Source: a virus
DNA length: 64,000 bases
Virus record (IMG/VR): IMGVR_UViG_3300045988_100686
Span: 83,680 to 147,679 of that record
Direction: 5' to 3' (one strand)
Program-made: the position numbers and the translations under genes
Shown here: in pieces, positions 1 to 64,000 of the stretch
Layout of the letters: each line of letters opens with the position of its first letter
How positions within the stretch are numbered: the first letter of the stretch is position 1
Notes under the pieces: model-generated
Told to the model about the DNA's origin: nothing
Database searches by the model: none
Seen by the model: the letters and a program-made list of their open reading frames with translations, nothing else

Positions 1-1053
1 ATTTGATATAAACAACTCTCTGTCAAGGTTGCCATATCCGTCAGCCCTGTCTACATCAGCTCTAGTAAAATCTCTAAATGGTTCATTTACTGAGTCTGCC
101 TTGCGATCAGTTACGCCACCAGTAAAGGTACTAACATTTATGATAATACCTTTTACTCGTGTGCCATCTTTGAGATACGCGTTTGATATAGAAATGTTTG
201 GTACGCTACCTCTTCTGCTAGCCCTGAACATGTCGTCTTCATTGAATAAATCAAAGCTATCATCTGCTGCCAATGTTGTTAGCTCTTGTTCGCCAGGGAT
301 ATGAATAGCGGCAACTTTTTCGCGATAGTCTCTTACAAGTGGTACACCATTTAACAATGCAGTACGCTCATATTCTGTAGCGCCTGCTAGTTTACAAAAG
401 TCGCCAACTTGGGAGCCTGTCAGCTCCTCTCCATTTCCGAAGAATCTATCGCCATCTTTACTGATGATAATAAGATCTGGAATATCACTTGCTGCCATCT
501 TTTCTGTTGCTTGCGGCTCTTCTGTTGATCTTTCATATAATGCAGTAAGCAACTCTGGCGTATTATTTGCCATCCATGTTGCTACACTTGCACTCTTTTC
601 AATCTCACCAACTATCTTTTTTACGGAGTCTATACTTGCATACTTGACAGAATCTACAGTCTTTATGTGTTTGATGCGTCTGCCAGGGCCCTCGTAGTCT
701 TCATCTCTCTCTGTAGCGTTTTCTACGGGCTCACCAATTACGTTATCTGCATATATTTTTTGTAAAAAAATAGGAGACAGTGGATAAAATTTTGGTTCTC
801 CTGCTCCAATATCAGTTACCAGGATATCAATGGGTGCAAGTTTATTTGCACGGATAGTTACTGGTGCTGATGCAATGCCGCCAAGGAATTCAATGAGTGC
901 GTCTGCGTTGCCAGTAGACACGTCCATGTTGGACCATGTAATATTGGTTACATAAGATGTTGCCTCTGGTATGCTCTGAGCAAGTGTGCTCATTATTGCA
1001 CTATTCCATGATTGCATATCTGGAGGGAGCGGATACCATAAATCTGGATTCAT
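1..1053 (-). CDS. hypothetical protein, 3' end truncated by window edge (start codon at 1053)
   Basis: AAAGGAGG lies 8 nt upstream of ATG at 1053-1051 on the minus strand. Hand translation (MNPDLWYPLPPDMQSW...) stays open to position 1. It is absent from the ORF track only because no stop falls in the window. Confidence 0.45.
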   Translation of the reverse strand, partial: MNPDLWYPLPPDMQSWNSAIMSTLAQSIPEATSYVTNITWSNMDVSTGNADALIEFLGGIASAPVTIRANKLAPIDILVTDIGAGEPKFYPLSPIFLQKIYADNVIGEPVENATERDEDYEGPGRRIKHIKTVDSVKYASIDSVKKIVGEIEKSASVATWMANNTPELLTALYERSTEEPQATEKMAASDIPDLIIISKDGDRFFGNGEELTGSQVGDFCKLAGATEYERTALLNGVPLVRDYREKVAAIHIPGEQELTTLAADDSFDLFNEDDMFRASRRGSVPNISISNAYLKDGTRVKGIIINVSTFTGGVTDRKADSVNEPFRDFTRADVDRADGYGNLDRELFISN

Positions 1054-1098
1054 GGAGTAACCTCCTTTAACTTTATAAACATATTATACCTAAGGATG

Positions 1099-1611
1099 TC
1101 ATCCTTTTGGCATCTGTTTTACTGCGTCAGCAATTGTTTTATATAGAAGAGCTCCAGTTGCTACATTACCTGCAGTAGCTAGCGCTCCAGCGGCACGGGT
1201 CTCATTCTTTGTAATCCCAAGATCCCTAAAGTTTAATGTACCAGACCCATTCTGGATTCTTTGCTTGATTGTCTTGTAAGTGATTAAGAATGATGGTGCT
1301 GAAGCAATAAGTGATGCTACTTGTAGTAAATGTGGTTTTTGACGTGCACTAATAAGTTGTCCAATGTCAATCGTTGTTCTAATTGCACCTTTGATAGCCA
1401 AAGCAGCGACAAGAACAAAGATTTTACGAATAACAAGCTCTTTTTTGCTCAGCTGAAATCCATCTGTTATCTCTTCTTTTGACATTACTGTATGATCTGG
1501 GATTAAGTAAATAGCTGCTACACAGACTACTAGGGGAATACCCTTGCTTATTAAAAACCGTTTTACTTGTTCTCCAATTATATTTGCGAGCATTTGTTCG
1601 TCTCTGCCCAT
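1099..1611 (-). CDS. hypothetical membrane protein (170 aa)
   Basis: ORF track. The start ATG overlaps the TAA of the upstream RNAP gene (TAATG). Hydrophobic segments are present. Confidence 0.5.
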   Translation of the reverse strand: MGRDEQMLANIIGEQVKRFLISKGIPLVVCVAAIYLIPDHTVMSKEEITDGFQLSKKELVIRKIFVLVAALAIKGAIRTTIDIGQLISARQKPHLLQVASLIASAPSFLITYKTIKQRIQNGSGTLNFRDLGITKNETRAAGALATAGNVATGALLYKTIADAVKQMPKG

Positions 1612-4313
1612 TAGTACCTCCCGTCTTTACCTTTTCCGAATCCTGTTCCGCGTGCGTAGGAAGGAATAGGATTATAAGAGTGTAATGGACTACGTGATTG
1701 TGTAGCAGCGTTATCAATAAGCTTCTCTTTTAAGTATTTAAATCCAAAGTTAGCCATCCAATCATGTTTGTAGGTTGGGGCTTTATTGGTACCCTTCTGG
1801 AAGGGAACAAACTTTGGTGGACGCTTGCTAGGATTCTTGCGAATATCTGCTGCTAGCTGGTTATAGTCTACTACGTCTCCTTCAATGAGATCATCAAAAT
1901 CTCCCGGATCAATAATCTGTACGTAGTTTATTAATCCACGAGCGATTACCTCAAAGTTTTTCTTTACACTATCGAGTCCTGCACCATGGTACAGAGTATC
2001 AAGACTCTGAATAAACTGCTTGCGACCAGTATCTATGCCTTTGTAAGGTACAACCTTGCTAATGTTTAGAATACCGTCTGTTAATGGGTCGCCAGCTTCT
2101 ACTCTATCCCCAACCTTTACTTTCAGTGTTCTTGTTGGCGGTATGTAGTACTTCTTACGGCCTATGTATACGTTCTGTCCGCCTGCAGGTGCTGCCTGTA
2201 TGTTTGTGATTGTTCCAGATACTTCAGTAATAACTGCTGCACCACTAAACTTAGTGGACATATTAAAGAACGCCTTTACCGTGTTAAAACCAATTGCCTC
2301 ACCTGCTGCAGTACCTGCTGTATGTTTAGATGACAGGCCTAACTGTGTAAAAGGTTCTGAAATAGCGTGAGCAGATACTACACCTACATTTTCACCGATA
2401 TCAGGGAATTTCAATTTCTCGTTGTACCCGTAGCAATATTGGCATACACCATCATGTGCTTCACATGTAGCTGGGCTACGTACCTCAACCTGAGGAACTC
2501 CACGACGTTTTAATTGTTCATAATAGTTGGCATCGATAAACTTGTTTGTCTTCGCCTCAACACGGTTAATGATATTCTTAGTATCGTTAATGTCACGTAC
2601 TAAACCACGTTTACATCCGCAATCCTTTTTGGTAACTACGATATCAAGTACGTTGCCAATAAGTTCTTTTGCTAATGCGCCTGCAGGAGCTACGGATAGC
2701 TTTGCACCAACAGTACCTTTACGGGTGCCATAGGATGATACAAAGTAATCGGCAGGACTTAGACCCTCGTTGTATGATGTGTGAATCAAGGAAGGAATAA
2801 GTTTATCTTTAGGATCTGCTACTACTGTAGGACTAGTTATGATCTGCATTACTTGTCCTTTTGACCCCTTGGAGCCTGTATATGCCCACTGCTGGAATGT
2901 GTTGTCAGTTGCCTCATCTGTGAGTTTCTGTGCAAATGCCTGAGCTTTACGTAATATCTTGCCTTTTTCTGCATCGACTTGTTTGGGTGTAAGATCTTTG
3001 CGTTTGTCAATATCTGCCAGCTCTTGGTCAATCTTATTGAAGTATATGTTACGCTTTTTCTTCAACTCATCCATATCGAAGTCAGTTGCTTTGTAAGATA
3101 CACCTAATCTATAGGCAAATAATGCTCCCAACTCTTTTAGACCATCAGCAATCCTGGTATATTCTTTTGGCCATCTCTGTCCTACCTGGGTAAGAAGGCC
3201 GCTCATTACGGATTTATTCCACACTTTGTCATAATTACGCAATGGCATTGGGAATAGCTCATTGATAAGTACTGCACCTGCAGTTGTCTTAAACTGTCTG
3301 TATTGAACAGGGGCGTCTGGCTTAATCATTCCCATGCGGATATTTTCGTGAAGCTGTTTAACGTTTTGTACAGGAGTGAATCGTGTACTTTTATCAAACG
3401 TTGGGAGAGTCTTTGTTGCTGCAAATAATCCAAACACTGATTCCTGCTGTGGTAACATCATAGGTCCCATGTTGCGGGGTGAGAATAAGTTGTGACTTGG
3501 AGTCATTTTCTCCAGTGCTTCTAACCTTGCTTCTTCCGTTGCAGGTACATGAAGCTGCATGGTATCATAAACTAGAATACCGTTGGCTATGAAAAGTGGA
3601 AACTCCGGGACCGTGAAGTCGTAAGTTATTTCTTCTCGGTCAACTTCTTCTACAGAAGTCACCTCATCCCATACATATGGCAGGTTTAAATATGGATTTG
3701 CTGGGTTTACCTTAGCTACATCACTGATCTGTACTAGTGCGCCATTCTCTGGTATTCTTACTGCGTTGTAGTCCAAGTATAAACGTGTGTTTACTATTTT
3801 GCAAAAGATACCCTGACGTGCTAGTATTACTTTAGCTAATTCTAGCTCTTGCTTATCCTTTACCTTCCAGTACATACTAGGATTTTCTGTGTTATCTGTG
3901 GTATCAAAGTGGACCATTGCTAACAATGCCGTGCCAAGATCATCTGTTGATAAATTTAGCATATAATATGAAAACTTGTTTGGTTTAAAGTTATCCATTG
4001 CAAACTTACGCATAGCTTTTGCTTGTGCAGTTTTCTTTGGAATATATGATATCATACGCATTATAGGCACGAATTTACCAAGTGCATCCTGGGGAGGTAA
4101 TGGAGCAAAAAATGTTTCACTTCCGTTTGTTGCCAATGAGTGGTCATCGGTTACTGTGATCTCGTAGCCACAAGAGGTGCAGATTCTGTACATCTTCCCA
4201 TGCTCTGTGTGTACACTTCGCTCAGTGTAATCCATGAATTCATTGGTGTTTGTAGCAGGGCAATAGGTTAATACTTTTCCCTTAACTACAGTTGAGTTAC
4301 TTTGGGTACTCAT
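1611..4313 (-). CDS. RNA polymerase beta-prime C-terminal portion, preceded by a 250-aa split-intein C-fragment
   Basis: After residue 250 the protein reads TMQLHVPATEEARLEALEKM, which matches beta-prime QMAVHVPLSxEAQxEA directly after NADFDGD. The N-terminal 250 aa carry intein block B (ITVTDDHSLAT) and blocks F/G (ITYDFTVPEFPLFIANGILVYD). GGAGG lies 12 nt upstream of the ATG. Confidence 0.8.
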   Translation of the reverse strand: MSTQSNSTVVKGKVLTYCPATNTNEFMDYTERSVHTEHGKMYRICTSCGYEITVTDDHSLATNGSETFFAPLPPQDALGKFVPIMRMISYIPKKTAQAKAMRKFAMDNFKPNKFSYYMLNLSTDDLGTALLAMVHFDTTDNTENPSMYWKVKDKQELELAKVILARQGIFCKIVNTRLYLDYNAVRIPENGALVQISDVAKVNPANPYLNLPYVWDEVTSVEEVDREEITYDFTVPEFPLFIANGILVYDTMQLHVPATEEARLEALEKMTPSHNLFSPRNMGPMMLPQQESVFGLFAATKTLPTFDKSTRFTPVQNVKQLHENIRMGMIKPDAPVQYRQFKTTAGAVLINELFPMPLRNYDKVWNKSVMSGLLTQVGQRWPKEYTRIADGLKELGALFAYRLGVSYKATDFDMDELKKKRNIYFNKIDQELADIDKRKDLTPKQVDAEKGKILRKAQAFAQKLTDEATDNTFQQWAYTGSKGSKGQVMQIITSPTVVADPKDKLIPSLIHTSYNEGLSPADYFVSSYGTRKGTVGAKLSVAPAGALAKELIGNVLDIVVTKKDCGCKRGLVRDINDTKNIINRVEAKTNKFIDANYYEQLKRRGVPQVEVRSPATCEAHDGVCQYCYGYNEKLKFPDIGENVGVVSAHAISEPFTQLGLSSKHTAGTAAGEAIGFNTVKAFFNMSTKFSGAAVITEVSGTITNIQAAPAGGQNVYIGRKKYYIPPTRTLKVKVGDRVEAGDPLTDGILNISKVVPYKGIDTGRKQFIQSLDTLYHGAGLDSVKKNFEVIARGLINYVQIIDPGDFDDLIEGDVVDYNQLAADIRKNPSKRPPKFVPFQKGTNKAPTYKHDWMANFGFKYLKEKLIDNAATQSRSPLHSYNPIPSYARGTGFGKGKDGRY
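3564..4313 (-). other. split intein C-fragment (blocks B, F, G; about 250 aa)
   Basis: TxxH block B motif at aa 55-58. The C-terminal NGILVYD is followed by a +1 Thr. The extein resumes with exact beta-prime spacing. Confidence 0.65.
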
Positions 4314-4396
4314 TAAATTTCTAAACCTCCAATCTAATCTAGGTTTCTAAAGATCATTATACCGGGAAATTATGTAACAAAAAATCGTAAAAGTAA

Positions 4397-4440
4397 TGGT
4401 ATAAGTATTATGTAGAAGAATATAATTACGTATTCTTCTA
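4397..4440 (+). promoter_or_regulatory. sigma70-like extended -10 element (TGGTATAAG) followed by a 10-bp perfect hairpin (tagaagaata/tattcttcta)
   Basis: The motif family TGGTATAAGTAWTATGTAGA recurs at 56607 and 61523. It lies 55-75 nt upstream of ATG 4471, in the divergent region next to the RNAP-C gene. Confidence 0.45.
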
Positions 4441-4470
4441 TAAAAATTAAGGGGGGAGACGACTCTGTCA

Positions 4471-4830
4471 ATGATTCCTTTAAGTCAAATTTATAAGAGG
4501 GAGAAGATTATTCTTACAATAAAGAATAGTAAAGATCTTATTAAGGAAGTATCCATTAATGGAGTAAACTTACTTAGTAAGACTTTATCACTTATTGTTA
4601 ATCCTGATTTAAACTGTGACCTCTTCCTGTTGAGAACCACAAAGTCAGGAGGAATAGTCTTCGAGCAATCAACAAAAGGGAATATTAGAATTACGATCTC
4701 CTCTAATATTTCCCTTGAATCAACCACAGATAGACCTACAACAAATTTCATAAGGGTATCTCAACGAGAGAAAAAGAATAGGCAGTGGACAATCTGTGAG
4801 CGATTCTATACCTTGGAGATCAATAGTTAA
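4471..4830 (+). CDS. hypothetical protein (119 aa)
   Basis: ORF track. GGGGGGAG lies 9 nt upstream of the ATG. Confidence 0.4.
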   Translation: MIPLSQIYKREKIILTIKNSKDLIKEVSINGVNLLSKTLSLIVNPDLNCDLFLLRTTKSGGIVFEQSTKGNIRITISSNISLESTTDRPTTNFIRVSQREKKNRQWTICERFYTLEINS

Positions 4831-4849
4831 ACGAAAGAAGGATTTTATT

Positions 4850-5080
4850 ATGAACACTAATCTGACCCGCATTGTATTTATCTCTGGCCAAACTCAACCG
4901 TACGTATTCAGCCCGGACGACGGCGCAAATGATCTTACTGACGCTCAGATCTTGGAATGCATCGCTGCAACTGATCCGTCTGTTAACACTTCTGCTCGCC
5001 TGGCTTGGCAGCAAACCCAATACAATGGTGAGCAAGTTCTCTCCGCAACCTATGTGCCGCAAGCACAAACCAAAGGTTAA
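4850..5080 (+). CDS. small hypothetical protein (76 aa), high GC, ends in Gly; possible beta-grasp/ubiquitin-like
   Basis: GAAGGA lies 8 nt upstream of ATG 4850. Local GC is about 50% with ctg/ccg/cgc codons, unlike its neighbours. The C-terminus reads ...QAQTKG. Confidence 0.4.
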   Translation: MNTNLTRIVFISGQTQPYVFSPDDGANDLTDAQILECIAATDPSVNTSARLAWQQTQYNGEQVLSATYVPQAQTKG

Positions 5081-5280
5081 TCTGCTGGGTTTCTCTAATT
5101 AATTGATCTAGCCTTGTTAGGCTACGATTACTGTGTAGCATTTTCTGGTAAAAATTTAATATTGAATTAGAATATTATGATGGCATAATCGTTCTAAAGA
5201 CAATTGCATATTGAAAGACCTAGATAGTCGGTAATAGGTGAACAGAAAGACTTAATCTTCTACAAGTTATACGCAAGGGG

Positions 5281-5326
5281 TCTATGTAGTCTTCGGACTG
5301 CATAGATTCCCTAAAATTTTTTTTTA
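5281..5326 (+). terminator. possible intrinsic terminator (UUCG-loop hairpin with distal T9)
   Basis: The arms tctatgtagtc and gactgcataga flank a ttcg loop; a T-run follows 9 nt later. Confidence 0.3.
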
Positions 5327-5348
5327 GTACTTTGAAAGGAGGATAATA

Positions 5349-5633
5349 ATGGGTGTTCAGTCTGAAATAGATAAAGTTATAGGAGAACTTCCTGAGATTA
5401 AACCTCTCAGCTTTTATATTGAAGAGTTACGGAAGTATTTAGACACAACGACTCCTCTTGAGGAAATGTTTAAAAAGCCTTTCCCAGAAGAACTGATACG
5501 TAAATTTCTAGCTGCAAAACAAGATAATTCACAGAGAAGAAATGAGCTGCTCGTAAAGCAGGTCTGGGAGATTGTAGTTGATCTTCCTGTTGCACCTGTA
5601 CCAGAATCTAGTAAAAGGAGGAGAGTAATGTGA
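5349..5633 (+). CDS. hypothetical protein (94 aa), first gene of the plus-strand operon
   Basis: AAAGGAGG lies upstream. The stop overlaps the next start (ATGTGA). Confidence 0.5.
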   Translation: MGVQSEIDKVIGELPEIKPLSFYIEELRKYLDTTTPLEEMFKKPFPEELIRKFLAAKQDNSQRRNELLVKQVWEIVVDLPVAPVPESSKRRRVM

Positions 5634-7114
5634 GTAATGAAAATATGGCTTCAGGCTATATAAATTATATTGCTGATGCTAGTACCTCAGTAATTGGACG
5701 TAATAGAGGGAAGTGGGAATTGTCACAAAAGTATGTTCAGTATTTAGATGATACTACTGAATATGCACTTGGACTAATATTTGGACCTTATCAGCTTAAT
5801 CATTTTGGTTGCTACGTAGCAACTAGAATATTTTCTTCTATTCTTACTCCTGGTAAGAAAAACGGGTTAATGACACCCAATGAAGCTCGTGGAGCTATTG
5901 AAGATAATCTTTACTGTGATGTGAATTTGCCGACATTGTTTTTCAATGCCTTGGTGCTCTTAAAATTCATGCAGTTCGGAGACGATACTTTTGCTTCCCC
6001 TACAGCTTTCAAGTATATAAAACGAGTCCAGACAAGTGGATCCCGAGGAACTATTGTTAACATGAAAATTATTCCATTTGTATCTGGGCTTGTTACTCCA
6101 GAGACAATGCTTAAGGGAGTAAAGATCCTGTGTGCAATAGCTGCATTAAAACCAGAGGTATATGAAGCAGTTCAAGAAATATACAATGATATTAATAAAG
6201 AATTACTCAGAAATATAATGGTAAATGCATCTGAATTGCTTGACCTTAGGATAGAGAGTGGCAAAATTGCAATACCTATGTTTAAACTTGGTGCTCCTGG
6301 TATCCCGCTCGAACTTGTACTCGATGATTATAAGGAGTTTTCACTTAAGCTCGAAGAACTTGCCTCTAGAATTTTAGAGGCGTGCAATGGTAGCTTAGAA
6401 GATTTCCTTCAAGCTATATTTGCTCTTGACATTGATAATATAACTACCTATAAGGAGGAAAACACAATGATGGTTGTAACTGAAATACTGAGGAATCTGA
6501 TTAATAAAGGTATACTGATTACTCGTGATGGCAGACTGCTGTCCATCAACATTACTGATGAAGATACTGTTCAGGTTAATCCTTTCAATAATAATGATGC
6601 GGAACGCCCGACTATTGCAAATTTGACCATTGAACGTAACGGTACTACAGAGGAAATCATTACTCTGAAGGATGATAGATTAGAACATATTATTGATACC
6701 GCTCAAAACGTTCTGAATTCTAGTGTAAACAATGCTATCAACAATGACAGAAATGTCAGAGTACAGCGTGCTTCTATGGCATCTGCTACACCTGCTACAC
6801 CGGAAATGCGTAGAAATGCTGACGGGTCTATTTCTGTGCATAGAACAGTTGGCTCTTTCCGTATGTGGGCCCCAGCTACTCCTGCAGAGGCAGCTCAATT
6901 TGAGCGTACACAGCAACAACAAGCTCAACAAGATCAGCTTGCAGCTGGTGAGGATACAGAACGGGATGCCATTGTTGAAACCGTAGAAGATAGTCCTGAA
7001 GATATTGTCATGGTTTCTGTTGTGGAAAACAATAGTGTGCGTGTAAGACGTATGACTCGTGAAGAAGCTGAAGATCAAGAACTTGCTATCGTAAGTGTTA
7101 TTGAAAGACGGTGA
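5630..7114 (+). CDS. hypothetical protein (494 aa) with a Q-rich acidic C-terminus
   Basis: ORF track. It overlaps both neighbours, which suggests translational coupling. Confidence 0.6.
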   Translation: MSNENMASGYINYIADASTSVIGRNRGKWELSQKYVQYLDDTTEYALGLIFGPYQLNHFGCYVATRIFSSILTPGKKNGLMTPNEARGAIEDNLYCDVNLPTLFFNALVLLKFMQFGDDTFASPTAFKYIKRVQTSGSRGTIVNMKIIPFVSGLVTPETMLKGVKILCAIAALKPEVYEAVQEIYNDINKELLRNIMVNASELLDLRIESGKIAIPMFKLGAPGIPLELVLDDYKEFSLKLEELASRILEACNGSLEDFLQAIFALDIDNITTYKEENTMMVVTEILRNLINKGILITRDGRLLSINITDEDTVQVNPFNNNDAERPTIANLTIERNGTTEEIITLKDDRLEHIIDTAQNVLNSSVNNAINNDRNVRVQRASMASATPATPEMRRNADGSISVHRTVGSFRMWAPATPAEAAQFERTQQQQAQQDQLAAGEDTERDAIVETVEDSPEDIVMVSVVENNSVRVRRMTREEAEDQELAIVSVIERR

Positions 7115-7928
7115 TTATACAATGGCTATGAATATTAAAAAGATAGAATTTGAAGACAATTCTGCTGTAGTAACCATGAGGGATCCTGACGAACTTATTG
7201 GTCTTGTACGTAAAAGAGTGTCGATTGATGCTCTAATTCAAGCCCTTGGAAAGATTAGTACATCCCAATCTATGCTTATTCCTCCTAACTGCAGGGGCAT
7301 TTGGGAGACTAAAAACAATAAGTATTTCCTGTTTATCATCCCGGCACACATGGGCAAGACTGCCGTAGTGTGGTATAAAACTGACACTGATAACTATGGA
7401 GCTCCGGGTAGTAGTACTAAGTTGGAGAACCAGCCTGAACATATTCAGTCAATGTATGAAGACTCAGAAGACAGTGACTACATTAGAGTGTTCAACACTC
7501 CATTCCCAGATGCGTGTGTGTTGATTAAAATGACAAAGGCTGGTAGCAATAAACTTATGTTTAATGATATCAGAGCATGGTCTATTAAGAGTACTATGCT
7601 TCCTCTAGATAAAACAGCAGTATACCGCTGGCCGTTCTTTAATATGTATGGTGATGCAAGAGTATGCATTGGTGATATCCCCAGAGAGTATCCTAATGTA
7701 GAATCTGTTGCTAGTATTATTAATTACCTATATATTGGCGTAGGTAACCATGATCTTGATCATACTCCATATGTAATTCCTGATAATAAGTTTGGAATCA
7801 AAAATTCTTTTCAGTTGGTCAAATACCTTGATGAAAACAAGTTGACTGTATTTCCAAGGGAGTTACTGTGTAGTTTTGGTACATCGATCATTGAAACAGT
7901 AGAAAATATTGTTGCTAATGGAAATTAA
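7095..7928 (+). CDS. putative E2-like (UBC-fold) ubiquitin-conjugating-like protein
   Basis: FFNMYGDARVCIGDI resembles the UBC active site HPNIxxxGxICLDIL (Asn, Gly, Cys flanked by aliphatics, Asp). It directly precedes the JAB and E1 genes. Confidence 0.45.
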   Translation: MLLKDGDYTMAMNIKKIEFEDNSAVVTMRDPDELIGLVRKRVSIDALIQALGKISTSQSMLIPPNCRGIWETKNNKYFLFIIPAHMGKTAVVWYKTDTDNYGAPGSSTKLENQPEHIQSMYEDSEDSDYIRVFNTPFPDACVLIKMTKAGSNKLMFNDIRAWSIKSTMLPLDKTAVYRWPFFNMYGDARVCIGDIPREYPNVESVASIINYLYIGVGNHDLDHTPYVIPDNKFGIKNSFQLVKYLDENKLTVFPRELLCSFGTSIIETVENIVANGN

Positions 7929-9793
7929 TGGAGGTAAAAATAATGGCAGTTCCAAACCAATATAATAAATATGCTTCTTTATATACTGTGCCCAAAAAGC
8001 CAGAACTCACAGACGTCCAAAAACGTCTTATTGAACGTATGCAACGTAGTCGCTGCAAAATCTGGGAGTCCTATGCTGCGTATACTGCAGCTGATGAATC
8101 TGATAAGAAACCAGACAATTACTTCCCAACTAAAACTGGTTGGGGTATTGCGCGCAAGCGTGTTCTCAATGGTAATAGTGTGGAGTTCGTTACAACTGTT
8201 CCAGAATGTCCGCTGGTTGATGAAATCCAACCCAAAGTTGTTCTTGATATTCATAATAAAATCCCTGGATCTCTGCTCCAGGAGATTCTTGCAAACTTTA
8301 ACAAAGTATGCGAGGACTCTAATAATGAGTGTGCTGCTCAGATTTACCGTGAGCGAGATGGTGAAAGAAAGTATTTCATTTATTACCCTGAACAAAAGGT
8401 GTCTACTGCTCAAGTAACCTATACTCATGATCCACAGCTCATGGAACTCGCAAAGGCATATGACCTCATCATGGAGCTGCATTCCCATGATTCTATGGGT
8501 GCATTCTGGTCTGGCACAGATGACAGTAATGAGAACACTTGTGGATTCTACATGGTAATTGGCAGATTTAACTCTTCTGTAGTTGAGTACAAATGCCGTG
8601 CAAAACTTGATAAACTGTATGCTGATTTTAATTGCTCTGAAATCTTTGATTTCGGTGACACACCTGAAGAACAAATCCTTACTCGTGAAAACTTTATTGC
8701 TCCGAATGATGAACTGGATAAGAAGATCACAAAAGAAAGCCTTACTTATTATAATGGTGCGTATCAAGCTTGTTATGACATGTGGAACTATGGTGGTTAT
8801 TCTTATCAAGGATACAATGACTATAATTATGGTAAATCAACTAAGAAATCTCAGAGATACCTTGCTAAAACAGAACTGGCTGCACGTAAACGCTTGATGG
8901 CTAAATTGAAGAATGCTCCGGAATCCATCTTCCCGGAAGACGCTCTTTATAATGAGCTCTGGGATCATGCAGACTATATCAAAGCCAGAAAACGTTGGGA
9001 ATGCTGTGGGTACTATGATAACCAGGAGGCCATGAAGGAATGCTGGAAACGAATCCCAAAAAACCAGGCAGGCGCGGAAGAGGAGGTGAGTCAAGACGCC
9101 GTCGTTGCCTCTGATTATGTAACTCGTATGAGCAAGTGCTACTCTGCAGATGGGTTCCAAAATACCCATACAGCTGGTGGAGTTGCCACTGGCATTGAAA
9201 CTGCGGAATATCTTGCTGGTAATGGAGATGAGGCAGCTGCACGTTATGGCACGCTTCCGGGCAAGATTCAACAATACAGTAATTTTGATTTAGATCTTGG
9301 CACTGCTGATGTGAATGACCAAGACTACAATGATAATCTTAATATGGCTGTGGCTAGCAGAACTGAGTCCCAGTCTAACATTGAGACATTCTTGCAGGAA
9401 GGAATGGGCGGGGTCCGTGAAGAGACTGAAAACAAATTTATTGCTAATGTAATGAATATTGCGTTTCTTCACACCCCGTCAGCCAGTATCAACGTCGGAG
9501 TGTTCTGGGAGTTGCTTACACCGGTTGAGAAAACTAGACTGGCAAAAGCATTCCACTGCTCTGTTATGGATCTTGCTACTCTGCTTATTGGCAGCAGCGC
9601 TGTTGTTGCATCTCCTGATGTAGCAGAGTTCCTGTATAAGTGCATCCTTGGTGATGCTAAGTATGTAGAATGTAAGCTTGGTCTTATTACCAGTAAGGTC
9701 ATGGCTGAAAAGCCGTCTACTGCTGCTCAATTTGTAGCACTCATCCATGAGATGCTTGAGGTTGAAAGAGATGTTAAGGAGGCAAAGGAATGA
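7928..9793 (+). CDS. JAB/MPN (JAMM) metalloisopeptidase domain protein (621 aa)
   Basis: A complete JAMM motif is present: E...HSH-DSMGAFW-S-GT-D (HxHx7Sx2D). A large Cys/Trp-rich C-terminal extension follows. The start overlaps the E2-like stop (TAATG). Confidence 0.7.
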   Translation: MEVKIMAVPNQYNKYASLYTVPKKPELTDVQKRLIERMQRSRCKIWESYAAYTAADESDKKPDNYFPTKTGWGIARKRVLNGNSVEFVTTVPECPLVDEIQPKVVLDIHNKIPGSLLQEILANFNKVCEDSNNECAAQIYRERDGERKYFIYYPEQKVSTAQVTYTHDPQLMELAKAYDLIMELHSHDSMGAFWSGTDDSNENTCGFYMVIGRFNSSVVEYKCRAKLDKLYADFNCSEIFDFGDTPEEQILTRENFIAPNDELDKKITKESLTYYNGAYQACYDMWNYGGYSYQGYNDYNYGKSTKKSQRYLAKTELAARKRLMAKLKNAPESIFPEDALYNELWDHADYIKARKRWECCGYYDNQEAMKECWKRIPKNQAGAEEEVSQDAVVASDYVTRMSKCYSADGFQNTHTAGGVATGIETAEYLAGNGDEAAARYGTLPGKIQQYSNFDLDLGTADVNDQDYNDNLNMAVASRTESQSNIETFLQEGMGGVREETENKFIANVMNIAFLHTPSASINVGVFWELLTPVEKTRLAKAFHCSVMDLATLLIGSSAVVASPDVAEFLYKCILGDAKYVECKLGLITSKVMAEKPSTAAQFVALIHEMLEVERDVKEAKE

Positions 9794-11295
9794 AGAAAAC
9801 TGTGTTAGCTATCGGGCCTGCTAGTCCGTATGTGAATCTCTTGGCAACTGTTCAAGAGCATTTAAATGACTTAAGTGTCATTAAACCTAATTTTAATAAC
9901 CTTCATATCATTCAGCTCGGTGCTGGTGGTACTGGCGGTTATGTAGCGTATGAAATACTTCGTATGCTTGGTAATATTCCAGAGGTGTTAAAACCGTATA
10001 TCCATTATACACTGATAGATGGTGATACGTATGAGCCAAAGAATATTGGCAGACAACTTTGCTGTGAAGATGATATCGGTAAGTATAAAGCTCAGGTCCT
10101 CGTTGAAGAGTATGGAGAACTCTTTGGTGTTACTCCAGACCAAGCGTCTCATATCGATGAGTATTTTACTGCTATCAGCCAGCTGGCTGTTCTTCCAAAA
10201 TTCCCTCTGCCAATCTGGTCTGTATTTGTAGACGATGAAGTAGAAAAGTTCTTCAAAGACTCTGAAGCTGCAGTTGCACTTAATTCTAAACAGCCACATA
10301 TCAATGCAACAGCTACGTCATTTATCATTATTGACTGTGTTGACAAAAATGCTCCGCGTAAACTATTACATGATTACTTTACAGATATCTCCAGTTTGCC
10401 CAGTACTTTGGCGCGTCTGAACTATTGTTGCAATGCTGTTCCTGACTGTGATAAGATCACTGCTACTGGGCAGCAAATCATTGCACATAACAACGGTGGT
10501 AACAGCCTGCTTGGAAGTATGTACGGTGTCACCCCGATTCGTGATATCTACATCATCTCATCCGGCAATGGCAAGTATACTGGCCAAGTATCCTGGGGAA
10601 GAAAAAGCTTCCTTGGTAACTCCAGTGGTTCTATGCACTACAAGGATATCTTTGGTGACAAGGATGTATCTTCTATTATTGGACCTAAGATTAATACGAA
10701 TGATGAAGTAGAGGCTGTCGATATTACTCCGGGTATGACAGACGCTGATGTAAACCAGTTGCGGCTTAAAGCATTGGCTGAGGAGTATTTTACACCGTCT
10801 AATGTAAAGAGATTCCAGGATAATGTATTCCAAGAAATTGTGGATCCTGCTACTGGCAGATTGTCAAATGGTTACATTAAGTCTATCCCGATTCCAATTA
10901 CTAACCCAGAGGAACCTGAGCTTGAAACTGGACACCCGATGCTCAAAAACATGAATATGTTCATGTCTGCTTTTATGTCTACACCTACTCCGTATGACAG
11001 GTTCCCGGAGCTTACAGACCTTGAGATTGATGCAAGAGAAGAGGCGATGAGCTGCGCGGAGCGTGCAGAACATAATGTACAGTCTATCAATGCTAATAAA
11101 ACTGCTGCAGCTCTTGTAGTAAATTACTTCACATCTATCTTTAATGGTATGTATATGTTTGAAAAGGAAGTACCCGTTCTTACTACTGAGACTACACGTT
11201 TCAACATATTAACGGGCGAGTACTCTTCTGACCCGATTACTACGGATTCTCTGCGTATCCCTGTGGAAACACGCAAAAGAGTTCGCGCATTTTAA
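9790..11295 (+). CDS. E1-like ThiF/MoeB-family adenylyltransferase (501 aa)
   Basis: Motifs IIQLGAGGTGGYVAYEI (Rossmann GxGxxG), LIDGDTYEPKNIGRQL and EDDIGKYKAQVLVEEY match ThiF/MoeB/E1 signature blocks. ATGA overlap with the JAB gene. Confidence 0.7.
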   Translation: MKKTVLAIGPASPYVNLLATVQEHLNDLSVIKPNFNNLHIIQLGAGGTGGYVAYEILRMLGNIPEVLKPYIHYTLIDGDTYEPKNIGRQLCCEDDIGKYKAQVLVEEYGELFGVTPDQASHIDEYFTAISQLAVLPKFPLPIWSVFVDDEVEKFFKDSEAAVALNSKQPHINATATSFIIIDCVDKNAPRKLLHDYFTDISSLPSTLARLNYCCNAVPDCDKITATGQQIIAHNNGGNSLLGSMYGVTPIRDIYIISSGNGKYTGQVSWGRKSFLGNSSGSMHYKDIFGDKDVSSIIGPKINTNDEVEAVDITPGMTDADVNQLRLKALAEEYFTPSNVKRFQDNVFQEIVDPATGRLSNGYIKSIPIPITNPEEPELETGHPMLKNMNMFMSAFMSTPTPYDRFPELTDLEIDAREEAMSCAERAEHNVQSINANKTAAALVVNYFTSIFNGMYMFEKEVPVLTTETTRFNILTGEYSSDPITTDSLRIPVETRKRVRAF

Positions 11296-11335
11296 GCTAA
11301 CGGTGGGCTCTTTGTGAGTCCACCTTTTATTTTTT

Positions 11336-12325
11336 ATGGAGGTATGCTATATGCAAATCCCAAGTTGGTTTATGGATAAGTATTTTCCAGAAGGTAGCGC
11401 ACGCTCTGCTATAGTCTGTGATGACGGAGAATTAAAATCATTCTTACGAATGGAAGCAGATGATAAGAATGCTGGGTGCGAAATCTTTGGTGATTATAGC
11501 TACGTGGAAGATATCATGGCAGTAATGTGTGAACCTGTTGTGGCCCATGAATTATCACTGCCAGCGCTTGAAGACTTAGTTCCTGATAAATATCATATAT
11601 ATAGGGTTATTCCACCATATTATCTGCAGTTGTGGTACAAATATCAGCTGTCAAATAGGGGCATGACAAGTAGCTATACAGAAGATAAATTTAAGGTTGA
11701 TTTTATTACTGCGTATATCATTGAGTTCCCATGGGAACAGATGTCAAGTTGTAGCAGAAGAAAAACGAGATCAAAAAATGATGTAGACCACTGTATGTAT
11801 GACAAAAATTTATTTAATGCTTGGTGTTATCAAAAAGATACTATTGAGGCTGTAGCACAGTTTCTTAATATCTGTAGAATCCCTGCATCTGAGGAAGAGA
11901 TTGCGAAACTATTTATATCTAGGTTTATCTGGTATAGCTTTGTGACTCAATTGGATCTGCTGGATAGCATAGAAATAGGGGAATGGCTTGATTTTTATAA
12001 TGGAGCACCGTATAGATCAAGATGCGTTGATAGAAACTATGAGTTGAATTCTAGAAAAAGTTGTGGCCACTGGGGTGGTCTCATGGCTGCAGGGATTAAG
12101 ATAAGCCGTATCCTGGAATATCCTAGAAATGCTGATTCAGTAAAATCTAGAGTCTTGCAAAGGGCTAGGCTCTTAGTTGTAATGTTTTGTATGTCCCAGT
12201 CACCCAGAACGGTGAAGCTGATCATTGAAGGTCTTATGACGTTTTCTGCGTCAATATCAGGTACATGGATGTTAAGCATCATTGAACCACTGGTAAGGGA
12301 GGTGGAGCCTTCATGGCTAAAATAA
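11336..12325 (+). CDS. hypothetical Cys-rich protein (329 aa)
   Basis: ORF track, same operon. Confidence 0.55.
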   Translation: MEVCYMQIPSWFMDKYFPEGSARSAIVCDDGELKSFLRMEADDKNAGCEIFGDYSYVEDIMAVMCEPVVAHELSLPALEDLVPDKYHIYRVIPPYYLQLWYKYQLSNRGMTSSYTEDKFKVDFITAYIIEFPWEQMSSCSRRKTRSKNDVDHCMYDKNLFNAWCYQKDTIEAVAQFLNICRIPASEEEIAKLFISRFIWYSFVTQLDLLDSIEIGEWLDFYNGAPYRSRCVDRNYELNSRKSCGHWGGLMAAGIKISRILEYPRNADSVKSRVLQRARLLVVMFCMSQSPRTVKLIIEGLMTFSASISGTWMLSIIEPLVREVEPSWLK

Positions 12326-14145
12326 ATGAGTTTACTATAGTGAGTGAGCTGAATGATGAGTTTAGTCTACGGGTATTTATGGAGTCGGGACAAAAGGTTG
12401 CTCAAGTTAATAATGTCTCTCATGATTTCTTAAGAGAGGCAATGCCTACTAGCAGGCTTGGAATAAGAACTCCAGGACTTGCTCCCTGGCCATCTAAATT
12501 TAAGGAAAATCCAGTTCCTGATGGATACTCTATTGCACTAAGTCATAAGTATACATTTGGGTCGATGTGTCTTAAGATGCTCTTGAACAAGCAAGCCAGA
12601 CACAGATATTTTGCGTTATTACTCGCGTTGTTTGGTAATAATGAAAATACCAGGGAACTTCTCACTGTAATGTTGTTAAGAACGAAGTTTACTGATGAAT
12701 TACGATATTTATGTGAGCAGCTTGACATTTCTCGTATGTCTGTTAGAACCTGGGATAGTGTGGCTATAGACAACAAGCCTGGCAGTGTAAAGTTTAATGA
12801 TGTTAGAAATTCTCCATGTAGTTGGTCGAGTGCACTTAGAAATGGATGTCTTGCTGACGGATATGTACCTCATCCGAACATATGGTTCAGAGATGTGAAA
12901 AATAAAAGTTTGTTTACTAAGATATCCGCTTGTGAGATGTTCCCTAATCTTGCTCCAAAGATCCTGGCAAGCATCCCTAAGTACCCTAAAGGAGGCAAGG
13001 TAGATAGAATTGTAGATATAAGGACTCAGATTCTGTTCAATATGCTGAGAAATGCATATGGACTCAAGTATGAGGATATCATTGTTGATAAGCAGCTAGA
13101 TCTTAATACATATGAAGTTCTATCTTCTCTCTGTGCTATTCTTACTGCTGCTGCAGGATTAGGCGGCAGGGTTTCTATTACTGATATCAGAGGAGTTGAT
13201 CCAGACTTAGATGTAAAATTAAGGTTTAGTCTCTGGTATCGTAATGTAAGATCAAGGATACTGACACTTCAAGGGAATTATGGTGTGGCAGGTGATGCCT
13301 GGCTTATGGACAAACTGCTTACTTCATTAGCTGTTGTAATGAATGCGGGGGATAAACAGGAAAGTGAATTGCTAACGTCGTGTGTACGAGCTGCAGTTGA
13401 TGAAAATGATCTCCAGGAAACCCTTGAGGGATGGGTGTCTAAGAGGAATATCAATATGTATCTTGGTGATACGAATACTTTAAACGCGGTGAATGTTCCC
13501 GCATCTACCTTGAGGAGCATTGAAGATGGGATAGATGACATTGTACAATCACTGTCTGACAAGGATAACATTGTTAAATGCCTAAAAGAACTGGTGCAGC
13601 TTCAGGAGTCTTCTATTAGTGGGAAGGCATTTGATCCTGTCACTACTACTAACTATACAAATATACAGTATAACAACAATGGACTTGTAACTGCGAGCCT
13701 GATTCCAATGATTACAAACAGATTCCAACTACTGGACTACATTTATAGAATGAGTACGTATAGAGAAAACGAGTTTATCTATGATACTATGGGAATCGTA
13801 AACAGATGCTCTAGGACTATAAGTTCCCATGTAAGTTCTTATGAATATAGTATAGGTATTTTGAAGAAATGGGAAGAGTTGCGGGATATTGCACTTGATC
13901 AGGTCTCACACAACGGTTCCGGGTATTTTTCAACTGAAATGTTGTATTGGAGTGCACTGGCTAGAGTTCTGGTAACCGACTGGCAACACTTCTGCAGAAT
14001 CAATGCAGGGAAATCCAGAGATGAGCTGTTTGAGATGTCAGTACTTACGGATAATCCATTCGCTGATATTGAGAACAGTGTCTGCCAAGAAATTGATGAG
14101 TATAAATCTGGATATGCAAGATGGCGTGAAAACAGGTTTAAATGA
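12313..14145 (+). CDS. hypothetical protein (610 aa), last gene of the operon
   Basis: ORF track. The ATGGCTAAAATAAATG overlap suggests coupling. A terminator follows. Confidence 0.6.
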   Translation: MAKINEFTIVSELNDEFSLRVFMESGQKVAQVNNVSHDFLREAMPTSRLGIRTPGLAPWPSKFKENPVPDGYSIALSHKYTFGSMCLKMLLNKQARHRYFALLLALFGNNENTRELLTVMLLRTKFTDELRYLCEQLDISRMSVRTWDSVAIDNKPGSVKFNDVRNSPCSWSSALRNGCLADGYVPHPNIWFRDVKNKSLFTKISACEMFPNLAPKILASIPKYPKGGKVDRIVDIRTQILFNMLRNAYGLKYEDIIVDKQLDLNTYEVLSSLCAILTAAAGLGGRVSITDIRGVDPDLDVKLRFSLWYRNVRSRILTLQGNYGVAGDAWLMDKLLTSLAVVMNAGDKQESELLTSCVRAAVDENDLQETLEGWVSKRNINMYLGDTNTLNAVNVPASTLRSIEDGIDDIVQSLSDKDNIVKCLKELVQLQESSISGKAFDPVTTTNYTNIQYNNNGLVTASLIPMITNRFQLLDYIYRMSTYRENEFIYDTMGIVNRCSRTISSHVSSYEYSIGILKKWEELRDIALDQVSHNGSGYFSTEMLYWSALARVLVTDWQHFCRINAGKSRDELFEMSVLTDNPFADIENSVCQEIDEYKSGYARWRENRFK

Positions 14146-14155
14146 TTTGTACTTA

Positions 14156-14188
14156 GACGAGAGTGAAATACCTCTCGTCGTTTTTTTT
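14156..14188 (+). terminator. rho-independent terminator
   Basis: The arms gacgagag and ctctcgtc flank a 9-nt loop, followed by T8. It lies 11 nt after the stop at 14145. Confidence 0.75.
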
Positions 14189-14189
14189 A

Positions 14190-15335
14190 GTTATCTAGAA
14201 TTTAAAGGTTGGACAATGTTGAACATGCTTCTCTCAGAGCCTACAGTGTACCTAGATTTGATTTTTATGTAGGGGTGTATGTAGTTATATACCCTGTTGT
14301 AAAAAGTCTCTCAAAGTTAATCCTAGGAGCTCTGAGATATATGTGTGCATTTTAAGCAGAATATGGAGGCTGTTTGAGCACTGGATAACAAGGTCATAAA
14401 GTACCTAAAAACCAGTGTAACCTCTGCAGCCCTTACATAGCAAGGGTTTCAAGCTCTGGTTACACTTGTCTACTTATCAGACAATTTAAAGTGTAACCAC
14501 AAAAATCTCGATAGACTGGGGCCTCAGATACCTCAAAATATACTGGTTACACTTTCTACACTAAAAAATATATATATATTATATACGATATACGATACGC
14601 GCACCCGCGCCTTAGGGGATTATTTATATAATAAATATATAAAGATACACACATAATTATATATATATTATATGTCTATCCAAAAAGGTGTAGAAAGTGT
14701 AACCAGGGCCTTTTTGTAGTCATACGCCCCCAGTTCATCGAGGTTCACGCGGTTACACCTTTTCAAAAAATAGGTGTAGAAAGGTGTAGATAAGTGTAGA
14801 GAGTTGTCAGACAATTTTAAAAGGCACCATAAATCCAGGTAAACGTCGTTAGTCCCAGTACTGTCCTTGTAAAACTATGATTTTCGTAGTACTCAACATA
14901 CGAGTGTCCATTAGTTCAAACTTTTGACACACTCTGATTTTTCTGAAAATTATTACCTATCTTGCTACTATGTTTATAAAATATAAAATAGTATGCAACA
15001 TATAAATTAACTTTTAACTTTAATAAACACATCCAAGCAGACTACGTTACACAAAGTTGTGACACTTAAGTGACATTGTAATATATCTTTCAATTCTAAC
15101 AAATCAGATAATTAAGATTTTTCATAGTTTATAATAAAATTCAGACAGCTATCCATGTCAGTCTTTGTCTTTCATAGCTAAACATAACTAACCATAGCTA
15201 ACAAGCATACATAGCTCTCAGAGCATATAGAGTACCTACATTCATTTTTTTAAATCATCTCCTATACAATATACTAATAGCAAACAAAGTCTTCTCAAAA
15301 CTAATTCTAGAGCCTCTCAGACATATATGAACATA
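14190..15335. other. 1.1-kb non-coding AT-rich region with iteron-like repeats; candidate replication origin or regulatory hub
   Basis: No ORF of 60 aa or more. It is flanked by convergent terminators. Repeated GGTTACAC/GTGTAACC (6 copies), GTGTAGA(A/T)A (5 or more copies), CAGACAATTT (2 copies) and (TA)n tracts are present. Confidence 0.45.
14543..14706. repeat. 19-bp perfect inverted repeat (CTGGTTACACTTTCTACAC ... GTGTAGAAAGTGTAACCAG) flanking a 126-bp (TA)n-rich core
   Basis: Arm 14543-14561 is the exact reverse complement of arm 14688-14706. The core contains tatacgatatacgatacg and a short GC hairpin cgcgcacccgcgc. Confidence 0.7.
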
Positions 15336-15370
15336 AAAGAGCACCAGACGGCCACAGTCGTCCAGTGCTC
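15331..15370 (-). terminator. rho-independent terminator ending the long minus-strand operon
   Basis: Two 6-bp stems are separated by a 2-nt bulge (gagcac..gtgctc). On the minus strand a UUUUA run follows. It lies 8 nt after the stop of 15378..16043. Confidence 0.55.
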
Positions 15371-15377
15371 TCATTGT

Positions 15378-16043
15378 TCACCATTGTATCATCTCATACG
15401 CTACACGTCCCTCAAGATGATTGTCACCATCAACACCCACCTGGTACGTCATACGGTTGTTACGGTAGTGGACACCGTAGCTCTTGCCAACACCTTCGTT
15501 GTAACCGACGTAGACACCAAGACCCACGGTTTTCTTTATATTTTTAATTGAATATATAGTGGTTCCGGGTTTGACATTGCTCTCTTTGTCCACAATAACC
15601 TTATCTCCATTACGGCGTTCAAGCTCTTTATCAATGTTTTCCTTTGAGCTCTCTTCAGGAGTAAAGTATGCGCGGTCATATCTCTTATCTAGCTTAAGAG
15701 TACTGGAGTTCAGGCTCTGATGAGACTTTAGTTCTTTAGAAATCTGTTCCGCCTCTTCCAGCTTCTTGATCTCAGTGATCTCCTTGTAGACTTCGTTCTT
15801 TTTGTTTCCCATGGCCTTGTCCACAGTTTCCTGCGTAACTCCACCGTTAACCACCATTATTTTGCCTCTGCTTGTATACCAGTTCCACAATAGCAGGTAA
15901 AAAATAAGCAGCAGAGTGATAAACAGGATCAGCATTGATATGAAGCGGTGTTCACTACACCATTCATAGACTTCCTTTAGTTTCCCGTTTGCCATCTTCA
16001 GTAATGTCTTTATCTTTGTCAACATATTGTAAGTGCTCCTCAC
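15378..16043 (-). CDS. membrane-anchored protein (221 aa, N-terminal TM); lysis-cassette candidate
   Basis: ORF track. The hydrophobic stretch ISMLILFITLLLIFYLLLW is present. Confidence 0.5.
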   Translation of the reverse strand: MRSTYNMLTKIKTLLKMANGKLKEVYEWCSEHRFISMLILFITLLLIFYLLLWNWYTSRGKIMVVNGGVTQETVDKAMGNKKNEVYKEITEIKKLEEAEQISKELKSHQSLNSSTLKLDKRYDRAYFTPEESSKENIDKELERRNGDKVIVDKESNVKPGTTIYSIKNIKKTVGLGVYVGYNEGVGKSYGVHYRNNRMTYQVGVDGDNHLEGRVAYEMIQW

Positions 16044-16533
16044 TAATATCTTCTAAATTGAGTTTTTCTCGTCTGGTCACAGATACCCATACGTTTGTCC
16101 ATGTTCTCACAGCCTTTTCCATGCCCCATGCACCTAGTGTGTGTGTAACAATAAGCACCACAACGGAGATAAAGCATATAGCTGAGAAATCATGGTTGCC
16201 AAGCATCATTACAGCGAGCATCGGGGTTACCGCACAGTTCACGATACCTGATGCCATTGCCACACGCCATTTGAATACGTATTTCTTTGATTGACGTCGA
16301 TCAGATAGCATATTTCGTTGCAGATTGATATACGCTATATATAGAATCATGCCAAGAATAAAGCATATCATGTGCGCTATCACTGTTAGCACCGATTCAA
16401 CCGTAAGATACTCATGAACAAGTGCCTCACTGACCAGCACTGTTATACTATTTTCCGGTATCTGATTCAAGCTCACCACCCATCCTTGCTGCGAGTTTTC
16501 GTTGCCTGGATCTGAGTACCGTGTAGGTAACAC
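15964..16533 (-). CDS. polytopic small membrane protein (holin-like candidate); true start uncertain
   Basis: ORF track. It has 3-4 hydrophobic helices and overlaps the downstream gene by 80 nt. Confidence 0.4.
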   Translation of the reverse strand: MLPTRYSDPGNENSQQGWVVSLNQIPENSITVLVSEALVHEYLTVESVLTVIAHMICFILGMILYIAYINLQRNMLSDRRQSKKYVFKWRVAMASGIVNCAVTPMLAVMMLGNHDFSAICFISVVVLIVTHTLGAWGMEKAVRTWTNVWVSVTRREKLNLEDISEEHLQYVDKDKDITEDGKRETKGSL

Positions 16534-17404
16534 CCAGGATGACCATGAGACCTACCGTAAATCCAATATTCACAAGGCCTCTAGCTATGATTGAACTAGT
16601 TTCCTTCAAATGGTCCTTTCCTAAAGCAGCACTAAAATCGTTTATTCTATGTATAGTCTCTGTTGACAGCGGCTGGACAGCGACAATCACAGCCAACGTA
16701 GAGTTTGCTGACTGCGTACCATCAGGGTTAGTATTGGCATTCCCGAACATATCAGCGTGATCATAGATATACGCAGGAGTAAGCAGATACACAGCCGACA
16801 GGTCTTTAACGCTGTTTACTACTTCTCCCGGCTGCATGACACTGATATCCCCTGTAACCTTGTCAATCATTGCTACACTCCCCTGTGGCATATTGAACAA
16901 CTGCGTCAGGTTTCTTTGAATACGTATAGGGTCAGAGCTGTCAGATGTAAAGTAAACACGCGTTTTGCTTATTACTGCCAAACGCACGTTCATACCTCCA
17001 GAGCACCATTTGTCAATATACTCATAGCAAGCCTTGGAAATATCCTTGTAAACTACATTATTATTGTTATCCAGAACAAAATAGTTATCAATGTCTTTAC
17101 GCAGCTGTCCTTGATTACCTGCATAATCACGTTCCAATTGCTCTGACACATCATCCCGTAGATTCCTGGAGTGGACAACTGAAAGTCTGATACTACTTTC
17201 TACAAGCTCGTTCTGGTAGTACTTACTAGCAGTCATAGCCTGAGCTTGCAGCTCTTTGTAATCCTCGTTTGTATGCTCAAGCTCAGACATCATTGTGTAC
17301 GCTGCAAACACTGCCACTACTGCAGTCATAAGCAACAAATATAAACAGTTACGGCGAATACCTACATTATGCCTATCAATATACTTCAATATATAACCTT
17401 TCAT
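16448..17404 (-). CDS. two-TM protein with a roughly 240-aa extracytoplasmic domain (sensor-like topology)
   Basis: TM segments lie near aa 21-39 and 278-298. The function is unknown. Confidence 0.5.
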   Translation of the reverse strand: MKGYILKYIDRHNVGIRRNCLYLLLMTAVVAVFAAYTMMSELEHTNEDYKELQAQAMTASKYYQNELVESSIRLSVVHSRNLRDDVSEQLERDYAGNQGQLRKDIDNYFVLDNNNNVVYKDISKACYEYIDKWCSGGMNVRLAVISKTRVYFTSDSSDPIRIQRNLTQLFNMPQGSVAMIDKVTGDISVMQPGEVVNSVKDLSAVYLLTPAYIYDHADMFGNANTNPDGTQSANSTLAVIVAVQPLSTETIHRINDFSAALGKDHLKETSSIIARGLVNIGFTVGLMVILGVTYTVLRSRQRKLAARMGGELESDTGK

Positions 17405-17416
17405 AGTCTCATCCCC

Positions 17417-18373
17417 TTAAGTCATAGCTTTCTTTGCCATAGATACTACCTTAGTGTCCTCATATACATACATTATTACATCCTCAGAAGACCGCTTATC
17501 ATTGATGTAGATTCCATCTGCAACATATGCTTTAGGGTTATTCACTGACATACTTAGTATTAACTGACTGCCCTTGTTTACTTTGTATATCCCTGGTTTA
17601 CCAAGGTTTGACTGAATAATAGTACCTTCTCCTGCTTCTATACTAACAGTACATGTTTCTCGTTTTCCTCCCTGTGAACTAGGGAGTCTCATAATATAAT
17701 ATTTGCATACATACGGTGTGATTACATTGAATTGTACCACTGATTGGCTAGCCGTACCAGTTTCTGATGAATCTTCCTTGTAACAGTACATCTGCCCACC
17801 AGTACCCGTAGGATAAATTTCTTTATCCCACTGTCCGAATTTTTTATATGCTTCATACCTGCCATTGCTAGAATACACACCAACAATATTGTGAAATTTA
17901 TGTACATGGTTTCTCATAATCGCTGTGGAGTTTACACTATGTACAAATGAGCCACCTTCTTTTCCTATTGGACATGCTCCACTCCAGCAAACAGCAATCC
18001 TCTGGCGTAGGTCCGGTGTTCCATTAACACCATCACAGATAACCCAGTTAGTTGGTACATCACCTAGTTCACCCGCCCATATAGCTATAGAATAGGGAGG
18101 AAAATCATCTTCGCTTAACAAGGATTCTATAAGATCTAGCTCTTTTATATATCCATCAATGAGATCTAGGAGCTCTGGGTAAAAAAATCCATTTTCCGTA
18201 GTTGTTACCCTTGCATGTTCATGGTCTCCCCTTGTACCAGCATGGCGATCCAGCGCTGTAACAGTAGTCTGTACATTGTCTCTCAGTTCTGTAACAAATT
18301 CTTTCTTGATCAGGATATTGTGATACAGTGTTTTATCTGTGTACTCATTGAGTACTACGTCTGAATTTGCCAT
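17417..18373 (-). CDS. tail fiber protein with phage tail-collar domain
   Basis: WVICDGVNGTPDLRQRIAV matches the tail-collar consensus (CDG...tPDLRGR). Confidence 0.6.
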   Translation of the reverse strand: MANSDVVLNEYTDKTLYHNILIKKEFVTELRDNVQTTVTALDRHAGTRGDHEHARVTTTENGFFYPELLDLIDGYIKELDLIESLLSEDDFPPYSIAIWAGELGDVPTNWVICDGVNGTPDLRQRIAVCWSGACPIGKEGGSFVHSVNSTAIMRNHVHKFHNIVGVYSSNGRYEAYKKFGQWDKEIYPTGTGGQMYCYKEDSSETGTASQSVVQFNVITPYVCKYYIMRLPSSQGGKRETCTVSIEAGEGTIIQSNLGKPGIYKVNKGSQLILSMSVNNPKAYVADGIYINDKRSSEDVIMYVYEDTKVVSMAKKAMT

Positions 18374-19947
18374 TACTGACTCACTCCTATTTCTCTAACC
18401 TGCACAGTTCCTCCAATTATTTGAGCTACTAGTGACGCTGAGGCCGCTGTTGCCTCAAGCTTAATAGTAACCAAATGTTTACCTTTATTTAAAGTCATAG
18501 ATGAATACACAGAATTAACCAGCATTTCCCCACTATCTACGTAAGAAAGAGTGTTCGATGCTTCTGTATGTCCATCCAACAGAACATCAACGTTAACTTC
18601 TGCGTCGTCTCTACGATATCCATAGAAATTACTAAAGACTTTCGGTGTGATTTTTACTCTATACGTACCAGATGAAGGTATTTCAAAGTTTACATTGGTC
18701 AAAACATACTTTGTATCCTTGCTCTTTACCTCAACAGTCTCAGAGAAAGGGATAGATATATTGACAATAGGTCCTGGGTCTACACCTATAGATTGAACAG
18801 CACCATTACTACGTGGATCATAAACCCTTCCTGACCATCCACGTTCGGTCACCGTGTAGTCAAGCACTTGCATACCAGGTATGTCATGATCGCTATCAAC
18901 AGTTAGCTTCGTACCATACAAGTAATCCTCATCAGTTACATACTCACCATCGATATAAGTTTTAACTAATTCATTCTGGTTGACTTTAACATTGATGATC
19001 TTGATACCTGTAACACCCACAACGTCCATATCGTCGTAAACCCTGACATAACATGGTGTACCACGACTTTCGCCAGCTACTGTTAGGCTGAGCATCTCAT
19101 GTGCTTCATCAGCACTGAATTCAATAAGTATTATCGTTCCAGATTTAACAGTCTTAGACTCTACTACAGCTCCGTCGATACTGATCTGCCCACCCTCTGT
19201 AGGCTGGTGAACTGTGATAACACAATCTTTGATATTATCATCCCCGCGCATGATAAACGGGACTTTGATGGTTCTAGGAAGCAACTTGTCAATGGTAAAG
19301 CTTGCATTGCCACCAACATAGTCAAACTCATCTTCAAAGTAGCAACTAGAGTTATCCCAGTCCCATGAGCTCAAACGAAGATCATTTGGGATTGGGTTTC
19401 TAAAACCTTCTCCCTTTTCTGTATCATTTGGATAACAGCACCAGCAATTATAAAACGTATGATGATGTGGGACAATTCCTGATGATTTTGCAAGAGTTTC
19501 ATTTATATTTGTTTCACCATTGGAGGAAGAATGGAGGGGATATGTCGCTGTAACACTACCACCTAATACATATTTACCACGTATATCAGGGGTTCCATTT
19601 TGGCCATTACAATAAAACCACTTATCAGGAGGAGCACTCGGCAGTCCATCATACATAACTATAATCCTAGCAGGTACACGTTGATCAACCCTGGATTCTA
19701 GCTCTGATAGCCTATTTTCTATATCACTGATTTCCTTGACTATCTCTGGAGTAATAAATCCAGGCTGCGTGAGAGTTACAGCTTTATGCGCTTCATAGCT
19801 CTCTAGGTTACGGTGATACTCAAGGTCTACATCAATTAATTTTATGTTATTTTCTAATTCAACAAAATGTTTTTCTGATACGGGAGTTTCACCCGAATAT
19901 ATTGGGTTGTCTATCCAGGTGACAACACCAGATATTTGTCTTGCCAT
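18373..19947 (-). CDS. tail fiber protein with tail-collar domain (524 aa)
   Basis: The sequence WFYCNGQNGTPDIRGKYVLGG is present. It is a paralog of its neighbours. Confidence 0.6.
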   Translation of the reverse strand: MARQISGVVTWIDNPIYSGETPVSEKHFVELENNIKLIDVDLEYHRNLESYEAHKAVTLTQPGFITPEIVKEISDIENRLSELESRVDQRVPARIIVMYDGLPSAPPDKWFYCNGQNGTPDIRGKYVLGGSVTATYPLHSSSNGETNINETLAKSSGIVPHHHTFYNCWCCYPNDTEKGEGFRNPIPNDLRLSSWDWDNSSCYFEDEFDYVGGNASFTIDKLLPRTIKVPFIMRGDDNIKDCVITVHQPTEGGQISIDGAVVESKTVKSGTIILIEFSADEAHEMLSLTVAGESRGTPCYVRVYDDMDVVGVTGIKIINVKVNQNELVKTYIDGEYVTDEDYLYGTKLTVDSDHDIPGMQVLDYTVTERGWSGRVYDPRSNGAVQSIGVDPGPIVNISIPFSETVEVKSKDTKYVLTNVNFEIPSSGTYRVKITPKVFSNFYGYRRDDAEVNVDVLLDGHTEASNTLSYVDSGEMLVNSVYSSMTLNKGKHLVTIKLEATAASASLVAQIIGGTVQVREIGVSQ

Positions 19948-19959
19948 GTGTTGTCCTCC

Positions 19960-21540
19960 TTAACATCCTGTAATATAATAAGTTATCGTATCTGTACTAA
20001 GATGATCACCGAGATTAACAACGATAGACTCCAGAGTAAACGACTTAATTGTTGGCTGATCGCTGTCTGGATTAGTATTCCGCAGTTTAACATTGAGTAT
20101 CTTTGTTTTCATCGCTCTAGGTAACACGATTGTTTCAGAAACACCCTGGCTTCCCCATACACTAAGCGTACCATCAGAGTTCTCTACCCAGTTATCACCT
20201 ATAGAATCAGGATCCGATGATATCGTAGCAGCTGCTTTGGTAGTCATTGCAGAAAGTGCAATAACTGTGTTTTCAGCTTCAGCATCAATTGTCACATATT
20301 CTGGGTGATATGCACGAATAGCGAATGTGAGGTTATTCGTATCACATACTTTCCCATTACCAGGATTTCCAATATCTATATTTTCCGATGTAATACACTG
20401 CCCCACCGTTGGCGGGTCTCCAGAACCCGGGCCATAATTATTTCCGCTACCATTCCACCCAATCCCAGTACTACCTGTAGGATATGTTGCATTAGAGTAA
20501 TCGAACCAGCCCCAAGTACCATTGTTGTTTGACCAGCTTCCAATTGCATGATAATGTTTAGAAACTTTCTGCTCAGTAGTACTTAGTTCACCATAGATCT
20601 CATTCACCGCCATACAGCTATTCTGTATAACAGGTAATCGTATCATTCCAGCAGTAGATGATTCTCCAAAGTACGGTACACTGCCATACTTGTTTTTATA
20701 CGAAGTCCATGCAGACTCAGATATTACGAGGTTTGTATTCATTGCATACTGATACAGGCCTCTGTATAACTTTTTTGATACAAGTGACCCATTAAGCTCC
20801 AATAGTCCTTCAGGGGTATTCTTAGACAATACAATGTGTATAGTGCCAACACCATCAGTAACTTCAGGTGCAATCTGTGATGTTTTCTTTATAACTGCAA
20901 GTGACTTATACGGTGGCACAATGTCTACAGATTTTTGACCTCCATTAACATAAGGTATTACAGTCGTCACCGTAGAATCATAATACGCTGACGGCCATAC
21001 TGGAGTTGACCTATCTGAATCAGTTCCAAGTCTATTGCCATAGTATTTTAGTTGCACACCTGTATAACCTGAAATTTCTTTCCAACTTTCTGAGAAAACA
21101 TAGTTATTAAAAGAATGTGTATGTCTTGGGACAGGGAATTCTGTAATATCAACAGAATCCCTGCCAGATACCTCAGTGTACTCACTGTCAGACTTTGCTT
21201 CCATGACGAATTTCCCACGCATATCCAGGGTATCATTACTGCCGTTACAAAGCACAAACCCCTCTGGAATTTCAGTCTCACTTTTTGACCAGTACAACAT
21301 AGAACCTTCTGGTAGCACAGCCTCTTCAGTTCGTTTACGCAGGTCTGCTATTTGCAGCTTGAATCCTAGCAGCTTGTTATACAAGTCTTTATCCATGAAT
21401 CCTGGGTGCTCCGTAGTTCCTACCACATGAGCATCACCCCCGGAACCAATGTGGTCACGTATCTTTTGTGCGATGCCTTCAAGGCTGTTTCGTAGTTCAG
21501 GTATTTTCTCCTTGATAACTACCTTGTCTTTCACTGTCAT
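19960..21540 (-). CDS. tail fiber protein with tail-collar domain (526 aa)
   Basis: The sequence FVLCNGSNDTLDMRGKFV is present. It shares a 60-aa near-identical block with 45483..46445. Confidence 0.6.
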   Translation of the reverse strand: MTVKDKVVIKEKIPELRNSLEGIAQKIRDHIGSGGDAHVVGTTEHPGFMDKDLYNKLLGFKLQIADLRKRTEEAVLPEGSMLYWSKSETEIPEGFVLCNGSNDTLDMRGKFVMEAKSDSEYTEVSGRDSVDITEFPVPRHTHSFNNYVFSESWKEISGYTGVQLKYYGNRLGTDSDRSTPVWPSAYYDSTVTTVIPYVNGGQKSVDIVPPYKSLAVIKKTSQIAPEVTDGVGTIHIVLSKNTPEGLLELNGSLVSKKLYRGLYQYAMNTNLVISESAWTSYKNKYGSVPYFGESSTAGMIRLPVIQNSCMAVNEIYGELSTTEQKVSKHYHAIGSWSNNNGTWGWFDYSNATYPTGSTGIGWNGSGNNYGPGSGDPPTVGQCITSENIDIGNPGNGKVCDTNNLTFAIRAYHPEYVTIDAEAENTVIALSAMTTKAAATISSDPDSIGDNWVENSDGTLSVWGSQGVSETIVLPRAMKTKILNVKLRNTNPDSDQPTIKSFTLESIVVNLGDHLSTDTITYYITGC

Positions 21541-21552
21541 CCTAATCCCTCC

Positions 21553-23514
21553 TTAGTAATACAGGGCATACCCTGCACCAGAGTCATCAGAGAACAGCGT
21601 TGCATCACCCATCTCAAACTTAAGTTTGCTCCATGTAAGACGTAGCGTGTTCAGGTTCGGCATCACATACATAAACACCTTTGCACTTACAGCGTTAGAC
21701 GGAGCAACTGCAGCTGTAGACACGTATTTCGGCTGATATACATGTGTTATGTTAGCTTTAGTCGTAGAAATTTCAGCGCCTTCAGAGTTATACCATGTTA
21801 TACCAATACCTGCTTCTCCAGAAGAGCCTTCCTGAGAGTACATTACCGCACGGAACGTATACAGTTGTGATGGCTTGATGCCTATAGTATCAGAGTACAC
21901 TCTTGATTCTTCAGGAGGCGTACCAACCCACAGGAAACAGTTACCAGCATACGTATCATTATGCACTGGGCTAAAAAACTCTTTATTATAATCATTCCAG
22001 CCAATATATGCCAACCTAGCAGTAGGATTGAGAATAAGATTAACACCAACCTTGTCTAACACATCTTGCACTGACTCACCTGCGTCAGCTGCACCGAGGT
22101 CGTTAGACTTTTTAAAGCTAAATGCTTTTTTAGCTAGTGAAATGATATACAACTCAATATCATTAATCCATTCCCGATCATAGCGTACTTCAGTTACAGG
22201 TCCATTAAAGTAATCGGCGTTAATACGATCGGTACCAAGTATAATATCACCCTTGATAATCTTTGAAGTATCTATGAGCAGCTGAGCTGAATAGATTTTA
22301 GGTCCAGCAACGATTGCATATTCTACAATGCTTTTCTCTGGATTCTCTTCCTGAGGGCGTATACGCAGGCAGTTAAGCAAATACTCGCCCATATACTTAT
22401 CAGGAACAGTAAACTCATCACTATATGTAACAGTACCATCATCATAGATATACAATGAGAAAACAAGGTTTGTACCATCCTTACTACGGTGTACACCGCC
22501 AATCTTGACATTTCCCATACTGATAAACGCTGGCCCAATCGGTCCAGAATGTGTAGCAAGGGAATACGGTTTATATATTGACCAATTAAGCAAACTAATG
22601 TTTCCTAGGTCTGGTTGAATAATATTTTTATATTCACAAGTACACTGCTGACGTGTTGTCATAGTATACGGGGATAAAATTCCGCCAGCCTGAATCATAA
22701 CATTTTTAAACGTAAACAAAGCACGACTCTCTGACTCTTTAAACCGAACAGCTATTTGTACTTGAAAATACTTGCCAGAGCTTGGTACATCAATGTTCTC
22801 TATGCCTACAACGCCATCATAGCTACCCTTGATAACCGAGGTATCATGAGAAGCCACCTGGGTTGTTTGGTCACTGGCAAGGATTTTAAATCTATACTGA
22901 ACTTCAGTAGCAGTGGAAACCATGTTTGATGAAGTTGTAAGTGTAAGTCCGCCAGAAACTTTGTTTAAAGCGTTTTCAATGCCAGTCAATGGGATTATTG
23001 GAGAAGTAATAGTAACATCACCTGGAACAACACCATCATAGATATCCATTGTTGATACCTGTAAATACGTATCAGCAGACGCCATTACACTAGCCTCTAG
23101 GCCATCAGTCACATTAACAGTCCAGCCAGTCAGCGTCTTCAATGAGGAATCCGCGGATCCGTAGCTCATCATATTAGTAGCAGCACGTTGCGGCCATGCT
23201 GCACCGATAAACGTAGAATCAGCTAGGAATACATCTTCTGGACTTGTTGTAAGCTCAGGAGCTTGCAGACCTATTACATCAATACCTTTTCCTTCACAAT
23301 GTGACAGAAATCGTGTGTTATTAGTAGTAAACAAGGAAGAACTGCGAGCCATGTAGGTCATCGCTGCTTCCATTTTAATGTCCCTGTTAATTGAGTCCAC
23401 AACAGATCTATTAAAGTTTTCCGTAGTGGCTGCTTCACCACTTTTTATCTTAATTTTATCATAGTCAGTTGCTGTAATTACAGGGGTATTACTTGAAAAA
23501 TCTTCAAATGCCAT
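21553..23514 (-). CDS. virion structural protein (653 aa; fiber or baseplate)
   Basis: ORF track. Call based on context only. Confidence 0.5.
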   Translation of the reverse strand: MAFEDFSSNTPVITATDYDKIKIKSGEAATTENFNRSVVDSINRDIKMEAAMTYMARSSSLFTTNNTRFLSHCEGKGIDVIGLQAPELTTSPEDVFLADSTFIGAAWPQRAATNMMSYGSADSSLKTLTGWTVNVTDGLEASVMASADTYLQVSTMDIYDGVVPGDVTITSPIIPLTGIENALNKVSGGLTLTTSSNMVSTATEVQYRFKILASDQTTQVASHDTSVIKGSYDGVVGIENIDVPSSGKYFQVQIAVRFKESESRALFTFKNVMIQAGGILSPYTMTTRQQCTCEYKNIIQPDLGNISLLNWSIYKPYSLATHSGPIGPAFISMGNVKIGGVHRSKDGTNLVFSLYIYDDGTVTYSDEFTVPDKYMGEYLLNCLRIRPQEENPEKSIVEYAIVAGPKIYSAQLLIDTSKIIKGDIILGTDRINADYFNGPVTEVRYDREWINDIELYIISLAKKAFSFKKSNDLGAADAGESVQDVLDKVGVNLILNPTARLAYIGWNDYNKEFFSPVHNDTYAGNCFLWVGTPPEESRVYSDTIGIKPSQLYTFRAVMYSQEGSSGEAGIGITWYNSEGAEISTTKANITHVYQPKYVSTAAVAPSNAVSAKVFMYVMPNLNTLRLTWSKLKFEMGDATLFSDDSGAGYALYY

Positions 23515-23637
23515 AAGGGCAATACCTCCTCTCTATGTCTACTCATATTATACCTGGGATATAAGAAAACCTCCCCAGAAATCCAGGGAGGTTATAGTTA
23601 AGCCAGGTCAGACAAGGAGAGACGGTACTGCCACTAC

Positions 23638-24444
23638 TTACGGAGTAGTGGTGGTAGTAGTTGTCTTTGCAGCAATAGCTGCCAGTACTTCTTGAGTAGA
23701 CAGGCGGTTCTTGAGGTCAGAGATCTCACTGTTTTGACGGTCAATAATACGAGACTGCTCACGCATCTCCAGTTGACAGAATTTATCATTGATAATCTGA
23801 GTCTGTGCATCAATCTTAGCACCAAGAATGTTGGTTTGCTGTTGCATCTGAGTGCTCAGAGCATTAGTTTGATTGATTATCTGCAGCTGATTTTCATAGT
23901 TAGATGTGGTAATCGCATTTTTAATTTCGCAGCAGCAAGCCTGCATACGGCTCATCATATCTGCATTTCCAGACTGAATAGCATTGACAACCTGTTGAGT
24001 AGACATACCTACTTGTCCAGCAACTTTATCAATACCACATTGGATAGCATTAAGTGCAGTAGGTACAGAGTTCATATCACAGTTAAGAGCTGAGCTGATA
24101 CGTTCAATAGCTTCTTTGTTGCCATTAACAGCTTGGAGCATTAACTGGTCACTTACTCCGGCAGCTTGAGCCTTAGCTATAGCAGTTTCTACTGCGCCGG
24201 TAATAGCTGCGTCATTAATTGCTGCACCAGCGGCATTCTGACCTCTGTTTCCAAACAGTCCACCATTACCGTAGCCAAATAGCAGAAGCAGGAAAATCCA
24301 TAAGAAGCCGTTGTTTCCACCAATTCCATTGTTGTCATTGTTTTTCACTGCATTTTGCAAAAAGTTCGCCAGGTCAAGGGACATATTCTCATTCATAGTC
24401 AGTTTCCTCCTATACGTAGACGATAGTGCACTGGATCCATTCAC
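23638..24444 (-). CDS. hypothetical protein with Gly-rich N-terminal TM segment, Q/N-rich coiled coil and poly-Thr tail
   Basis: ORF track. The true start is probably the internal MNENMSL. Confidence 0.45.
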   Translation of the reverse strand: MNGSSALSSTYRRKLTMNENMSLDLANFLQNAVKNNDNNGIGGNNGFLWIFLLLLFGYGNGGLFGNRGQNAAGAAINDAAITGAVETAIAKAQAAGVSDQLMLQAVNGNKEAIERISSALNCDMNSVPTALNAIQCGIDKVAGQVGMSTQQVVNAIQSGNADMMSRMQACCCEIKNAITTSNYENQLQIINQTNALSTQMQQQTNILGAKIDAQTQIINDKFCQLEMREQSRIIDRQNSEISDLKNRLSTQEVLAAIAAKTTTTTTTP

Positions 24445-24586
24445 TTTATGAGTCTAGTATAGCATACAAAGAGTACCAAAGTTGACTATTAAATCACCTG
24501 GTTTTCATCACTGGTCACAGTTAAAACATTCTTAACCTTTGAAATAATAAAAAGCCCGTTACCCCAGGAGAGGGCAACGGACTTCT

Positions 24587-24862
24587 CTATAGATTTGACA
24601 TACATAGCAGCTTTTGCGCAAATTTGTCAATCCGCTTTAACAATGATTTGACATGCCTGTCAAGTGTCGAGGGCGACATTCCCAGTTCTTCTGCTACAAA
24701 TTCTCTCGTAGGCTTGAAATCACGTTGACGGTAGCGTAGCTCTAGAATCTTACGCTCCTCTGGTACCATACCCAGAAAGTTGCATAGACTTTCATAGTCT
24801 AGCTGTGGGATTTCCCTGAGCATCTGCTCAATTGCCTTACGATTTTGTTTTGTTAAGGCCAT
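24587..24862 (-). CDS. small sigma-70 region-4-like HTH protein (putative late transcription regulator, ArpU/RinA-like)
   Basis: ELRYRQRDFKPTREFVAEELGMSPSTLDRHVKSLLKRI resembles sigma-70 region 4 / ECF HTH. Confidence 0.5.
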   Translation of the reverse strand: MALTKQNRKAIEQMLREIPQLDYESLCNFLGMVPEERKILELRYRQRDFKPTREFVAEELGMSPSTLDRHVKSLLKRIDKFAQKLLCMSNL

Positions 24863-24863
24863 T

Positions 24864-25154
24864 TTAAGCCTCCTTGAACGCGGCTTCCAGAGGTTTCAGT
24901 AATACATTTTCCAGTCTGCTAACACGTTTTTCTAAAACGACCACCGGGTCTTCACTACCTGCATGTATATTCTGTGTTGTCTGTGATACATAAACGTATT
25001 CTTGCCCACCTAAGAATAGATGCAGGCTGTCATTCTCCTTACAATGATAGCCTTGTGGAGCTGTGAAACTTGATTGTCTAGCCGTTTGAGGGATAAGAGT
25101 TTCATTGTTAACTGTAAAAATTGTTAGGGTTTGAGGCCCTGTAAGATTAAGCAT
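24864..25154 (-). CDS. hypothetical protein (96 aa)
   Basis: ORF track. Tightly packed with neighbours. Confidence 0.45.
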   Translation of the reverse strand: MLNLTGPQTLTIFTVNNETLIPQTARQSSFTAPQGYHCKENDSLHLFLGGQEYVYVSQTTQNIHAGSEDPVVVLEKRVSRLENVLLKPLEAAFKEA

Positions 25155-25199
25155 ACGGAATCACACTCCTTAATGGATGTATGTCCCAGTTGACCCAGC

Positions 25200-26267
25200 T
25201 TAACGGTCTAATTTCACTTCATCAAACTTCAGTTTTACAGTGTCAACATTGAGTCCCTCAGGAATCTCAATATTAACGGTAGGATAAGCGGATAAATCTA
25301 TGTGAACAGTGCTAATATCAACGCTCTCTGCCTCCTGTAGAGCGCTTCCAGAAACACTGTCATTTGCTATGATGCAATCTGCATATTTTTTAACTACTGA
25401 GCTGTAGTCTAAATCGTCTACAACATCAGAATATGGGAATTTAAAGGACAACGTATACCCGGACTCAGGGTCTAGCCCTTCGATTTCCATGATAACCTCT
25501 GCCCCTACCACGTTTAACTCAGTTACACTGAATTTCCATGGTATTTCAAGGTCAGGTATGTCTTCATTCTTAGTATTATCGTGTATTTTTACCGGGATTT
25601 CAGTAGCATATACTGTAGGAGTACTCTTGGATAACTCGTCAAAATCAGCTTGAAGGTTTTTAACCATTGTCTGATAAAGGAAATACACATCATATGACTT
25701 GAGTTTGGGCCAGTCAATAGGCCTAATCCCTGTGTCATACACGCGTAAATCGAGAGCTTCCGTTGTAATTACTGAGTAGTCACCTGTTCTTGCTACTGCA
25801 ATAGCGGAGCACTTAACTAATCCAGGTAGTAAGATGTCTGCAGGTATTGGCACTGGTTTACCAAGTTTGATAACTGGGACCATAGCTTGTCGTCCACTTG
25901 CTGCATGTTGGAAAATAATAGAAACATCTCTGTTTCTCCATGCTTCATCAAGTGAATCTAGTTGTACGTAAAACGAGTTAATCTGATGTGCAAGAAGCTT
26001 GACATACTCTTGGTTAGTCAAGATAGTTCGTTGTACAACAAGTTTTAAGATGCGCTCGGGGGATATTTCTGCGGTTGTCTGTGCAGACTGTGCAGATATC
26101 TCTTCTTGACGTTTTTTCTCAGCTGCCTGACGATTTTGTTCCCACACGGGGAGTTCAATCTCATTAGAATCAGGACTTTCATATTGAGGTAAATATGGGC
26201 GGGGATCAATAAATTTCTCAATGCCAGTCACACACTGACAGTCAGAACTGCTATACGGCCATGTCAC
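25200..26267 (-). CDS. hypothetical protein (355 aa)
   Basis: ORF track. Confidence 0.55.
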   Translation of the reverse strand: MTWPYSSSDCQCVTGIEKFIDPRPYLPQYESPDSNEIELPVWEQNRQAAEKKRQEEISAQSAQTTAEISPERILKLVVQRTILTNQEYVKLLAHQINSFYVQLDSLDEAWRNRDVSIIFQHAASGRQAMVPVIKLGKPVPIPADILLPGLVKCSAIAVARTGDYSVITTEALDLRVYDTGIRPIDWPKLKSYDVYFLYQTMVKNLQADFDELSKSTPTVYATEIPVKIHDNTKNEDIPDLEIPWKFSVTELNVVGAEVIMEIEGLDPESGYTLSFKFPYSDVVDDLDYSSVVKKYADCIIANDSVSGSALQEAESVDISTVHIDLSAYPTVNIEIPEGLNVDTVKLKFDEVKLDR

Positions 26268-26680
26268 CTATCATTCCCTCCCATGTTATTTGTTTTCTTT
26301 ACTACAGTGTTAAGTACTGCAACTACCTTTTCATTGGGCTCTGCTGGTCCAAGAGGTTTACCAGGAGCACCAGGGTCTGTGTTATACTTAGAATTAGTTA
26401 TCTTATTACCTGTAAGCCATGTAGCACATATACCAACCGCAGTCATATATGCAGTACATAGCTCCCCATATCCAGACCACGCACTAGGTGTAATCTTAGA
26501 TGAAACAAGGTACAGGGTAACTCCAATAAATAACACTGTTAAAATGATGATTAATCCGCCAGGTAATACACGATTAATACTATATACCCCGGCTTCTTTA
26601 AACATCTCCAATAACTTATTGAAACTTTTATTTAAGCTTTTCCACATCTTTTCTATAGTCTTCACAAATTGTAACTCCAT
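26264..26680 (-). CDS. small membrane protein (about 2 TM; holin-like candidate)
   Basis: The hydrophobic stretch GGLIIILTVLFIGVTLYLV is present. The start is possibly the internal Met. Confidence 0.4.
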   Translation of the reverse strand: MELQFVKTIEKMWKSLNKSFNKLLEMFKEAGVYSINRVLPGGLIIILTVLFIGVTLYLVSSKITPSAWSGYGELCTAYMTAVGICATWLTGNKITNSKYNTDPGAPGKPLGPAEPNEKVVAVLNTVVKKTNNMGGNDR

Positions 26681-27002
26681 AATCTACAGCAGCTTGATGC
26701 TCTAGTCTACATCCACGAGCATTTTCCCAGCCATCTGCAAAGTAAGCAAAGTCACACCCTGAAAGTACTTGAAGTGAGTAGCCTAAGCAGTAGAGCCCTG
26801 ATGACTTAATAAACGTAGGTACATCATCGTGCATAACAGAATCTGCAACATGAAACTCTGGCAGCACAGTATGACCTGTGTCTACCAAGAACTGCTTAGC
26901 AGACTCAATAGCTTGTTCTTTTAGCCCTTCAAACTTAGTCTCTATTTCCTCACTCGTCATACCATTCATGGGCATGGAAATGAAAATAAAGTAATGGTTC
27001 AA
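26628..27002 (-). CDS. DUF4406 / nucleoside 2-deoxyribosyltransferase-like fold protein (124 aa)
   Basis: The N-terminus MNHYFIFISMPMNGMTSEE fits the DUF4406 pattern I(S/Y)ISGPMTG. Call from memory, moderate confidence. Confidence 0.4.
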   Translation of the reverse strand: MNHYFIFISMPMNGMTSEEIETKFEGLKEQAIESAKQFLVDTGHTVLPEFHVADSVMHDDVPTFIKSSGLYCLGYSLQVLSGCDFAYFADGWENARGCRLEHQAAVDYGVTICEDYRKDVEKLK

Positions 27003-27024
27003 ATTATTTCCTTCTTTCTATATA

Positions 27025-27339
27025 CTACTTTGCGAATCCAAATACAGTCCAGAACCCAGTAGCACTACCCTTATAGCTGCTTCCGCCTTGTCCCCATGCA
27101 CATATGTCAAACGACGTATTCTTTTTGTTATATGTATTTATCGAGACTGAGCTACTATCATAGCTATCAGTATTTTTACTGGTTAATATCGTGTAATTAG
27201 TATCCTTCATTGGAACTAAAAGCTCAACTGTAGCGTCTCGTGCACCAGATACATAACCACCTTGTTCTACCCAGCCATTGGAATACTTTCTATACCATTT
27301 TCTGTTTTCAGAATAAGTATCGGTTATATAAATATTCAT
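27025..27339 (-). CDS. small fiber-tip paralog with WYRKYSNGWVEQGGY domain
   Basis: It shares the W-x-R-x-(W/Y)S-(D/N)GW-x-EQGG motif with 27350, 35720 and 37544. Confidence 0.5.
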   Translation of the reverse strand: MNIYITDTYSENRKWYRKYSNGWVEQGGYVSGARDATVELLVPMKDTNYTILTSKNTDSYDSSSVSINTYNKKNTSFDICAWGQGGSSYKGSATGFWTVFGFAK

Positions 27340-27349
27340 AGATTAATAA

Positions 27350-27877
27350 TCACTCCACCGTCATAGTAATAGAACGTAGTTTTTCAACTCCAGGCTTAGG
27401 TACTGCTTCTACTTTCAGCTTTGTATTAACAAGTTTTACGTACTCACCAGCAGGTACAGCAACATCATTTACTTGCCATACATAATCTGCAGAATCCTTG
27501 AGGGTTAATGTATACTGTGCCATCCAACCACATACATACCAGTGTCCAGTTGCATTAGAACCATAACCCTTGCCACCTTGACCCCGACCATTTACAACAA
27601 AGTTCCTAGAAGTTTTTGTATATGTATTGATAACATAGGAGCTACTATCATAGCTACTAGTATACTTAGATGTAAACAATGCATACTTCTCATCTCTCAT
27701 AGGTATAGGTAACGTTACAGTTCCATCATATAGTCCTTTAAAGTAGCCGCCTTGCTCAACCCAGCCATCTGACCATATTTTCCACCATTCAGTGCCATTC
27801 TGGGTAATCTCAATGATATACGGTGATAATACTGGAGTTATGGTTATATCTTGTTTAGGAATTAGTACTGTACTCAT
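27350..27877 (-). CDS. fiber-tip paralog with WWKIWSDGWVEQGGY domain (175 aa)
   Basis: Same motif as above. Tandem duplicate of 27025..27339. Confidence 0.5.
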   Translation of the reverse strand: MSTVLIPKQDITITPVLSPYIIEITQNGTEWWKIWSDGWVEQGGYFKGLYDGTVTLPIPMRDEKYALFTSKYTSSYDSSSYVINTYTKTSRNFVVNGRGQGGKGYGSNATGHWYVCGWMAQYTLTLKDSADYVWQVNDVAVPAGEYVKLVNTKLKVEAVPKPGVEKLRSITMTVE

Positions 27878-27887
27878 CTAGCACTTA

Positions 27888-28070
27888 TCATGCCTCTGTT
27901 TTTACCTTTGGCTTACGCTGATGTTTCTTTTTAAGCTCAAGGATCTGAGCCTTGAGTTCTTTGTTTTCTTTAATTAAACGTTTAACCTGGTCTTGCATAG
28001 AAAGAAACTTTTTAGTAACTTCTGAACCAAGGTTAAACATCTGTTTTCTTTTATCTGCCCAGTTGTTCAT
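27888..28070 (-). CDS. small coiled-coil protein (60 aa)
   Basis: ORF track. Heptad-like K/E-rich sequence. Confidence 0.35.
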   Translation of the reverse strand: MNNWADKRKQMFNLGSEVTKKFLSMQDQVKRLIKENKELKAQILELKKKHQRKPKVKTEA

Positions 28071-28108
28071 TTCATATCACCATCTTTATCAACTGACTAT
28101 ATAAACAT

Positions 28109-28483
28109 TTATTGTTCCTGTTTTCTATTAAGATTCCAGGGATATACAAGCAAACTGTTAGAGTTGCGTTGATTAATCCCAGTTATCTCAGTTTGTCGCT
28201 GTTGTACTCCGTTATCTGTAGCTCCACTTCCTACACCGTGCTCATTATTTTCCTCAACCACATCTTGCAGTATAGCCTTGATATAGCTAAGTTTTCTTGT
28301 TAACTCACGGATAGTATCATCATAACGCAGCTCATTCATTTGGAGCTCAAAGTTTTCATTTTCTAACTTTGCAGCTTTTACTTTCCAGTCATTCAGATCT
28401 CTTTCTAGTTGATCCTGTTTAACTATGTGTGACCCAAATGCCTTGTCTATCCACTTCCCAATCATTGCCCTCATAACAGACAC
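28109..28483 (-). CDS. coiled-coil protein (124 aa)
   Basis: ORF track. A canonical promoter lies immediately upstream. Confidence 0.45.
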   Translation of the reverse strand: MSVMRAMIGKWIDKAFGSHIVKQDQLERDLNDWKVKAAKLENENFELQMNELRYDDTIRELTRKLSYIKAILQDVVEENNEHGVGSGATDNGVQQRQTEITGINQRNSNSLLVYPWNLNRKQEQ

Positions 28484-28509
28484 ACCTTTCCATTTTTATT
28501 TCTACTATC

Positions 28510-28539
28510 ATTATACCTCATTGTAGACATGGTCGTCAA
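28510..28539 (-). promoter_or_regulatory. canonical sigma70-type promoter TTGACG-N18-TATAAT (internal to the late operon)
   Basis: On the minus strand: tcTTGACGaccatgtctacaatgaggTATAATgatag. It lies about 25 nt upstream of ATG 28483. Confidence 0.55.
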
Positions 28540-28618
28540 GAGAAAATTAAATTTATTTCTTAGTAATCTTCTACATCTACAGCGTGAGCATTAATTTCAT
28601 TAGAATATGTACTAGAGG

Positions 28619-28840
28619 TTATACCGGGATCTGATTCAATAATTTCAGCAAATAATATACTTTTACTACATTGACTCCCCTTGGTATTGTGAGATTTATG
28701 AACTTTATGTTAAGCCACTCATCAGCCTCATAGAGTATAGTTTCTTTATCTGGAAAAACAGTGTTTATCGTTGTACTGAACGAAACATTGTTATCAATAT
28801 TAAAGGTATAGGGGTTAGATACTATTGTTTTATTAGCCAT
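28619..28840 (-). CDS. small protein (73 aa) with NPYTFNIDNNVSF motif
   Basis: ORF track. The motif recurs in the out-of-frame 5' leader of the next gene. Confidence 0.35.
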   Translation of the reverse strand: MANKTIVSNPYTFNIDNNVSFSTTINTVFPDKETILYEADEWLNIKFINLTIPRGVNVVKVYYLLKLLNQIPV

Positions 28841-28897
28841 AGTTAGTCATTAGCTATGACCTAAGTTTATTCTAAGTTAATCCATATAAATATACAT

Positions 28898-29708
28898 TTA
28901 GATGCCTTCACCATAAGCTATCAAGACAAACCCGCTGGTTCCTTTATAACCTGTAAGATTTCTGCTCCTTCCAGGAACGCCTCCACTTCCAACTACTACT
29001 TTATAAGATTTTCCAGCAGTTACGTTAACATATGTACTATTATATCCTCCCGAATCTCCAACTGTATTAAGACTGCCGCCATAACCGCCTTTCCCATAAT
29101 TTCCATTAGAAGCGGTAAAAGAAAGGGCAAAACCAGTATTATTGTTTTTGCCATTTGGCGTACCTCCCTTTCCTCGTTCATACCAACAATACGGAGTTTC
29201 AGTTTCGCCTTCTATAGTTTTTCCACTCGAGTAGTCTCCCGCCGTTCCACCAGTTGCAGAAACTCCATTAAAAGATGATGGGTCACCATCATCCTCAATA
29301 TAATATCTACTATTGCCACCCCAATCTTCTCCTGGGAAATTACAGCCTGTGCCACCGCCACCACAAACTGCCACACGAACTCTAGTAATTCCTACAGGGG
29401 CAGTCCATGTATAAGTTCCGGGGGTAGTATAAGAATTCTCTGTATACATTAGTGTAGGATCAGCACTAAAAGATGTATTTCCTTGAATACTGAAAGTATA
29501 AGGATTAGTTACGTTAGTGCTCGCATGGAGCTGTAGATTTAAATCCTTGAATTGACTTGATAGAAGAGGAAAGTCTATGTCTGAGTTGTTGAAACAGTTG
29601 TCTAAACCAGTTAACCCAGATGTCTTTCCTCCTCTTTGTAATTTTGTGGAATTCTCCGAGTACCCACCCTGTATGGGGGGGGGCAGCGGCTAGTAATTTT
29701 TTATTCAT
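28898..29708 (-). CDS. glycine-rich fiber-like protein; the N-terminal 87 codons (ATG 29708) are out of frame with the main ORF (ATG 29449) because of a C9 tract
   Basis: ATG 29708 is coupled (ATGAATAA) to the upstream gene stop and has GGAGG 13 nt upstream. With C9 it reads MNKKLLAAAPPHTGW... and stops at 29514. The main-ORF frame is open from 29689 and encodes NPYTFSIQGNTSF upstream of Met29449. ATG 29449 has no SD. Confidence 0.5.
29675..29683. repeat. G9/C9 homopolymeric tract (slippage-prone)
   Basis: It is the only G/C run of 9 or more in an AT-rich window. It sits between the start codon and the body of the glycine-rich fiber gene. Confidence 0.9.
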
Positions 29709-30192
29709 GACTTTCAGGTTCCTCCGTGTCTGACATTGTAAGACTAGGATATAACTTGTCATTCTTATCATAAACAGCGACAGTTACAGGAGTTCCTTTT
29801 AATAGCTGAATACAGTCATCTTCAATGACCTGGCCATTAATAACGACCTTATCACCGGTTTCCCTACGAACAAACAGGTCAACAATGTGTTTATCCTGTT
29901 TCATATCGTTCAACTCAGCTTGCAGCTTTTCGATAACCTCTCGTGCTGCAACTAAGTCTTTCTTATACTCCTCAACCTGTTTACGTGCATAATCACGTTC
30001 AGCTTCCAGAAACATAATTTTAGATTTAGGCACACCGCCTAACCATGAAAGTATAGTATGTTTGAGAGACATTACATCATCGTTCCTTTCCAAAAAAAAC
30101 ATATCACAAGCAAATTTAATGAGTAACATGGAAGATACTAAGTATGCAATCCCTGCCAATAATTCCGTTCCAAATCTTATATCAGTAAACAT
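29701..30192 (-). CDS. hypothetical protein (163 aa) with central coiled coil
   Basis: ORF track. Confidence 0.45.
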   Translation of the reverse strand: MFTDIRFGTELLAGIAYLVSSMLLIKFACDMFFLERNDDVMSLKHTILSWLGGVPKSKIMFLEAERDYARKQVEEYKKDLVAAREVIEKLQAELNDMKQDKHIVDLFVRRETGDKVVINGQVIEDDCIQLLKGTPVTVAVYDKNDKLYPSLTMSDTEEPESHE

Positions 30193-30365
30193 TATTTTTA
30201 CCTATACTGAATTTAATATAATTTTTGCTAAACTTTTGCTTGGTATCAAAATGTTTTTACCGCATATTTCACGCTATATCTATATTTTCGTTACCACTAT
30301 CATGTTGTTCTGAGAATAGATGCTAGGTAAGTAGTAAAAACACGAAGAATCATGGCCTTAACTAT

Positions 30366-30701
30366 TTATACACTTAAGGTAATAGCTTCAACTTCAGCAG
30401 TAGTTGTTGTAGCCTCAACCTTATTCTTAGCTACTCTATAAGCAACATGAAGAGCATTAGATCTTTGAGCTACAGAAGCAATAACCATACAAAGATCATC
30501 TGCAGTAACTTTTACGTCCTTGTTATCTGCAGTAGTCCAATCTATAGAAGCTATTGATTTAGCTAAATTAGATTGAACGTCTAAAGCAATAATGGCCGCA
30601 TTAATGCGGTCACGTGCTTTTTCATCGTAGTCAAAGCTATTATGTGGGGATAAAATGTCCCCACCAACTATTTGCCCTTGCAGCCGCCTTTTTCTTTTCA
30701 A
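30366..30701 (-). CDS. DUF4376-like tail fiber assembly/chaperone protein
   Basis: DYDEKARDRINAAIIALDVQ...WTTADNKDVKVTADDL...AQRSNALHV is shared with 33091..33639 and the C-terminus of 37018..37539. Confidence 0.5.
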   Translation of the reverse strand: MKRKRRLQGQIVGGDILSPHNSFDYDEKARDRINAAIIALDVQSNLAKSIASIDWTTADNKDVKVTADDLCMVIASVAQRSNALHVAYRVAKNKVEATTTTAEVEAITLSV

Positions 30702-30829
30702 AAGTCATCATCTACACCCTCTTCTAATAAACAGCATCAGCAGGAAAAGCACCTAATTCTTTCATGGCATGAACAGGAGTACCAGAAGTATCAGCTAATA
30801 AATTGGGTATTACCACTCCAATTTAAACA

Positions 30830-32008
30830 CTATTTTCTCCCGTCATAACCCAAAGCCGGGATTAACAACGCAAGCACAGTAAATATCCAATTACCGCCGC
30901 TTACAATGAATCCCAATGGCGCAACAGTAACTGATAATATGGTTGAATACAGTAATCGTTGCGGATTATATCTGTTTAAAATGATTAGTATTGTCGGTAG
31001 TGCCACACAAGTACGTATAGTGCCATAAATCAAGAACATATCTGTAATGCCTAAGTTTGTCATAACCATTACGGCAGATGCTACAACAAGCAATGCTATC
31101 ATAGATAATCTGCCAATGCTGATTGACTGTTTCATATCAGCACAAACAATAGATGACAAGGCGCATAGATTACTGTCAAGTGTCGAAACCAAGGCACATA
31201 ATACACATATAGCAAGAATGACTTTCAACGGAAATGACTGAAAAGCCGTCGCAATCGACCATTCTGTACCACCAACACTACAAAAACCAATTAAACCAAA
31301 AATGGCAGGGATGATGCCGAACATCAACGCACTACTGATAAAAGTAGATTTTATTTTTTCGTTGTCTATACTGAAAACTCTCTGCCAGAAAGTCTGGTCA
31401 ACATACGGTGCTGACAACAAACCGATAATAGTAGGTATACCGAATGCCCCTAACAGCTCCATGAAAGGTATGGGTTTTCTGCCCATAATATTCAAAGAAC
31501 CGCCGTCTGCCAGCACTGCCGCAAGCAATATCAGCCCACCAAAAAGCATTAGGAAATACTTGTTGTAATCAGCAAGAATACTGCCCTTGATGCCATCACG
31601 CCAAACCATAGCCAACGCCATAATTGACACAGTGAGTGCTGACAGCCATTTCGGTATATCACCCCACGCCACAAACAGCGTATGCAGTCCCATAAGTTGG
31701 ACGCACGTCGAGCAAATCAGTATAGTACATGATACTGCAAGGTGTAACCTCTGTTGCCCTTTTCCAGCACCTTTGATAGCATCTGTAAGAGTAAATCCAT
31801 CAGTCTTTTGTCTTACCACCGATGCAAAATATGCAAATAGCATAAGCGCAAGGATGTTAGGGATAAGGAACAGCAGGAATCCACCTAAGCCACTGTAATA
31901 TGCTTTCTCACTGCTGACGAATATAGCGGGAGTCCATATCCACGTAGCAGCTATGGATGATGCGTAAAATAATGTTTTAGCGTTTTTCCATAGTAAAAAA
32001 TCTTTCAC
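30830..32008 (-). CDS. polytopic inner-membrane protein (392 aa, about 11-12 TM; transporter/permease-like)
   Basis: It is hydrophobic throughout and has no phage structural signature. Confidence 0.55.
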   Translation of the reverse strand: MKDFLLWKNAKTLFYASSIAATWIWTPAIFVSSEKAYYSGLGGFLLFLIPNILALMLFAYFASVVRQKTDGFTLTDAIKGAGKGQQRLHLAVSCTILICSTCVQLMGLHTLFVAWGDIPKWLSALTVSIMALAMVWRDGIKGSILADYNKYFLMLFGGLILLAAVLADGGSLNIMGRKPIPFMELLGAFGIPTIIGLLSAPYVDQTFWQRVFSIDNEKIKSTFISSALMFGIIPAIFGLIGFCSVGGTEWSIATAFQSFPLKVILAICVLCALVSTLDSNLCALSSIVCADMKQSISIGRLSMIALLVVASAVMVMTNLGITDMFLIYGTIRTCVALPTILIILNRYNPQRLLYSTILSVTVAPLGFIVSGGNWIFTVLALLIPALGYDGRK

Positions 32009-32059
32009 GATATTTTCTACTTCCTAACTAAAGTTTAAAGAAATTTTTCTTAAATAGAT

Positions 32060-33100
32060 TTACAATATTTTTGCTTTAGTTGGAACTTTTTTTACTCCGT
32101 CATGATAGAAGCTTATAGACAGGCTAGGCTCTTTTAGTTTACTGTTCATATAATGATCGTCACCTAAGAACTTGTAAATGTATTCCTTAAAAGGCATTTT
32201 ATAATCTGTCTCTTTAATATAAGCACAGTTTTCTTTATAGTGGCTCATAGACCATTGCTGGAATTTGACTGTATTATAAAAATGATATGTATTTTGTCTA
32301 TCGCCTGTGAAATAGAGACCTACTTGGTGTAATCTCAACAAAACTAACATATACTTAAATATAAAATTTAATGCCCACAAAAATTCTGATAGAGTAGTAT
32401 TCTTCCTATTAGTGCCTAAAAATTCGTAGATAGATTTTTCGCAAAATTTTATAGCAGATTCGGTACCGTTCATTTTGCCTGTAAGGATAGGCTTATATTT
32501 ATTTTCATATTCTGGCTTCTCATAAGGCTTCATGAACAAATCTTTTTCTATGACTTCCTGCATCATAATATTTCTTTGCTCATAGGTAAACCTCATTGTA
32601 ACCATACTACCAGTAAGTTGGTCACCTATTTCTCCTGTGACAAACAGAATATCTTTATCATCTTTTAATGACAATAAGTCAACTAGCCCACGCTCATTAA
32701 ATAGTCTATAATCACAGTTGAACTCCTTGTTTACTATTTTGTCATATAGCATGGGATATTCATTACGAGAATTATTATCCATGAAGACGTAGAAGAAGAT
32801 ACCGGATTTTACTAAAGCACAGAATACTAGAGTAGAGTCAATGCCTCCACTCCATAGCAGACATACTTTTTTGCCTTTGCTTTGTTCAAGCAATTGTTTA
32901 AGTGAATCATTAAATGCATCTTCTAGCGTTACGTCAGCTTTTTCTGGAATAGGTATAATATATGGCGATTTATGGGATTCCTTAAAACGGTCTATTGTTC
33001 TACGTTGTACTCCTGTAAATCTTTCTAAGTTTTCTTCATCTACAGATATACTCTTCATTCTAAATATATGAAGAATAAGATTATCTAAACTTACTCCCAT
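32060..33100 (-). CDS. PP-loop ATP pyrophosphatase superfamily protein (adenine-nucleotide alpha-hydrolase-like), 346 aa
   Basis: KVCLLWSGGIDSTLVFCAL matches the SGGxDS PP-loop (QueC/AsnB/TilS-type). Confidence 0.6.
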   Translation of the reverse strand: MGVSLDNLILHIFRMKSISVDEENLERFTGVQRRTIDRFKESHKSPYIIPIPEKADVTLEDAFNDSLKQLLEQSKGKKVCLLWSGGIDSTLVFCALVKSGIFFYVFMDNNSRNEYPMLYDKIVNKEFNCDYRLFNERGLVDLLSLKDDKDILFVTGEIGDQLTGSMVTMRFTYEQRNIMMQEVIEKDLFMKPYEKPEYENKYKPILTGKMNGTESAIKFCEKSIYEFLGTNRKNTTLSEFLWALNFIFKYMLVLLRLHQVGLYFTGDRQNTYHFYNTVKFQQWSMSHYKENCAYIKETDYKMPFKEYIYKFLGDDHYMNSKLKEPSLSISFYHDGVKKVPTKAKIL

Positions 33101-33639
33101 GATACACTCTCCACCTCTTCCTTACTTGTAGCAGACAAAACATTATCTCTAAGCTGTCTATACTTTACATGAAGAAGATTAGAACGCTGTGCTACGCACC
33201 CTACTATATTCTTTAAGTCTTGGGCGGAAAGTTCTACATTACAATCATCAGCAGTTGTCCAAGGGATTGTAGCATCTGCCCCCTGTAGTTCAAGTGCGAT
33301 AATTGCCGCATTTATTCTATCTCTTGCTCGCTCGTCATAATCATAGATGTTAAAATCGTATTCAATAGGTTTTGTTTCTTCTGTATTTCTGTCGTTTTTA
33401 AGAAGAGTGATTTTATGCTCCTTAAATTTTTCGAGCGTCATTTCTCCTGTGTCAGCCGCAATGATAGTTAAGCCGACACCTTCTTGAAATTTAATAACGT
33501 CTCCTACTTTACACTCAATATTAGTAACGTCTATCCAATAGATTTCTGGTGAGTGGATATTTTTCCAATTGGAAAAAGACATTGTCTCTTCATAAATTGC
33601 TTTTATCTGACCGTATAATACTTCTGCATATCTGTTCAT
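33091..33639 (-). CDS. DUF4376-like tail fiber assembly/chaperone protein (182 aa)
   Basis: DYDERARDRINAAIIALELQ...WTTADDCNVELSAQDL...AQRSNLLHV is present. Confidence 0.55.
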   Translation of the reverse strand: MNRYAEVLYGQIKAIYEETMSFSNWKNIHSPEIYWIDVTNIECKVGDVIKFQEGVGLTIIAADTGEMTLEKFKEHKITLLKNDRNTEETKPIEYDFNIYDYDERARDRINAAIIALELQGADATIPWTTADDCNVELSAQDLKNIVGCVAQRSNLLHVKYRQLRDNVLSATSKEEVESVSWE

Positions 33640-33657
33640 TCTTTTATCTTCCTTTTG

Positions 33658-35739
33658 TCATAAACAGGGGGTCTGATTATTTATATTATAATCCCAACTA
33701 ATAAGTGGTAGAGAAGCCATACTAGAAGAATTAACTGTTAACGAATATGTTTCTCCAGAATTTACTCTAATATAATTATTTACTGTACTCGTTACCCAAT
33801 TAGTACTTTCACTATCTCCATTATCCCACATAGCAGCAGAGCACCAAGTGTTACTTGTTTCTGTATTTACAACAGATTGAGATTGGCTTCTGCTACTATT
33901 ATAGCCACCTGCTTGTACATAAATAACTTTTACACCTTTAGGTACTGTAAATGTAATATTGCCTGTAGACGTAAATCTGTAACTTCCTGCGGTCAACGGT
34001 CTCAATAATAGTCTGTCATACTCAACAACTGCTTTTGTATGGTCTGATGCAGTCCCAGTAGTTAACTGAGTTGCAGTTATAGCTAGTTCTGTACAGTGAG
34101 CTTGGGCTGAAGTCATACACTTAACTTCTACTTTATAGTATTTGTAAAACTCTGTGTTAGAAGACAAGTCTATATCCCAAGAAGCTTTACTTGTATAGTT
34201 AGTATTTCTTACAATTTTTATAGGAACCCATGTATTATTATTGTAACTACCGTACACAGCTACTAGAATAGGATATACGGTCCAATTTTTGTAAGAAATC
34301 TTTGTTACTTTTAGCGGATTAGGATTATAAAATATTAAGTATCCACTGCCAGTATTAGCAGCCCAGTATTTAGTATCTGTTCCATCAAAAGCCATCCAAG
34401 GCATATATGAAGTGCTGTATTGAGCAGATGCTGATACCGCAAATGAACTACCACCAAGAGTTCCATTAGCAGTTAGTGTAGGTTGCGTCCAAGCTGTTTC
34501 TTTATAATATTTAGTAGAATATAATTTTGTAGGTACTTTACAGTTAATAGTAGATGCAAAAGGATTTTCTCTATTTGCATATACTCCGTATACATTTCTT
34601 TTTGAATGCTTAATAGGAGCACCATTATTAGATAAATTTTTAATAATTACCCAACCATCCTGCCCTTTTTTACCATTGGCGGCTTCATTAGTATAATTAT
34701 AAGATGCACCACCTACGCCTCCTATACCTCCAAGACCATAGGATTTGCATGGAGAACCGCCATATGCTCCATAGGAAACCGAGTGTGCTTTTGTTCCACC
34801 ATCTCCTCCTTGAGCCTCTATCCCAAAGAATGAAGAAGTTCCACCTTTTGAACCAGGTTTTGAATCACAATCTGAGCCATTTCCATAAACACCTGGACTT
34901 CCTGCACCACCCTCTCCTACTACTATTTGATAGGTTCCAGCAGGAACATAAATTATTGAATTTATTAATGCACCTCTACCTCCAGACCCCCCACCTGCTG
35001 ATTTATCTCCAGCTTTTTGTGCAGCACCTGAACCTCCGCCACCGGCTCCTGCTATTTCTACCTCTAGATATTTATCAGAACTTAAAGTTAATGTGTATGT
35101 TCCAGGGGAATCATAATATTTATCAACTAACTCTTCACTATTTTCAGTTAATAACTCTGGGTCGCTTGTTCTGGTATAGAGAGGAATTTCTACAGTTTCT
35201 GGATTTCTCCATATACCGTTAATAGTTAAGAATCCCATAGATGCATAAGTCTGACTATTTGTAGAAGTAATCTTATAACGATAATATCTATACCATCCTT
35301 GCTTAGTAGACGGTATATATACTGTCCACATCGCATTGACAGTATCATTTGTATTTTGATACGTTGTAAGTGTAGTCCAATGGGAATCGTCATTAGAGCC
35401 TTGCAATTCTAAGTCTTTAGCCATACCCATATGCTGACTTCTATTTCTATGAGTTATAGAATATAATTTTGCCCCTTTAGGGAAATACATAGTATAGTAA
35501 TAAGGGTCAGACGTAGTTGGCGCAGAATTTTTTGAAATAGCACAATTTGTTCCCTCAAAATACTGGAAAGAATGGTGTGCATAATAATCTCCATTATAAT
35601 AGCTACTAGCTCTTACGGCGAATTTATCTCCGCCTACTGTTCCGTCCTCTGTAAGAATAGGCTGTATAAATACTTCCTCTCTACCAGAGTAGTGCATAGC
35701 ATTTCTAAATTCTGGCATATTACCATACCTCCAAACCAC
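33658..35739 (-). CDS. glycine-rich tail fiber protein (693 aa)
   Basis: It carries a Gly-rich block AGAGGGGSGAAQKAG..GGSGGRG...GGAGSPG similar to 28898..29449, plus a large C-terminal beta-rich region. Confidence 0.55.
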   Translation of the reverse strand: MVWRYGNMPEFRNAMHYSGREEVFIQPILTEDGTVGGDKFAVRASSYYNGDYYAHHSFQYFEGTNCAISKNSAPTTSDPYYYTMYFPKGAKLYSITHRNRSQHMGMAKDLELQGSNDDSHWTTLTTYQNTNDTVNAMWTVYIPSTKQGWYRYYRYKITSTNSQTYASMGFLTINGIWRNPETVEIPLYTRTSDPELLTENSEELVDKYYDSPGTYTLTLSSDKYLEVEIAGAGGGGSGAAQKAGDKSAGGGSGGRGALINSIIYVPAGTYQIVVGEGGAGSPGVYGNGSDCDSKPGSKGGTSSFFGIEAQGGDGGTKAHSVSYGAYGGSPCKSYGLGGIGGVGGASYNYTNEAANGKKGQDGWVIIKNLSNNGAPIKHSKRNVYGVYANRENPFASTINCKVPTKLYSTKYYKETAWTQPTLTANGTLGGSSFAVSASAQYSTSYMPWMAFDGTDTKYWAANTGSGYLIFYNPNPLKVTKISYKNWTVYPILVAVYGSYNNNTWVPIKIVRNTNYTSKASWDIDLSSNTEFYKYYKVEVKCMTSAQAHCTELAITATQLTTGTASDHTKAVVEYDRLLLRPLTAGSYRFTSTGNITFTVPKGVKVIYVQAGGYNSSRSQSQSVVNTETSNTWCSAAMWDNGDSESTNWVTSTVNNYIRVNSGETYSLTVNSSSMASLPLISWDYNINNQTPCL

Positions 35740-37015
35740 TAGGTAAAATTAAGTGATTGTCAGTAGTCAATAGTCCTCCTATTTTTTCGGACATATCAGA
35801 TACATCTATTGCAGACTTATTAGTTATACCTGTAGCTGTTAATTTGTATCCCCATACTCTACGGGGATAAACTTTACTATTAGACTTTCTAATCCAAGTA
35901 GTTTCTGAAGATGTATTAAAATTAAAATTCCAGTACCACCCATCTACTCCAGTGTTGACATAAAAATAATAACTAGTTACTCCTGAGTCTTTTGATTTTT
36001 GTATTTCTTCTTGTAATTTCTTAGTATTTATATAGTCTGTATAACACATTACACCACTTACATCATAAGTAGTAGCAAATTCTATTTTTAAGAAATCATA
36101 ATTTCTCCAAGAATCACTGAATGTAATATCTCCAGTCCAACCAGAACTATTTCCTAAGACATCAAATAATTTCGTTTCCGTCATTTGGTCAGCAAAGTAA
36201 CTCTGCATCTTAGCGATAGCAGTAGCATGAGTATTAAGAGTACCCGCTACAAAGTTGTCTACTTTTGTATTAAGGGCTGTACTATTGTTTACTACATTGG
36301 TAACGTTTGTGCTGCCAGTAGTTTCTTCAATATTACCAAAAGCTTTTACGCACCATAGTGGTCTAGTAACGTGTGGAGTATTTGCTCCTTGCCCGCAAGC
36401 GTACCAACTAGCATATCCATTAGTATTACGGGTATTAGTAAATGTAGCAGACGACTCATTTCTAGTAGCAAGAGTAGCTGCAGAAAGATTGCCATCATAT
36501 GATTGTGTAAATTCTACATGATATAGTGTATTCTTAAATCGTTTTGGAAATGCAATAGTTTTCTTAGTATAAGCATTATAAGCGTCTAATCTACCACCTT
36601 GTTCTACCCAGCCACTTTTCCAAATTCTCCACCAATTATAGCTGTCTTTGCCTTCGTCTATTACGAAGTCCATAGTCATAGTATCCCGACCTAGATTTAA
36701 GCAAGTAGGAACACGGAAATTAGTAGAGCCATCTCCGTCTGAGTAGTAGGGAACATGACCGTTGTTTTTTAGGTATTTAGTCTGCCAAGCAGATTCACTT
36801 AATAATTGCTCAGAGTGAGTATTTACATAATTCCAAAGGTCGGAATAAGTGCTTCTAGAATAAAGTAAGCCAGTCAAAGGCAGACTGCCTGAAGGCGCTG
36901 TACTACCCATAGTAATATAGACATGACCTACTGGCAATAATCCATTACCACTACTAGTTTGAGGAGTAGTTACACTTAGCACCTCCCATTTAGCTGTATT
37001 ATCTGTAATAGCCAT
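35720..37015 (-). CDS. tail fiber protein with WWRIWKSGWVEQGG tip domain (431 aa)
   Basis: Shared tip motif. Confidence 0.55.
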   Translation of the reverse strand: MAITDNTAKWEVLSVTTPQTSSGNGLLPVGHVYITMGSTAPSGSLPLTGLLYSRSTYSDLWNYVNTHSEQLLSESAWQTKYLKNNGHVPYYSDGDGSTNFRVPTCLNLGRDTMTMDFVIDEGKDSYNWWRIWKSGWVEQGGRLDAYNAYTKKTIAFPKRFKNTLYHVEFTQSYDGNLSAATLATRNESSATFTNTRNTNGYASWYACGQGANTPHVTRPLWCVKAFGNIEETTGSTNVTNVVNNSTALNTKVDNFVAGTLNTHATAIAKMQSYFADQMTETKLFDVLGNSSGWTGDITFSDSWRNYDFLKIEFATTYDVSGVMCYTDYINTKKLQEEIQKSKDSGVTSYYFYVNTGVDGWYWNFNFNTSSETTWIRKSNSKVYPRRVWGYKLTATGITNKSAIDVSDMSEKIGGLLTTDNHLILPSGLEVW

Positions 37016-37017
37016 AC

Positions 37018-37539
37018 TTAATTCTCCTTGTTAAATAATGCGTCTAATTCTTCTACTGTTGTGCAGTTATTAACCTGTTCTTGCATTGTCCACCCCTCTT
37101 GCTTGCAGAGACCGATATGCATAGATAAATCAGCGCACCATTGCATTACCTGTTCAGCAGATAGCATAAAAATAGATTTATTAATAGCCCCATCTGCATA
37201 ACCTCGCACAGGACAACCATCTGGATATTTTTCAGCGAACAAAGAAGTATTTACGTTAAGAGCAATACCTTGCATAGTAAGTTGGGTATCTTTGTCAGAA
37301 TCATATTTTACAGATTCTCCGCTAGCAGTACTCGTAAATCCACCTACTATTTTATCAGCGGTTAATTTATCTACTAATTTGAGTTTTTCTGCTTTTAATT
37401 CATCAAGTGTAGGGCTAGGAATGGCTACTACTTCATAGTAATTACCTTTATCCTGTATAGTAGCATTATTAGAATTACACCATACTGCAAGGTCAGCATA
37501 TTTACTCATATCATTTTTATAAATTTTAGTGCCTAACAT
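37018..37539 (-). CDS. tail fiber assembly/chaperone-like protein (173 aa)
   Basis: The C-terminus ...CTTVEELDALF resembles the DUF4376 tail. It lies immediately downstream of a fiber gene. Confidence 0.45.
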   Translation of the reverse strand: MLGTKIYKNDMSKYADLAVWCNSNNATIQDKGNYYEVVAIPSPTLDELKAEKLKLVDKLTADKIVGGFTSTASGESVKYDSDKDTQLTMQGIALNVNTSLFAEKYPDGCPVRGYADGAINKSIFMLSAEQVMQWCADLSMHIGLCKQEGWTMQEQVNNCTTVEELDALFNKEN

Positions 37540-37543
37540 TTAT

Positions 37544-38935
37544 TTACGCTCCTTGTCCTTCAACTTTCCAAAACAGTGTTTTATATCCTCCAGCACTATT
37601 GTACACAGAAAAACTTGTAGTTGTTGGGACTGAATTTATCCATACATTTTCATTGTTGGAGTCAGTTGTAATATTATCTGCACGTTCTGTAAAAATAATT
37701 GTGTAGTCAATATTCTTCATAGGTTGATGAAGAGTTATTGTTGTTGTAACATTGTCTGGAAGTATTTTAGAAATATATCCGCCTTGTTCTAACCATCCGT
37801 CAGACCATTTTCTATACCAATTGGCTCTGTTTTGATAGGTTTTTACTACGAATTTACTATTACTCTCGTGAGTATTCATTCTAGTAGAGATACTTTCAAT
37901 TCCGGTCAATACGTTTTTTAAGTCTGTATTGTTGCTATTTACTATAGTACCGAATGCTTTAATTACCCATACACCATTCATTGTGTCTGGATTAATTGCA
38001 ATAGTTCCTGAAACACTACTTCCGCTAGCACTTAAAGGCATAGAGGTTATCATATTACCAACATAAGAAGTTACGTCTCCTGAGTAGCCACCGCCCCCAC
38101 CAGAACCATTCCAACTACGAGAGCCAGATGTAGGTTTCAATGGGAAAGATTGTAGGGCACTTGTAGCTAAGAATGAACCTGAATTATTAGCAGTATTGTA
38201 ACCGAAACCGTGATAGTGATTACTAATTAAATCAGCAACACCAGCAGAAGAGTCTGCTTTAAATGTTCCAATCTTACTATTATCTGTGTTTCCTTTTGCG
38301 TATCCTGCTAGTAACGGAGTTCTAAACGTAGAAGAACCGTCGCCGCTGGAATAGTAAGGTACAAATTTACCTCCAGACGCTGTATATTTCTTCTGCCACT
38401 CTGTTTCTGTAATAACTAAGCCAGACTTACTTTGAGCATAAGCCCATAAAGCAGAGTATGTAGAGCGACTATACGCAACACCCGTAGCTAAAATTTCGTC
38501 CTCGTCTTTTTCTGCTATATTATAAATCCATCTTACGGCGCCTATTCTATACACAGAAGAAAAATCAGCCAAAATTGCATCAGAAGTTATAGAAGGTTGA
38601 GAAGAACCTGTGGTACCAGCTTGTACACATTTTAATATTTTGCCTGTATTAGCTCTACCTGCCGGAATTCTAATATCTCCTACTTTAACAGCTTCGCTAG
38701 CTTTCCAGTAAAATTCTCCTGTATCAAAGGAAAAGGGACCCCACGAACTATCTGTCCGTTTAATTAGAAACTCACTGGAGTCTGAAGAACTTCCTGCCTC
38801 ACTAGGGTTAATCCAGATAGCGTTAACCGGCAGGTTTGCTGGAGGATTCGTACCCACATAAACATAATTAGAGAATTTTGATTTTAGCTTCCCATAGAAA
38901 TATGAGAGACCGTTTTCATCTAAAAATTTAGCCAC
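37544..38935 (-). CDS. tail fiber protein with WYRKWSDGWLEQGG tip domain (463 aa)
   Basis: Shared tip motif. The N-terminus MAKFLDENGLSYFYGKLKSKF is like that of 39386..40591. Confidence 0.55.
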   Translation of the reverse strand: MAKFLDENGLSYFYGKLKSKFSNYVYVGTNPPANLPVNAIWINPSEAGSSSDSSEFLIKRTDSSWGPFSFDTGEFYWKASEAVKVGDIRIPAGRANTGKILKCVQAGTTGSSQPSITSDAILADFSSVYRIGAVRWIYNIAEKDEDEILATGVAYSRSTYSALWAYAQSKSGLVITETEWQKKYTASGGKFVPYYSSGDGSSTFRTPLLAGYAKGNTDNSKIGTFKADSSAGVADLISNHYHGFGYNTANNSGSFLATSALQSFPLKPTSGSRSWNGSGGGGGYSGDVTSYVGNMITSMPLSASGSSVSGTIAINPDTMNGVWVIKAFGTIVNSNNTDLKNVLTGIESISTRMNTHESNSKFVVKTYQNRANWYRKWSDGWLEQGGYISKILPDNVTTTITLHQPMKNIDYTIIFTERADNITTDSNNENVWINSVPTTTSFSVYNSAGGYKTLFWKVEGQGA

Positions 38936-39385
38936 GTTTTGCTCCTTTTCTTCGTCAGCAGTACCTGCCAGACGAGATTTAATTATAGTTTATACTTCAT
39001 GAGAATAGACTATCTCTTTACATTCCTGATAAAGCTTTTCCATTCCATCATTTACCTTTAGTCTGTTCTTTATTACTGCATCATGAATCTGGCGTATAGC
39101 AAACCAGTTGTGTTCAAAACCATGAGTAAGCAGCCACCACATAGCCAAATTAAGGCGCATCCAGGTGTGGTTGCTCTGTTAATTCAGCTTTTGGTTTAAG
39201 AATACTCGTATAGGCATTAATTATTGATGCTAACATAGTTTATAATCGCCTCTACTTTCACTAAATATTATACCTTACTGTATTAACCCGTGGTTCATCT
39301 TCTAATTTTTTATACCTAAGCCAAAAATATAGAGCCTAAGCAGTTTGAAATAAACCACCAGACTCTATATAATATCTATACCAGA

Positions 39386-40591
39386 TTAAGCAAGCAAACC
39401 ATCAATAGTGTCATTATCAATAACACTTGTTTCATTTACCGGGGTATAACCTAATGCTGCTACTACATTAGCTTTAGTTAAGCTAATAGTACCAGAAGAC
39501 ACAGTTAAGTTAGAGCCAATTTTTACACCACCTTTAACAGATGCTGTAGCATCAGGCAAAGAATATGCAGCTGGAATTGTCGGTTTATTAGTTAAATCGT
39601 TATAACTGCCGCTAGTAGCAACAGTTGATAGACCTGTAATCATAGAAGCTGGATGATTAGTAGGATGCGTATAGACTGTATCCGTAAATTTAGCGTTTTT
39701 GGGTACGGACGTTTCTACTGTTAAATTGTTTACCTTTGAAGCATTTACTGCCGTATCGTTTTTACCTAATTTACCATCTAAGGCTACTTTGATAACCTTG
39801 TTCTGTACAGGGTTAGTAGAGGATGAGGACAGCTCACTGTCCACCGTCGATGGTGCAGGTATTGTCGGTTTGTCTGTAAGGTCATTATAACTTCCGCTTG
39901 TTGCCACACTTGCAAGACCTGTAATCATGCTTGCCGGGTGCGTTGACGGATGTATATACACGGTATCTGTAAATTTAGCTCCGCTTGGAACAGAAGTACC
40001 CAATGTATATGTTGTAGCAACAGGGATACCATTATTAAAGTATACTGGCTGTGTAGCAGAGCCAGCATTGGTGTTCAACTTGTTTGCACTTGTAGCAGCA
40101 GCAGTTTTACCCAAGTATGTAGTAGATGCATCAGTTTTAGTCAGGTAGTCACTCATGTCCATCTTTTGGGTGCCAAGAGTTTCCCACTTACTGTCTACAT
40201 AGATATATTCTGTGTATAGGTTGTTAGTTTCACTACCAGTTTTCAGCAGATATATAGTTGTATTAGATATATCAGACGTTGGTAGCGCGTCAACTACTAA
40301 AATTGCAAATTTAGGAATCGCAGATACCCTACTATCAACTTCAGTCTTTGTATAATAATTGTCTAAGGATTGGTGGCTTGTTAAGGGTGTAATTGTTGTG
40401 CTACCCAACGTAATTACGCCATTACTAATCTTAGCATCAGTGATACCATATCCATCTATGGTATTAGCTTTATCAGCTTTATTTGAAACCTTAGTATCAA
40501 TAGCTGTACTAACCTGAGCAGACGTAGTAAAGTTCGCCTTAATATTTGCGACCAACCTTTCAAGTCCTGTTTGGTCTAGATAAGTTGTCAT
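39386..40591 (-). CDS. tail fiber protein with tandem Phage_fiber_2-type repeats (401 aa)
   Basis: Two units of roughly 100 aa each contain KFTDTVY(I/T)HP..HPASMITGL..VATSGSYNDLT(D/N)KPTIP, a near-exact internal duplication. Confidence 0.6.
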   Translation of the reverse strand: MTTYLDQTGLERLVANIKANFTTSAQVSTAIDTKVSNKADKANTIDGYGITDAKISNGVITLGSTTITPLTSHQSLDNYYTKTEVDSRVSAIPKFAILVVDALPTSDISNTTIYLLKTGSETNNLYTEYIYVDSKWETLGTQKMDMSDYLTKTDASTTYLGKTAAATSANKLNTNAGSATQPVYFNNGIPVATTYTLGTSVPSGAKFTDTVYIHPSTHPASMITGLASVATSGSYNDLTDKPTIPAPSTVDSELSSSSTNPVQNKVIKVALDGKLGKNDTAVNASKVNNLTVETSVPKNAKFTDTVYTHPTNHPASMITGLSTVATSGSYNDLTNKPTIPAAYSLPDATASVKGGVKIGSNLTVSSGTISLTKANVVAALGYTPVNETSVIDNDTIDGLLA

Positions 40592-40611
40592 ATTAAGTAT
40601 CCATTCTTCAC

Positions 40612-40839
40612 TTATTTTTGTATGTCTGCAAACAACGCATCAATTGTTTCATCCGAAATAATTGGGACGCCTGTGTAAGGGAGAAGGCGCCAAGGAGTGG
40701 CACCATCTCCTAGTTTGGAAAACCCAGTATTAGTTTCATATCCTGTTTGTCCATCCTCTAATACTGGATTTTTTGCTCCCCAATTATCGGCAGTATCCCT
40801 GCGTTGTTGCATAATGACATTGAGCACATGTGTAGTCAT
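40612..40839 (-). CDS. stand-alone copy of a fiber N-terminal domain (75 aa; HylP-like N-terminal motif)
   Basis: RRDTADNWGAKNPVLEDGQTGYETNTGFSKLGDGATPWRLLPY parallels the N-terminus of 40855..42030. Confidence 0.4.
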   Translation of the reverse strand: MTTHVLNVIMQQRRDTADNWGAKNPVLEDGQTGYETNTGFSKLGDGATPWRLLPYTGVPIISDETIDALFADIQK

Positions 40840-40854
40840 TATGCCACTCCTTTA

Positions 40855-42030
40855 TTAGAGGGAAGCTGTGCCACCCTCTAGAACTAGAGTATCTCCAGCT
40901 GGAACAAAGAGTTTAGTTGTACTGAGGCTTGCAGCTGCAATTTTATCATCAGTTACAGCTCCAATAGCCAATTTTGCAGTGTTCACAGCTTCATTAGCCA
41001 ATTTTGCAGTGTTCACGGCTCCGTCAGTCAGTTTATCAGTGTTCACAACTCCAGCAGCAATACTTGGTGCAGCTACAGTGCCGGTCAAATCACCTGTAAG
41101 AACATCTTCTTTCTTTGCATATGGGGTGAGATCTGCTGCATCCGTTACACTAATAGTACCATCATCAGTGACAGTTATATTCTTACCAATCTTCACGCTG
41201 CCAAGAGTATCCGCGGAAGCAGCTGGCAGAGTGTAACGCTCACTTGCAAGGACTACCTTATCTTCTACTTTTTTCAGAGCAGCATTAAGGGAGTCTGTTT
41301 CCTCAAAGTAGGTACCAGTATAACCAGTCATTGCAGTGACATCACTGGATTTGTGTGTATGTGCCTCAGGTCTAAACTCAGTTGGCTTATTTTCTACTCC
41401 AGACCAGTCAATAGCAGTTGCACGGCCAGCAGTGTATTCAGTGAACGCTTCAGCAGTACCAAGTTTAGTCTCATCAGAAACAAGGTACAGGATACCTGTC
41501 TCAGTTACTTTTACAGTATCACCATTCTGTACATCTTTAGTAGTTAGTGCAAATCTTCCAGCATCATTAGTTACCAATACCAAATTATCCAGTGCACCCT
41601 TTGGCAGACGTGCAATATCAATAGTACCAGTAGTAATCTTTGAAGCATCCAAATTTGCCAGAGTAGCATTGATTTCAATGTTTTTAGAGCCATCAAAAGT
41701 TGCAGCGCCAGTAACAGCACCACTCAATGCAATATTTCTAGCAACAGCAAGTTTATCTGCAGTCTCTGCAGCATTAGCTTTACCGCCGTCGAACTTAGCT
41801 TCCAGTGCTGCAATAGCGTCCTCAAGACGTTTATCTACATATGGAAGGCCATTCCACGCAGTTGTACCATCACCGAATTTTACTCGGTTGGTATCTGTTT
41901 CTCTACCTGCTTCATTTTGCAGTAGGACAGGATTTACGTTTCTCCAATTTTCAGCAGTGTCACCACGGAACGTAAATCTAATTTTCAGGTTGTTTAAAGC
42001 CACTAGCATTTCCTCCTTGAATGACCTCAA
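40855..42030 (-). CDS. tail fiber protein (391 aa) with HylP-like N-terminal domain and (A/G)VNT(A/D)KL repeats
   Basis: RGDTAENWRNVNPVLLQNEAGRETDTNRVKFGDGTTAWNGLPY is present. Repeats AVNTAKLANEAVNTAKLAIGAV are also present. Confidence 0.55.
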   Translation of the reverse strand: MRSFKEEMLVALNNLKIRFTFRGDTAENWRNVNPVLLQNEAGRETDTNRVKFGDGTTAWNGLPYVDKRLEDAIAALEAKFDGGKANAAETADKLAVARNIALSGAVTGAATFDGSKNIEINATLANLDASKITTGTIDIARLPKGALDNLVLVTNDAGRFALTTKDVQNGDTVKVTETGILYLVSDETKLGTAEAFTEYTAGRATAIDWSGVENKPTEFRPEAHTHKSSDVTAMTGYTGTYFEETDSLNAALKKVEDKVVLASERYTLPAASADTLGSVKIGKNITVTDDGTISVTDAADLTPYAKKEDVLTGDLTGTVAAPSIAAGVVNTDKLTDGAVNTAKLANEAVNTAKLAIGAVTDDKIAAASLSTTKLFVPAGDTLVLEGGTASL

Positions 42031-42508
42031 TGGAATTTAAGATTTCTTCAACTTGATTAGTAATTTTATATTCTAATTCCTCAGCGCTCAAACCTGGAGC
42101 GCAAGGAACATAAGAAACAGCATCATCGCTCCACCTGTACAGCTCATTGGTTTCCTTGATTATATATAACCCATTTTCAATACCAATAGCTGGAAGGTTA
42201 GCCTTTGTTTCTACCGCATTAACACTACTATTATCACCTGTGACAGGAGAATACTCATTATCAACAAACGCATATAGACAACCATTAGATTTGTCTAAAT
42301 ATAAGTACCGAGGGTCACCCGTTAGCGGAAACTTATCAAAGCTTTCCGCAATAATCAACTGAGTAGTGTTACCCTGTTCACTGAGCCACTCTGTTAGGGT
42401 TTTGCCCGTTCGGTGATTTATGACCACCTTATCTGCGCTAATTGCATTGAGATAGTTTTTCTTATTTAATGCGGAGAATGTGATATTTAATGTAGAAGTC
42501 AACCTCAA
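41978..42508 (-). CDS. virion-associated protein (176 aa)
   Basis: ORF track. It overlaps its neighbours. Confidence 0.45.
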   Translation of the reverse strand: MRLTSTLNITFSALNKKNYLNAISADKVVINHRTGKTLTEWLSEQGNTTQLIIAESFDKFPLTGDPRYLYLDKSNGCLYAFVDNEYSPVTGDNSSVNAVETKANLPAIGIENGLYIIKETNELYRWSDDAVSYVPCAPGLSAEELEYKITNQVEEILNSIEVIQGGNASGFKQPEN

Positions 42509-43368
42509 CCCTCCGCAACTATTCTGTCTATAGTAGCAGTATCTATAGCTGTATTTACAGTTTCCCCACTGCCGCCACTTCCTGGTGTACCAACATATAC
42601 CTTTCCAGTGCCAAGTATTTCGAGTGTTAGAGCATTAACTTTACCTATAGCTAGGTTTATATTATTCTCAACAACTTCTAATGTGCCACCAACAACAGTT
42701 GCAGTGATTGCAGCAGATACACTACGTAAATCGATATACACACGCACTAAACGACTATACCCACTAACATATACACAGCCACTTACATCAATAGTTAAGT
42801 TTCCTGTTGGTGTTACATAATATACTGACGTAGTATCATTTACAGCCAACGTGTTATTAACTGATGTTAACTTATCATGCAATGGCGCATCTACCATTAT
42901 GTATGAACTTATTGGAGAAAGTGTATTTATTTTGATAGTACTTATAGAATTACCAAACTCTTCAGTACCCTTGTAGAAAGTGTCAGTTTGAGGTGGCTTA
43001 GGTGTACCATACACAGTAATATCCCCGTTATCATCCGGGGACTTTCCACAGATAGTTCTAACAATGCCTTTAAGTGTGCCACCTAGATCATCCCAAGTGG
43101 TACCATTCCAGGTAAAGTTCATACCTGCAGCGTGAGTACCGTCACCATTTGTTACAGAATAGGTCCATCCAACAGCTGGATTCTCAGGGAGGTCAGAGTA
43201 GTTTTCAACCACTCCCTTCCAAACAAGCACAGACGCCAATCCTAGTTGAGCAGCTGTAACTTCATGCGGATTCTCAGTGTTAGCAGCGTGGGACTTTAAA
43301 ACCTCAATAACTTCATCTACAGTGTGAACAGTGACTGCTTGTGTAGGAGTGCTTGTAAACTTATCCAC
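42505..43368 (-). CDS. virion structural protein (287 aa)
   Basis: ORF track. Confidence 0.5.
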   Translation of the reverse strand: MDKFTSTPTQAVTVHTVDEVIEVLKSHAANTENPHEVTAAQLGLASVLVWKGVVENYSDLPENPAVGWTYSVTNGDGTHAAGMNFTWNGTTWDDLGGTLKGIVRTICGKSPDDNGDITVYGTPKPPQTDTFYKGTEEFGNSISTIKINTLSPISSYIMVDAPLHDKLTSVNNTLAVNDTTSVYYVTPTGNLTIDVSGCVYVSGYSRLVRVYIDLRSVSAAITATVVGGTLEVVENNINLAIGKVNALTLEILGTGKVYVGTPGSGGSGETVNTAIDTATIDRIVAEG

Positions 43369-43379
43369 ATTATCACCCC

Positions 43380-44897
43380 TTAGTTAAGCTTAACTGCCAA
43401 AACAAGTACATTTCCGCCAGATTTGATTGTATTTGCATCAAACCATAGTACGCAACTAGTATCTGTCTGATCCATGCGTTCCATCGCTAACGGTTTGTAC
43501 ACATTGGTATTTGCTACATACAGTATGTTAACCGGCATTATGACTGCGTTTATTTGCATTCCGAGCAGATTATCCTGCGCAGAATCTACCTTCCAGAAAT
43601 CTTTATTACTATTATACCTGGGTCCAGAATACATTTGCATAACAGGTATACGCGCAACATTTTCTGCGAGCGAGTTAACCTGTTCCTGCATATCAGCTAC
43701 TGCTAGTTCTATATGACCATCAGAAAGCTTGTTTAGATATTTCTGCAAATCAAACTCTGCAGAAAAATTAAACAAATTAGCCATATATTCGGTCTGATTC
43801 TTTGTGTAGAAAACCCTCAAATATGAATTTTCCGCTACAACAGGACCAGGAACAGTTGATACTATTTTAGTATATTCCTCTGCTAATGGATATGCTACCT
43901 CAATGTTTGCAAGTATAGTTGCATCTATATGTTCTGGGAAAGTAAATGTAAGCCTATCATTTAATGCTGATGATATTACTGTACCAACATTTGTCTGAAT
44001 GTAATCACGTTTTGCAAGGTCTATTGGTGGCACAGTGATCATAGATGCCACATAGGTTATATCGTCTGCCCAGTATCCATCAAGATCTCCCACCTTGACT
44101 GAATGAATACACTTTTTAAGTGTAGCTCCGTGTCTATTTACAATTATCTGGTCACAAAGATTACCCAGTCTGTATAGCTTAAACCCAGTATATCCGATAT
44201 TGGTAGCTACGCCTTTGCAATCCTTGATATTGATACGAATAGCTTCAACAGGATCAAAGATTGCAGGGTCAGACAGCGTGCCACTGTTCATATTCACTTC
44301 ATACGCAGAAAATATGATTTCAGGAGCATCCCCAGTAATAACATTCGACATGTCCATACATTTTTCTACTGTAGTGGAGAGTGTGAAACGCTTCATGTAG
44401 CGCTCGTCACTTTCAGCCTTAGTGTATGAACCAGCTGCATTTTCTTCAAGATACTTTGCTGCCGCTTCCGCACGATTTGCAGCATCGTTTACTAGGCTAA
44501 CATACTGGGCATAGGCGTCACTGTCATACGCATTGTCATCTTTGACTGGATAGGGAGTAGGACGGAGAATGTCCATAGCATTGTTTTCTACTGTAAATGC
44601 TAGTGTTTGTGTTGTAGCAACAGTATCAGCGTCTTTGCATCCTATCAAGCTAACAAAGAATACCCCCGGGTTTCCAAGAATGTTAGTTGGAATAGGGACG
44701 TACACGTCTGGTTGAATATGTGTGCGATACGCTACTCTGTCTGTGCGAGTAAATACCGCTGTAATCTCCAATCCTTCCCAGCCGTACCCTGGATCAAAGA
44801 TAAACTTCATGAATGCATCATTGCGACTTCCAGCAGGTATTAAACAGGAAGCCTGTGTGCTAATCTGTCGATCTTTGACATTTATATCAATATTCAT
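43380..44897 (-). CDS. baseplate/tail structural protein (505 aa)
   Basis: ORF track. Call based on context only. Confidence 0.5.
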   Translation of the reverse strand: MNIDINVKDRQISTQASCLIPAGSRNDAFMKFIFDPGYGWEGLEITAVFTRTDRVAYRTHIQPDVYVPIPTNILGNPGVFFVSLIGCKDADTVATTQTLAFTVENNAMDILRPTPYPVKDDNAYDSDAYAQYVSLVNDAANRAEAAAKYLEENAAGSYTKAESDERYMKRFTLSTTVEKCMDMSNVITGDAPEIIFSAYEVNMNSGTLSDPAIFDPVEAIRINIKDCKGVATNIGYTGFKLYRLGNLCDQIIVNRHGATLKKCIHSVKVGDLDGYWADDITYVASMITVPPIDLAKRDYIQTNVGTVISSALNDRLTFTFPEHIDATILANIEVAYPLAEEYTKIVSTVPGPVVAENSYLRVFYTKNQTEYMANLFNFSAEFDLQKYLNKLSDGHIELAVADMQEQVNSLAENVARIPVMQMYSGPRYNSNKDFWKVDSAQDNLLGMQINAVIMPVNILYVANTNVYKPLAMERMDQTDTSCVLWFDANTIKSGGNVLVLAVKLN

Positions 44898-45481
44898 TAC
44901 TCAGTACCTCTATGTTTAACAATGTAATTCTGGAGCTCCTCAGGAGTGCGCTCTTGTGAAGTGACGTATTCTTGTTCTTTCCAGCCATCACGACGAATTT
45001 CGTCAATATACTTCGCACAAGCATTTTGTACGAGTTTTACCTCTTCAGCATTCAGTGTAAACAGATGCCGCTCAGGATTCTTTTGATATCTACCGCGTAA
45101 TTGCCACGTTCTATCAGGATTATCAATACTCTCATTGTAATACGTATTTAGATTAATCTGATCTTCAAGCTCACAGTTAAAAATAATATAACTGTCCTTG
45201 AGTTTTACAACGAATCCAGCCAAGATCTTTGCACGAGTCTCTTCACGGACAATCTCTTGAGCACGACATCTCAGTTCTACTAGTGAAGCTCGTTGAAGCC
45301 ATGTTTTATACTCGATTTTCTTTGTATTCCAATTGTATACCCAGTTATGATCTCTGGATACTAAAACAAAATCATTTTTACTGAGTTCTACAGCCTCAGG
45401 CGGAACTGTCTGATATTCTTGTATGTAACACCCCTGACACTCACCAGAGGTAGCATCAAATAGGCAAAAATAATGATTCAT
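44897..45481 (-). CDS. hypothetical protein (194 aa)
   Basis: ORF track. Confidence 0.5.
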   Translation of the reverse strand: MNHYFCLFDATSGECQGCYIQEYQTVPPEAVELSKNDFVLVSRDHNWVYNWNTKKIEYKTWLQRASLVELRCRAQEIVREETRAKILAGFVVKLKDSYIIFNCELEDQINLNTYYNESIDNPDRTWQLRGRYQKNPERHLFTLNAEEVKLVQNACAKYIDEIRRDGWKEQEYVTSQERTPEELQNYIVKHRGTE

Positions 45482-45482
45482 A

Positions 45483-46445
45483 TTATACCCTCCCCTGGAT
45501 TGACCACATTACATAAGAATCTACTGCTAAATTGGAGCATTCATAGGAAAAACCCTTGTTAGTAAAAGCTGTTACAGATACACTCCCAGACATCGTAGTT
45601 GGTTCAACCAGTGTTGTAGATATATTAAAAGGGGTAGTAGAATCTGCAAGAGCTACAGGAAAAATAATTTCTCCCTTCAACTTACCTACAGGAGTAGTTC
45701 CCCATTCTGATACAAGACCATCTTTAGTAATACTATACCCAGTAGGTTCTAGCAGAGTATCTTGAGCATAAGTGTCACTTGCGACATTAACTGCCTCAGT
45801 TAGCTCTTGGGCAGCCTCCATTACCTGCGCAGATGTAATTTTTGTTGCAGTTTCTTGTAGTCCTGCAGTATATCTGATGCATAACGTGAAATTCACGGTT
45901 GCAGGACGTGGAGAAGACGCTGTAGCAGAGTTGTTTGTGGTATACATTTCATTACTTGTAATACATTGACCTTTTGTTGGTGGATTTCCAGAACCTGGGC
46001 CCCAGTTACCTCCTCTGCCATTCCACCCAATCCCAGTACTACCTGTAGGATATGTTGCATTTGTGTAGTTTAACCAACCCCAAGTACCATTGTTGGTTGA
46101 CCAGCTTCCAATTGCATGATAGTGAACATTAGAATATGTGGCCTTGGTAAACGTAGTATTACTACTCAGACTAGTTCCTGCTATGATTCCAATAATTTTA
46201 GGCAGTCTAAATGTAGAAGATCCATTTCCAGAACTAAATTTTGATACAGAACCATTAGTAGATAATTCGTTTTGCCAATTTGCGTCTGTTAAAACAGTAG
46301 TATTAGCTGATGCCCACTCCCATAACTCCGAATATTGTGTGCGGCTAACCTCAGTACCGTCAGAGATAGAAATGAACCCAGGTGGGATAATATTGCCTAA
46401 TGCTATCTTTACTTCCCCAACTCTTCCGGGTAATACTTCCGCCAT
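45483..46445 (-). CDS. tail fiber protein (320 aa) sharing a recombined block with 19960..21540
   Basis: YHAIGSWSTNNGTWGWLNYTNATYPTGSTGIGWNGRGGNWGPGSGNPPTKGQCITS is near-identical to the block in 19960..21540. The collar-like TFRLPKI is also present. Confidence 0.55.
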   Translation of the reverse strand: MAEVLPGRVGEVKIALGNIIPPGFISISDGTEVSRTQYSELWEWASANTTVLTDANWQNELSTNGSVSKFSSGNGSSTFRLPKIIGIIAGTSLSSNTTFTKATYSNVHYHAIGSWSTNNGTWGWLNYTNATYPTGSTGIGWNGRGGNWGPGSGNPPTKGQCITSNEMYTTNNSATASSPRPATVNFTLCIRYTAGLQETATKITSAQVMEAAQELTEAVNVASDTYAQDTLLEPTGYSITKDGLVSEWGTTPVGKLKGEIIFPVALADSTTPFNISTTLVEPTTMSGSVSVTAFTNKGFSYECSNLAVDSYVMWSIQGRV

Positions 46446-46684
46446 TAGTCTAGCTCCTTTCCTTGACTAAAATTTGCATCTACAAAATCTTCAGGATCAT
46501 AACATGGATTTTCTAATGCTAATTCTATGCTTGCCCAGTCATGAAAAATATAATTAGGATCATCTGCAGTAGCTGCGGTACTACCATCCTCTACTCCACG
46601 AAGATATACTTCACGAAGCAGTCTAAACAAGTAGTCATCCGAAGACCTTAGTGCTTCATAAATATTATCAAACATCTTACTCAC
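46445..46684 (-). CDS. small hypothetical protein (79 aa)
   Basis: ORF track. Confidence 0.4.
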   Translation of the reverse strand: MSKMFDNIYEALRSSDDYLFRLLREVYLRGVEDGSTAATADDPNYIFHDWASIELALENPCYDPEDFVDANFSQGKELD

Positions 46685-47222
46685 CTATTGCCTCTGGGTG
46701 ATAATGGAACCAAATTGCCATTCCACGAATGACATTACCGCCAGCTTTCAATTCACCATCGCTATCTTTTAGAAGCATAAGATCCCAACGGCAGTCAGGG
46801 TCAGGTCCTCCAAGCCCATACCCATCTTCATCTGCTATTTCACCGTGAGTCATAACATCTGGAACTGACATATCAAACCCTAATTCCTCGCATAAGATAC
46901 ATACAACTTTAGCCATTGCACTTATTTGTTCATCAGTAGGAGGTTCATGTCCAAAATCCACGTTTGATCTACTATATGCGACTGCGTCATAGCAACACAT
47001 AATGGATACTGCGATTGATCCTGTATTGTGCTGCCATGTGGCCGCGAGTCTATCAGTAAACGGGTGCATTACATGAACATCTCCATGTTTGCCAATGCTA
47101 ATATGATACGCTGATTCAATATTATCATATCTACCAGCAGACCAATGCAAAAATATCCGTTTTAAACCCTCATGTCTATATTGTCTAGCAATCTCACGAA
47201 GTTTAGAATAACTTACTTTCAT
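46677..47222 (-). CDS. N-acetylmuramoyl-L-alanine amidase (amidase_2/PGRP fold), single-domain T7-lysozyme-like endolysin
   Basis: IFLHWSAG, AYHISI and ATWQHNTGSIAVSIMCC parallel T7 gp3.5 IFVHCSAT, GYHFII and GSHAKGYNHNSIGVCLVGG. No cell-wall-binding domain is present. Confidence 0.65.
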   Translation of the reverse strand: MKVSYSKLREIARQYRHEGLKRIFLHWSAGRYDNIESAYHISIGKHGDVHVMHPFTDRLAATWQHNTGSIAVSIMCCYDAVAYSRSNVDFGHEPPTDEQISAMAKVVCILCEELGFDMSVPDVMTHGEIADEDGYGLGGPDPDCRWDLMLLKDSDGELKAGGNVIRGMAIWFHYHPEAIGE

Positions 47223-47233
47223 ATTATATCACC

Positions 47234-49162
47234 TTATTCAAATGGATTTTCTCCAGTAGCAGCTACAACAAGTTTTCCATCAAATGCTGTCTTTGCTACT
47301 AATTTTATTGTATTTTCATTAAATAATACTGTAGCCATTGTTGACTCATAGAATCCGTCAGCACGTAGTCTATACGGGTTACCAACAGGGTATCGAAAAG
47401 GTAGACTCAGTACAAGCTCGCTATACCCTTCAGGATTCGCCTGCCATGAAGCAGAAACAAAGTCTACTGTAAGCAGTTTCGCCGGAATAGTAGCATCCGT
47501 CTTAATTTTTGGGACACGAATCTGCAGATCAGTTGCCTCAGTAATAACACCACTTGTAACTTTTATAAGTGTCAATGGATAATCACTGTCATCTGCTAGT
47601 TTTGCCAGTTCAGTGATGATAGGCTGTGAAGAATATGATGCATACCATACATCCCCGAGTTCAGTAACAACTGGCACAATAAAACCAGAATTTACAACTG
47701 AAAGGGTATATGTATCACCTACAGCAAACGGGCCATATATAAGTCTAAATGTTACACCATCTACAGTTACAGGATTTGAATTTGAAATACCTTCAAGTGT
47801 GCGTCCGTCAGATGTAACACTATATATGATATCAAGATCAGTTACCTCAGTAATAGTTACTACAAAAGTATCTCCAATATCAAAAGTAGCAACGCCGCTT
47901 TGATCACATCCTATAAACCCTTGGCCAGTTTTAGCTGTTTGTACCAGGATTTTAGCATAATCATGGGTGAAGTTCCTTGCGTACATACTTGTACGGACAT
48001 CTGTACCATTTATGTAGCATACACCAGTAACATACTCTCCGACACTTGGACCAGTAACTCCATAATTGAAGTCCAAACCGTCATAAGTCCAGTTTCCGTA
48101 GAGAGTCTTTGCACTTACTGAATTTACTGAGTCCCCGGGATCGCCTTTCTCACCCTGCGGACCCTGCGGGCCGCGAGGACCAATAGGGCCCTGTGGACCT
48201 TGCTCACCTTGTGGACCGGTGTCTCCACGGTCGCCCTTATCACCCTTCTCACCTTTTTCACCTTGAGGTCCTACTGGACCTTGAATAACTGTGAGTCCGA
48301 TAACATCATCAACACTATGAGTATGACCAACGTTAGACTTATTATCTAATGCGGCTTGCAAAGAGAGTACATCTGAGATACTATGATTATGTTTCAGAGG
48401 ATTACGTGCATCAGAAAGACGTGGATCTTGATCTGTAACAAATCTATTTAGGGCACCAGGTGTACCCGCAGTACCCTTCATAGCCTCAACATATTGGCTA
48501 ACGTCTTTTAAAATTGCAGAAACATTTGCGCGAAACTCTATTTTGTTGTTATCAACTACTACTGGAGTGACAGTATCAGTTTCTAGGAACTCAATGTTCC
48601 CACCCCAAGTAAGCGGATATGCACTCTCACCCTGAGCAGTAAGACCACCAACAGCCTTTACCTGTGTAGGATGAGGAATCATATCTAGCTTCTGTTTATC
48701 ATCCTTGGATAATAGTCCATCGGAAGAAATAGTAGCAAGTCTAGGTCTTCCTTTAATTACTCCCCAGTCAATGACTTCCCCAGTTGCAGCGTCTAACAGT
48801 TCAGATTTAGTCCATACATTGCCATCAATATAGTTACCTACTCTGATTAGTTCATTAATAGTTGAAGCATCTACTCTTGATGCAACAGGAATATATCTAG
48901 CGTGAAATGAGCCTCCCACGTCGTTTGCTGCAAAGATAAGAATACCTTTAGCAGCAACGTAATCGTAGTCTGCACGATAATCAAAGAGTGCTTGGCCTGT
49001 AAGCGGTTCTCCTGAGAAGATCAGAGTAATCCCAGTAATAGCTAAAGTATCTTTCTTTGGTATGTGGTCTAAGTATACCTTTCTAGTACTTGGGACGGTA
49101 AAATCTTGTTCGTAAACAGAAGTACGTGACTCGTCCAAATTATATAGAGGAGACAGGTTCAC
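47234..49162 (-). CDS. tail fiber protein with collagen-like G-X-Y repeat (642 aa)
   Basis: [50 protein letters not shown] gives about 17 uninterrupted GXY triplets. AAAGGAGG lies upstream. Confidence 0.65.
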
Positions 49163-49189
49163 TATTTCAACCTCCTTTGTTAATCTCTA

Positions 49190-49240
49190 AAATGTATTAT
49201 ACCTGACATGTATAGGTATAATAGTATTATCAGATGAATG
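49190..49240. promoter_or_regulatory. divergent promoter region (GGTATAAT on both strands)
   Basis: The plus strand carries taGGTATAATag about 40 nt before ATG 49269. The minus strand carries GGTATAATac about 30 nt before ATG 49162. Confidence 0.4.
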
Positions 49241-49268
49241 AAACCCTTGATAAATTGGAGGTATTTTA

Positions 49269-50126
49269 ATGCTAAACCCGAATTTATATGCTGAACAATT
49301 AGTAGATATTAGTAACGATACAAACTTTGAGAAACTCGCGTCTTTTGTAAACTCTGGAAAGCTTTCTGCAGAAGACATGAACACTGATATCTCTGGTTTG
49401 ATTGAGAAACAAGCATATGCAGAAGACTCTACCTTTGCGGATGACATGAATCGTATGTTTTCTATTGCATCACCTATTGAAACAAAACTTTCTGCTTTGT
49501 ATGCTGAAAAATGCGCTTCTATCCTCCCTGAAGAAGTAGTTAATAGAATCAACAACGCTTGTCAAGTGTATGGCATCAATGAAGAAGTACCCGTAGTAAA
49601 TAAGGTAGCTAGCGTGCTTGATGACCCCAAAATTCTTCAAGAGATCCAGTTGTTTGATGAGCAATATGTAGACCCTGAAGAAGTTATGGAAGTAAATAAG
49701 TATGCTGGTGCAGAAGAGTATGGAACAGAGTTAGATAAATGTCTGGCCGCACGTGCATTCTATGCAGAAGAGCCTGAAGATGTAGAAGCCATTGAAGGGC
49801 TTGCAAAGATGGCTTCATCTATTGCTCCAAATGACATGGTAAATATCATTGAGGCTATTGATTCCCACCTTGGACTTGATACCCCTGCAATGCAAAATCG
49901 TGTTGGAACACCGGAGTATGCAGTTTATGAAAAAGTAGCGTCTGAAAACATGGTTAACCTTGGCGACAAGTCTGTTCCTTTTGATGTAGTATCTAACTAT
50001 CAAGACGAAATTAAAGACCTTGGTGTAGACCTTGATTGGGATGGAGAATCAGCAGATGCTTTGACTCTTCAACTAGAGAATTTGCCTTCACAAATTAAAT
50101 CTGAAATTGGAAGCTGGTGTAAATAA
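49269..50126 (+). CDS. acidic hypothetical protein (285 aa)
   Basis: ORF track. GGAGG lies upstream. Confidence 0.5.
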   Translation: MLNPNLYAEQLVDISNDTNFEKLASFVNSGKLSAEDMNTDISGLIEKQAYAEDSTFADDMNRMFSIASPIETKLSALYAEKCASILPEEVVNRINNACQVYGINEEVPVVNKVASVLDDPKILQEIQLFDEQYVDPEEVMEVNKYAGAEEYGTELDKCLAARAFYAEEPEDVEAIEGLAKMASSIAPNDMVNIIEAIDSHLGLDTPAMQNRVGTPEYAVYEKVASENMVNLGDKSVPFDVVSNYQDEIKDLGVDLDWDGESADALTLQLENLPSQIKSEIGSWCK

Positions 50127-50629
50127 TGTATGTAGGAGCTGAAATTTTTAAGCTCTATAACGCTGCAAAAAAAGAATTTCCTGATTTTGATTCCTGGGTT
50201 GCAGAAGCTGTTAGTTCTGAGTTTGGTTATGATAAACTTGGTCCACTCATGGCTGCAAAGATTTGTAAAACCACAAGAGGAACATGGGAAAAACCGGATG
50301 TTTTTGAACGGATCGTGTTAGTACTAAACGGACGCGAAGTTATTCCTGATGTTGACCAAGATGTGTCAATCAAAGAAATCGTTTTCGCAGTAAGAGTACT
50401 ACGAAAAGAATTCCCCAACGACGAGTTTAATGATTCCGTCTGTCAGTACTTTGCAGCAGAAGCGGGTGAAGAAGGAATGCTAATTCTCCCGCCTGAACTA
50501 AAAGCTGCGCAGCGTTATATGCCTGTACTATTTTTGAACAAAGAGCAACAGTCTATTCAAAATGCGTACTTAGAAGAATGCAAGGTGTATGCAGATTACA
50601 TGGAGAAGGTGTCTGGGGGTGGTAAATAA
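50126..50629 (+). CDS. hypothetical protein (167 aa)
   Basis: ORF track. ATGTAA-type coupling to neighbours. Confidence 0.5.
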   Translation: MYVGAEIFKLYNAAKKEFPDFDSWVAEAVSSEFGYDKLGPLMAAKICKTTRGTWEKPDVFERIVLVLNGREVIPDVDQDVSIKEIVFAVRVLRKEFPNDEFNDSVCQYFAAEAGEEGMLILPPELKAAQRYMPVLFLNKEQQSIQNAYLEECKVYADYMEKVSGGGK

Positions 50630-52266
50630 TGGCCGATATGGTCGATTATTCCACAATAAGTGGATCTGGTGCCTCTACTAACCTAAATAACCCAACATTC
50701 CGTTACATGATGTCAGATGCTCGCTGGCGCATGTTATATCCTGCTCCGTACTTTGATCCTATAGCGATGCAAACGCTGATGGATCCGAAGATTCTGATGC
50801 ATTGGGGTCGCTATATGTACGACTGGCAGCCAATTTTTCACGCTGCTATCAACAAAATGGTAAGTTATCCTATCACTGATTTTATCTTTGATACAGACGA
50901 CGCTAATGTTGAAAATTATTATAAAAACCTATTTGAAAAACTCAACGTGAGAAGCATTCTGGTACGTATGGGGCTAGATTATTTTGTTAGTGGCAATGCC
51001 TACTTCTCTATGATTATGCCCTTTAAGCGTATGCTGGAGTGCCCAGAGTGCAACACTGCAACTGCAGCGGACCACCCAGATATTGAGTTTAAACTACGAA
51101 ACAATCAACTAATATATACTTGTCCAAAGTGTCATAAAGAAGTTGCAGGATGCATTAAAGACACTCCCGTAACAAACCCTGAAGACATCAAGCCTATTCT
51201 ATGGGATCCACTTAATATGAAAGTTGAGTATGATGAAGTACTTGGAAATTATGAGTATTTCTATTCTCTTCCAGGAAGTGTTGCATCTAGTCTTGATAAA
51301 GCCGAAAAACGTTCTTGGTCAACATATCCGATGTACATGATTAAAGCTGCACGTCAGAAGAAGTTGATTCGACTATTCAAGGGTAAAGTACTGCACTTAC
51401 GTAGAGACTCTCACTCTTCTACATATCACAAGGGATATGGACAGTCTATTGTTTCCCCTGTTTTAAAGTATATTTTCCACTTATTGGTATTACTTCGTGC
51501 ACAAGATGCAATGGCGATTGACCAAATCATGCCTTGGACAATCATTTCACCATCCTCTAATGGCTCGGTTGATCCTAGTGGTGAACTAGATTTAGGCCAA
51601 TTCCGATCCAATCTTGAAAATGAGTATAAAGAGTGGAAATCTAATCCTCTCCGGAAATCAATCATGCCTATTCCTGTGAATGCGCAGATTGTAGGAGCTC
51701 AAGGTAAGGCACTAATGCTTACCAATGAGATTCAAGAAGTTACAAACCAGATCCTTGCTGGAATGGGAGTACCTAATGAATTTGTATATGGTGGATTACA
51801 GTGGTCTGGAGCTAATGTTTCTCTGCGTATGCTGGAAAATCAGTTCATCAATTATCGCAATATGATGCAACAGGTTATTGATTATATTGTAGATCAGTGT
51901 CACGCGTACTTTAACATGCCAAAGATCGCAGTAAGAATGCAGAGCTTCAAAATGGCTGATGATGTTGCACAGAAGGATATCCTTATGCGAATGGTTGATT
52001 CCGGAGTTATGTCTAAACATACTATGCTTAAGGAGCTTTTCCCTGGAATTGATTATGATAAAGAACAAGAATACATCAGGAAAGAACAGGCTGACGCACA
52101 GAAAGCTCAGATTGATCAACAAATGATTGCTCAAAATGCGCAAACAATGTATGGCATCCCTCCACAAATGCCTAATGACCCTAACCAGTCCCTGGGGGAT
52201 CAACAACATGGAGATCTACCAGAACAGAATCCACCGCGAGCAGAAGGAGGAAACGCTCAAGTATGA
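50629..52266 (+). CDS. hypothetical protein (545 aa) with inserted CPECN..CPKCH zinc ribbon
   Basis: ORF track. A portal assignment was considered but is unsupported. Confidence 0.55.
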   Translation: MADMVDYSTISGSGASTNLNNPTFRYMMSDARWRMLYPAPYFDPIAMQTLMDPKILMHWGRYMYDWQPIFHAAINKMVSYPITDFIFDTDDANVENYYKNLFEKLNVRSILVRMGLDYFVSGNAYFSMIMPFKRMLECPECNTATAADHPDIEFKLRNNQLIYTCPKCHKEVAGCIKDTPVTNPEDIKPILWDPLNMKVEYDEVLGNYEYFYSLPGSVASSLDKAEKRSWSTYPMYMIKAARQKKLIRLFKGKVLHLRRDSHSSTYHKGYGQSIVSPVLKYIFHLLVLLRAQDAMAIDQIMPWTIISPSSNGSVDPSGELDLGQFRSNLENEYKEWKSNPLRKSIMPIPVNAQIVGAQGKALMLTNEIQEVTNQILAGMGVPNEFVYGGLQWSGANVSLRMLENQFINYRNMMQQVIDYIVDQCHAYFNMPKIAVRMQSFKMADDVAQKDILMRMVDSGVMSKHTMLKELFPGIDYDKEQEYIRKEQADAQKAQIDQQMIAQNAQTMYGIPPQMPNDPNQSLGDQQHGDLPEQNPPRAEGGNAQV

Positions 52267-52442
52267 GTAACTGGATAATCAAAGAACTAGAGAAAAAGGC
52301 TTGGGCTGAAGCTGTCTTTCCAGAGATTGACAAATTTTATGCCAAAATGCTAGAGCGTGGCACAAGAAGATTTGTCATGACGGGAGTGCAAGAAGGCGCA
52401 ACTTACGCAAGCAAACAAAACAAGAGAAAGGATGGTAAATAA
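52263..52442 (+). CDS. small basic protein (59 aa) translationally coupled between the 545-aa gene and the RNAP gene
   Basis: ATGA overlaps the upstream stop and TAATG overlaps the RNAP start. MSNWIIKELEKKAWAEAVF... It falls below the 60-aa track cutoff. Confidence 0.4.
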   Translation: MSNWIIKELEKKAWAEAVFPEIDKFYAKMLERGTRRFVMTGVQEGATYASKQNKRKDGK

Positions 52443-55400
52443 TGTATCTTAATACAGCACAAAAATGGCAAGCCATTCTTAAAAAAGTAGAAGAAGGCGT
52501 AAAATCCATCTTCCCAATAGAGGCCAAAACCGGCAAAATTGAATTAATAAAGGTAGAAATACCAAATAATACTAATGCATCTATCTCAGCACAAAAAGAT
52601 AGACTTCTTACTGGAACCACCTTAGGCACACCAGTATATGGAACATTCAGACTTGTAAAAAATGATGGAAAGACTGAGACTAATAGAGTTAAACTTATAG
52701 ACCTGCCGATCCTTACTGATCGTGGTACATTTATTGTACAAGGTAAGGATTACTCAGTATTTAACCAAGTCCGTCTGCGTCCAGGATGTTTTGTACGTAA
52801 GACTAACGATTCCGACGAAGTTTTTGCTCAGTTCAACTTAGCTAAAGGATTAGGATTTAAGCTATACATGGATAACAATGGTGTATTCTATGTACGTTTT
52901 GATAAATCAGCGTTATCAAAGTCCTCCAAGCGTATTCCTTTGTATTCTCTGCTTCATGCACTTGGCACATCTGATGGAGAAATTCAAGGTCGCTGGGGAG
53001 ACACTGTATTTAAAAACAACGTAGCTAAATCCAGCCCAGATGACGTTAAAGCCATAATAGCTCAGTGCGTATATCCAACCAAGCGTACAGGTAATGATAA
53101 CAAGGATCTTCAAGAATACTTTAAAGGAAACATTCTCAACGAAGAAACAACCAGAGTAACACTTGGTCATGCATACCAAACTGTTACACCACAGGCCATC
53201 CTAGATGCTACTGTTAAAATGGTTCGGGTATATAATAACAAAGCAGATGAGGATGACCTAGACTCACTATTATTTAAGGAAGTTTTGGGTGTTGAAGATC
53301 ACTTGATGCTTAGAATTGAAAAGAAGGCTAAGGAAGAAGGTCTCATTTATAAGGTGATGAATAGAATTGATGCTGGGTATCCGCTGAAATCTATTATTCT
53401 ACCAAATTTCTTAACTAAGCTTATTGAAGGATTCTTTACAAAATCATCACTCTCTGCTCCACAAACAGAGATTAACCCAATCGAAATCCTAGAAACTGGT
53501 CACAAGATTACTGCAATGGGTGAAGGCGGCATTGGAAGTGACCGCGCGATTCCTATGTCTGCACGCAACCTCCATCCTTCTCACTTTGGATACCTTGATC
53601 CAGTCCGTACTACAGAATCTGAACGTGTAGGTGTTGACTTACGTACTACACTGCCAACAGTAATAAAGAACCGCAATATCTACTCTGAATTCATTGATAG
53701 ATCAGGCAAAAAAGTCATGTTAAAACCAATGGATCTTGTAGACAAAGTAATAGCATTTCCAGGGCAGGAACAAAAGCAAACTGTACGTGTACTGTTAAAT
53801 GGTCATTTAAAAGAAATGTCAAGAAATAAAGTAGACTATTGGGTTCCAAAATCCTCTAACATGTTTACTGTAACTACCAATTTGGTACCATTTCTTCATA
53901 ATGACCAAGGTAACCGTGTAACAATGGCCGGACGTATGGTTACTCAGGCAGTTCCGCTTGTACATCGTGAGGCTCCTTTGGTACAAATTCGTGACCAATC
54001 TGGTGAGTATAACACCATACAGGAACGATATGGCAAGGAGTACTTTGTTCCTAAGTCCCCAGAAGACGGTACCGTAACTGAAGTTACTAAGGACTACATT
54101 AAGGTTAACAATACTAAAGTAGAAATTTACAATAATTTCCCGCTTAACTTAAAGACATTTTTGACAATGTACCCACTCGTCAAGGTTGGTGACAAGGTTA
54201 AAAAAGGTCAAGTACTAGCTGATTCCAACTTTACTAAGGGTGGAGAGTTGGCCCTTGGAACAAACCTTAACGTAGCATATATTCCGTATAAAGGATACAC
54301 CCACGAGGACTCTATTGTAATCAGTGAATCTACAGCTAAAAAATTGACCAGCCAGCATATGTACACCTGTGAGTTTGAAACAGATGTAGACACACTGGTT
54401 GATAAAGGTGTGTTTATTAAGTGGTTTCCTACAAAAATTACACCTGCAAACATTGCTAAACTAAGTGACGACGGTGTTATTAAAAAAGATAGTAAAGTAA
54501 TCCGCGGAGATGTACTTATTGCAGGTATGCGTTATAAAACACTGACTAGCTCTGACAATATGTTGCGTAGACTTCGTGGAAACTTGGTTAACCCATATAA
54601 AGACGCTTCTGAAAAATGGGAACATGATGCTGAAGGAACTGTTGTAGAAGTAGTCCGCAAAGGAAAACTAATCCGCGTAGTAGTTGTAACAGAAGACTCT
54701 GCTAAGCGTGGTGATAAAATTTCTGGCTTACACGGCAATAAAGGTACTATCGGCCTAATCCTTCCAGATGATGAGATGCCTGTTGATAAAAATGGCAAAC
54801 CTGTTGATGCAATGTTGAACCCTGCATCTGTTCCGTCTCGTGTAAATCCAGGACAAATGTATGAAGCCTTGGAAGGTAAACGTGCACTTGCAGAGGGACA
54901 CAAGGTAGTCATTGATAACTTTGATTCAGCAGATTCTAGCAAGAAAGTATTGAATCAGTTGAAGCAAGAAGGCATAGACGTTGAAGAGACACTATATGAC
55001 CCGAAAACTAAACGTCCTCTAGGAAAAGTGTTTACTGGTACTCCGTATTTCATTAAACTGCACAAACAAACAGAAGGCAACTTCTCTAGTCTATACAGAG
55101 GTGCATACGACGCAAATAACCAGCCTATTAAAGGTGGAGAGGAAGGTTCTAAAGGTGTTGGCCAACTTGATGTTTACGCTTTACTTGGACATAATGCGAG
55201 GAACAACCTGGCAGAAATGGCTACATATAAGTCAGATAAAAACGATGATTTCTGGAACAGCCTTGAAGCTGGCATTGCTCCTGCGCCAGCAAAAGAGCCT
55301 TTTGCGTTCAAGAAGTTCAAATCGTTAGTTACCGCAGCAGGTATTGGCATAAAGTCAGATGACAACGCCATGACATTAGCTCCTCTGAATGACAAAATGA

Positions 55401-56557
55401 TCATGGATATGTCAGCAGGTGCAATACGAAAAGGTGCAATACTAGAAAACCACATGGGTAAAGACAGACCTGAATCCGGCGGTATCTTTGACCCTGTGGT
55501 TACAGGTGGTTTGAAAGGACAACAGTGGTCACATGTAAACCTAGCTGCACCTATCGTCAATCCGCTGTTTGAAGGCGTAGTAAGCACGCTTCTGCACAGG
55601 GATATATCAGGTGAAAATGGCAAAAAAATCCAAAAAGAACTTGCAGCAATAAATGTACCTAAACGTATTGGTGAAGTTAGTGCAGCTCTTAAGGTAGCAA
55701 CAGGAAGTAATCGCAACAAGCTTCTAAAAGAACTCAAGTATCTGACAGCGCTAAGAAAAGCTAACATGAACCCTGCAGACTATGTATTAACTAAATTCCC
55801 GATCATACCTCCGCAATTCCGCCCGATTTACAATTCGCAAACTGGTGGTCTTCCGATGGTAGCAGATGTTAACTACCTTTATAAAGACCTATTGAATGTA
55901 AATGAGAAACTAGAGAATATGAAAGACTACCCAGATTCTGAAAAAGGGGCATTACTCAAGGATCTTCGTCAGTCTGCACAGGCCATAGTTGGACTTATGG
56001 CTCCTGTTAACAAGCAAAATGAAAAACGTGGCGTAACAGGCTTCCTTCCTCAACTAACAGGCTCCAATTATCAAGGCCAGGGAACCAGCAAAGAGTCGTT
56101 CTTCCATAGAAAAATTTTAAAACGTCAACAAACGCTGACCGGTCGTGGCACAATCGGACCTGACCCGACGCTTAATGTTGATAATATCAAGATTCCTTGG
56201 GAAATGGCATGGAAGATTTATCAACCATTTGTTATTGCAGAGTTCCGCAAACGTGGCATCAACATCTTGAAGGCTAGAGAAGAAATCAAAAATCGCACTC
56301 CTGTAGCGAAACAACTTCTTGAGATTCAGATGAGAAAACGTCCAGTATTATTAAACCGTGCTCCGACCCTGCACAAGTATAATATTATGGCGTTTACTCC
56401 ACTTGGAACAGAAGGTAAAACAATTTATGTACCGCCTCTGGTAATCAAAGGTTTCGCAGCGGACTTTGATGGTGACTCCGTTGCTGGAGATACTCAAGTA
56501 CTAGTGCAAGATTTGCATGGAAATATTACCCTTAAACAAATAAAAGATGTAGAATAA
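52442..56557 (+). CDS. fused RNA polymerase beta + beta-prime N-terminal half, ending in a 26-aa split-intein N-fragment
   Basis: Beta motifs: TDRGTFIVQGKDYSVFNQVRLRPGCF, ISGLHGNKGTIGLILPDDEMPVD..LNPASVPSRVNPGQ and GQLDVYALLGHNARNNLAEMATYKSD. Beta-prime motifs: FPIIPPQFRP, LLNRAPTLHKYNIMAF and ADFDGD. Then comes SVAGDTQVLVQDLHGNITLKQIKDVE (intein block A) and stop. Confidence 0.85.
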   Translation: MYLNTAQKWQAILKKVEEGVKSIFPIEAKTGKIELIKVEIPNNTNASISAQKDRLLTGTTLGTPVYGTFRLVKNDGKTETNRVKLIDLPILTDRGTFIVQGKDYSVFNQVRLRPGCFVRKTNDSDEVFAQFNLAKGLGFKLYMDNNGVFYVRFDKSALSKSSKRIPLYSLLHALGTSDGEIQGRWGDTVFKNNVAKSSPDDVKAIIAQCVYPTKRTGNDNKDLQEYFKGNILNEETTRVTLGHAYQTVTPQAILDATVKMVRVYNNKADEDDLDSLLFKEVLGVEDHLMLRIEKKAKEEGLIYKVMNRIDAGYPLKSIILPNFLTKLIEGFFTKSSLSAPQTEINPIEILETGHKITAMGEGGIGSDRAIPMSARNLHPSHFGYLDPVRTTESERVGVDLRTTLPTVIKNRNIYSEFIDRSGKKVMLKPMDLVDKVIAFPGQEQKQTVRVLLNGHLKEMSRNKVDYWVPKSSNMFTVTTNLVPFLHNDQGNRVTMAGRMVTQAVPLVHREAPLVQIRDQSGEYNTIQERYGKEYFVPKSPEDGTVTEVTKDYIKVNNTKVEIYNNFPLNLKTFLTMYPLVKVGDKVKKGQVLADSNFTKGGELALGTNLNVAYIPYKGYTHEDSIVISESTAKKLTSQHMYTCEFETDVDTLVDKGVFIKWFPTKITPANIAKLSDDGVIKKDSKVIRGDVLIAGMRYKTLTSSDNMLRRLRGNLVNPYKDASEKWEHDAEGTVVEVVRKGKLIRVVVVTEDSAKRGDKISGLHGNKGTIGLILPDDEMPVDKNGKPVDAMLNPASVPSRVNPGQMYEALEGKRALAEGHKVVIDNFDSADSSKKVLNQLKQEGIDVEETLYDPKTKRPLGKVFTGTPYFIKLHKQTEGNFSSLYRGAYDANNQPIKGGEEGSKGVGQLDVYALLGHNARNNLAEMATYKSDKNDDFWNSLEAGIAPAPAKEPFAFKKFKSLVTAAGIGIKSDDNAMTLAPLNDKMIMDMSAGAIRKGAILENHMGKDRPESGGIFDPVVTGGLKGQQWSHVNLAAPIVNPLFEGVVSTLLHRDISGENGKKIQKELAAINVPKRIGEVSAALKVATGSNRNKLLKELKYLTALRKANMNPADYVLTKFPIIPPQFRPIYNSQTGGLPMVADVNYLYKDLLNVNEKLENMKDYPDSEKGALLKDLRQSAQAIVGLMAPVNKQNEKRGVTGFLPQLTGSNYQGQGTSKESFFHRKILKRQQTLTGRGTIGPDPTLNVDNIKIPWEMAWKIYQPFVIAEFRKRGINILKAREEIKNRTPVAKQLLEIQMRKRPVLLNRAPTLHKYNIMAFTPLGTEGKTIYVPPLVIKGFAADFDGDSVAGDTQVLVQDLHGNITLKQIKDVE
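56477..56554 (+). other. split intein N-fragment (block A only; Ser1)
   Basis: SVAGDTQVLV fits block A C/S-[LV]-[AS]-x-D-T-x-V directly after NADFDGD. Confidence 0.65.
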
Positions 56558-56567
56558 CTTTATTGCT

Positions 56568-56596
56568 CCCCTAGGATTAACCTAGGGGATTTTTCT
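56568..56596 (+). terminator. rho-independent terminator after the RNAP gene
   Basis: The arms cccctagg and cctagggg flank an attaa loop, followed by aTTTTTc. Confidence 0.7.
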
Positions 56597-56606
56597 TATC
56601 CAAATT

Positions 56607-56650
56607 TGGTATAAGTAATATGTAGTACAGACATTTACGTCTGTTTTTTA
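56607..56650 (+). promoter_or_regulatory. TGGTATAAGTAATATGTAG element followed by a hairpin (acagac/gtctgt) and T6
   Basis: Second copy of the conserved extended -10-like motif. The hairpin plus U-run also behaves as a tandem terminator. Confidence 0.45.
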
Positions 56651-56717
56651 ATAAACTGTAGCAGAGTTTATCTATACTACAAAATTTAGAGAATAATAAG
56701 ACACTGGAGGGTTAAAG

Positions 56718-56906
56718 ATGAAGACAATAACTTTACAATTCAATAACAGTGGAAACCAAGTGGTTAGCAATGTGTTACAAAAGGACGAAACTACTGAAAT
56801 GTATGCAAATGGCTGTAAATACTGCGGATTTCAAGAAATCCAAGGCAAAATCCTGGTTTTAGAGTCAAAATACGGTAAAATTGTAAAAATCGTCTTAAAT
56901 GAGTGA
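56718..56906 (+). CDS. small protein (62 aa) with C-x2-C pair
   Basis: ORF track. GGAGGG lies upstream. Confidence 0.4.
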   Translation: MKTITLQFNNSGNQVVSNVLQKDETTEMYANGCKYCGFQEIQGKILVLESKYGKIVKIVLNE

Positions 56907-56916
56907 AAAAAGTACA

Positions 56917-57017
56917 AAAGTTGTGGGATAAGTATGGTGTAGAAAAGATTTAGTCCATTTCTACAAAAATTTAATTGTCTATCACACGACGTAAAACTGT
57001 GAGAAAGAGGTTTTATC
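56917..57017 (+). repeat. about 100-nt intergenic repeat, copy 1 (GTGGGATAAGTATGGTGTAGAA-hairpin-AATTGTCTATCACACGACGTAAAACTGTGAGAAAGAGG)
   Basis: About 90% identical to 58446..58546. Each copy ends at the RBS/ATG of a small membrane-protein gene. Confidence 0.7.
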
Positions 57018-57230
57018 ATGGAAATGAACGAAATGAACAATGTAGTGGGTTCTGTAGAGATGAGCACTCCTGTTGTAGCACAAGATACCTCTGTGTCTAA
57101 TACTGGCATCAATCTGAAAACTGTAGGCCTGGCGGGTCTGGCAGCTGTAGTCGCTGGTGCAGCTTTGTACTACGGTTACAAAAAGTACAAAGATCATAAA
57201 GCTACAGCAACAGCAGAAGAATCCAAATAA
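57018..57230 (+). CDS. small single-pass membrane protein (70 aa), Met/acidic N-terminus, TM, YGYKKYK tail
   Basis: Paralog of 58928..59137 (GLAGLAAVVAGAALYYGYKKYKDHK vs LIGFIVGAAAAYGYHKYKQRK). Confidence 0.5.
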   Translation: MEMNEMNNVVGSVEMSTPVVAQDTSVSNTGINLKTVGLAGLAAVVAGAALYYGYKKYKDHKATATAEESK

Positions 57231-57236
57231 TCTTTT

Positions 57237-57313
57237 GTCCTGAGCATGACGTTAAAAGGCTCAAAGTGATTCGTCTATCACACGACGTAAAATTGTGAGA
57301 AAGAAGGTTTACT
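57237..57313 (+). repeat. intergenic repeat family 2, copy 1 (GTCCTGAGCATGACGTTAAAAGGCTCAA ... TCTATCACACGACGTAAAATTGTGAGAAAGAAGG)
   Basis: The 28-nt core is identical at 57537..57564. The leader half is shared with family 1. Confidence 0.6.
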
Positions 57314-57526
57314 ATGAAAACTATTCAAACTGCCTTATTCAATATGCTAATGTGGTTGGCAACATGCAAAACCTATATGAGAATTATGTTTGTGGTTTCC
57401 TTGGTGTGGAACATCGTGATCCTGCCAGTACATATGATTTTCGCTGTTGCATCCCGTCATCCAAAAACATATTTTCAGAACCTCTGGTGGTCTGTAAAAA
57501 CCACCTGGGAGTGGTTCGTTCGCTAG
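57314..57526 (+). CDS. small membrane protein (70 aa)
   Basis: ORF track. The RBS is gagaaagaagg. The protein is hydrophobic. Confidence 0.45.
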   Translation: MKTIQTALFNMLMWLATCKTYMRIMFVVSLVWNIVILPVHMIFAVASRHPKTYFQNLWWSVKTTWEWFVR

Positions 57527-57617
57527 TATTCTCTCGTCCTGAGCATGACGTTAAAAGGCTCAATTATTTTTTTAGTGTCAAGCTCGTGACGAAAACTAGA
57601 GCGTAGGAGGTAATATT

Positions 57618-57740
57618 ATGTATTTAATTGGTTGTATTTTAAAAGGATTAGTAAGTATCGTCACAATGCTAACTATAATGGTTGGCTGTATTGGGATAAT
57701 CCTAGGCATATTACTGACCAAGATACTCCTTGGATGTTAA
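57618..57740 (+). CDS. 40-aa hydrophobic peptide
   Basis: AGGAGG lies 7 nt upstream. MYLIGCILKGLVSIVTMLTIMVGCIGIILGILLTKILLGC. Confidence 0.4.
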   Translation: MYLIGCILKGLVSIVTMLTIMVGCIGIILGILLTKILLGC

Positions 57741-57759
57741 TACACAGGAGGAATAACTC

Positions 57760-57879
57760 ATGTACTTAGTAGTAAGCTTAACAGGGTTAGCTACGTTGCT
57801 TTCCCTGCTTTCAGGATTTTTACAAGGTTTAATTGTTTTTGGCCTTGTGTTCATACTTGTTTATATAAATTTGGAATAA
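57760..57879 (+). CDS. 39-aa hydrophobic peptide
   Basis: AGGAGG lies 9 nt upstream. MYLVVSLTGLATLLSLLSGFLQGLIVFGLVFILVYINLE. Confidence 0.4.
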   Translation: MYLVVSLTGLATLLSLLSGFLQGLIVFGLVFILVYINLE

Positions 57880-57906
57880 GATTGAGAAGGGAGGTATATC
57901 GTAGTT

Positions 57907-58113
57907 ATGACTATTGGACCCACCTCTGCATATGCCTTTAGCAATAAAGGAAATATAATTAGACTAATTAGGACCAGCAGAAAATCCATGGATGAATTTC
58001 AACATCAATGGATGCTGGTCCTCTATAAGGATGGTGCCCCTATAAAATATAAGGGGTTTACAATGAAATCCTCTGCTCTGCGTGTTTTAGAGGAATGGAA
58101 GGAAGAATATTAA
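57907..58113 (+). CDS. small hypothetical protein (68 aa)
   Basis: ORF track. GAAGGGAGG lies upstream. Confidence 0.45.
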   Translation: MTIGPTSAYAFSNKGNIIRLIRTSRKSMDEFQHQWMLVLYKDGAPIKYKGFTMKSSALRVLEEWKEEY

Positions 58114-58155
58114 TGTCTAGCTCATGACATTAAATTGAGCAGAAAGGAAACAAAA

Positions 58156-58470
58156 ATGGCTGAAATAACAACAAAAGTAAACCTTACTGGACTCCCAATT
58201 GATATCCTTAAATTTTATCGCGGTACTACATTAATCTGCAGCATGTACACCATTAAAGATCCGAAGAAGCAAAAGGAATACTTTACTTACTCTGGAGATG
58301 GAGATGTTAATGCTTTTCCAGTAGTTTCTAGAAGAACATCTACTAAAATCACATCTGGCGAAGGTACACTGTTGTATGGTAAGTACCTTACGTCTGGTGA
58401 ATTTATCATGGAAAACGGGGATGTCTTTTCCAAAAAAATCCTGCAAACTTGTGGGATAAGTATGGTGTAG
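58156..58470 (+). CDS. hypothetical protein (about 104 aa; start chosen at MAEITTK)
   Basis: AAAGGAAACAAAA lies before ATG 58156. The track gives an alternative start at 58135. Confidence 0.45.
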   Translation: MAEITTKVNLTGLPIDILKFYRGTTLICSMYTIKDPKKQKEYFTYSGDGDVNAFPVVSRRTSTKITSGEGTLLYGKYLTSGEFIMENGDVFSKKILQTCGISMV

Positions 58471-58546
58471 AAGAAATTTAGTTGTTTCTCTACAAAAATT
58501 TAATTGTCTATCACACGACGTAAACTTGTGAGAAAGAGGTACTAAC
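58446..58546 (+). repeat. about 100-nt intergenic repeat, copy 2
   Basis: See 56917..57017. Confidence 0.7.
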
Positions 58547-58756
58547 ATGAAAAAGTTTAAACAAAGTGTTGAAAGAGCGCTCATTATTTTGTCTGTAGTA
58601 ATTATTGCTACATCTATCGTATTCGCAGCAGCAATACTCGCGTTGCTCGCTGTCGCAGCTGTCGTAGGTCTCACGTATAAGCTGTATGAAGAGGATAAAA
58701 AGGAAAAGGAGGCTGAAGAAAAAGAAAAGGAGAAGGAGGAGAGCGAAAATGAATAA
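58547..58756 (+). CDS. small single-pass membrane protein (69 aa) with EK-rich tail
   Basis: ORF track. The TM segment is ALIILSVVIIATSIVFAAAILALLAVAAVVGL. Confidence 0.5.
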   Translation: MKKFKQSVERALIILSVVIIATSIVFAAAILALLAVAAVVGLTYKLYEEDKKEKEAEEKEKEKEESENE

Positions 58757-58913
58757 ACATAAAGTACTCTTAGGTTCTGAGGTACTCTTCGAGGGAACTA
58801 AAGAACAATGCGAAGCCTTCGTTCGTTCCATGGAATGGGACTTCGATGGTGAGTACCAAGGTTTACCTGCTGCGGATGCTGCAGCTAGTGCAATTGTTGT
58901 AGAGAATAATTAA
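58749..58913 (+). CDS. small protein (54 aa)
   Basis: ATGAATAA overlaps the upstream stop. MNKHKVLLGSEVLFEGTKEQCEAF... Confidence 0.45.
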   Translation: MNKHKVLLGSEVLFEGTKEQCEAFVRSMEWDFDGEYQGLPAADAAASAIVVENN

Positions 58914-58927
58914 GGAGGAAAATTATA

Positions 58928-59137
58928 ATGGATAACATGGATATGAACACAATGGATACTAATATGGCAATGGATACCACTCCGGAAGTTGTTACCCCGG
59001 AAGTAATGCCGGAAACTACGAGCGGGTTTGGTGATGTTCTCAAAGGTTCTGCACCTGGATTGATTGGCTTTATTGTTGGTGCTGCCGCAGCTTATGGTTA
59101 TCATAAGTATAAACAAAGAAAAGAGGAGAAGAAATGA
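58928..59137 (+). CDS. small single-pass membrane protein (69 aa), paralog of 57018..57230
   Basis: AAGGAGG lies upstream. It has a Met/Asp-rich N-terminus, a TM segment and YGYHKYK. Confidence 0.5.
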   Translation: MDNMDMNTMDTNMAMDTTPEVVTPEVMPETTSGFGDVLKGSAPGLIGFIVGAAAAYGYHKYKQRKEEKK

Positions 59138-59268
59138 AGGAATCAGAGAACGCTATTGCGGCGCTTGATGCGCTGCTGCGCGGCCTGAAAGAGGCCGGAA
59201 CTGATGGCTGGTACTATGATGAGTATCAGCTCATCAAGGAATTCATTGAGTCCCATAGGGACTCTTGA
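59134..59268 (+). CDS. small protein (44 aa)
   Basis: ATGA overlap with the upstream stop. MKESENAIAALDALLRGLKEAGTDGWYYDEY... Confidence 0.4.
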   Translation: MKESENAIAALDALLRGLKEAGTDGWYYDEYQLIKEFIESHRDS

Positions 59269-59316
59269 ATACCTACATGTAACTAATCTCAGTAGACAAG
59301 TTAAGGAGGAAATATT

Positions 59317-59820
59317 ATGTTAATTCCAGTATTAAGATTAGTAGCAGGTGCAGTATTCGGATATATTGTTTCTAGCACATCCTGTGAAGAATCCCAAAAC
59401 GTAAAGGAAATGAGAGCGGAGGTGAAAGATCTCCGTACCCAAATCTCCAACATTAGCGAACAAGCTTCTGCAGGAGCAACTGCAGCATATGAGGAGGCAA
59501 ATGCTGCTATGGATGAAGTCCTGAAGCAACAAGAACAGCTTGCAAAAGACTGGGATGATGCTCAGAAAACATTTAGAAATAGCTGTGATGCTATGCAAAA
59601 ACGTCATGATGACTTCCAGAGATATGCTCAGGAAGTCCAGGAGCGCATGGAAGCTAGAAGTAAAAGAATTACTCAAATTAAACAAGACATGCAAGCACTT
59701 AACAAAGAGATTGACGAGAGTCTTCAAAGTTTAGAAAACATGATAGCTGAGGAAAAAGAGCCTTCTGAAGAGTCTTTAAAGGACTTAAAGGAGAAACTTG
59801 AATCCAATAACGCAAAATAA
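59317..59820 (+). CDS. N-terminally anchored coiled-coil protein (167 aa)
   Basis: AAGGAGG lies upstream. The TM segment LIPVLRLVAGAVFGYIV is followed by a long helical E/K/Q-rich region. Confidence 0.55.
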   Translation: MLIPVLRLVAGAVFGYIVSSTSCEESQNVKEMRAEVKDLRTQISNISEQASAGATAAYEEANAAMDEVLKQQEQLAKDWDDAQKTFRNSCDAMQKRHDDFQRYAQEVQERMEARSKRITQIKQDMQALNKEIDESLQSLENMIAEEKEPSEESLKDLKEKLESNNAK

Positions 59821-59826
59821 AAAATG

Positions 59827-59882
59827 GGGCTACCTTCGGGTAGCCCAATTCTATTCATTCTTTTTTTTTACATAGGTATAAT
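59827..59882 (+). promoter_or_regulatory. GGGCTACC-TTCG-GGTAGCCC hairpin with distal T9, followed by a GGTATAAT -10 upstream of terL
   Basis: Perfect 8-bp stem with UUCG loop. TATAAT at 59877-59882 lies 24 nt before ATG 59906. Confidence 0.4.
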
Positions 59883-59905
59883 GAGACTACTGGGGGAATA
59901 TATCT

Positions 59906-61522
59906 ATGTTAAAACTTTCTACAAAACCTTCTGATTTTGCACAGAAGTTAATATACCTTGATGGTAAACCATTTAGTCTTAAAGGACTCCCATATATGGT
60001 TGATATCATGGATACTGAAACAGAACGAATGCTTCTTATGACTGGACGCCAGGTTGCTAAGTCTACTACCGTTTCAGCTACTGCTACTACAGAGTTAGCT
60101 AGTCATCCTTTTTGGCGCGCATTGTATGTAGCTCCACGTAATGACCAGGTTTCACAATTTGTAAATGATAAACTATCACCAATGTTACATAATTCTCCAC
60201 TCATTAAGAGATGGTATTTGAATTCTGCATGTAAAGATCAAACAATGGCAAAAGAACTACTTAATGGTTCTATGATTTACATGCGTTCATGTTACCATAA
60301 CGCTGACGGAATCCGTGGTATATCTGCGAACTCTGTGTATATAGATGAAGTGCAAGATATCATCCTAGATAATATTCCTGTTATTGAAGAGTGCACAGCA
60401 CGCAAAAATCCTAAACGGATGACGTTCTGTGGTACTCCTAAGACATTTGATAATTGCATTCAACAACTCTGGGATCAAACAACTCAGCATTATTGGGCAA
60501 TGAAATGCGAGGGATGTGGTCTATGGAATGTCCCAATTCTTGTAGAAAATCTTGGTCCAGACGGGGTTATATGTAAGCACTGTGGAAAGCGCCTTAACGT
60601 TGCTGGAGGACAGTATGTAGCTAAATACCCTGGACGCCCATTTATTGGCTACCATATTTCTCAGGCAATGATTGCAGGAGTACCAGCAACCGGAATTCCG
60701 TGGTCACGTTTGTTAGAGAAACTGAACAACCCATTATATGGAGAATCTAAGTTTTACAACGAATGTCTAGGTTTTTCCTATGATAACGGTGCAAAGCTTT
60801 TAGTTGAATCAGATTTGCGAGCTTGTTCTGACGATGATATAGAGGAGTGGACTACCAATCGCAAGGCTGAATGGGGAATATATAACCTTGTAGCTTCTGT
60901 AGACTGGGGAGTTCTTGGTGGAAATACTCATACAGTGTTAACGATGGGAGGTATCGATAAGAACGGAAAACTTAGGGTTATCTTTTCAAAAAAGTATCCT
61001 GTTGACCAAGACCCATTGAGTCAGATTGAGGATATCGTTAAAATTGTTTACCCAGCTAATCCCGCAATCCTTGTATGTGATCGTGGTGGTGGATCATTAG
61101 CCAACTCTGTTCTACGCCGTCACTTCCCAAAGAAACCTTTATATGAGGTAGAGTACAAGGCTAAAGTCAATGATGGTATGCATTATAGTGCAGATTCCAA
61201 GTCATGGATTACTGATCGCACTCGTGCTATGGCAGGTGTTGTTCTAGATATAAAGGCACAAAAAATAATATTTCCTAATTATAATAAGATTATGAAAGAC
61301 CAGTTCGCACCGGATTTGCTAACTCTTTCATGTGAATACAACGAAAAAATACGTGCTTTTCAGATTATTAGAGATATAGGAACTCCTGATGACTTCGCAC
61401 ATACCTTAGTATATCTTAGATTAGGCGCAAAATTTTTTGCACCTTCTCCAAAACGACTTGTTCACAATTTGGAACAATTTGATCCACCAAGTAAGCCTCA
61501 AGAAAATACATTCGATGATTAA
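59906..61522 (+). CDS. terL: terminase large subunit (T4 gp17-type ATPase + nuclease)
   Basis: Walker A TGRQVAKSTT (compare T4 SRQLGKTT) and Walker B SVYIDEVQD are present. Length is 538 aa. Confidence 0.75.
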   Translation: MLKLSTKPSDFAQKLIYLDGKPFSLKGLPYMVDIMDTETERMLLMTGRQVAKSTTVSATATTELASHPFWRALYVAPRNDQVSQFVNDKLSPMLHNSPLIKRWYLNSACKDQTMAKELLNGSMIYMRSCYHNADGIRGISANSVYIDEVQDIILDNIPVIEECTARKNPKRMTFCGTPKTFDNCIQQLWDQTTQHYWAMKCEGCGLWNVPILVENLGPDGVICKHCGKRLNVAGGQYVAKYPGRPFIGYHISQAMIAGVPATGIPWSRLLEKLNNPLYGESKFYNECLGFSYDNGAKLLVESDLRACSDDDIEEWTTNRKAEWGIYNLVASVDWGVLGGNTHTVLTMGGIDKNGKLRVIFSKKYPVDQDPLSQIEDIVKIVYPANPAILVCDRGGGSLANSVLRRHFPKKPLYEVEYKAKVNDGMHYSADSKSWITDRTRAMAGVVLDIKAQKIIFPNYNKIMKDQFAPDLLTLSCEYNEKIRAFQIIRDIGTPDDFAHTLVYLRLGAKFFAPSPKRLVHNLEQFDPPSKPQENTFDD

Positions 61523-61572
61523 TGGTATAAGTAATATGTAGAGATATGAGATTTCTCATGTCTCTTTTTTTT
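61523..61572 (+). terminator. TGGTATAAGTAATATGTAGAGA element followed by a 12-bp hairpin and T8 (terminator after terL)
   Basis: Third copy of the conserved motif. The arms agagatatgaga and tctcatgtctct flank a ttc loop, followed by T8. Confidence 0.6.
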
Positions 61573-61593
61573 ATTATAGAAAGGAGTGATTAG

Positions 61594-62253
61594 ATGTATT
61601 TGTACGGCATCTACCCAACTGGGAATTCTGATGTAATACCAGTAGCATTAAGTTCTACCTTAGTGATTTCTCACATGTATGTATCAGATGAACCAATTCA
61701 AAAAATTGCAACACGTATGGAGTTCCGGATTCCATATCAGCAAGCAGTGGATATTCTAAAGGAGGTCAATGTTAGCATAGCTGAAACTATTGAAAATAAC
61801 CAGTCTGACTTTGTATACTTTGCGATTGCAATTAACCCAAAGTATGACCAAAGTAAACAGGTTATAGAACGTACATTAACCTTTAATGGACGGAGTATTC
61901 CTATAAAGAACGTTTCATTTGGAGCGATTATGGAGAGTCAGCAGGACTTTATCTATGATAGTGAAGTTGTATTGCTTCCTATCCGACCAAAATTAATCGT
62001 AGATGGACATGAAACTACACCTTGCAGCTTATGTGAATATTCAAACTTGAAACACGGTAAAAAATATTGTGTATACTATACAAGAGGATTTCAGTGTTTA
62101 TTTACGAGGAATAATGCCTTGCAAATTACATGTGAGGGTTTTGCTGAGGCATGTGTTCCTATTGCTCCAGAGCTACCTGATAATCTTCAGGATGATCCAC
62201 TTCAAACAGATTACGGAATCGATGTAGATGAAGAAACATGGGAGGTAGACTAA
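61594..62253 (+). CDS. hypothetical protein (219 aa), first gene of the RT operon
   Basis: AAAGGAG lies upstream. The 3' end overlaps the RT start by 16 nt. Confidence 0.55.
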   Translation: MYLYGIYPTGNSDVIPVALSSTLVISHMYVSDEPIQKIATRMEFRIPYQQAVDILKEVNVSIAETIENNQSDFVYFAIAINPKYDQSKQVIERTLTFNGRSIPIKNVSFGAIMESQQDFIYDSEVVLLPIRPKLIVDGHETTPCSLCEYSNLKHGKKYCVYYTRGFQCLFTRNNALQITCEGFAEACVPIAPELPDNLQDDPLQTDYGIDVDEETWEVD

Positions 62254-63857
62254 TGACAATCACATTCTATAATTTACCAAAGTATTTATCTGCTGTTGGT
62301 GCTAACGTTAATGATTTGTGCACCGTAACGAATGATCTTGAGTCATTTGAATTCAGTTCATCGAAGCCACAGAAAGTATGTCAAAACATTATCAATACGA
62401 CATACCCTTTCTGTGATATTTTTACATTATCTCAAGCACTTGATATTAGTCCAGGAGTATTAAGTAACCCTGATTTTATAGCTTCCGGTGTAGGATATAA
62501 AACATTTTATATTGACAAAGAAACTGGTAAGGTGTCTCGTTACCCTGTATTTGCAAAGTACAGACGCATTGATGCCCCTCCTCCGCTGTTAAAAGAGATC
62601 CAACGCCGTCTTGCATCTGCATTCACAGTTTTCCCTGCCCACCCAGCTAATTTTGCGTTTATACATAATAAATCAATAAAAGACGCGCTTGAGATGTTAA
62701 AGAACAGCCAAACAATTATACATGTGGACTTGAAAGATTTTTTCGATAGTCATAGCGAGGTGTATTTAAATAAAAAAATTGGTAAACTCATTTATGCTAA
62801 AGAGACTCTGGAAGAGTATCAATGGAAGTTTGTACGGGCTATCACTAGGTGGGTAACTCTTAAACACTCCCTTCCTCAAGGAGCTCCAACGTCACCTATT
62901 ATTTCTGTAGTTGCTAACTATGAAATGGACTCCAAGCTAGCAGAAGCTGCTGATACACAAGATTTATCCTATGTTCGATACGCGGATGATTTGTTCTTTG
63001 GCGGTAATATATCTGCTGACGCAGCGCTGGATTTCATTGAATCGTTACCAGAAATGGTCCAGCCTTTTAGAATAAACCATAGTAAGGTTGGGGTTATGAC
63101 AGACTCCGTACGGCCAATCCCTACGGGGGTTATTATCAAGATAGCCCCCAAAAGGATTCCTCCGAGTCAGTCTGCTAAAATTTTATCTGAATGCCGACAA
63201 ACATTAGGTGACCAAACTGCAGAGTTGTTAGTAAATGATTATGAGCTTACAATAAAGACAAAGGTTCTCCGTGATACATCGGTATCTGATGCTACAATGT
63301 TATTAACTCCATTCATAACATGGTTGACAACGAAATATCCATCTTTAAATGCACACTGTAAATTACGCATATACCACCTTGCTAAAACAAAGGCAGTTTT
63401 AGGAGCACATATATATAATGGAGAGATTAAGTTTTCTCGAAAACAATATAATAATATGCGCTTACAAGCCATGCTGATAGGGATGCAAACTGCATTTAAA
63501 TATGCATCTAAGATCCTATCACCAACATTAGATGGATTACGTTCTGTGTATGTTATGAACTCCGTACATGAAGTAGCTGACTTAATTGACGGGGTAACTA
63601 TGTACCCATTTACTTCAGACGTTAGCCACAAACGTAACTTATTGCAGAAACCAATGTCCTATAAACAGTACAGGGGTAAAGTGAATTGGATTAATCAGAT
63701 TCAACCCGAGAAGGCTGCAAAACTAAAACGTGTGGAAGTTAAATTCTTTAAGTCAACACTTTATAAAATTTGTGGATTTTTGGAGACCACTGAAGTGATC
63801 CAAGAAGCAGCTATTAACTCAATTATTGAACAGGCGGTTACACAGTATTATGAATAA
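62238..63857 (+). CDS. reverse transcriptase (539 aa; retron/Abi/DRT-like, non-DGR)
   Basis: RT motifs: KYRRIDAPPPLLKEIQRRL (motifs 1/2), IIHVDLKDFFDSHS (A), LPQGAPTSPIISVVAN (B') and YVRYADDLFFGG (C, YADD). A C-terminal extension of about 250 aa follows. Confidence 0.8.
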   Translation: MGGRLMTITFYNLPKYLSAVGANVNDLCTVTNDLESFEFSSSKPQKVCQNIINTTYPFCDIFTLSQALDISPGVLSNPDFIASGVGYKTFYIDKETGKVSRYPVFAKYRRIDAPPPLLKEIQRRLASAFTVFPAHPANFAFIHNKSIKDALEMLKNSQTIIHVDLKDFFDSHSEVYLNKKIGKLIYAKETLEEYQWKFVRAITRWVTLKHSLPQGAPTSPIISVVANYEMDSKLAEAADTQDLSYVRYADDLFFGGNISADAALDFIESLPEMVQPFRINHSKVGVMTDSVRPIPTGVIIKIAPKRIPPSQSAKILSECRQTLGDQTAELLVNDYELTIKTKVLRDTSVSDATMLLTPFITWLTTKYPSLNAHCKLRIYHLAKTKAVLGAHIYNGEIKFSRKQYNNMRLQAMLIGMQTAFKYASKILSPTLDGLRSVYVMNSVHEVADLIDGVTMYPFTSDVSHKRNLLQKPMSYKQYRGKVNWINQIQPEKAAKLKRVEVKFFKSTLYKICGFLETTEVIQEAAINSIIEQAVTQYYE

Positions 63858-64000
63858 GGAAATTATTATTGATAAACTATGGAGACTACGAGGGCTACTC
63901 AGCTATGGATATCTAGAATCCCCAACGTCAGCAATCCAACTCATTGATGGCATTCTGAAAGACATGTATACCGTGGAAGACATGGAAGACATGGAAGACA
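63850..64000 (+). CDS. hypothetical protein, 5' fragment (runs off the window), coupled to the RT stop
   Basis: ATGAATAAGG overlaps the RT TAA. MNKEIIIDKLWRLRGLLSYGYLESPTSAIQ...EDMEDMED. Confidence 0.4.
   Translation, partial: MNKEIIIDKLWRLRGLLSYGYLESPTSAIQLIDGILKDMYTVEDMEDMED

Follow-up and report, generated by a model that had tools for sequence, protein, structure and literature searches.

Wu, Hu and Liu are said to have described in 1998 that dnaE-n and dnaE-c of Synechocystis sp. PCC6803 are distant genes on opposite strands whose products are joined by protein trans-splicing. The locus described here, found in a 64-kb window (the whole stretch of viral DNA that was analysed), resembled this system in that an essential polymerase subunit was encoded in two halves by far-apart genes on opposite strands; however, the DnaE intein is cellular and canonically split (IntN about 123 aa, IntC about 36 aa), with Cys nucleophiles and an Asn end, and differs in these respects from the phage RNA polymerase (RNAP) intein.

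Atypically split inteins possess an IntN of about 15–37 aa (PMC13014065), and the phage RNAP element, with a 26-aa IntN carrying block A only and a 250-aa IntC carrying blocks B, F, and G, fell within this range. For AceL-TerL and GOS-TerL, IntN lengths of 25 and 37 aa are given in PMC13014065, which relays Thiel 2014 and Bachmann & Mootz 2015. By description, these naturally split inteins of phage or metagenomic source share with the present one a short IntN ending after the first helix (S2) and a long IntC holding blocks B, F, and G. They are, however, cysteine-dependent and reside in the terminase large subunit, whereas the phage RNAP intein occupied another host protein at another site, carried Ser1 and Thr+1, ended in Tyr-Asp, and held a decayed endonuclease remnant in its 250-aa IntC. 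PolB16 OarG is likewise a natural atypical split with Ser1, a hydroxyl +1 nucleophile, and cysteine independence (PMC10189870), but it has a 15-aa IntN, an S1 split after β2, a PolB host gene, and Ser+1, versus 26 aa, S2, RNAP, and Thr+1 here. PolB16, which is slow, was called in 2026 the sole known natural cysteine-independent atypically split intein (PMC13014065). The phage RNAP element is a new cysteine-free example of this rare but known type; it would be the second natural cysteine-independent atypically split intein and the first ending in Asp, irrespective of whether the phage makes regulatory use of the split (see below).

Inteins of RNAPs are known from Mja rPol A′/A″, Nph rPol A″, and eukaryotic/viral RPB2/RPA2/RPC2, where they lie near the active centre and must splice before the enzyme folds (PMC1635734). 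Like the phage one, these archaeal, eukaryotic, and viral inteins occupy conserved sites near the active centre in the two largest RNAP subunits, but all are contiguous and come from cells or NCLDV. In inteins terminated by Asp or Gln, step 3 proceeds by cyclisation of that residue and the penultimate His is often absent, as reported by Amitai et al. 2004 and reviewed in PMC4031507; those previously known are isolated cases, whereas Asp is the majority terminus in the family residing at the DFDGD site of RNAP. In the "fractured genes" of Dassa 2009, a free-standing endonuclease gene lies between the halves of a split intein. The halves in the window, in contrast, were 52 kb apart on opposite strands, although in two distant relatives (L030 and L036) the intein halves are adjacent with an ORF between them.

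Two genes for one β-β′ polymerase

The N-precursor ORF (nt 52442–56557, + strand) encoded 1371 aa and, on the basis of Pfam matches to RNA_pol_Rpb2_6 (E = 1.8e-55), Rpb2_2/3, and Rpb1_1/2, was identified as RNAP β joined to the N-terminal part of β′. Its N-extein of 1345 aa (nt 52442–56476, + strand), delimited by ORF translation, Pfam, and tblastn, ended in the Mg-binding motif (...NRAPTLH...GFAADFDGD), the residues directly ahead of the intein being ...KGFAADFDGD. As the preliminary description had stated, a 26-aa IntN followed immediately (...ADFDGD/SVAGDTQVLVQDLHGNITLKQIKDVE; codons at nt 56477–56554, + strand), recognized by Ser1 and block A, by homologues, and in the AF2 model, and was closed by a TAA stop codon (nt 56555–56557, + strand) at a place equivalent to that in relatives. 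Beginning 10 nt 3′ of this stop codon, a terminator scan, which returned 2 sites versus 0.2 expected, located an intrinsic-terminator-like hairpin, TCCCCTAGG-ATTAA-CCTAGGGGA, with a 9-bp stem containing 6 GC pairs and a T-run (nt 56567–56599, + strand). In tblastn, 97% of the N-extein could be aligned, at 33–35% identity, to gp206 of Salmonella phage Arash and to Vibrio phage D69. No match was obtained when the N gene was compared by megablast with 50,697 phage records.

The partner, which the same description had placed 52 kb away on the opposite strand, was indeed found there as a 900-aa C-precursor ORF (nt 4313–1611, – strand), 52.2 kb separating nt 4313 from nt 56557. In the reverse-strand sequence, a Shine-Dalgarno GGAGG (nt 4326–4330, – strand) was observed 12 nt 5′ of its ATG. 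IntC came first (250 aa; nt 3564–4313, – strand), as supported by Pfam, HMM, invariant columns, an alignment with LAGLIDADG maxi-inteins, and AF2 with Foldseek, followed by a C-extein comprising the remaining 650 aa of β′ (nt 1614–3563, – strand), with Thr+1 as the first residue of TMQLHVPATEEAR and a junction of ...GILVYD/TMQLHVPATEEAR (...LVYD/TMQLHVP). The C-extein gave Pfam matches to Rpb1_3/4/5, and tblastn matches to bacterial rpoC/β′ genes in several phage-collection records started at aa 250. Rpb1 domains 1 to 5 and DFDGD were rebuilt across the junction, the N-protein contributing Rpb1_1/2 and the C-protein Rpb1_3/4/5, and, compared with intein-less homologues, the exteins joined without loss or duplication of a residue: ...GFAADFDGD plus TMQLHVPATEEA... 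was colinear with ...GFNADFDGDQMNFHVPASDKA... in homologue P0014, and an intein-less homologue read ...DFDGDQMNFHVPAS... across the splice site.

Each gene possessed its own translation signals, TAA and the terminator for the N gene, GGAGG and ATG for the C gene; the former was situated inside the portal/terminase block and the latter in a leftward unit adjoining an E2/JAB/E1 operon. Since there are two genes, each with an intein piece directly after DFDGD, the polymerase is most likely stitched together post-translationally. A second intact β′ may be present outside the 64-kb window.

Intein blocks and predicted fold

Block A was read as DFDGD/S-V-A-G-D-T-Q-V-L-V, with Ser1 and Val2 invariant in 8 aligned inteins. 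IntC contained His35, block B with its T-x-x-H pattern (T55-D-D-H58, invariant across the split family), a decayed half LAGLIDADG domain at about aa 91–205, block F (TYDFTVPEFPLF), and block G (NGILVYD). Blocks F and G with the junction read TYDFTVPEFPLFIANGILVYD/T, in which Asp250 was the last residue and Tyr the penultimate one. This Tyr-Asp terminus in place of His-Asn was absent from the preliminary description; splicing is known from inteins with a C-terminal Asp, or without a penultimate His, and can be slow in non-canonical variants of the Tyr-Asp kind (PMC4031507). His35 was invariant in 8/8 aligned inteins and, in the HMM alignment, fell opposite the R-H of PI-PkoII. In motif NX of cysteine-independent inteins (Pasch 2023), a conserved His upstream of block B is preceded by Arg/Lys; the residue before His35 was Val/Leu, not Arg/Lys.

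Alignment to intein profiles, proposed in the preliminary description as a check, returned Pfam Intein_splicing (PF14890) on residues 34–248 of the C-protein (profile positions 42–153 of 155, E = 1.2e-7). The native C-protein scored 32.1 bits, under the cut-off of 35.8, and an artificial IntN+IntC fusion scored 36.0 bits, with a match that started at profile position 39 and did not reach IntN. IntC was matched with an E-value of 4.6e-24 by an HMM derived from 35 contiguous inteins of the DFDGD site. Among solved inteins, the family profile matched PI-PkoII (E = 1.3e-15) and V-ATPase inteins (E = 6.5e-13, profile positions 2–278), and weakly the PolB16 structure 8cpn (E = 2e-4). The 26-aa IntN was missed by Pfam when searched alone, by the HMM of the 35 distant contiguous inteins, and by a single-sequence PDB search; because profiles miss it, its assignment rests on position, block A, conservation, alignment with closer inteins, and the AF2 model. 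In that alignment, IntN lined up with the first 26 residues or so of contiguous same-site inteins, which bridge IntN and IntC, and the split point fell within a loop of variable length in these inteins, corresponding to the S2 position.

AF2, given an alignment that was shallow (18 sequences) and did not pair N with C rows, predicted a HINT fold for IntN+IntC (pLDDT 82.5, pTM 0.82), with disorder confined to the ends of the exteins and the linker at the junction; an earlier run on 5 sequences (pLDDT 58) was too poor and was set aside. In the model, IntN formed strands at intein residues 7–11 and 17–21 and a helix at 22–24 (pLDDT about 80), and the linker after it was disordered (pLDDT < 50). 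Each of the 50 PDB matches listed by Foldseek was an intein or an intein-like HINT domain, the latter comprising two BIL domains and one Hedgehog, with a top TMq of 0.70 and TMt up to 0.78. The earlier reading of the element as an atypical split, with block A alone on IntN and blocks B, F, and G on IntC, was thus borne out by sequence, profiles, model, colinearity, and relatives.

Conservation of the split and the DFDGD-site intein family

Eight homologous N-proteins sharing 51–99% identity all ended in DFDGD-SV[AS]G[DE]T...IK[DY]V, with no more than a single residue (E, D or T) between this and the stop codon, except in one lineage, which had 6 further residues, NESPAKK; IntN was kept in these 8 homologues and in 8 IMG/VR loci. 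The homologous C-proteins all began at the same point and kept both TDDHSL and YD/T. Conservation of the N-protein ends and C-protein starts indicates that the split anatomy is not due to chance. The architecture was present in at least 4 phage lineages with 50–70% identity, and on 4 independent contigs both genes were found on opposite strands, 24–56 kb apart. Ser1, the block B His, and the terminal Asp were invariant across the split family, and Thr+1 was present in every split relative.

The window being a single sequence, the split might be suspected to be an artefact of mis-assembly, sequencing error, or frameshift, or else a decaying pseudogene. Identical 1371-aa and 900-aa products, however, were encoded in independent assemblies (Logan ERR414371 and NCBI GCA_900525205.1), and the same stop and start positions recurred in at least 8 related contigs; moreover, the N gene had a terminator and the C gene a ribosome binding site, both ORFs were long and undisrupted, and the splice blocks were conserved. 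When the window was compared with itself by BLAST, the regions around 4.3 kb and 56.5 kb proved free of inverted repeats on which a switchable inversion could act, and such an inversion rejoining the gene was therefore rejected. An artefactual or degenerate origin is, on these grounds, scarcely credible. Splice regions shared 62–82% identity (dN 0.12–0.38), similar to the extein (77–87% identity, dN 0.18–0.42), and the endonuclease remnant 20–31% (dN 0.62–1.04), constraint being compared here as relative dN, with dS saturated, and not as a formal dN/dS.

A profile search for inteins at the DFDGD site yielded 215 protein clusters at E ≤ 1e-10, and most of the best 150 matches listed were phage RNAPs in which a contiguous intein occupied this site; about 5 clusters had a split form resembling that of the window, and other phages carried members split at other positions. 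The arrangement had been called very unusual, which held for the split form but not for the presence of an intein at this site, and opposite-strand halves have a precedent in DnaE. Thr occupied +1 in 96/111 intein-bearing alleles versus 5/109 intein-less homologues, in which Gln was dominant, an enrichment that fits selection for the ligation nucleophile, and Asp was the terminal residue at 77/111 junctions. The family thus forms a large natural series of Asp-terminated inteins for studies of intein chemistry, and the catalytic Mg-binding loop emerges as a major intein landing site in uncultured phages with giant fused β-β′ polymerases.

In a literature search, no paper describing the DFDGD-site intein family was found. 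tblastn of IntC alone against phage records gave no match, and with a contiguous DFDGD-site intein as query the only matches in these records were to LAGLIDADG domains of unrelated genes; together with the megablast result, these searches pointed to no deposited phage genome carrying the element. A scan of genome contigs gave only block F/G matches in Chloroflexota inteins and no clue to the host.

Proposed trans-splicing and origin of the split

From sequence and model, it is quite probable that the two products undergo obligatory trans-splicing by a Ser1/Thr+1, Asp-terminated, atypically split class-1 intein, thereby producing a 1995-aa β-β′ protein. Two transcription units would give β-β′N-IntN (1371 aa) and IntC-β′C (900 aa), and the 26-aa IntN, with its two strands and short helix, would dock into the 250-aa IntC to complete the HINT fold. 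Splicing would most likely follow an oxyester route, in which an N-O acyl shift at Ser1, aided by Thr55 and His58 of block B and probably also by the invariant His35 of IntC, would be followed by passage of the acyl group to Thr+1, cyclisation of the terminal Asp250 in place of the usual Asn, and an O-N shift to form the peptide bond, restoring the loop as ...ADFDGD-TMQLHVP.... The product expected is 1345 + 650 = 1995 aa, instead of the roughly 2020 aa given in the preliminary description, with GFAADFDGDTMQLHVPATEEAR as the predicted tryptic junction peptide.

Alternatively, the halves might associate without ligation, serving as a dimerisation module or in cleavage only, to leave a two-chain enzyme nicked after DFDGD. 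Relatives, including phage Arash and loci L012–L019, encode β′ in two genes with no intein, the break lying about 90 aa beyond this point; a broken β′ is therefore tolerated in this RNAP lineage. The Tyr-Asp terminus, moreover, is not the optimal His-Asn. That natural +90 split, however, was not present in the clade of the window, and, judging from RNAP architecture, an uncleaved 276-aa intein complex on the Mg-binding loop would occupy the active centre, an argument also made for other RNAP inteins (PMC1635734). Furthermore, Thr+1, needed for ligation and not for cleavage, was retained in all split relatives and showed the 96/111 versus 5/109 bias, and the invariance of Ser1, the block B His, and the terminal Asp likewise argues against a non-ligating pair, which we regard as improbable.

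Should trans-splicing take place, a phage multisubunit RNAP would gain activity only after two proteins from separate genes had met and been spliced at its Mg-binding loop. The phage could conceivably exploit this need for both precursors as a temporal AND-gate, or as the assembly checkpoint raised in the preliminary description, to control RNAP activity and time the switch to phage-driven transcription. The opposite-strand arrangement with tens of kb between the halves, seen in at least 4 lineages, and the location of the N gene in the portal/terminase block and of the C gene by the E2/JAB/E1 operon are in line with such a role. Conservation of the arrangement, however, is also expected from simple inheritance after one rearrangement, and since other phages have the same intein contiguous or with adjacent split halves, distance between the halves is not needed for function. 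Adaptive separation is thus rather doubtful, slightly less so than a two-chain enzyme.

Obligatory trans-splicing could have arisen without such a benefit. The ancestor would have been a LAGLIDADG maxi-intein of the large family resident at the DFDGD site, whose endonuclease has half decayed, and a genome rearrangement may then have broken the intein gene within the disordered loop; because the halves re-associate, the split would be tolerated and need not be adaptive. Origin by one inversion was geometrically possible, but synteny with phage Arash gave no support to it. Three repeat pairs examined as possible DGR template/variable repeats displayed no adenine-specific mismatch pattern.

Short-IntN, cysteine-free split inteins are in demand for protein engineering, and the family offers several natural variants with a 25–32-aa IntN, Ser1, and Thr+1. 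The same RNAP gene was also observed to gather a second intein, group I introns, and homing endonucleases.

The divided beta' gene and its predicted product

In the N gene (52442-56557, + strand; 1371 aa), the beta domains Rpb2_6 (E 1.8e-55) and Rpb2_2/3 are followed within one ORF by the first beta' domains, Rpb1_1/2; its product is thus a beta-beta'N fusion, like gp206 of Salmonella phage Arash and its counterpart in Vibrio phage D69, to which 97% of the query aligned at 33-35% identity. The protein terminates as ...KGFAADFDGD-SVAGDTQVLVQDLHGNITLKQIKDVE-TAA. The preliminary description had placed a 26-residue intein N-fragment (IntN) at this end, and reading of the sequence showed the position to be exact, the 26 extra residues being encoded by nt 56477-56554. 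A GC-rich 9-bp hairpin and then a T-run are located 10 bases 3' of the stop codon, and the small-ORF region just downstream contains a family of direct repeats (40-110 nt, 87-93% identical), with one pair at nt 56917-57024 and 58445-58553 and shorter copies at nt 57269-57320 and at nt 57228-57264 and 57527-57563.

The C gene (4313-1611, - strand), with a GGAGG 12 nt 5' of its ATG, encoded a 900-aa protein, of which residues 34-248 matched the Pfam Intein_splicing profile (positions 42-153 of 155, E 1.2e-7) and the remainder Rpb1_3/4/5. The splice junction (marked by a slash) reads ...FIANGILVYD/TMQLHVPATEEAR, and with tblastn, the bacterial rpoC/beta' genes present in several 'phages'-collection records align from residue 250 of the protein onward. 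The catalytic loop of intein-less relatives reads ...ADFDGDQMNFHVPAS... Since these relatives and the homologue matches are colinear with the two exteins, joining of the exteins rebuilds the loop with no residue lost or doubled, and the predicted spliced product is 1345 + 650 = 1995 aa.

Conservation of the split

All eight homologous N-proteins (51-99% identity) have DFDGD-SV[AS]G[DE]T...IK[DY]V at their C-terminus; the stop codon comes directly after it or after a single E, D or T, with six more residues in one lineage. The homologous C-proteins share a common start point and invariant H35, T55-D-D-H58, TYDFTVPEFPLF, and Y-D/T. Both genes were found on opposite strands in four IMG/VR contigs, separated by 56 kb in 3300045988_113839, 24 kb in 3300042923_000307 and, if the contigs are circular, 52-55 kb in _167780 and _152794. 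Identical 1371-aa and 900-aa proteins were called in the Logan assembly of ERR414371, and the same 900-aa protein in NCBI GCA_900525205.1. Because the split is conserved in relatives and identical proteins occur in separate assemblies, mis-assembly, sequencing error and pseudogenisation were ruled out for practical purposes. Self-BLAST of the window revealed no inverted repeats able to drive reversible inversion. Distant halves on opposite strands are known from the split intein Ssp DnaE. The conserved gene separation is the sole observation speaking for the earlier proposal that trans-splicing serves as an assembly checkpoint for the RNAP, which we regard as unlikely.

Intein anatomy and probable splicing chemistry

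Concatenated IntN and IntC of four lineages were aligned with contiguous same-site inteins of other phage RNAPs, namely a 169-aa mini-intein (locus L027) and the LAGLIDADG maxi-inteins of loci L017, L021 and L026. IntN corresponded to the first ~26 intein residues and the split point to a loop of variable length in the contiguous inteins; the centre of IntC aligned with the second LAGLIDADG half only, the first being deleted, indicating that the homing endonuclease has decayed. The split would most plausibly go back to a rearrangement that broke an intein-bearing gene within this tolerant loop. AceL-TerL and GOS-TerL are atypically split at the 'S2' position (PMC13014065), to which the break after the first helix corresponds here. 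Among solved inteins, the family profile matched PI-PkoII (E 1.3e-15), and it matched V-ATPase inteins at E 6.5e-13 (profile positions 2-278). An AlphaFold2 model of IntN and IntC with nine N-extein and eleven C-extein residues had a pLDDT of 82.5 and a pTM of 0.82. IntN is modelled as two strands plus a short helix with a pLDDT of ~80, and values below 50 are confined to the six-residue linker at the junction and the ends of the exteins. Of the 50 Foldseek PDB matches listed, two were BIL domains and one Hedgehog, all three being intein-like HINT domains, and every other match was an intein; VMA inteins with an endonuclease headed the list (TMq 0.70), and TMt was as high as 0.78 for mini-inteins.

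Between lineages, identity was 62-82% in the IntC splice regions (dN 0.12-0.38), 77-87% in the neighbouring extein (dN 0.18-0.42) and 20-31% in the endonuclease remnant (dN 0.62-1.04); because dS was saturated, rates were compared by dN and not as a formal dN/dS ratio. The intein ends in Tyr-Asp, an unusual terminus; splicing, at times slow, is on record for inteins that end in Asp or Gln and for those without the penultimate His (PMC4031507). Pasch et al. found the 'NX' histidine critical in Ser1 inteins (PMC10189870); His35 of IntC, a candidate for it, aligns with the Arg-His of PI-PkoII at this position but is preceded by Val, not Arg or Lys. Thr follows the splice site in 96 of 111 intein-bearing alleles versus 5 of the 109 homologues that lack an intein, most of which have Gln there. 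Since ligation requires Thr+1 and mere cleavage does not, this bias in the sequences favours true splicing. That the halves associate or cleave without ligation is conceivable, since a beta' interrupted some 90 aa further downstream is tolerated in relatives; this main alternative agrees poorly with the location in the active site and the conservation of Thr+1 and is judged unlikely. Obligatory protein trans-splicing is considered the most likely mechanism, the intein being atypically split, with Ser1, Thr+1 and a terminal Asp. Atypical splits are already known in AceL-TerL, GOS-TerL, VidaL and PolB16; the present intein would be the second natural cysteine-independent split intein with a short IntN.

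The DFDGD-site family and neighbouring elements

At E<=0.001 an exhaustive profile search gave 785 protein clusters, of which 215 reached E<=1e-10. Most of the best 150 hits were fused beta-beta' polymerases (1900-3300 aa) with a 440-570-aa insertion directly after D[FYH]DGD wherever the motif matched the search pattern; about five clusters only among these hits belonged to the split family of the window. The final intein residue was Asp in 77 and Asn in 28 of all 111 intein-bearing junctions scored, and the penultimate one was mostly Tyr or Trp in this intein family (proteins P0130-P0274). A subgroup ending LSN/T has Gln, Tyr, Ala, Glu or Gly, not Ser/Cys, directly after DFDGD, which suggests that the boundary is shifted or that the mechanism is not of class 1. 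Alleles of this site are also split elsewhere, with an IntN of 129-139 aa and a short IntC (L029, L030, L035; P0157, P0240), the latter ~55-63 aa in P0157, P0240 and L029, or with a 44-aa IntN (L032-L034, L036); in L030 and L036 an extra ORF lies between the adjacent halves in 'fractured gene' style. Known RNAP inteins are those of archaeal rPol A'/A'' and of eukaryotic or NCLDV second-largest subunits (PMC1635734). In the literature searched, no paper described a phage RNAP beta' intein or one located at the DFDGD motif, and none at this site was present in the deposited phage genomes searched; the window intein gives entry to a large family.

Related RNAP genes carry other interruptions. Close relatives (loci L005 and L008) possess a second intein within beta, a contiguous one (7504-8654; ~383 aa, Cys1, LAGLIDADG; ...NLK/CPSGDM...LVIHN/TFITMYP); in the N-protein of the window the equivalent site, aa 571/572, is empty and reads NLK-TFLTMYP. 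In the 70%-identical relative L009, a group I intron (10860-11083; Rfam RF00028, 80.5 bits, E 1e-20) lies just upstream of DYDGD in the beta' coding sequence, and a second short interruption seems to lie ahead of IntN. In the intein-less L001 (Arash) and L012-L019, beta' has a natural break 87-90 aa after DFDGD and continues in a separate gene, which in Arash is on the same strand, 4.7 kb downstream; the window's clade lacks this break. In Vibrio phages D181 and D148 (tblastn hits H3 and H4), the match to the beta-beta'N homologue was in two parts that flank an annotated homing endonuclease, another mobile element in this gene.

Elsewhere in the window, an Mtd_N (major tropism determinant) domain protein (40855-42030, - strand) and an RVT_1 reverse transcriptase (62238-63857, + strand; E 5e-16) suggest a diversity-generating retroelement. 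Mismatches in three repeat pairs of the window did not follow an adenine-specific pattern, and the template repeat may be situated past the end of the window. Close to the C gene, three consecutive ORFs (7095-11295, + strand) with Pfam matches to Prok-E2_D, Prok-JAB and ThiF (E1-like) look like a phage-encoded operon for ubiquitin-like conjugation and deconjugation.

Follow-up and report, generated by a model that had tools for sequence, protein, structure and literature searches.

Retrons are known as bacterial defense elements that pair one reverse transcriptase (RT) with one template RNA, and as tools for genome editing. In bacterial retrons such as Ec86/Eco1, Ec78/Eco7 and the type II and type III elements, the template lies upstream of the RT on the same transcript, where a1/a2 inverted repeats flank a 5′ msr part and a 3′ msd part, and the RT shares its transcript with accessory genes. 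The RTs of the UG/Abi and DRT groups (AbiK, DRT2, DRT9/10) are tied to conflict between phages and their hosts, and some of them use structured noncoding RNA (ncRNA) templates, with the ncRNA types of DRT2, DRT9 and DRT10 differing from a1/a2-flanked units. RTs of the UG27 group are encoded in gut phages (PMC9226505). Phages also carry diversity-generating retroelements (DGRs), in which a phage RT occurs with variable tail-fiber genes and a noncoding template RNA. Finally, the MarsHill-like Staphylococcus jumbo phages encode a retron-like RT, gp206, and have a 1.2-kb noncoding region in which an ncRNA was only hypothesized and no array was described (bioRxiv 10.1101/2020.12.14.422802).

Here we describe an RT locus at the end of a 64,000-nucleotide stretch of viral DNA (hereafter the window). 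We consider it somewhat more probable than the contrary that this locus supplies the proteins of a reverse-transcription system that a phage encodes and that derives from retrons, in a multi-template variant that would make several msDNA-like cDNAs. Bacterial retrons offer the closest RT core, and a VTG-like sequence follows the palm in the RT described here. Flanking inverted repeats of the a1/a2 kind, an msr-like 5′ part and an msd-like 3′ part are also present in the RNA units associated with this locus, and accessory genes accompany the RT in what appears to be the same transcript. Unlike bacterial retrons, the locus has three to five tandem templates instead of one, and these lie downstream behind a putative promoter of their own. 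It further differs in its 19–33-bp closing stems, in an additional RT C-terminal domain of ~230 aa, in not keeping the NAxxH motif, in partner proteins that resemble no catalogued retron effector, and in being a universal syntenic module of a clade of large, apparently lytic phages.

An RT operon beside the terminase gene

The features of the locus, all on the plus strand, are as follows.

61523..61541, + strand: promoter-like motif TGGTATAAGTAATATGTAG, just 5′ of the RT operon, from motif matches compared with shuffles
61540..61573, + strand: hairpin AGAGATATGAG-ATTT-CTCATGTCTCT with an 11-bp stem, plus a T-run, from the sequence and a regex scan
61594..62253, + strand: ORF-A, an open reading frame of 219 aa, acidic, Cys4
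62253..63857, + strand: RT, 534 aa from the probable start (the longest open reading frame is 62238..63857, 539 aa)
63850..64000, + strand: ORF-C, first 50 codons only, the gene being truncated by the window end

The original prediction placed a 219-aa frame at 61594..62253 and a 539-aa frame at 62238..63857, and both agree with the list of open reading frames, the second as the longest frame. The three-gene cassette that it described is borne out as well. Its gene order is conserved in relatives, and both partners of the RT are without known homologues; the third frame runs off the window at position 64000. Two finer points need revision. The 16-nt overlap proposed between ORF-A and the RT is a product of choosing the longest frame. 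Because the homologues are 534 aa long and begin with MTITF, and because the ATG at 62253 is preceded, at a distance of 7 nt, by a GGAGG ribosome-binding site, the true RT start is probably at 62253, where it would meet the ORF-A stop as TAATG. Similarly, the RT and the third gene were thought to be coupled through ATGA; instead, the ORF-C ATG is located at 63850 and produces an 8-nt overlap with the RT stop (ATGAATAA).

The cassette was also thought to follow directly on a terminator of the terminase gene (TerL). A hairpin with a T-run is indeed present at 61540–61573, but it overlaps the promoter-like motif at 61523–61541. This hairpin is the only one in the 72-nt spacer between TerL and ORF-A; it might terminate TerL transcription, form the 5′ leader of the operon, or do both. 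The 19-nt promoter-like motif has six matches in the window compared with 0.11 expected from shuffles, and each copy in the window is followed by a hairpin. The same motif heads the ncRNA arrays (see below) of the related loci L001, L006, L003, L009, L026, L029 and L030. We infer that TGGTATAAGTAATATGTAG serves as a promoter.

The reverse transcriptase belongs with retrons

Every RT motif quoted in the original prediction is found in the translation (YKTFYIDKETGK...RRIDAPPPLLKEIQRRL, HVDLKDFFDS, LPQGAPTSPIIS and RYADD). The motif residues are invariant in 11 family members that share 30–90% identity, and the Pfam model RVT_1 matches at E=5e-16, which passes the family cut-off. Thus, the phage encodes an intact, real RT, as had been proposed. 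The RT core extends over approximately residues 40–310 and is followed by a basic, family-specific C-terminal domain of ~230 aa. When 1.84 billion cluster representatives were searched, this domain matched only 14, of which 11 are proteins of 480–575 aa.

All 25 families listed by PADLOC for the RT are retron RT types, with type III-A scoring best (5.7e-40). Among NCBIfam models, retron_St85 matches at 6e-36, followed by the group II RT/maturase model at 3e-11 (2.8e-11, 43 bits, cut-off 300), Drt2 at 1e-9 (1.2e-9, 38 bits, cut-off 390) and Drt3a at 7e-6 (6.8e-6). The RT does not reach the cut-off of any specific retron family (124 bits against 235). In a PDB profile search, the 16 top-ranked matches consist of retron RTs and of chains of retron-type RTs. 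The retron_St85 score and the best PDB matches support the original view that the RT is of the retron rather than the DGR type. The Abi/DRT-like placement that was offered alongside it is not supported, as Drt2 and Drt3a score far under the retron models and no UG/Abi family is among the 25 PADLOC families listed. By these profile scores, the RT is a member of the retron clade and not of the group II, DGR or Abi/UG clades.

A VTG-like sequence, P[IV][PV]TG, is located at approximately residues 293–297, with P293 and G297 invariant. The position of NAxxH is occupied in this RT family by KDALEM / VDAAKT and is not conserved. The definitions of these two retron signature motifs reportedly go back to Mestre et al. 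in 2020.

Partner proteins and carrier phages

ORF-A has a pI of 4.5 and four invariant cysteines (C144, C147, C159 and C168) that probably form a zinc ribbon. It is kept at the same position in all relatives, at 17–98% identity. ORF-C is very acidic (pI 4.1–4.6) and predicted to be helical, with a length of 198–216 aa in close relatives and 340–453 aa in distant ones. Neither ORF-A nor ORF-C had a significant match in Pfam, PADLOC (5027 models), PHROG, NCBIfam or, by profile search, among PDB sequences, and neither matched a toxin-like family. Hence, these profile searches recognize no retron effector type or effector fold in either protein. AlphaFold2 models (pLDDT 32 for ORF-A and 41 for ORF-C) were too poor for a fold search.

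The carriers are gut myoviruses of ~150 kb that encode their own RNA polymerases, and searches of GenBank by blastn or tblastn revealed no close phage relatives. The cassette and an accompanying noncoding stretch of 530–1300 nt are syntenic in 12 of the 12 lineages found (TerL identity 62–98%), and the cassette is located beside TerL throughout the clade. It evolves far faster than TerL. For example, RT identity is 47–54% where TerL identity is 94%, and ORF-A and ORF-C are also fast. Its presence in every clade member found is explained by a core function no less readily than by accessory defense.

A tandem array of structured RNAs in related phages

RNA resembling msr/msd, which the original prediction suggested looking for in the flanks, was found in relatives, in the region corresponding to DNA just past the window end, as a tandem array 3′ of the operon and not as a single RNA upstream. 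In every relative inspected, the third gene is followed by three to five tandem units with their own promoter-like motif. This covers 11 of the 12 lineages; the contig of the other (L031) is 2.3 kb long and breaks off within the RT gene. L020 shares 95.5% identity with window positions 57001–64000, and its array has four units. Judging by L020, the array in the window's own genome would start ~480 nt past position 64000; ORF-C is expected to end ~470 nt past that position and to be followed by TGGTATAAGTA(A/T)TATGTAG and four units. The presence of an array in this exact genome is thus deduced from relatives.

Each unit consists of a 19–33-bp closing stem, a conserved G-A(G/A/U)UU-C hairpin (HP1) and a variable GC-rich center, and folds with a predicted ΔG of −43 to −95 kcal/mol. 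The conserved part is 5′ and the variable part 3′, which is the msr–msd order of retrons. Unit-1 orthologues exhibit compensatory changes in 25 of 55 base pairs. The conserved hairpins, a set that was selected by pairing, are essentially confined to the arrays. In most lineages a G (GA[A/U]) comes right after the a1 arm; it is absent in L009. The last unit also serves as a terminator. No Rfam family matches the array units (window and relatives L001, L003 and L009). The array stays beside the RT cassette despite differing flanking genes in L029 and L009.

The tip of the TerL-side hairpin in the window, GAG-AUUU-CUC, resembles HP1. Equivalent hairpins in L003, L012 and L014 have the tips GAG-AGUY/AGUG-CUC, and in L026, L029 and L030 there are variants of HP1 whose loop is AUUU. 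Any link between the TerL-side hairpin and the RT is speculative.

Retrons are recognized by a single upstream ncRNA that is co-transcribed with the RT, and the array departs from this description. An RT with an adjacent tandem array of three to five templates is an arrangement that has not been described for retrons. In contrast, another gut phage fragment (L032) carries a canonical retron with a single ncRNA. The RT locus of Staphylococcus phage ‘Kay’ (L033) was considered as a comparable system and set aside, as it is without an array.

Like the carriers of our cassette, which are apparently lytic, the MarsHill-like phages are large lytic myoviruses that encode multisubunit RNA polymerases. 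Their retron-clade RT, gp206 in MarsHill, has ~500 aa and is only 27% identical to the RT of the window. The 1.2-kb region of this phage is a tandem array of five units, in each of which an inverted repeat closes off one conserved and one variable hairpin. When MarsHill, Madawaska, PALS_2 and S6 are compared, the changes are concentrated in the variable hairpins of the array. The extra domain of gp206 is N-terminal, whereas that of the gut-clade RT is C-terminal, and the MarsHill array is located 5′ of the RT, with a conserved hairpin of other sequence, whereas the gut-clade array is downstream. No homologues of ORF-A or ORF-C were recognized in MarsHill-like phages. MarsHill is an independent second case of a retron-type RT with a tandem array.

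Template centers change faster than their surroundings

The scaffold of the units is conserved while the centers vary. In pairs of near-identical genomes, the centers differ 3–12 times more per site than do 5–7 kb of flanking DNA (9/340 versus 15/6901, p=7e-7; 22/306 versus 177/6701, p=5e-5; 4/341 versus 13/5390, p=0.016). Between L020 and L021, only 1 of 934 four-fold degenerate sites differs. The substitutions in the centers exhibit no adenine bias. No copy of the variable segments was found in the 64-kb window, including its tail-fiber genes, or in ~20 kb of the relatives' flanks; when all array gaps were compared with the window and the loci by blastn-short, only the promoter motif matched. 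In retron engineering, the msd loop is reported to tolerate the same kind of variation. The fast-evolving proteins together with the varying template centers point to a conflict between host and phage or between phages.

Two possible explanations of the variable segments were considered and rejected. When 28 segments were compared by blastn with 50,697 phage records, nothing beyond noise at E=4 appeared, which offers no indication that they are copies of other phages. As for restriction-site decoys, 49 palindromic 6-mers were observed in the GC-rich centers compared with 36.6 expected, an excess that is too weak. GATC is mildly depleted in the window (0.69).

Discussion

We propose that the system is composed of two transcription units. 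In the first, a promoter would drive ORF-A, the RT and ORF-C; in the second, the same promoter motif would drive the array of three to five units, ending at a terminator. Cleavage of the array transcript, perhaps by RNase III at the 19–33-bp closing stems, would release the individual units. The RT may then recognize the conserved hairpin of each unit (loop A-G/A/U-U-U, closed by G-C), prime near the a1/a2-like stem and copy the GC-rich 3′ segment. With one RT and several templates, each infected cell would therefore contain several different msDNA-like single-stranded cDNAs, and the acidic partners ORF-A (Cys4) and ORF-C might act with the RT–cDNA complexes. Because the RT and the array are both universal in the clade, their co-occurrence is not independent evidence for this scheme; the independent cases are limited to MarsHill and the rearranged L029. 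With regard to function, we tentatively favor counter-defense (for example, decoy or antitoxin-mimic cDNAs) over exclusion of the abortive-infection type, while granting counter-defense itself a less than even chance.

Exclusion, which the original prediction had suggested, would operate as in bacterial defense retrons, which are likewise made up of an RT, an ncRNA and accessory proteins. The complex of the retron-clade RT with msDNA would hold ORF-A and/or ORF-C as a toxin, a co-infecting competitor phage would disturb the msDNA and free the toxin, and the templates would serve as multiple sensors. The rapid evolution of the RT, ORF-A and ORF-C and the hypervariable template centers are in keeping with such a role. 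Nevertheless, we regard it as unlikely. No clade member found lacks the cassette, and its position does not change, so that it looks core-like instead of like patchy cargo, and its partner proteins match 0 of 5027 PADLOC models and no toxin-like family. Moreover, killing the host would be of little obvious gain to an apparently lytic phage, in which no integrase was noticed.

Alternatively, the array might be unrelated to the RT. Its units could be phage small RNAs, RNase III sites or terminators, and the RT could use another template or none, perhaps as a protein-primed enzyme like those of the Abi/UG/DRT groups. The array has its own promoter-like motif, its last unit is also a terminator, and the large C-terminal domain of the RT is without an assigned function. 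Co-occurrence within one clade is uninformative here, with no direct link between RT and array to add to it. However, the units are retron-like in layout, the array follows the cassette through rearranged context, and the distant retron-type RT of MarsHill also adjoins a tandem array. The affinity of the RT is clearly to retrons, with far weaker Drt2 and Drt3a scores, and a1/a2-flanked units as template architecture set the locus apart from the UG/Abi and DRT systems. We thus consider an unrelated array quite improbable.

There is very little to recommend a diversity-generating or self-diversifying retroelement, wherein cDNA copied from the variable segments would end up in phage genes (those for tail fibers, for example) or in the templates themselves. 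The phage does have several tail-fiber-like genes, and the centers change faster than neutral sites, a pattern that feedback of error-prone cDNA could yield. Unlike DGRs, however, the locus has an RT outside the DGR clade (as indicated by the B′ motif noted originally and by strong family matches that are all to retron RTs), no match to an Avd-like family, and no TR/VR pair, which agrees with the failure to find a copy of any variable segment, and the substitutions are not adenine-specific. The original reading of the locus as something other than a DGR is upheld by the lack of a DGR target in the window or in the relatives' flanks and by the retron matches. A remnant of a group II intron or other mobile retroelement is highly improbable despite the weak RT/maturase match (2.8e-11), as the advantage of retron models over it amounts to 25 orders of magnitude, the cassette keeps a constant, syntenic place throughout the clade without interrupting a gene, and no Rfam intron family appears at E<=1 in the window, L001, L003 or L009.

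The multi-template, retron-derived system that we prefer can be extended, more speculatively, to phage biology at large. Large lytic phages that carry their own RNA polymerases, namely the gut clade and independently the MarsHill-like phages, might run a multiplex cDNA factory on a retron-derived RT, in which one enzyme would turn a tandem array of templates into a set of fast-evolving single-stranded DNAs deployed (for example, as decoys or antitoxin mimics) against host immunity or rival phages. The excess change in the centers would then be due either to diversifying selection or to error-prone cDNA that replaces the template from which it was made. We hold this broader idea to be doubtful on present evidence. 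It is directly testable, because MarsHill, PALS_2 and S6, which have a similar arrangement of RT and array, grow in the laboratory.

One retron-type RT paired with three to five tandem templates, as a conserved module of a whole gut-phage clade, would be new. If the broader idea is true, nature would have produced a multi-template retron, and for the first time a retron-type system would be seen to serve a virulent phage rather than oppose it. The variation of the centers among near-identical genomes provides a handle on what msDNA sequences interact with. The arrangement could show how viruses redeploy retron RTs, and it would offer a natural blueprint for multiplexed production of single-stranded DNA in cells.

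Operon structure and RT classification

The reverse transcriptase (RT) operon described in the original prediction was recovered from the open reading frames and RT motifs of the window, with ORF-A, the RT and a third gene (ORF-C) following the motif at the end of the terminase gene (TerL). All RT motifs quoted in that prediction are present and invariant within the family, and the catalytic residues are intact. Its start site for the RT, 62238, needs revision: translation probably begins at 62253, in a TAATG overlap with the ORF-A stop, because homologues are 534 aa long with the N-terminus MTITF and this start has a GGAGG 7 nt ahead of it.

Features of the window
1611-4313, minus: multisubunit-RNA-polymerase-like protein, 900 aa
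52442-56557, plus: multisubunit-RNA-polymerase-like protein, 1371 aa
59906-61522: TerL (PF05876, phrog_675), its end running into the motif
61523-61541: promoter-like 19-nt motif TGGTATAAGTAATATGTAG
61540-61565: hairpin 3' of this motif, followed by a T-run
61594-62253: ORF-A, 219 aa
63850: start ATG of ORF-C, which is cut off by the window end

The RT belongs to the retron clade. In PADLOC, all 25 families among the matches listed are retron RT types (best III-A, 5.7e-40), and NCBIfam gives retron_St85 (6e-36), retron Ec67 (1e-24), group II (3e-11) and Drt2 (1e-9), all four below the family cut-offs. Against solved structures, the family profile matches the retron RTs Kva2, Ec78, Ec67, Ec86, Ec83 and Eco8 at 1e-29 to 1e-13, and group II RTs come later, at only about 1e-7. 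A VTG-like motif is retained; the NAxxH motif is not retained in the alignment of family members. The basic C-terminal domain (residues ~311-539, pI 9.4) has only 14 protein matches in 1.84 billion cluster representatives, 11 of them proteins of 480-575 aa, the size of this RT family. Based upon the retron-type matches and this rare domain, we infer that the family forms a small branch of its own, derived from the retron clade. By its family matches the RT is of neither the group II type nor that of diversity-generating retroelements, and both readings were rejected; an Rfam search of the window and three relatives found no group II ribozyme, and variable array segments have no copy in the window or in ~20 kb of flanks in relatives.

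Both partner proteins are acidic, ORF-C strongly so. ORF-A (pI 4.5) has four invariant cysteines; for ORF-C (pI 4.1-4.6), which contains repeats of the EDMEDM type, a helical structure is predicted. Neither has a match in Pfam, PADLOC, PHROGs, NCBIfam or PDB sequences, and their AlphaFold2 models were of too low quality for use.

Distribution and evolutionary rate

A sequence search found no GenBank phage close to the window phage. In metagenomes, the cassette occurs on 61-161-kb contigs from gut or fecal samples in a constant order, wherein TerL is followed by ORF-A (218-274 aa), RT (404-567 aa), ORF-C (168-453 aa), a non-coding stretch (530-1300 nt) and, usually, a convergent baseplate block. 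All TerL relatives that were found, with identities as low as 62%, have the RT nearby. Among them are IMG/VR contigs and one contig from a fecal MAG assigned to Acetatifactor by binning, an assignment that hints faintly at a Clostridia host.

At 94% TerL identity, the RTs share 47-54% and ORF-A and ORF-C 40-42%; judged by these identities, evolution is much faster in the cassette than in the neighboring TerL gene. Between the almost identical genomes L020 and L021, the RT gene (L020 6660-8264) shows three amino-acid changes but only one change in 223 four-fold degenerate sites, a pattern that may reflect positive selection acting on the RT.

Tandem ncRNA arrays in relatives

The non-coding stretch begins with the same promoter-like motif and 5' hairpin in 11 of 11 lineages sequenced past ORF-C (L031, a 2.3-kb contig ending inside the RT, is not among them). 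It contains an array of three to five tandem units of 113-240 nt with a T-run at the end. The fold of each unit (dG -43 to -95 kcal/mol) consists of a closing stem of 19-33 bp, a conserved hairpin with the tip G-A(G/A/U)UU-C on a stem that varies between units, frequently another hairpin that has a UAC/UGC triloop, and a GC-rich segment ahead of the 3' arm (55-75% GC versus ~39% for the genome). Retron ncRNAs have their parts in the same order: a1, msr, msd, a2. When the unit-1 orthologues of three lineages are compared, 25 of the 55 base pairs predicted remain paired despite changes on both sides. No units were found in the window. L020, with 95.5% identity to window 57001-64000, carries four, and the window genome almost certainly has units ~480-1200 nt past the window end.

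Other RNAs were observed in relatives. L003 has a drum RNA (RF02958, 59.6 bits; 12806-12913, minus) directly after its array, as well as a hammerhead ribozyme of type II (4714-4785, plus) upstream of TerL, and L001 has a tRNA-like match (3796-3882); none of the three was found in the window. In the most distant lineages, a TerL/ORF-A spacer of ~350 nt (L017 7620-7950; L015 3013-3374) contains a GC-rich structure with inverted repeats at its flanks and without the conserved hairpin; this structure is possibly an additional ncRNA that precedes the operon.

Hypervariable unit centers

Among genomes at 88-95% identity, unit scaffolds are ~97-100% conserved and a 35-60-nt center of units 1-3 is rewritten, indels included. 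Three nearly identical pairs differ more per site in the GC-rich segments than in 5-7 kb of flanking DNA.

Differences per site in nearly identical pairs (GC-rich centers; flanking DNA; p)
L020/L021: 9/340; 15/6901; 7e-7
L017/L018: 22/306; 177/6701; 5e-5
L006/L007: 4/341; 13/5390; 0.016

For L020/L021, none of 355 sites in the array scaffold differs, and in six neighboring genes a single change is seen among 934 four-fold degenerate sites. Adenine-specific change was not seen in the centers, and the GC-rich segments have no matches elsewhere in the window, flanks or GenBank phages. The short motifs CCGGATCC/ATCCGG and GGTCCGCC(A/G)GG, the latter read from the sequences, recur in centers of different units and lineages (L001 12358, L014 7405, L012 7528, L015 7049, L017 12009; L020 ~9355, L026 ~13170).

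A second RT-array pairing

A preprint about jumbo phages of S. aureus notes a retron-like RT of 501 aa, together with 1.2 kb of non-coding sequence "hypothesized to contain" an ncRNA (10.1101/2020.12.14.422802). In MarsHill (MW248466), we find that this 1.2-kb region upstream of gp206 (L035 18849-20089) is a five-unit tandem array, each unit made up of a closing repeat of 12-14 nt, a hairpin that is invariant (CATTATATG-AATA-CGTATAATG) and a long hairpin that varies. Changes among MarsHill, Madawaska, PALS_2 and S6 again cluster in the variable hairpins. Although gp206 is also of the retron clade (RT_II-A, 1e-39), it shares only 27% identity with the window RT, and by sequence MarsHill is an independent second case of an RT beside an array. 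Unlike these arrays, another gut phage fragment has the canonical retron layout, its single ncRNA lying upstream of the RT (376 aa, retron type). Within the Madawaska array (L036 520-1107), three small CDSs are annotated as 'hypothetical protein' and are probably spurious.

RNA polymerases and other window features

The 900- and 1371-aa proteins match beta/beta' families (Rpb2_6, Rpb1_2) and jumbo-phage PHROGs, and thus the phage carries its own RNA polymerase(s), despite a genome of only ~150 kb. The 19-nt motif TGGTATAAGTAWTATGTAG occurs six times in the window versus 0.11 expected (4397-4415, 39365-39383 (minus), 56607-56625, 56924-56942, 58452-58470 and 61523-61541), each time with a hairpin directly 3' and, at 56607 and 61523, a T-run as well. 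It is probably a promoter for this polymerase joined to a terminator or 5' hairpin. The TATG it contains is also found in late promoters of phiKZ-type phages.

A 1.2-kb stretch (14145-15378) lacks ORFs of at least 100 aa. It has repeated elements (GTGTAACC/GGTTACAC and GGTGTAGA(A/T)A), a 19-nt inverted repeat (14543-14706) and a core rich in AT, and resembles either an origin or iteron region or the end of a genome.

Discussion

The original observation is confirmed, and its interpretation is partly supported. That the cassette is sporadic defense cargo is argued against by its universal presence in the clade. That it evolves quickly points to a conflict interface, and a possible role in counter-defense is slightly favored over exclusion.

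The evidence best supports a retron-derived system of multi-template reverse transcription: a single RT would act on an array with its own transcription, giving several msDNA-like cDNAs. The RT would copy the units and prime on them, RNase III would process the array, and ORF-A and ORF-C might take part. This multi-template idea can be tested directly in cultivable MarsHill-like phages.
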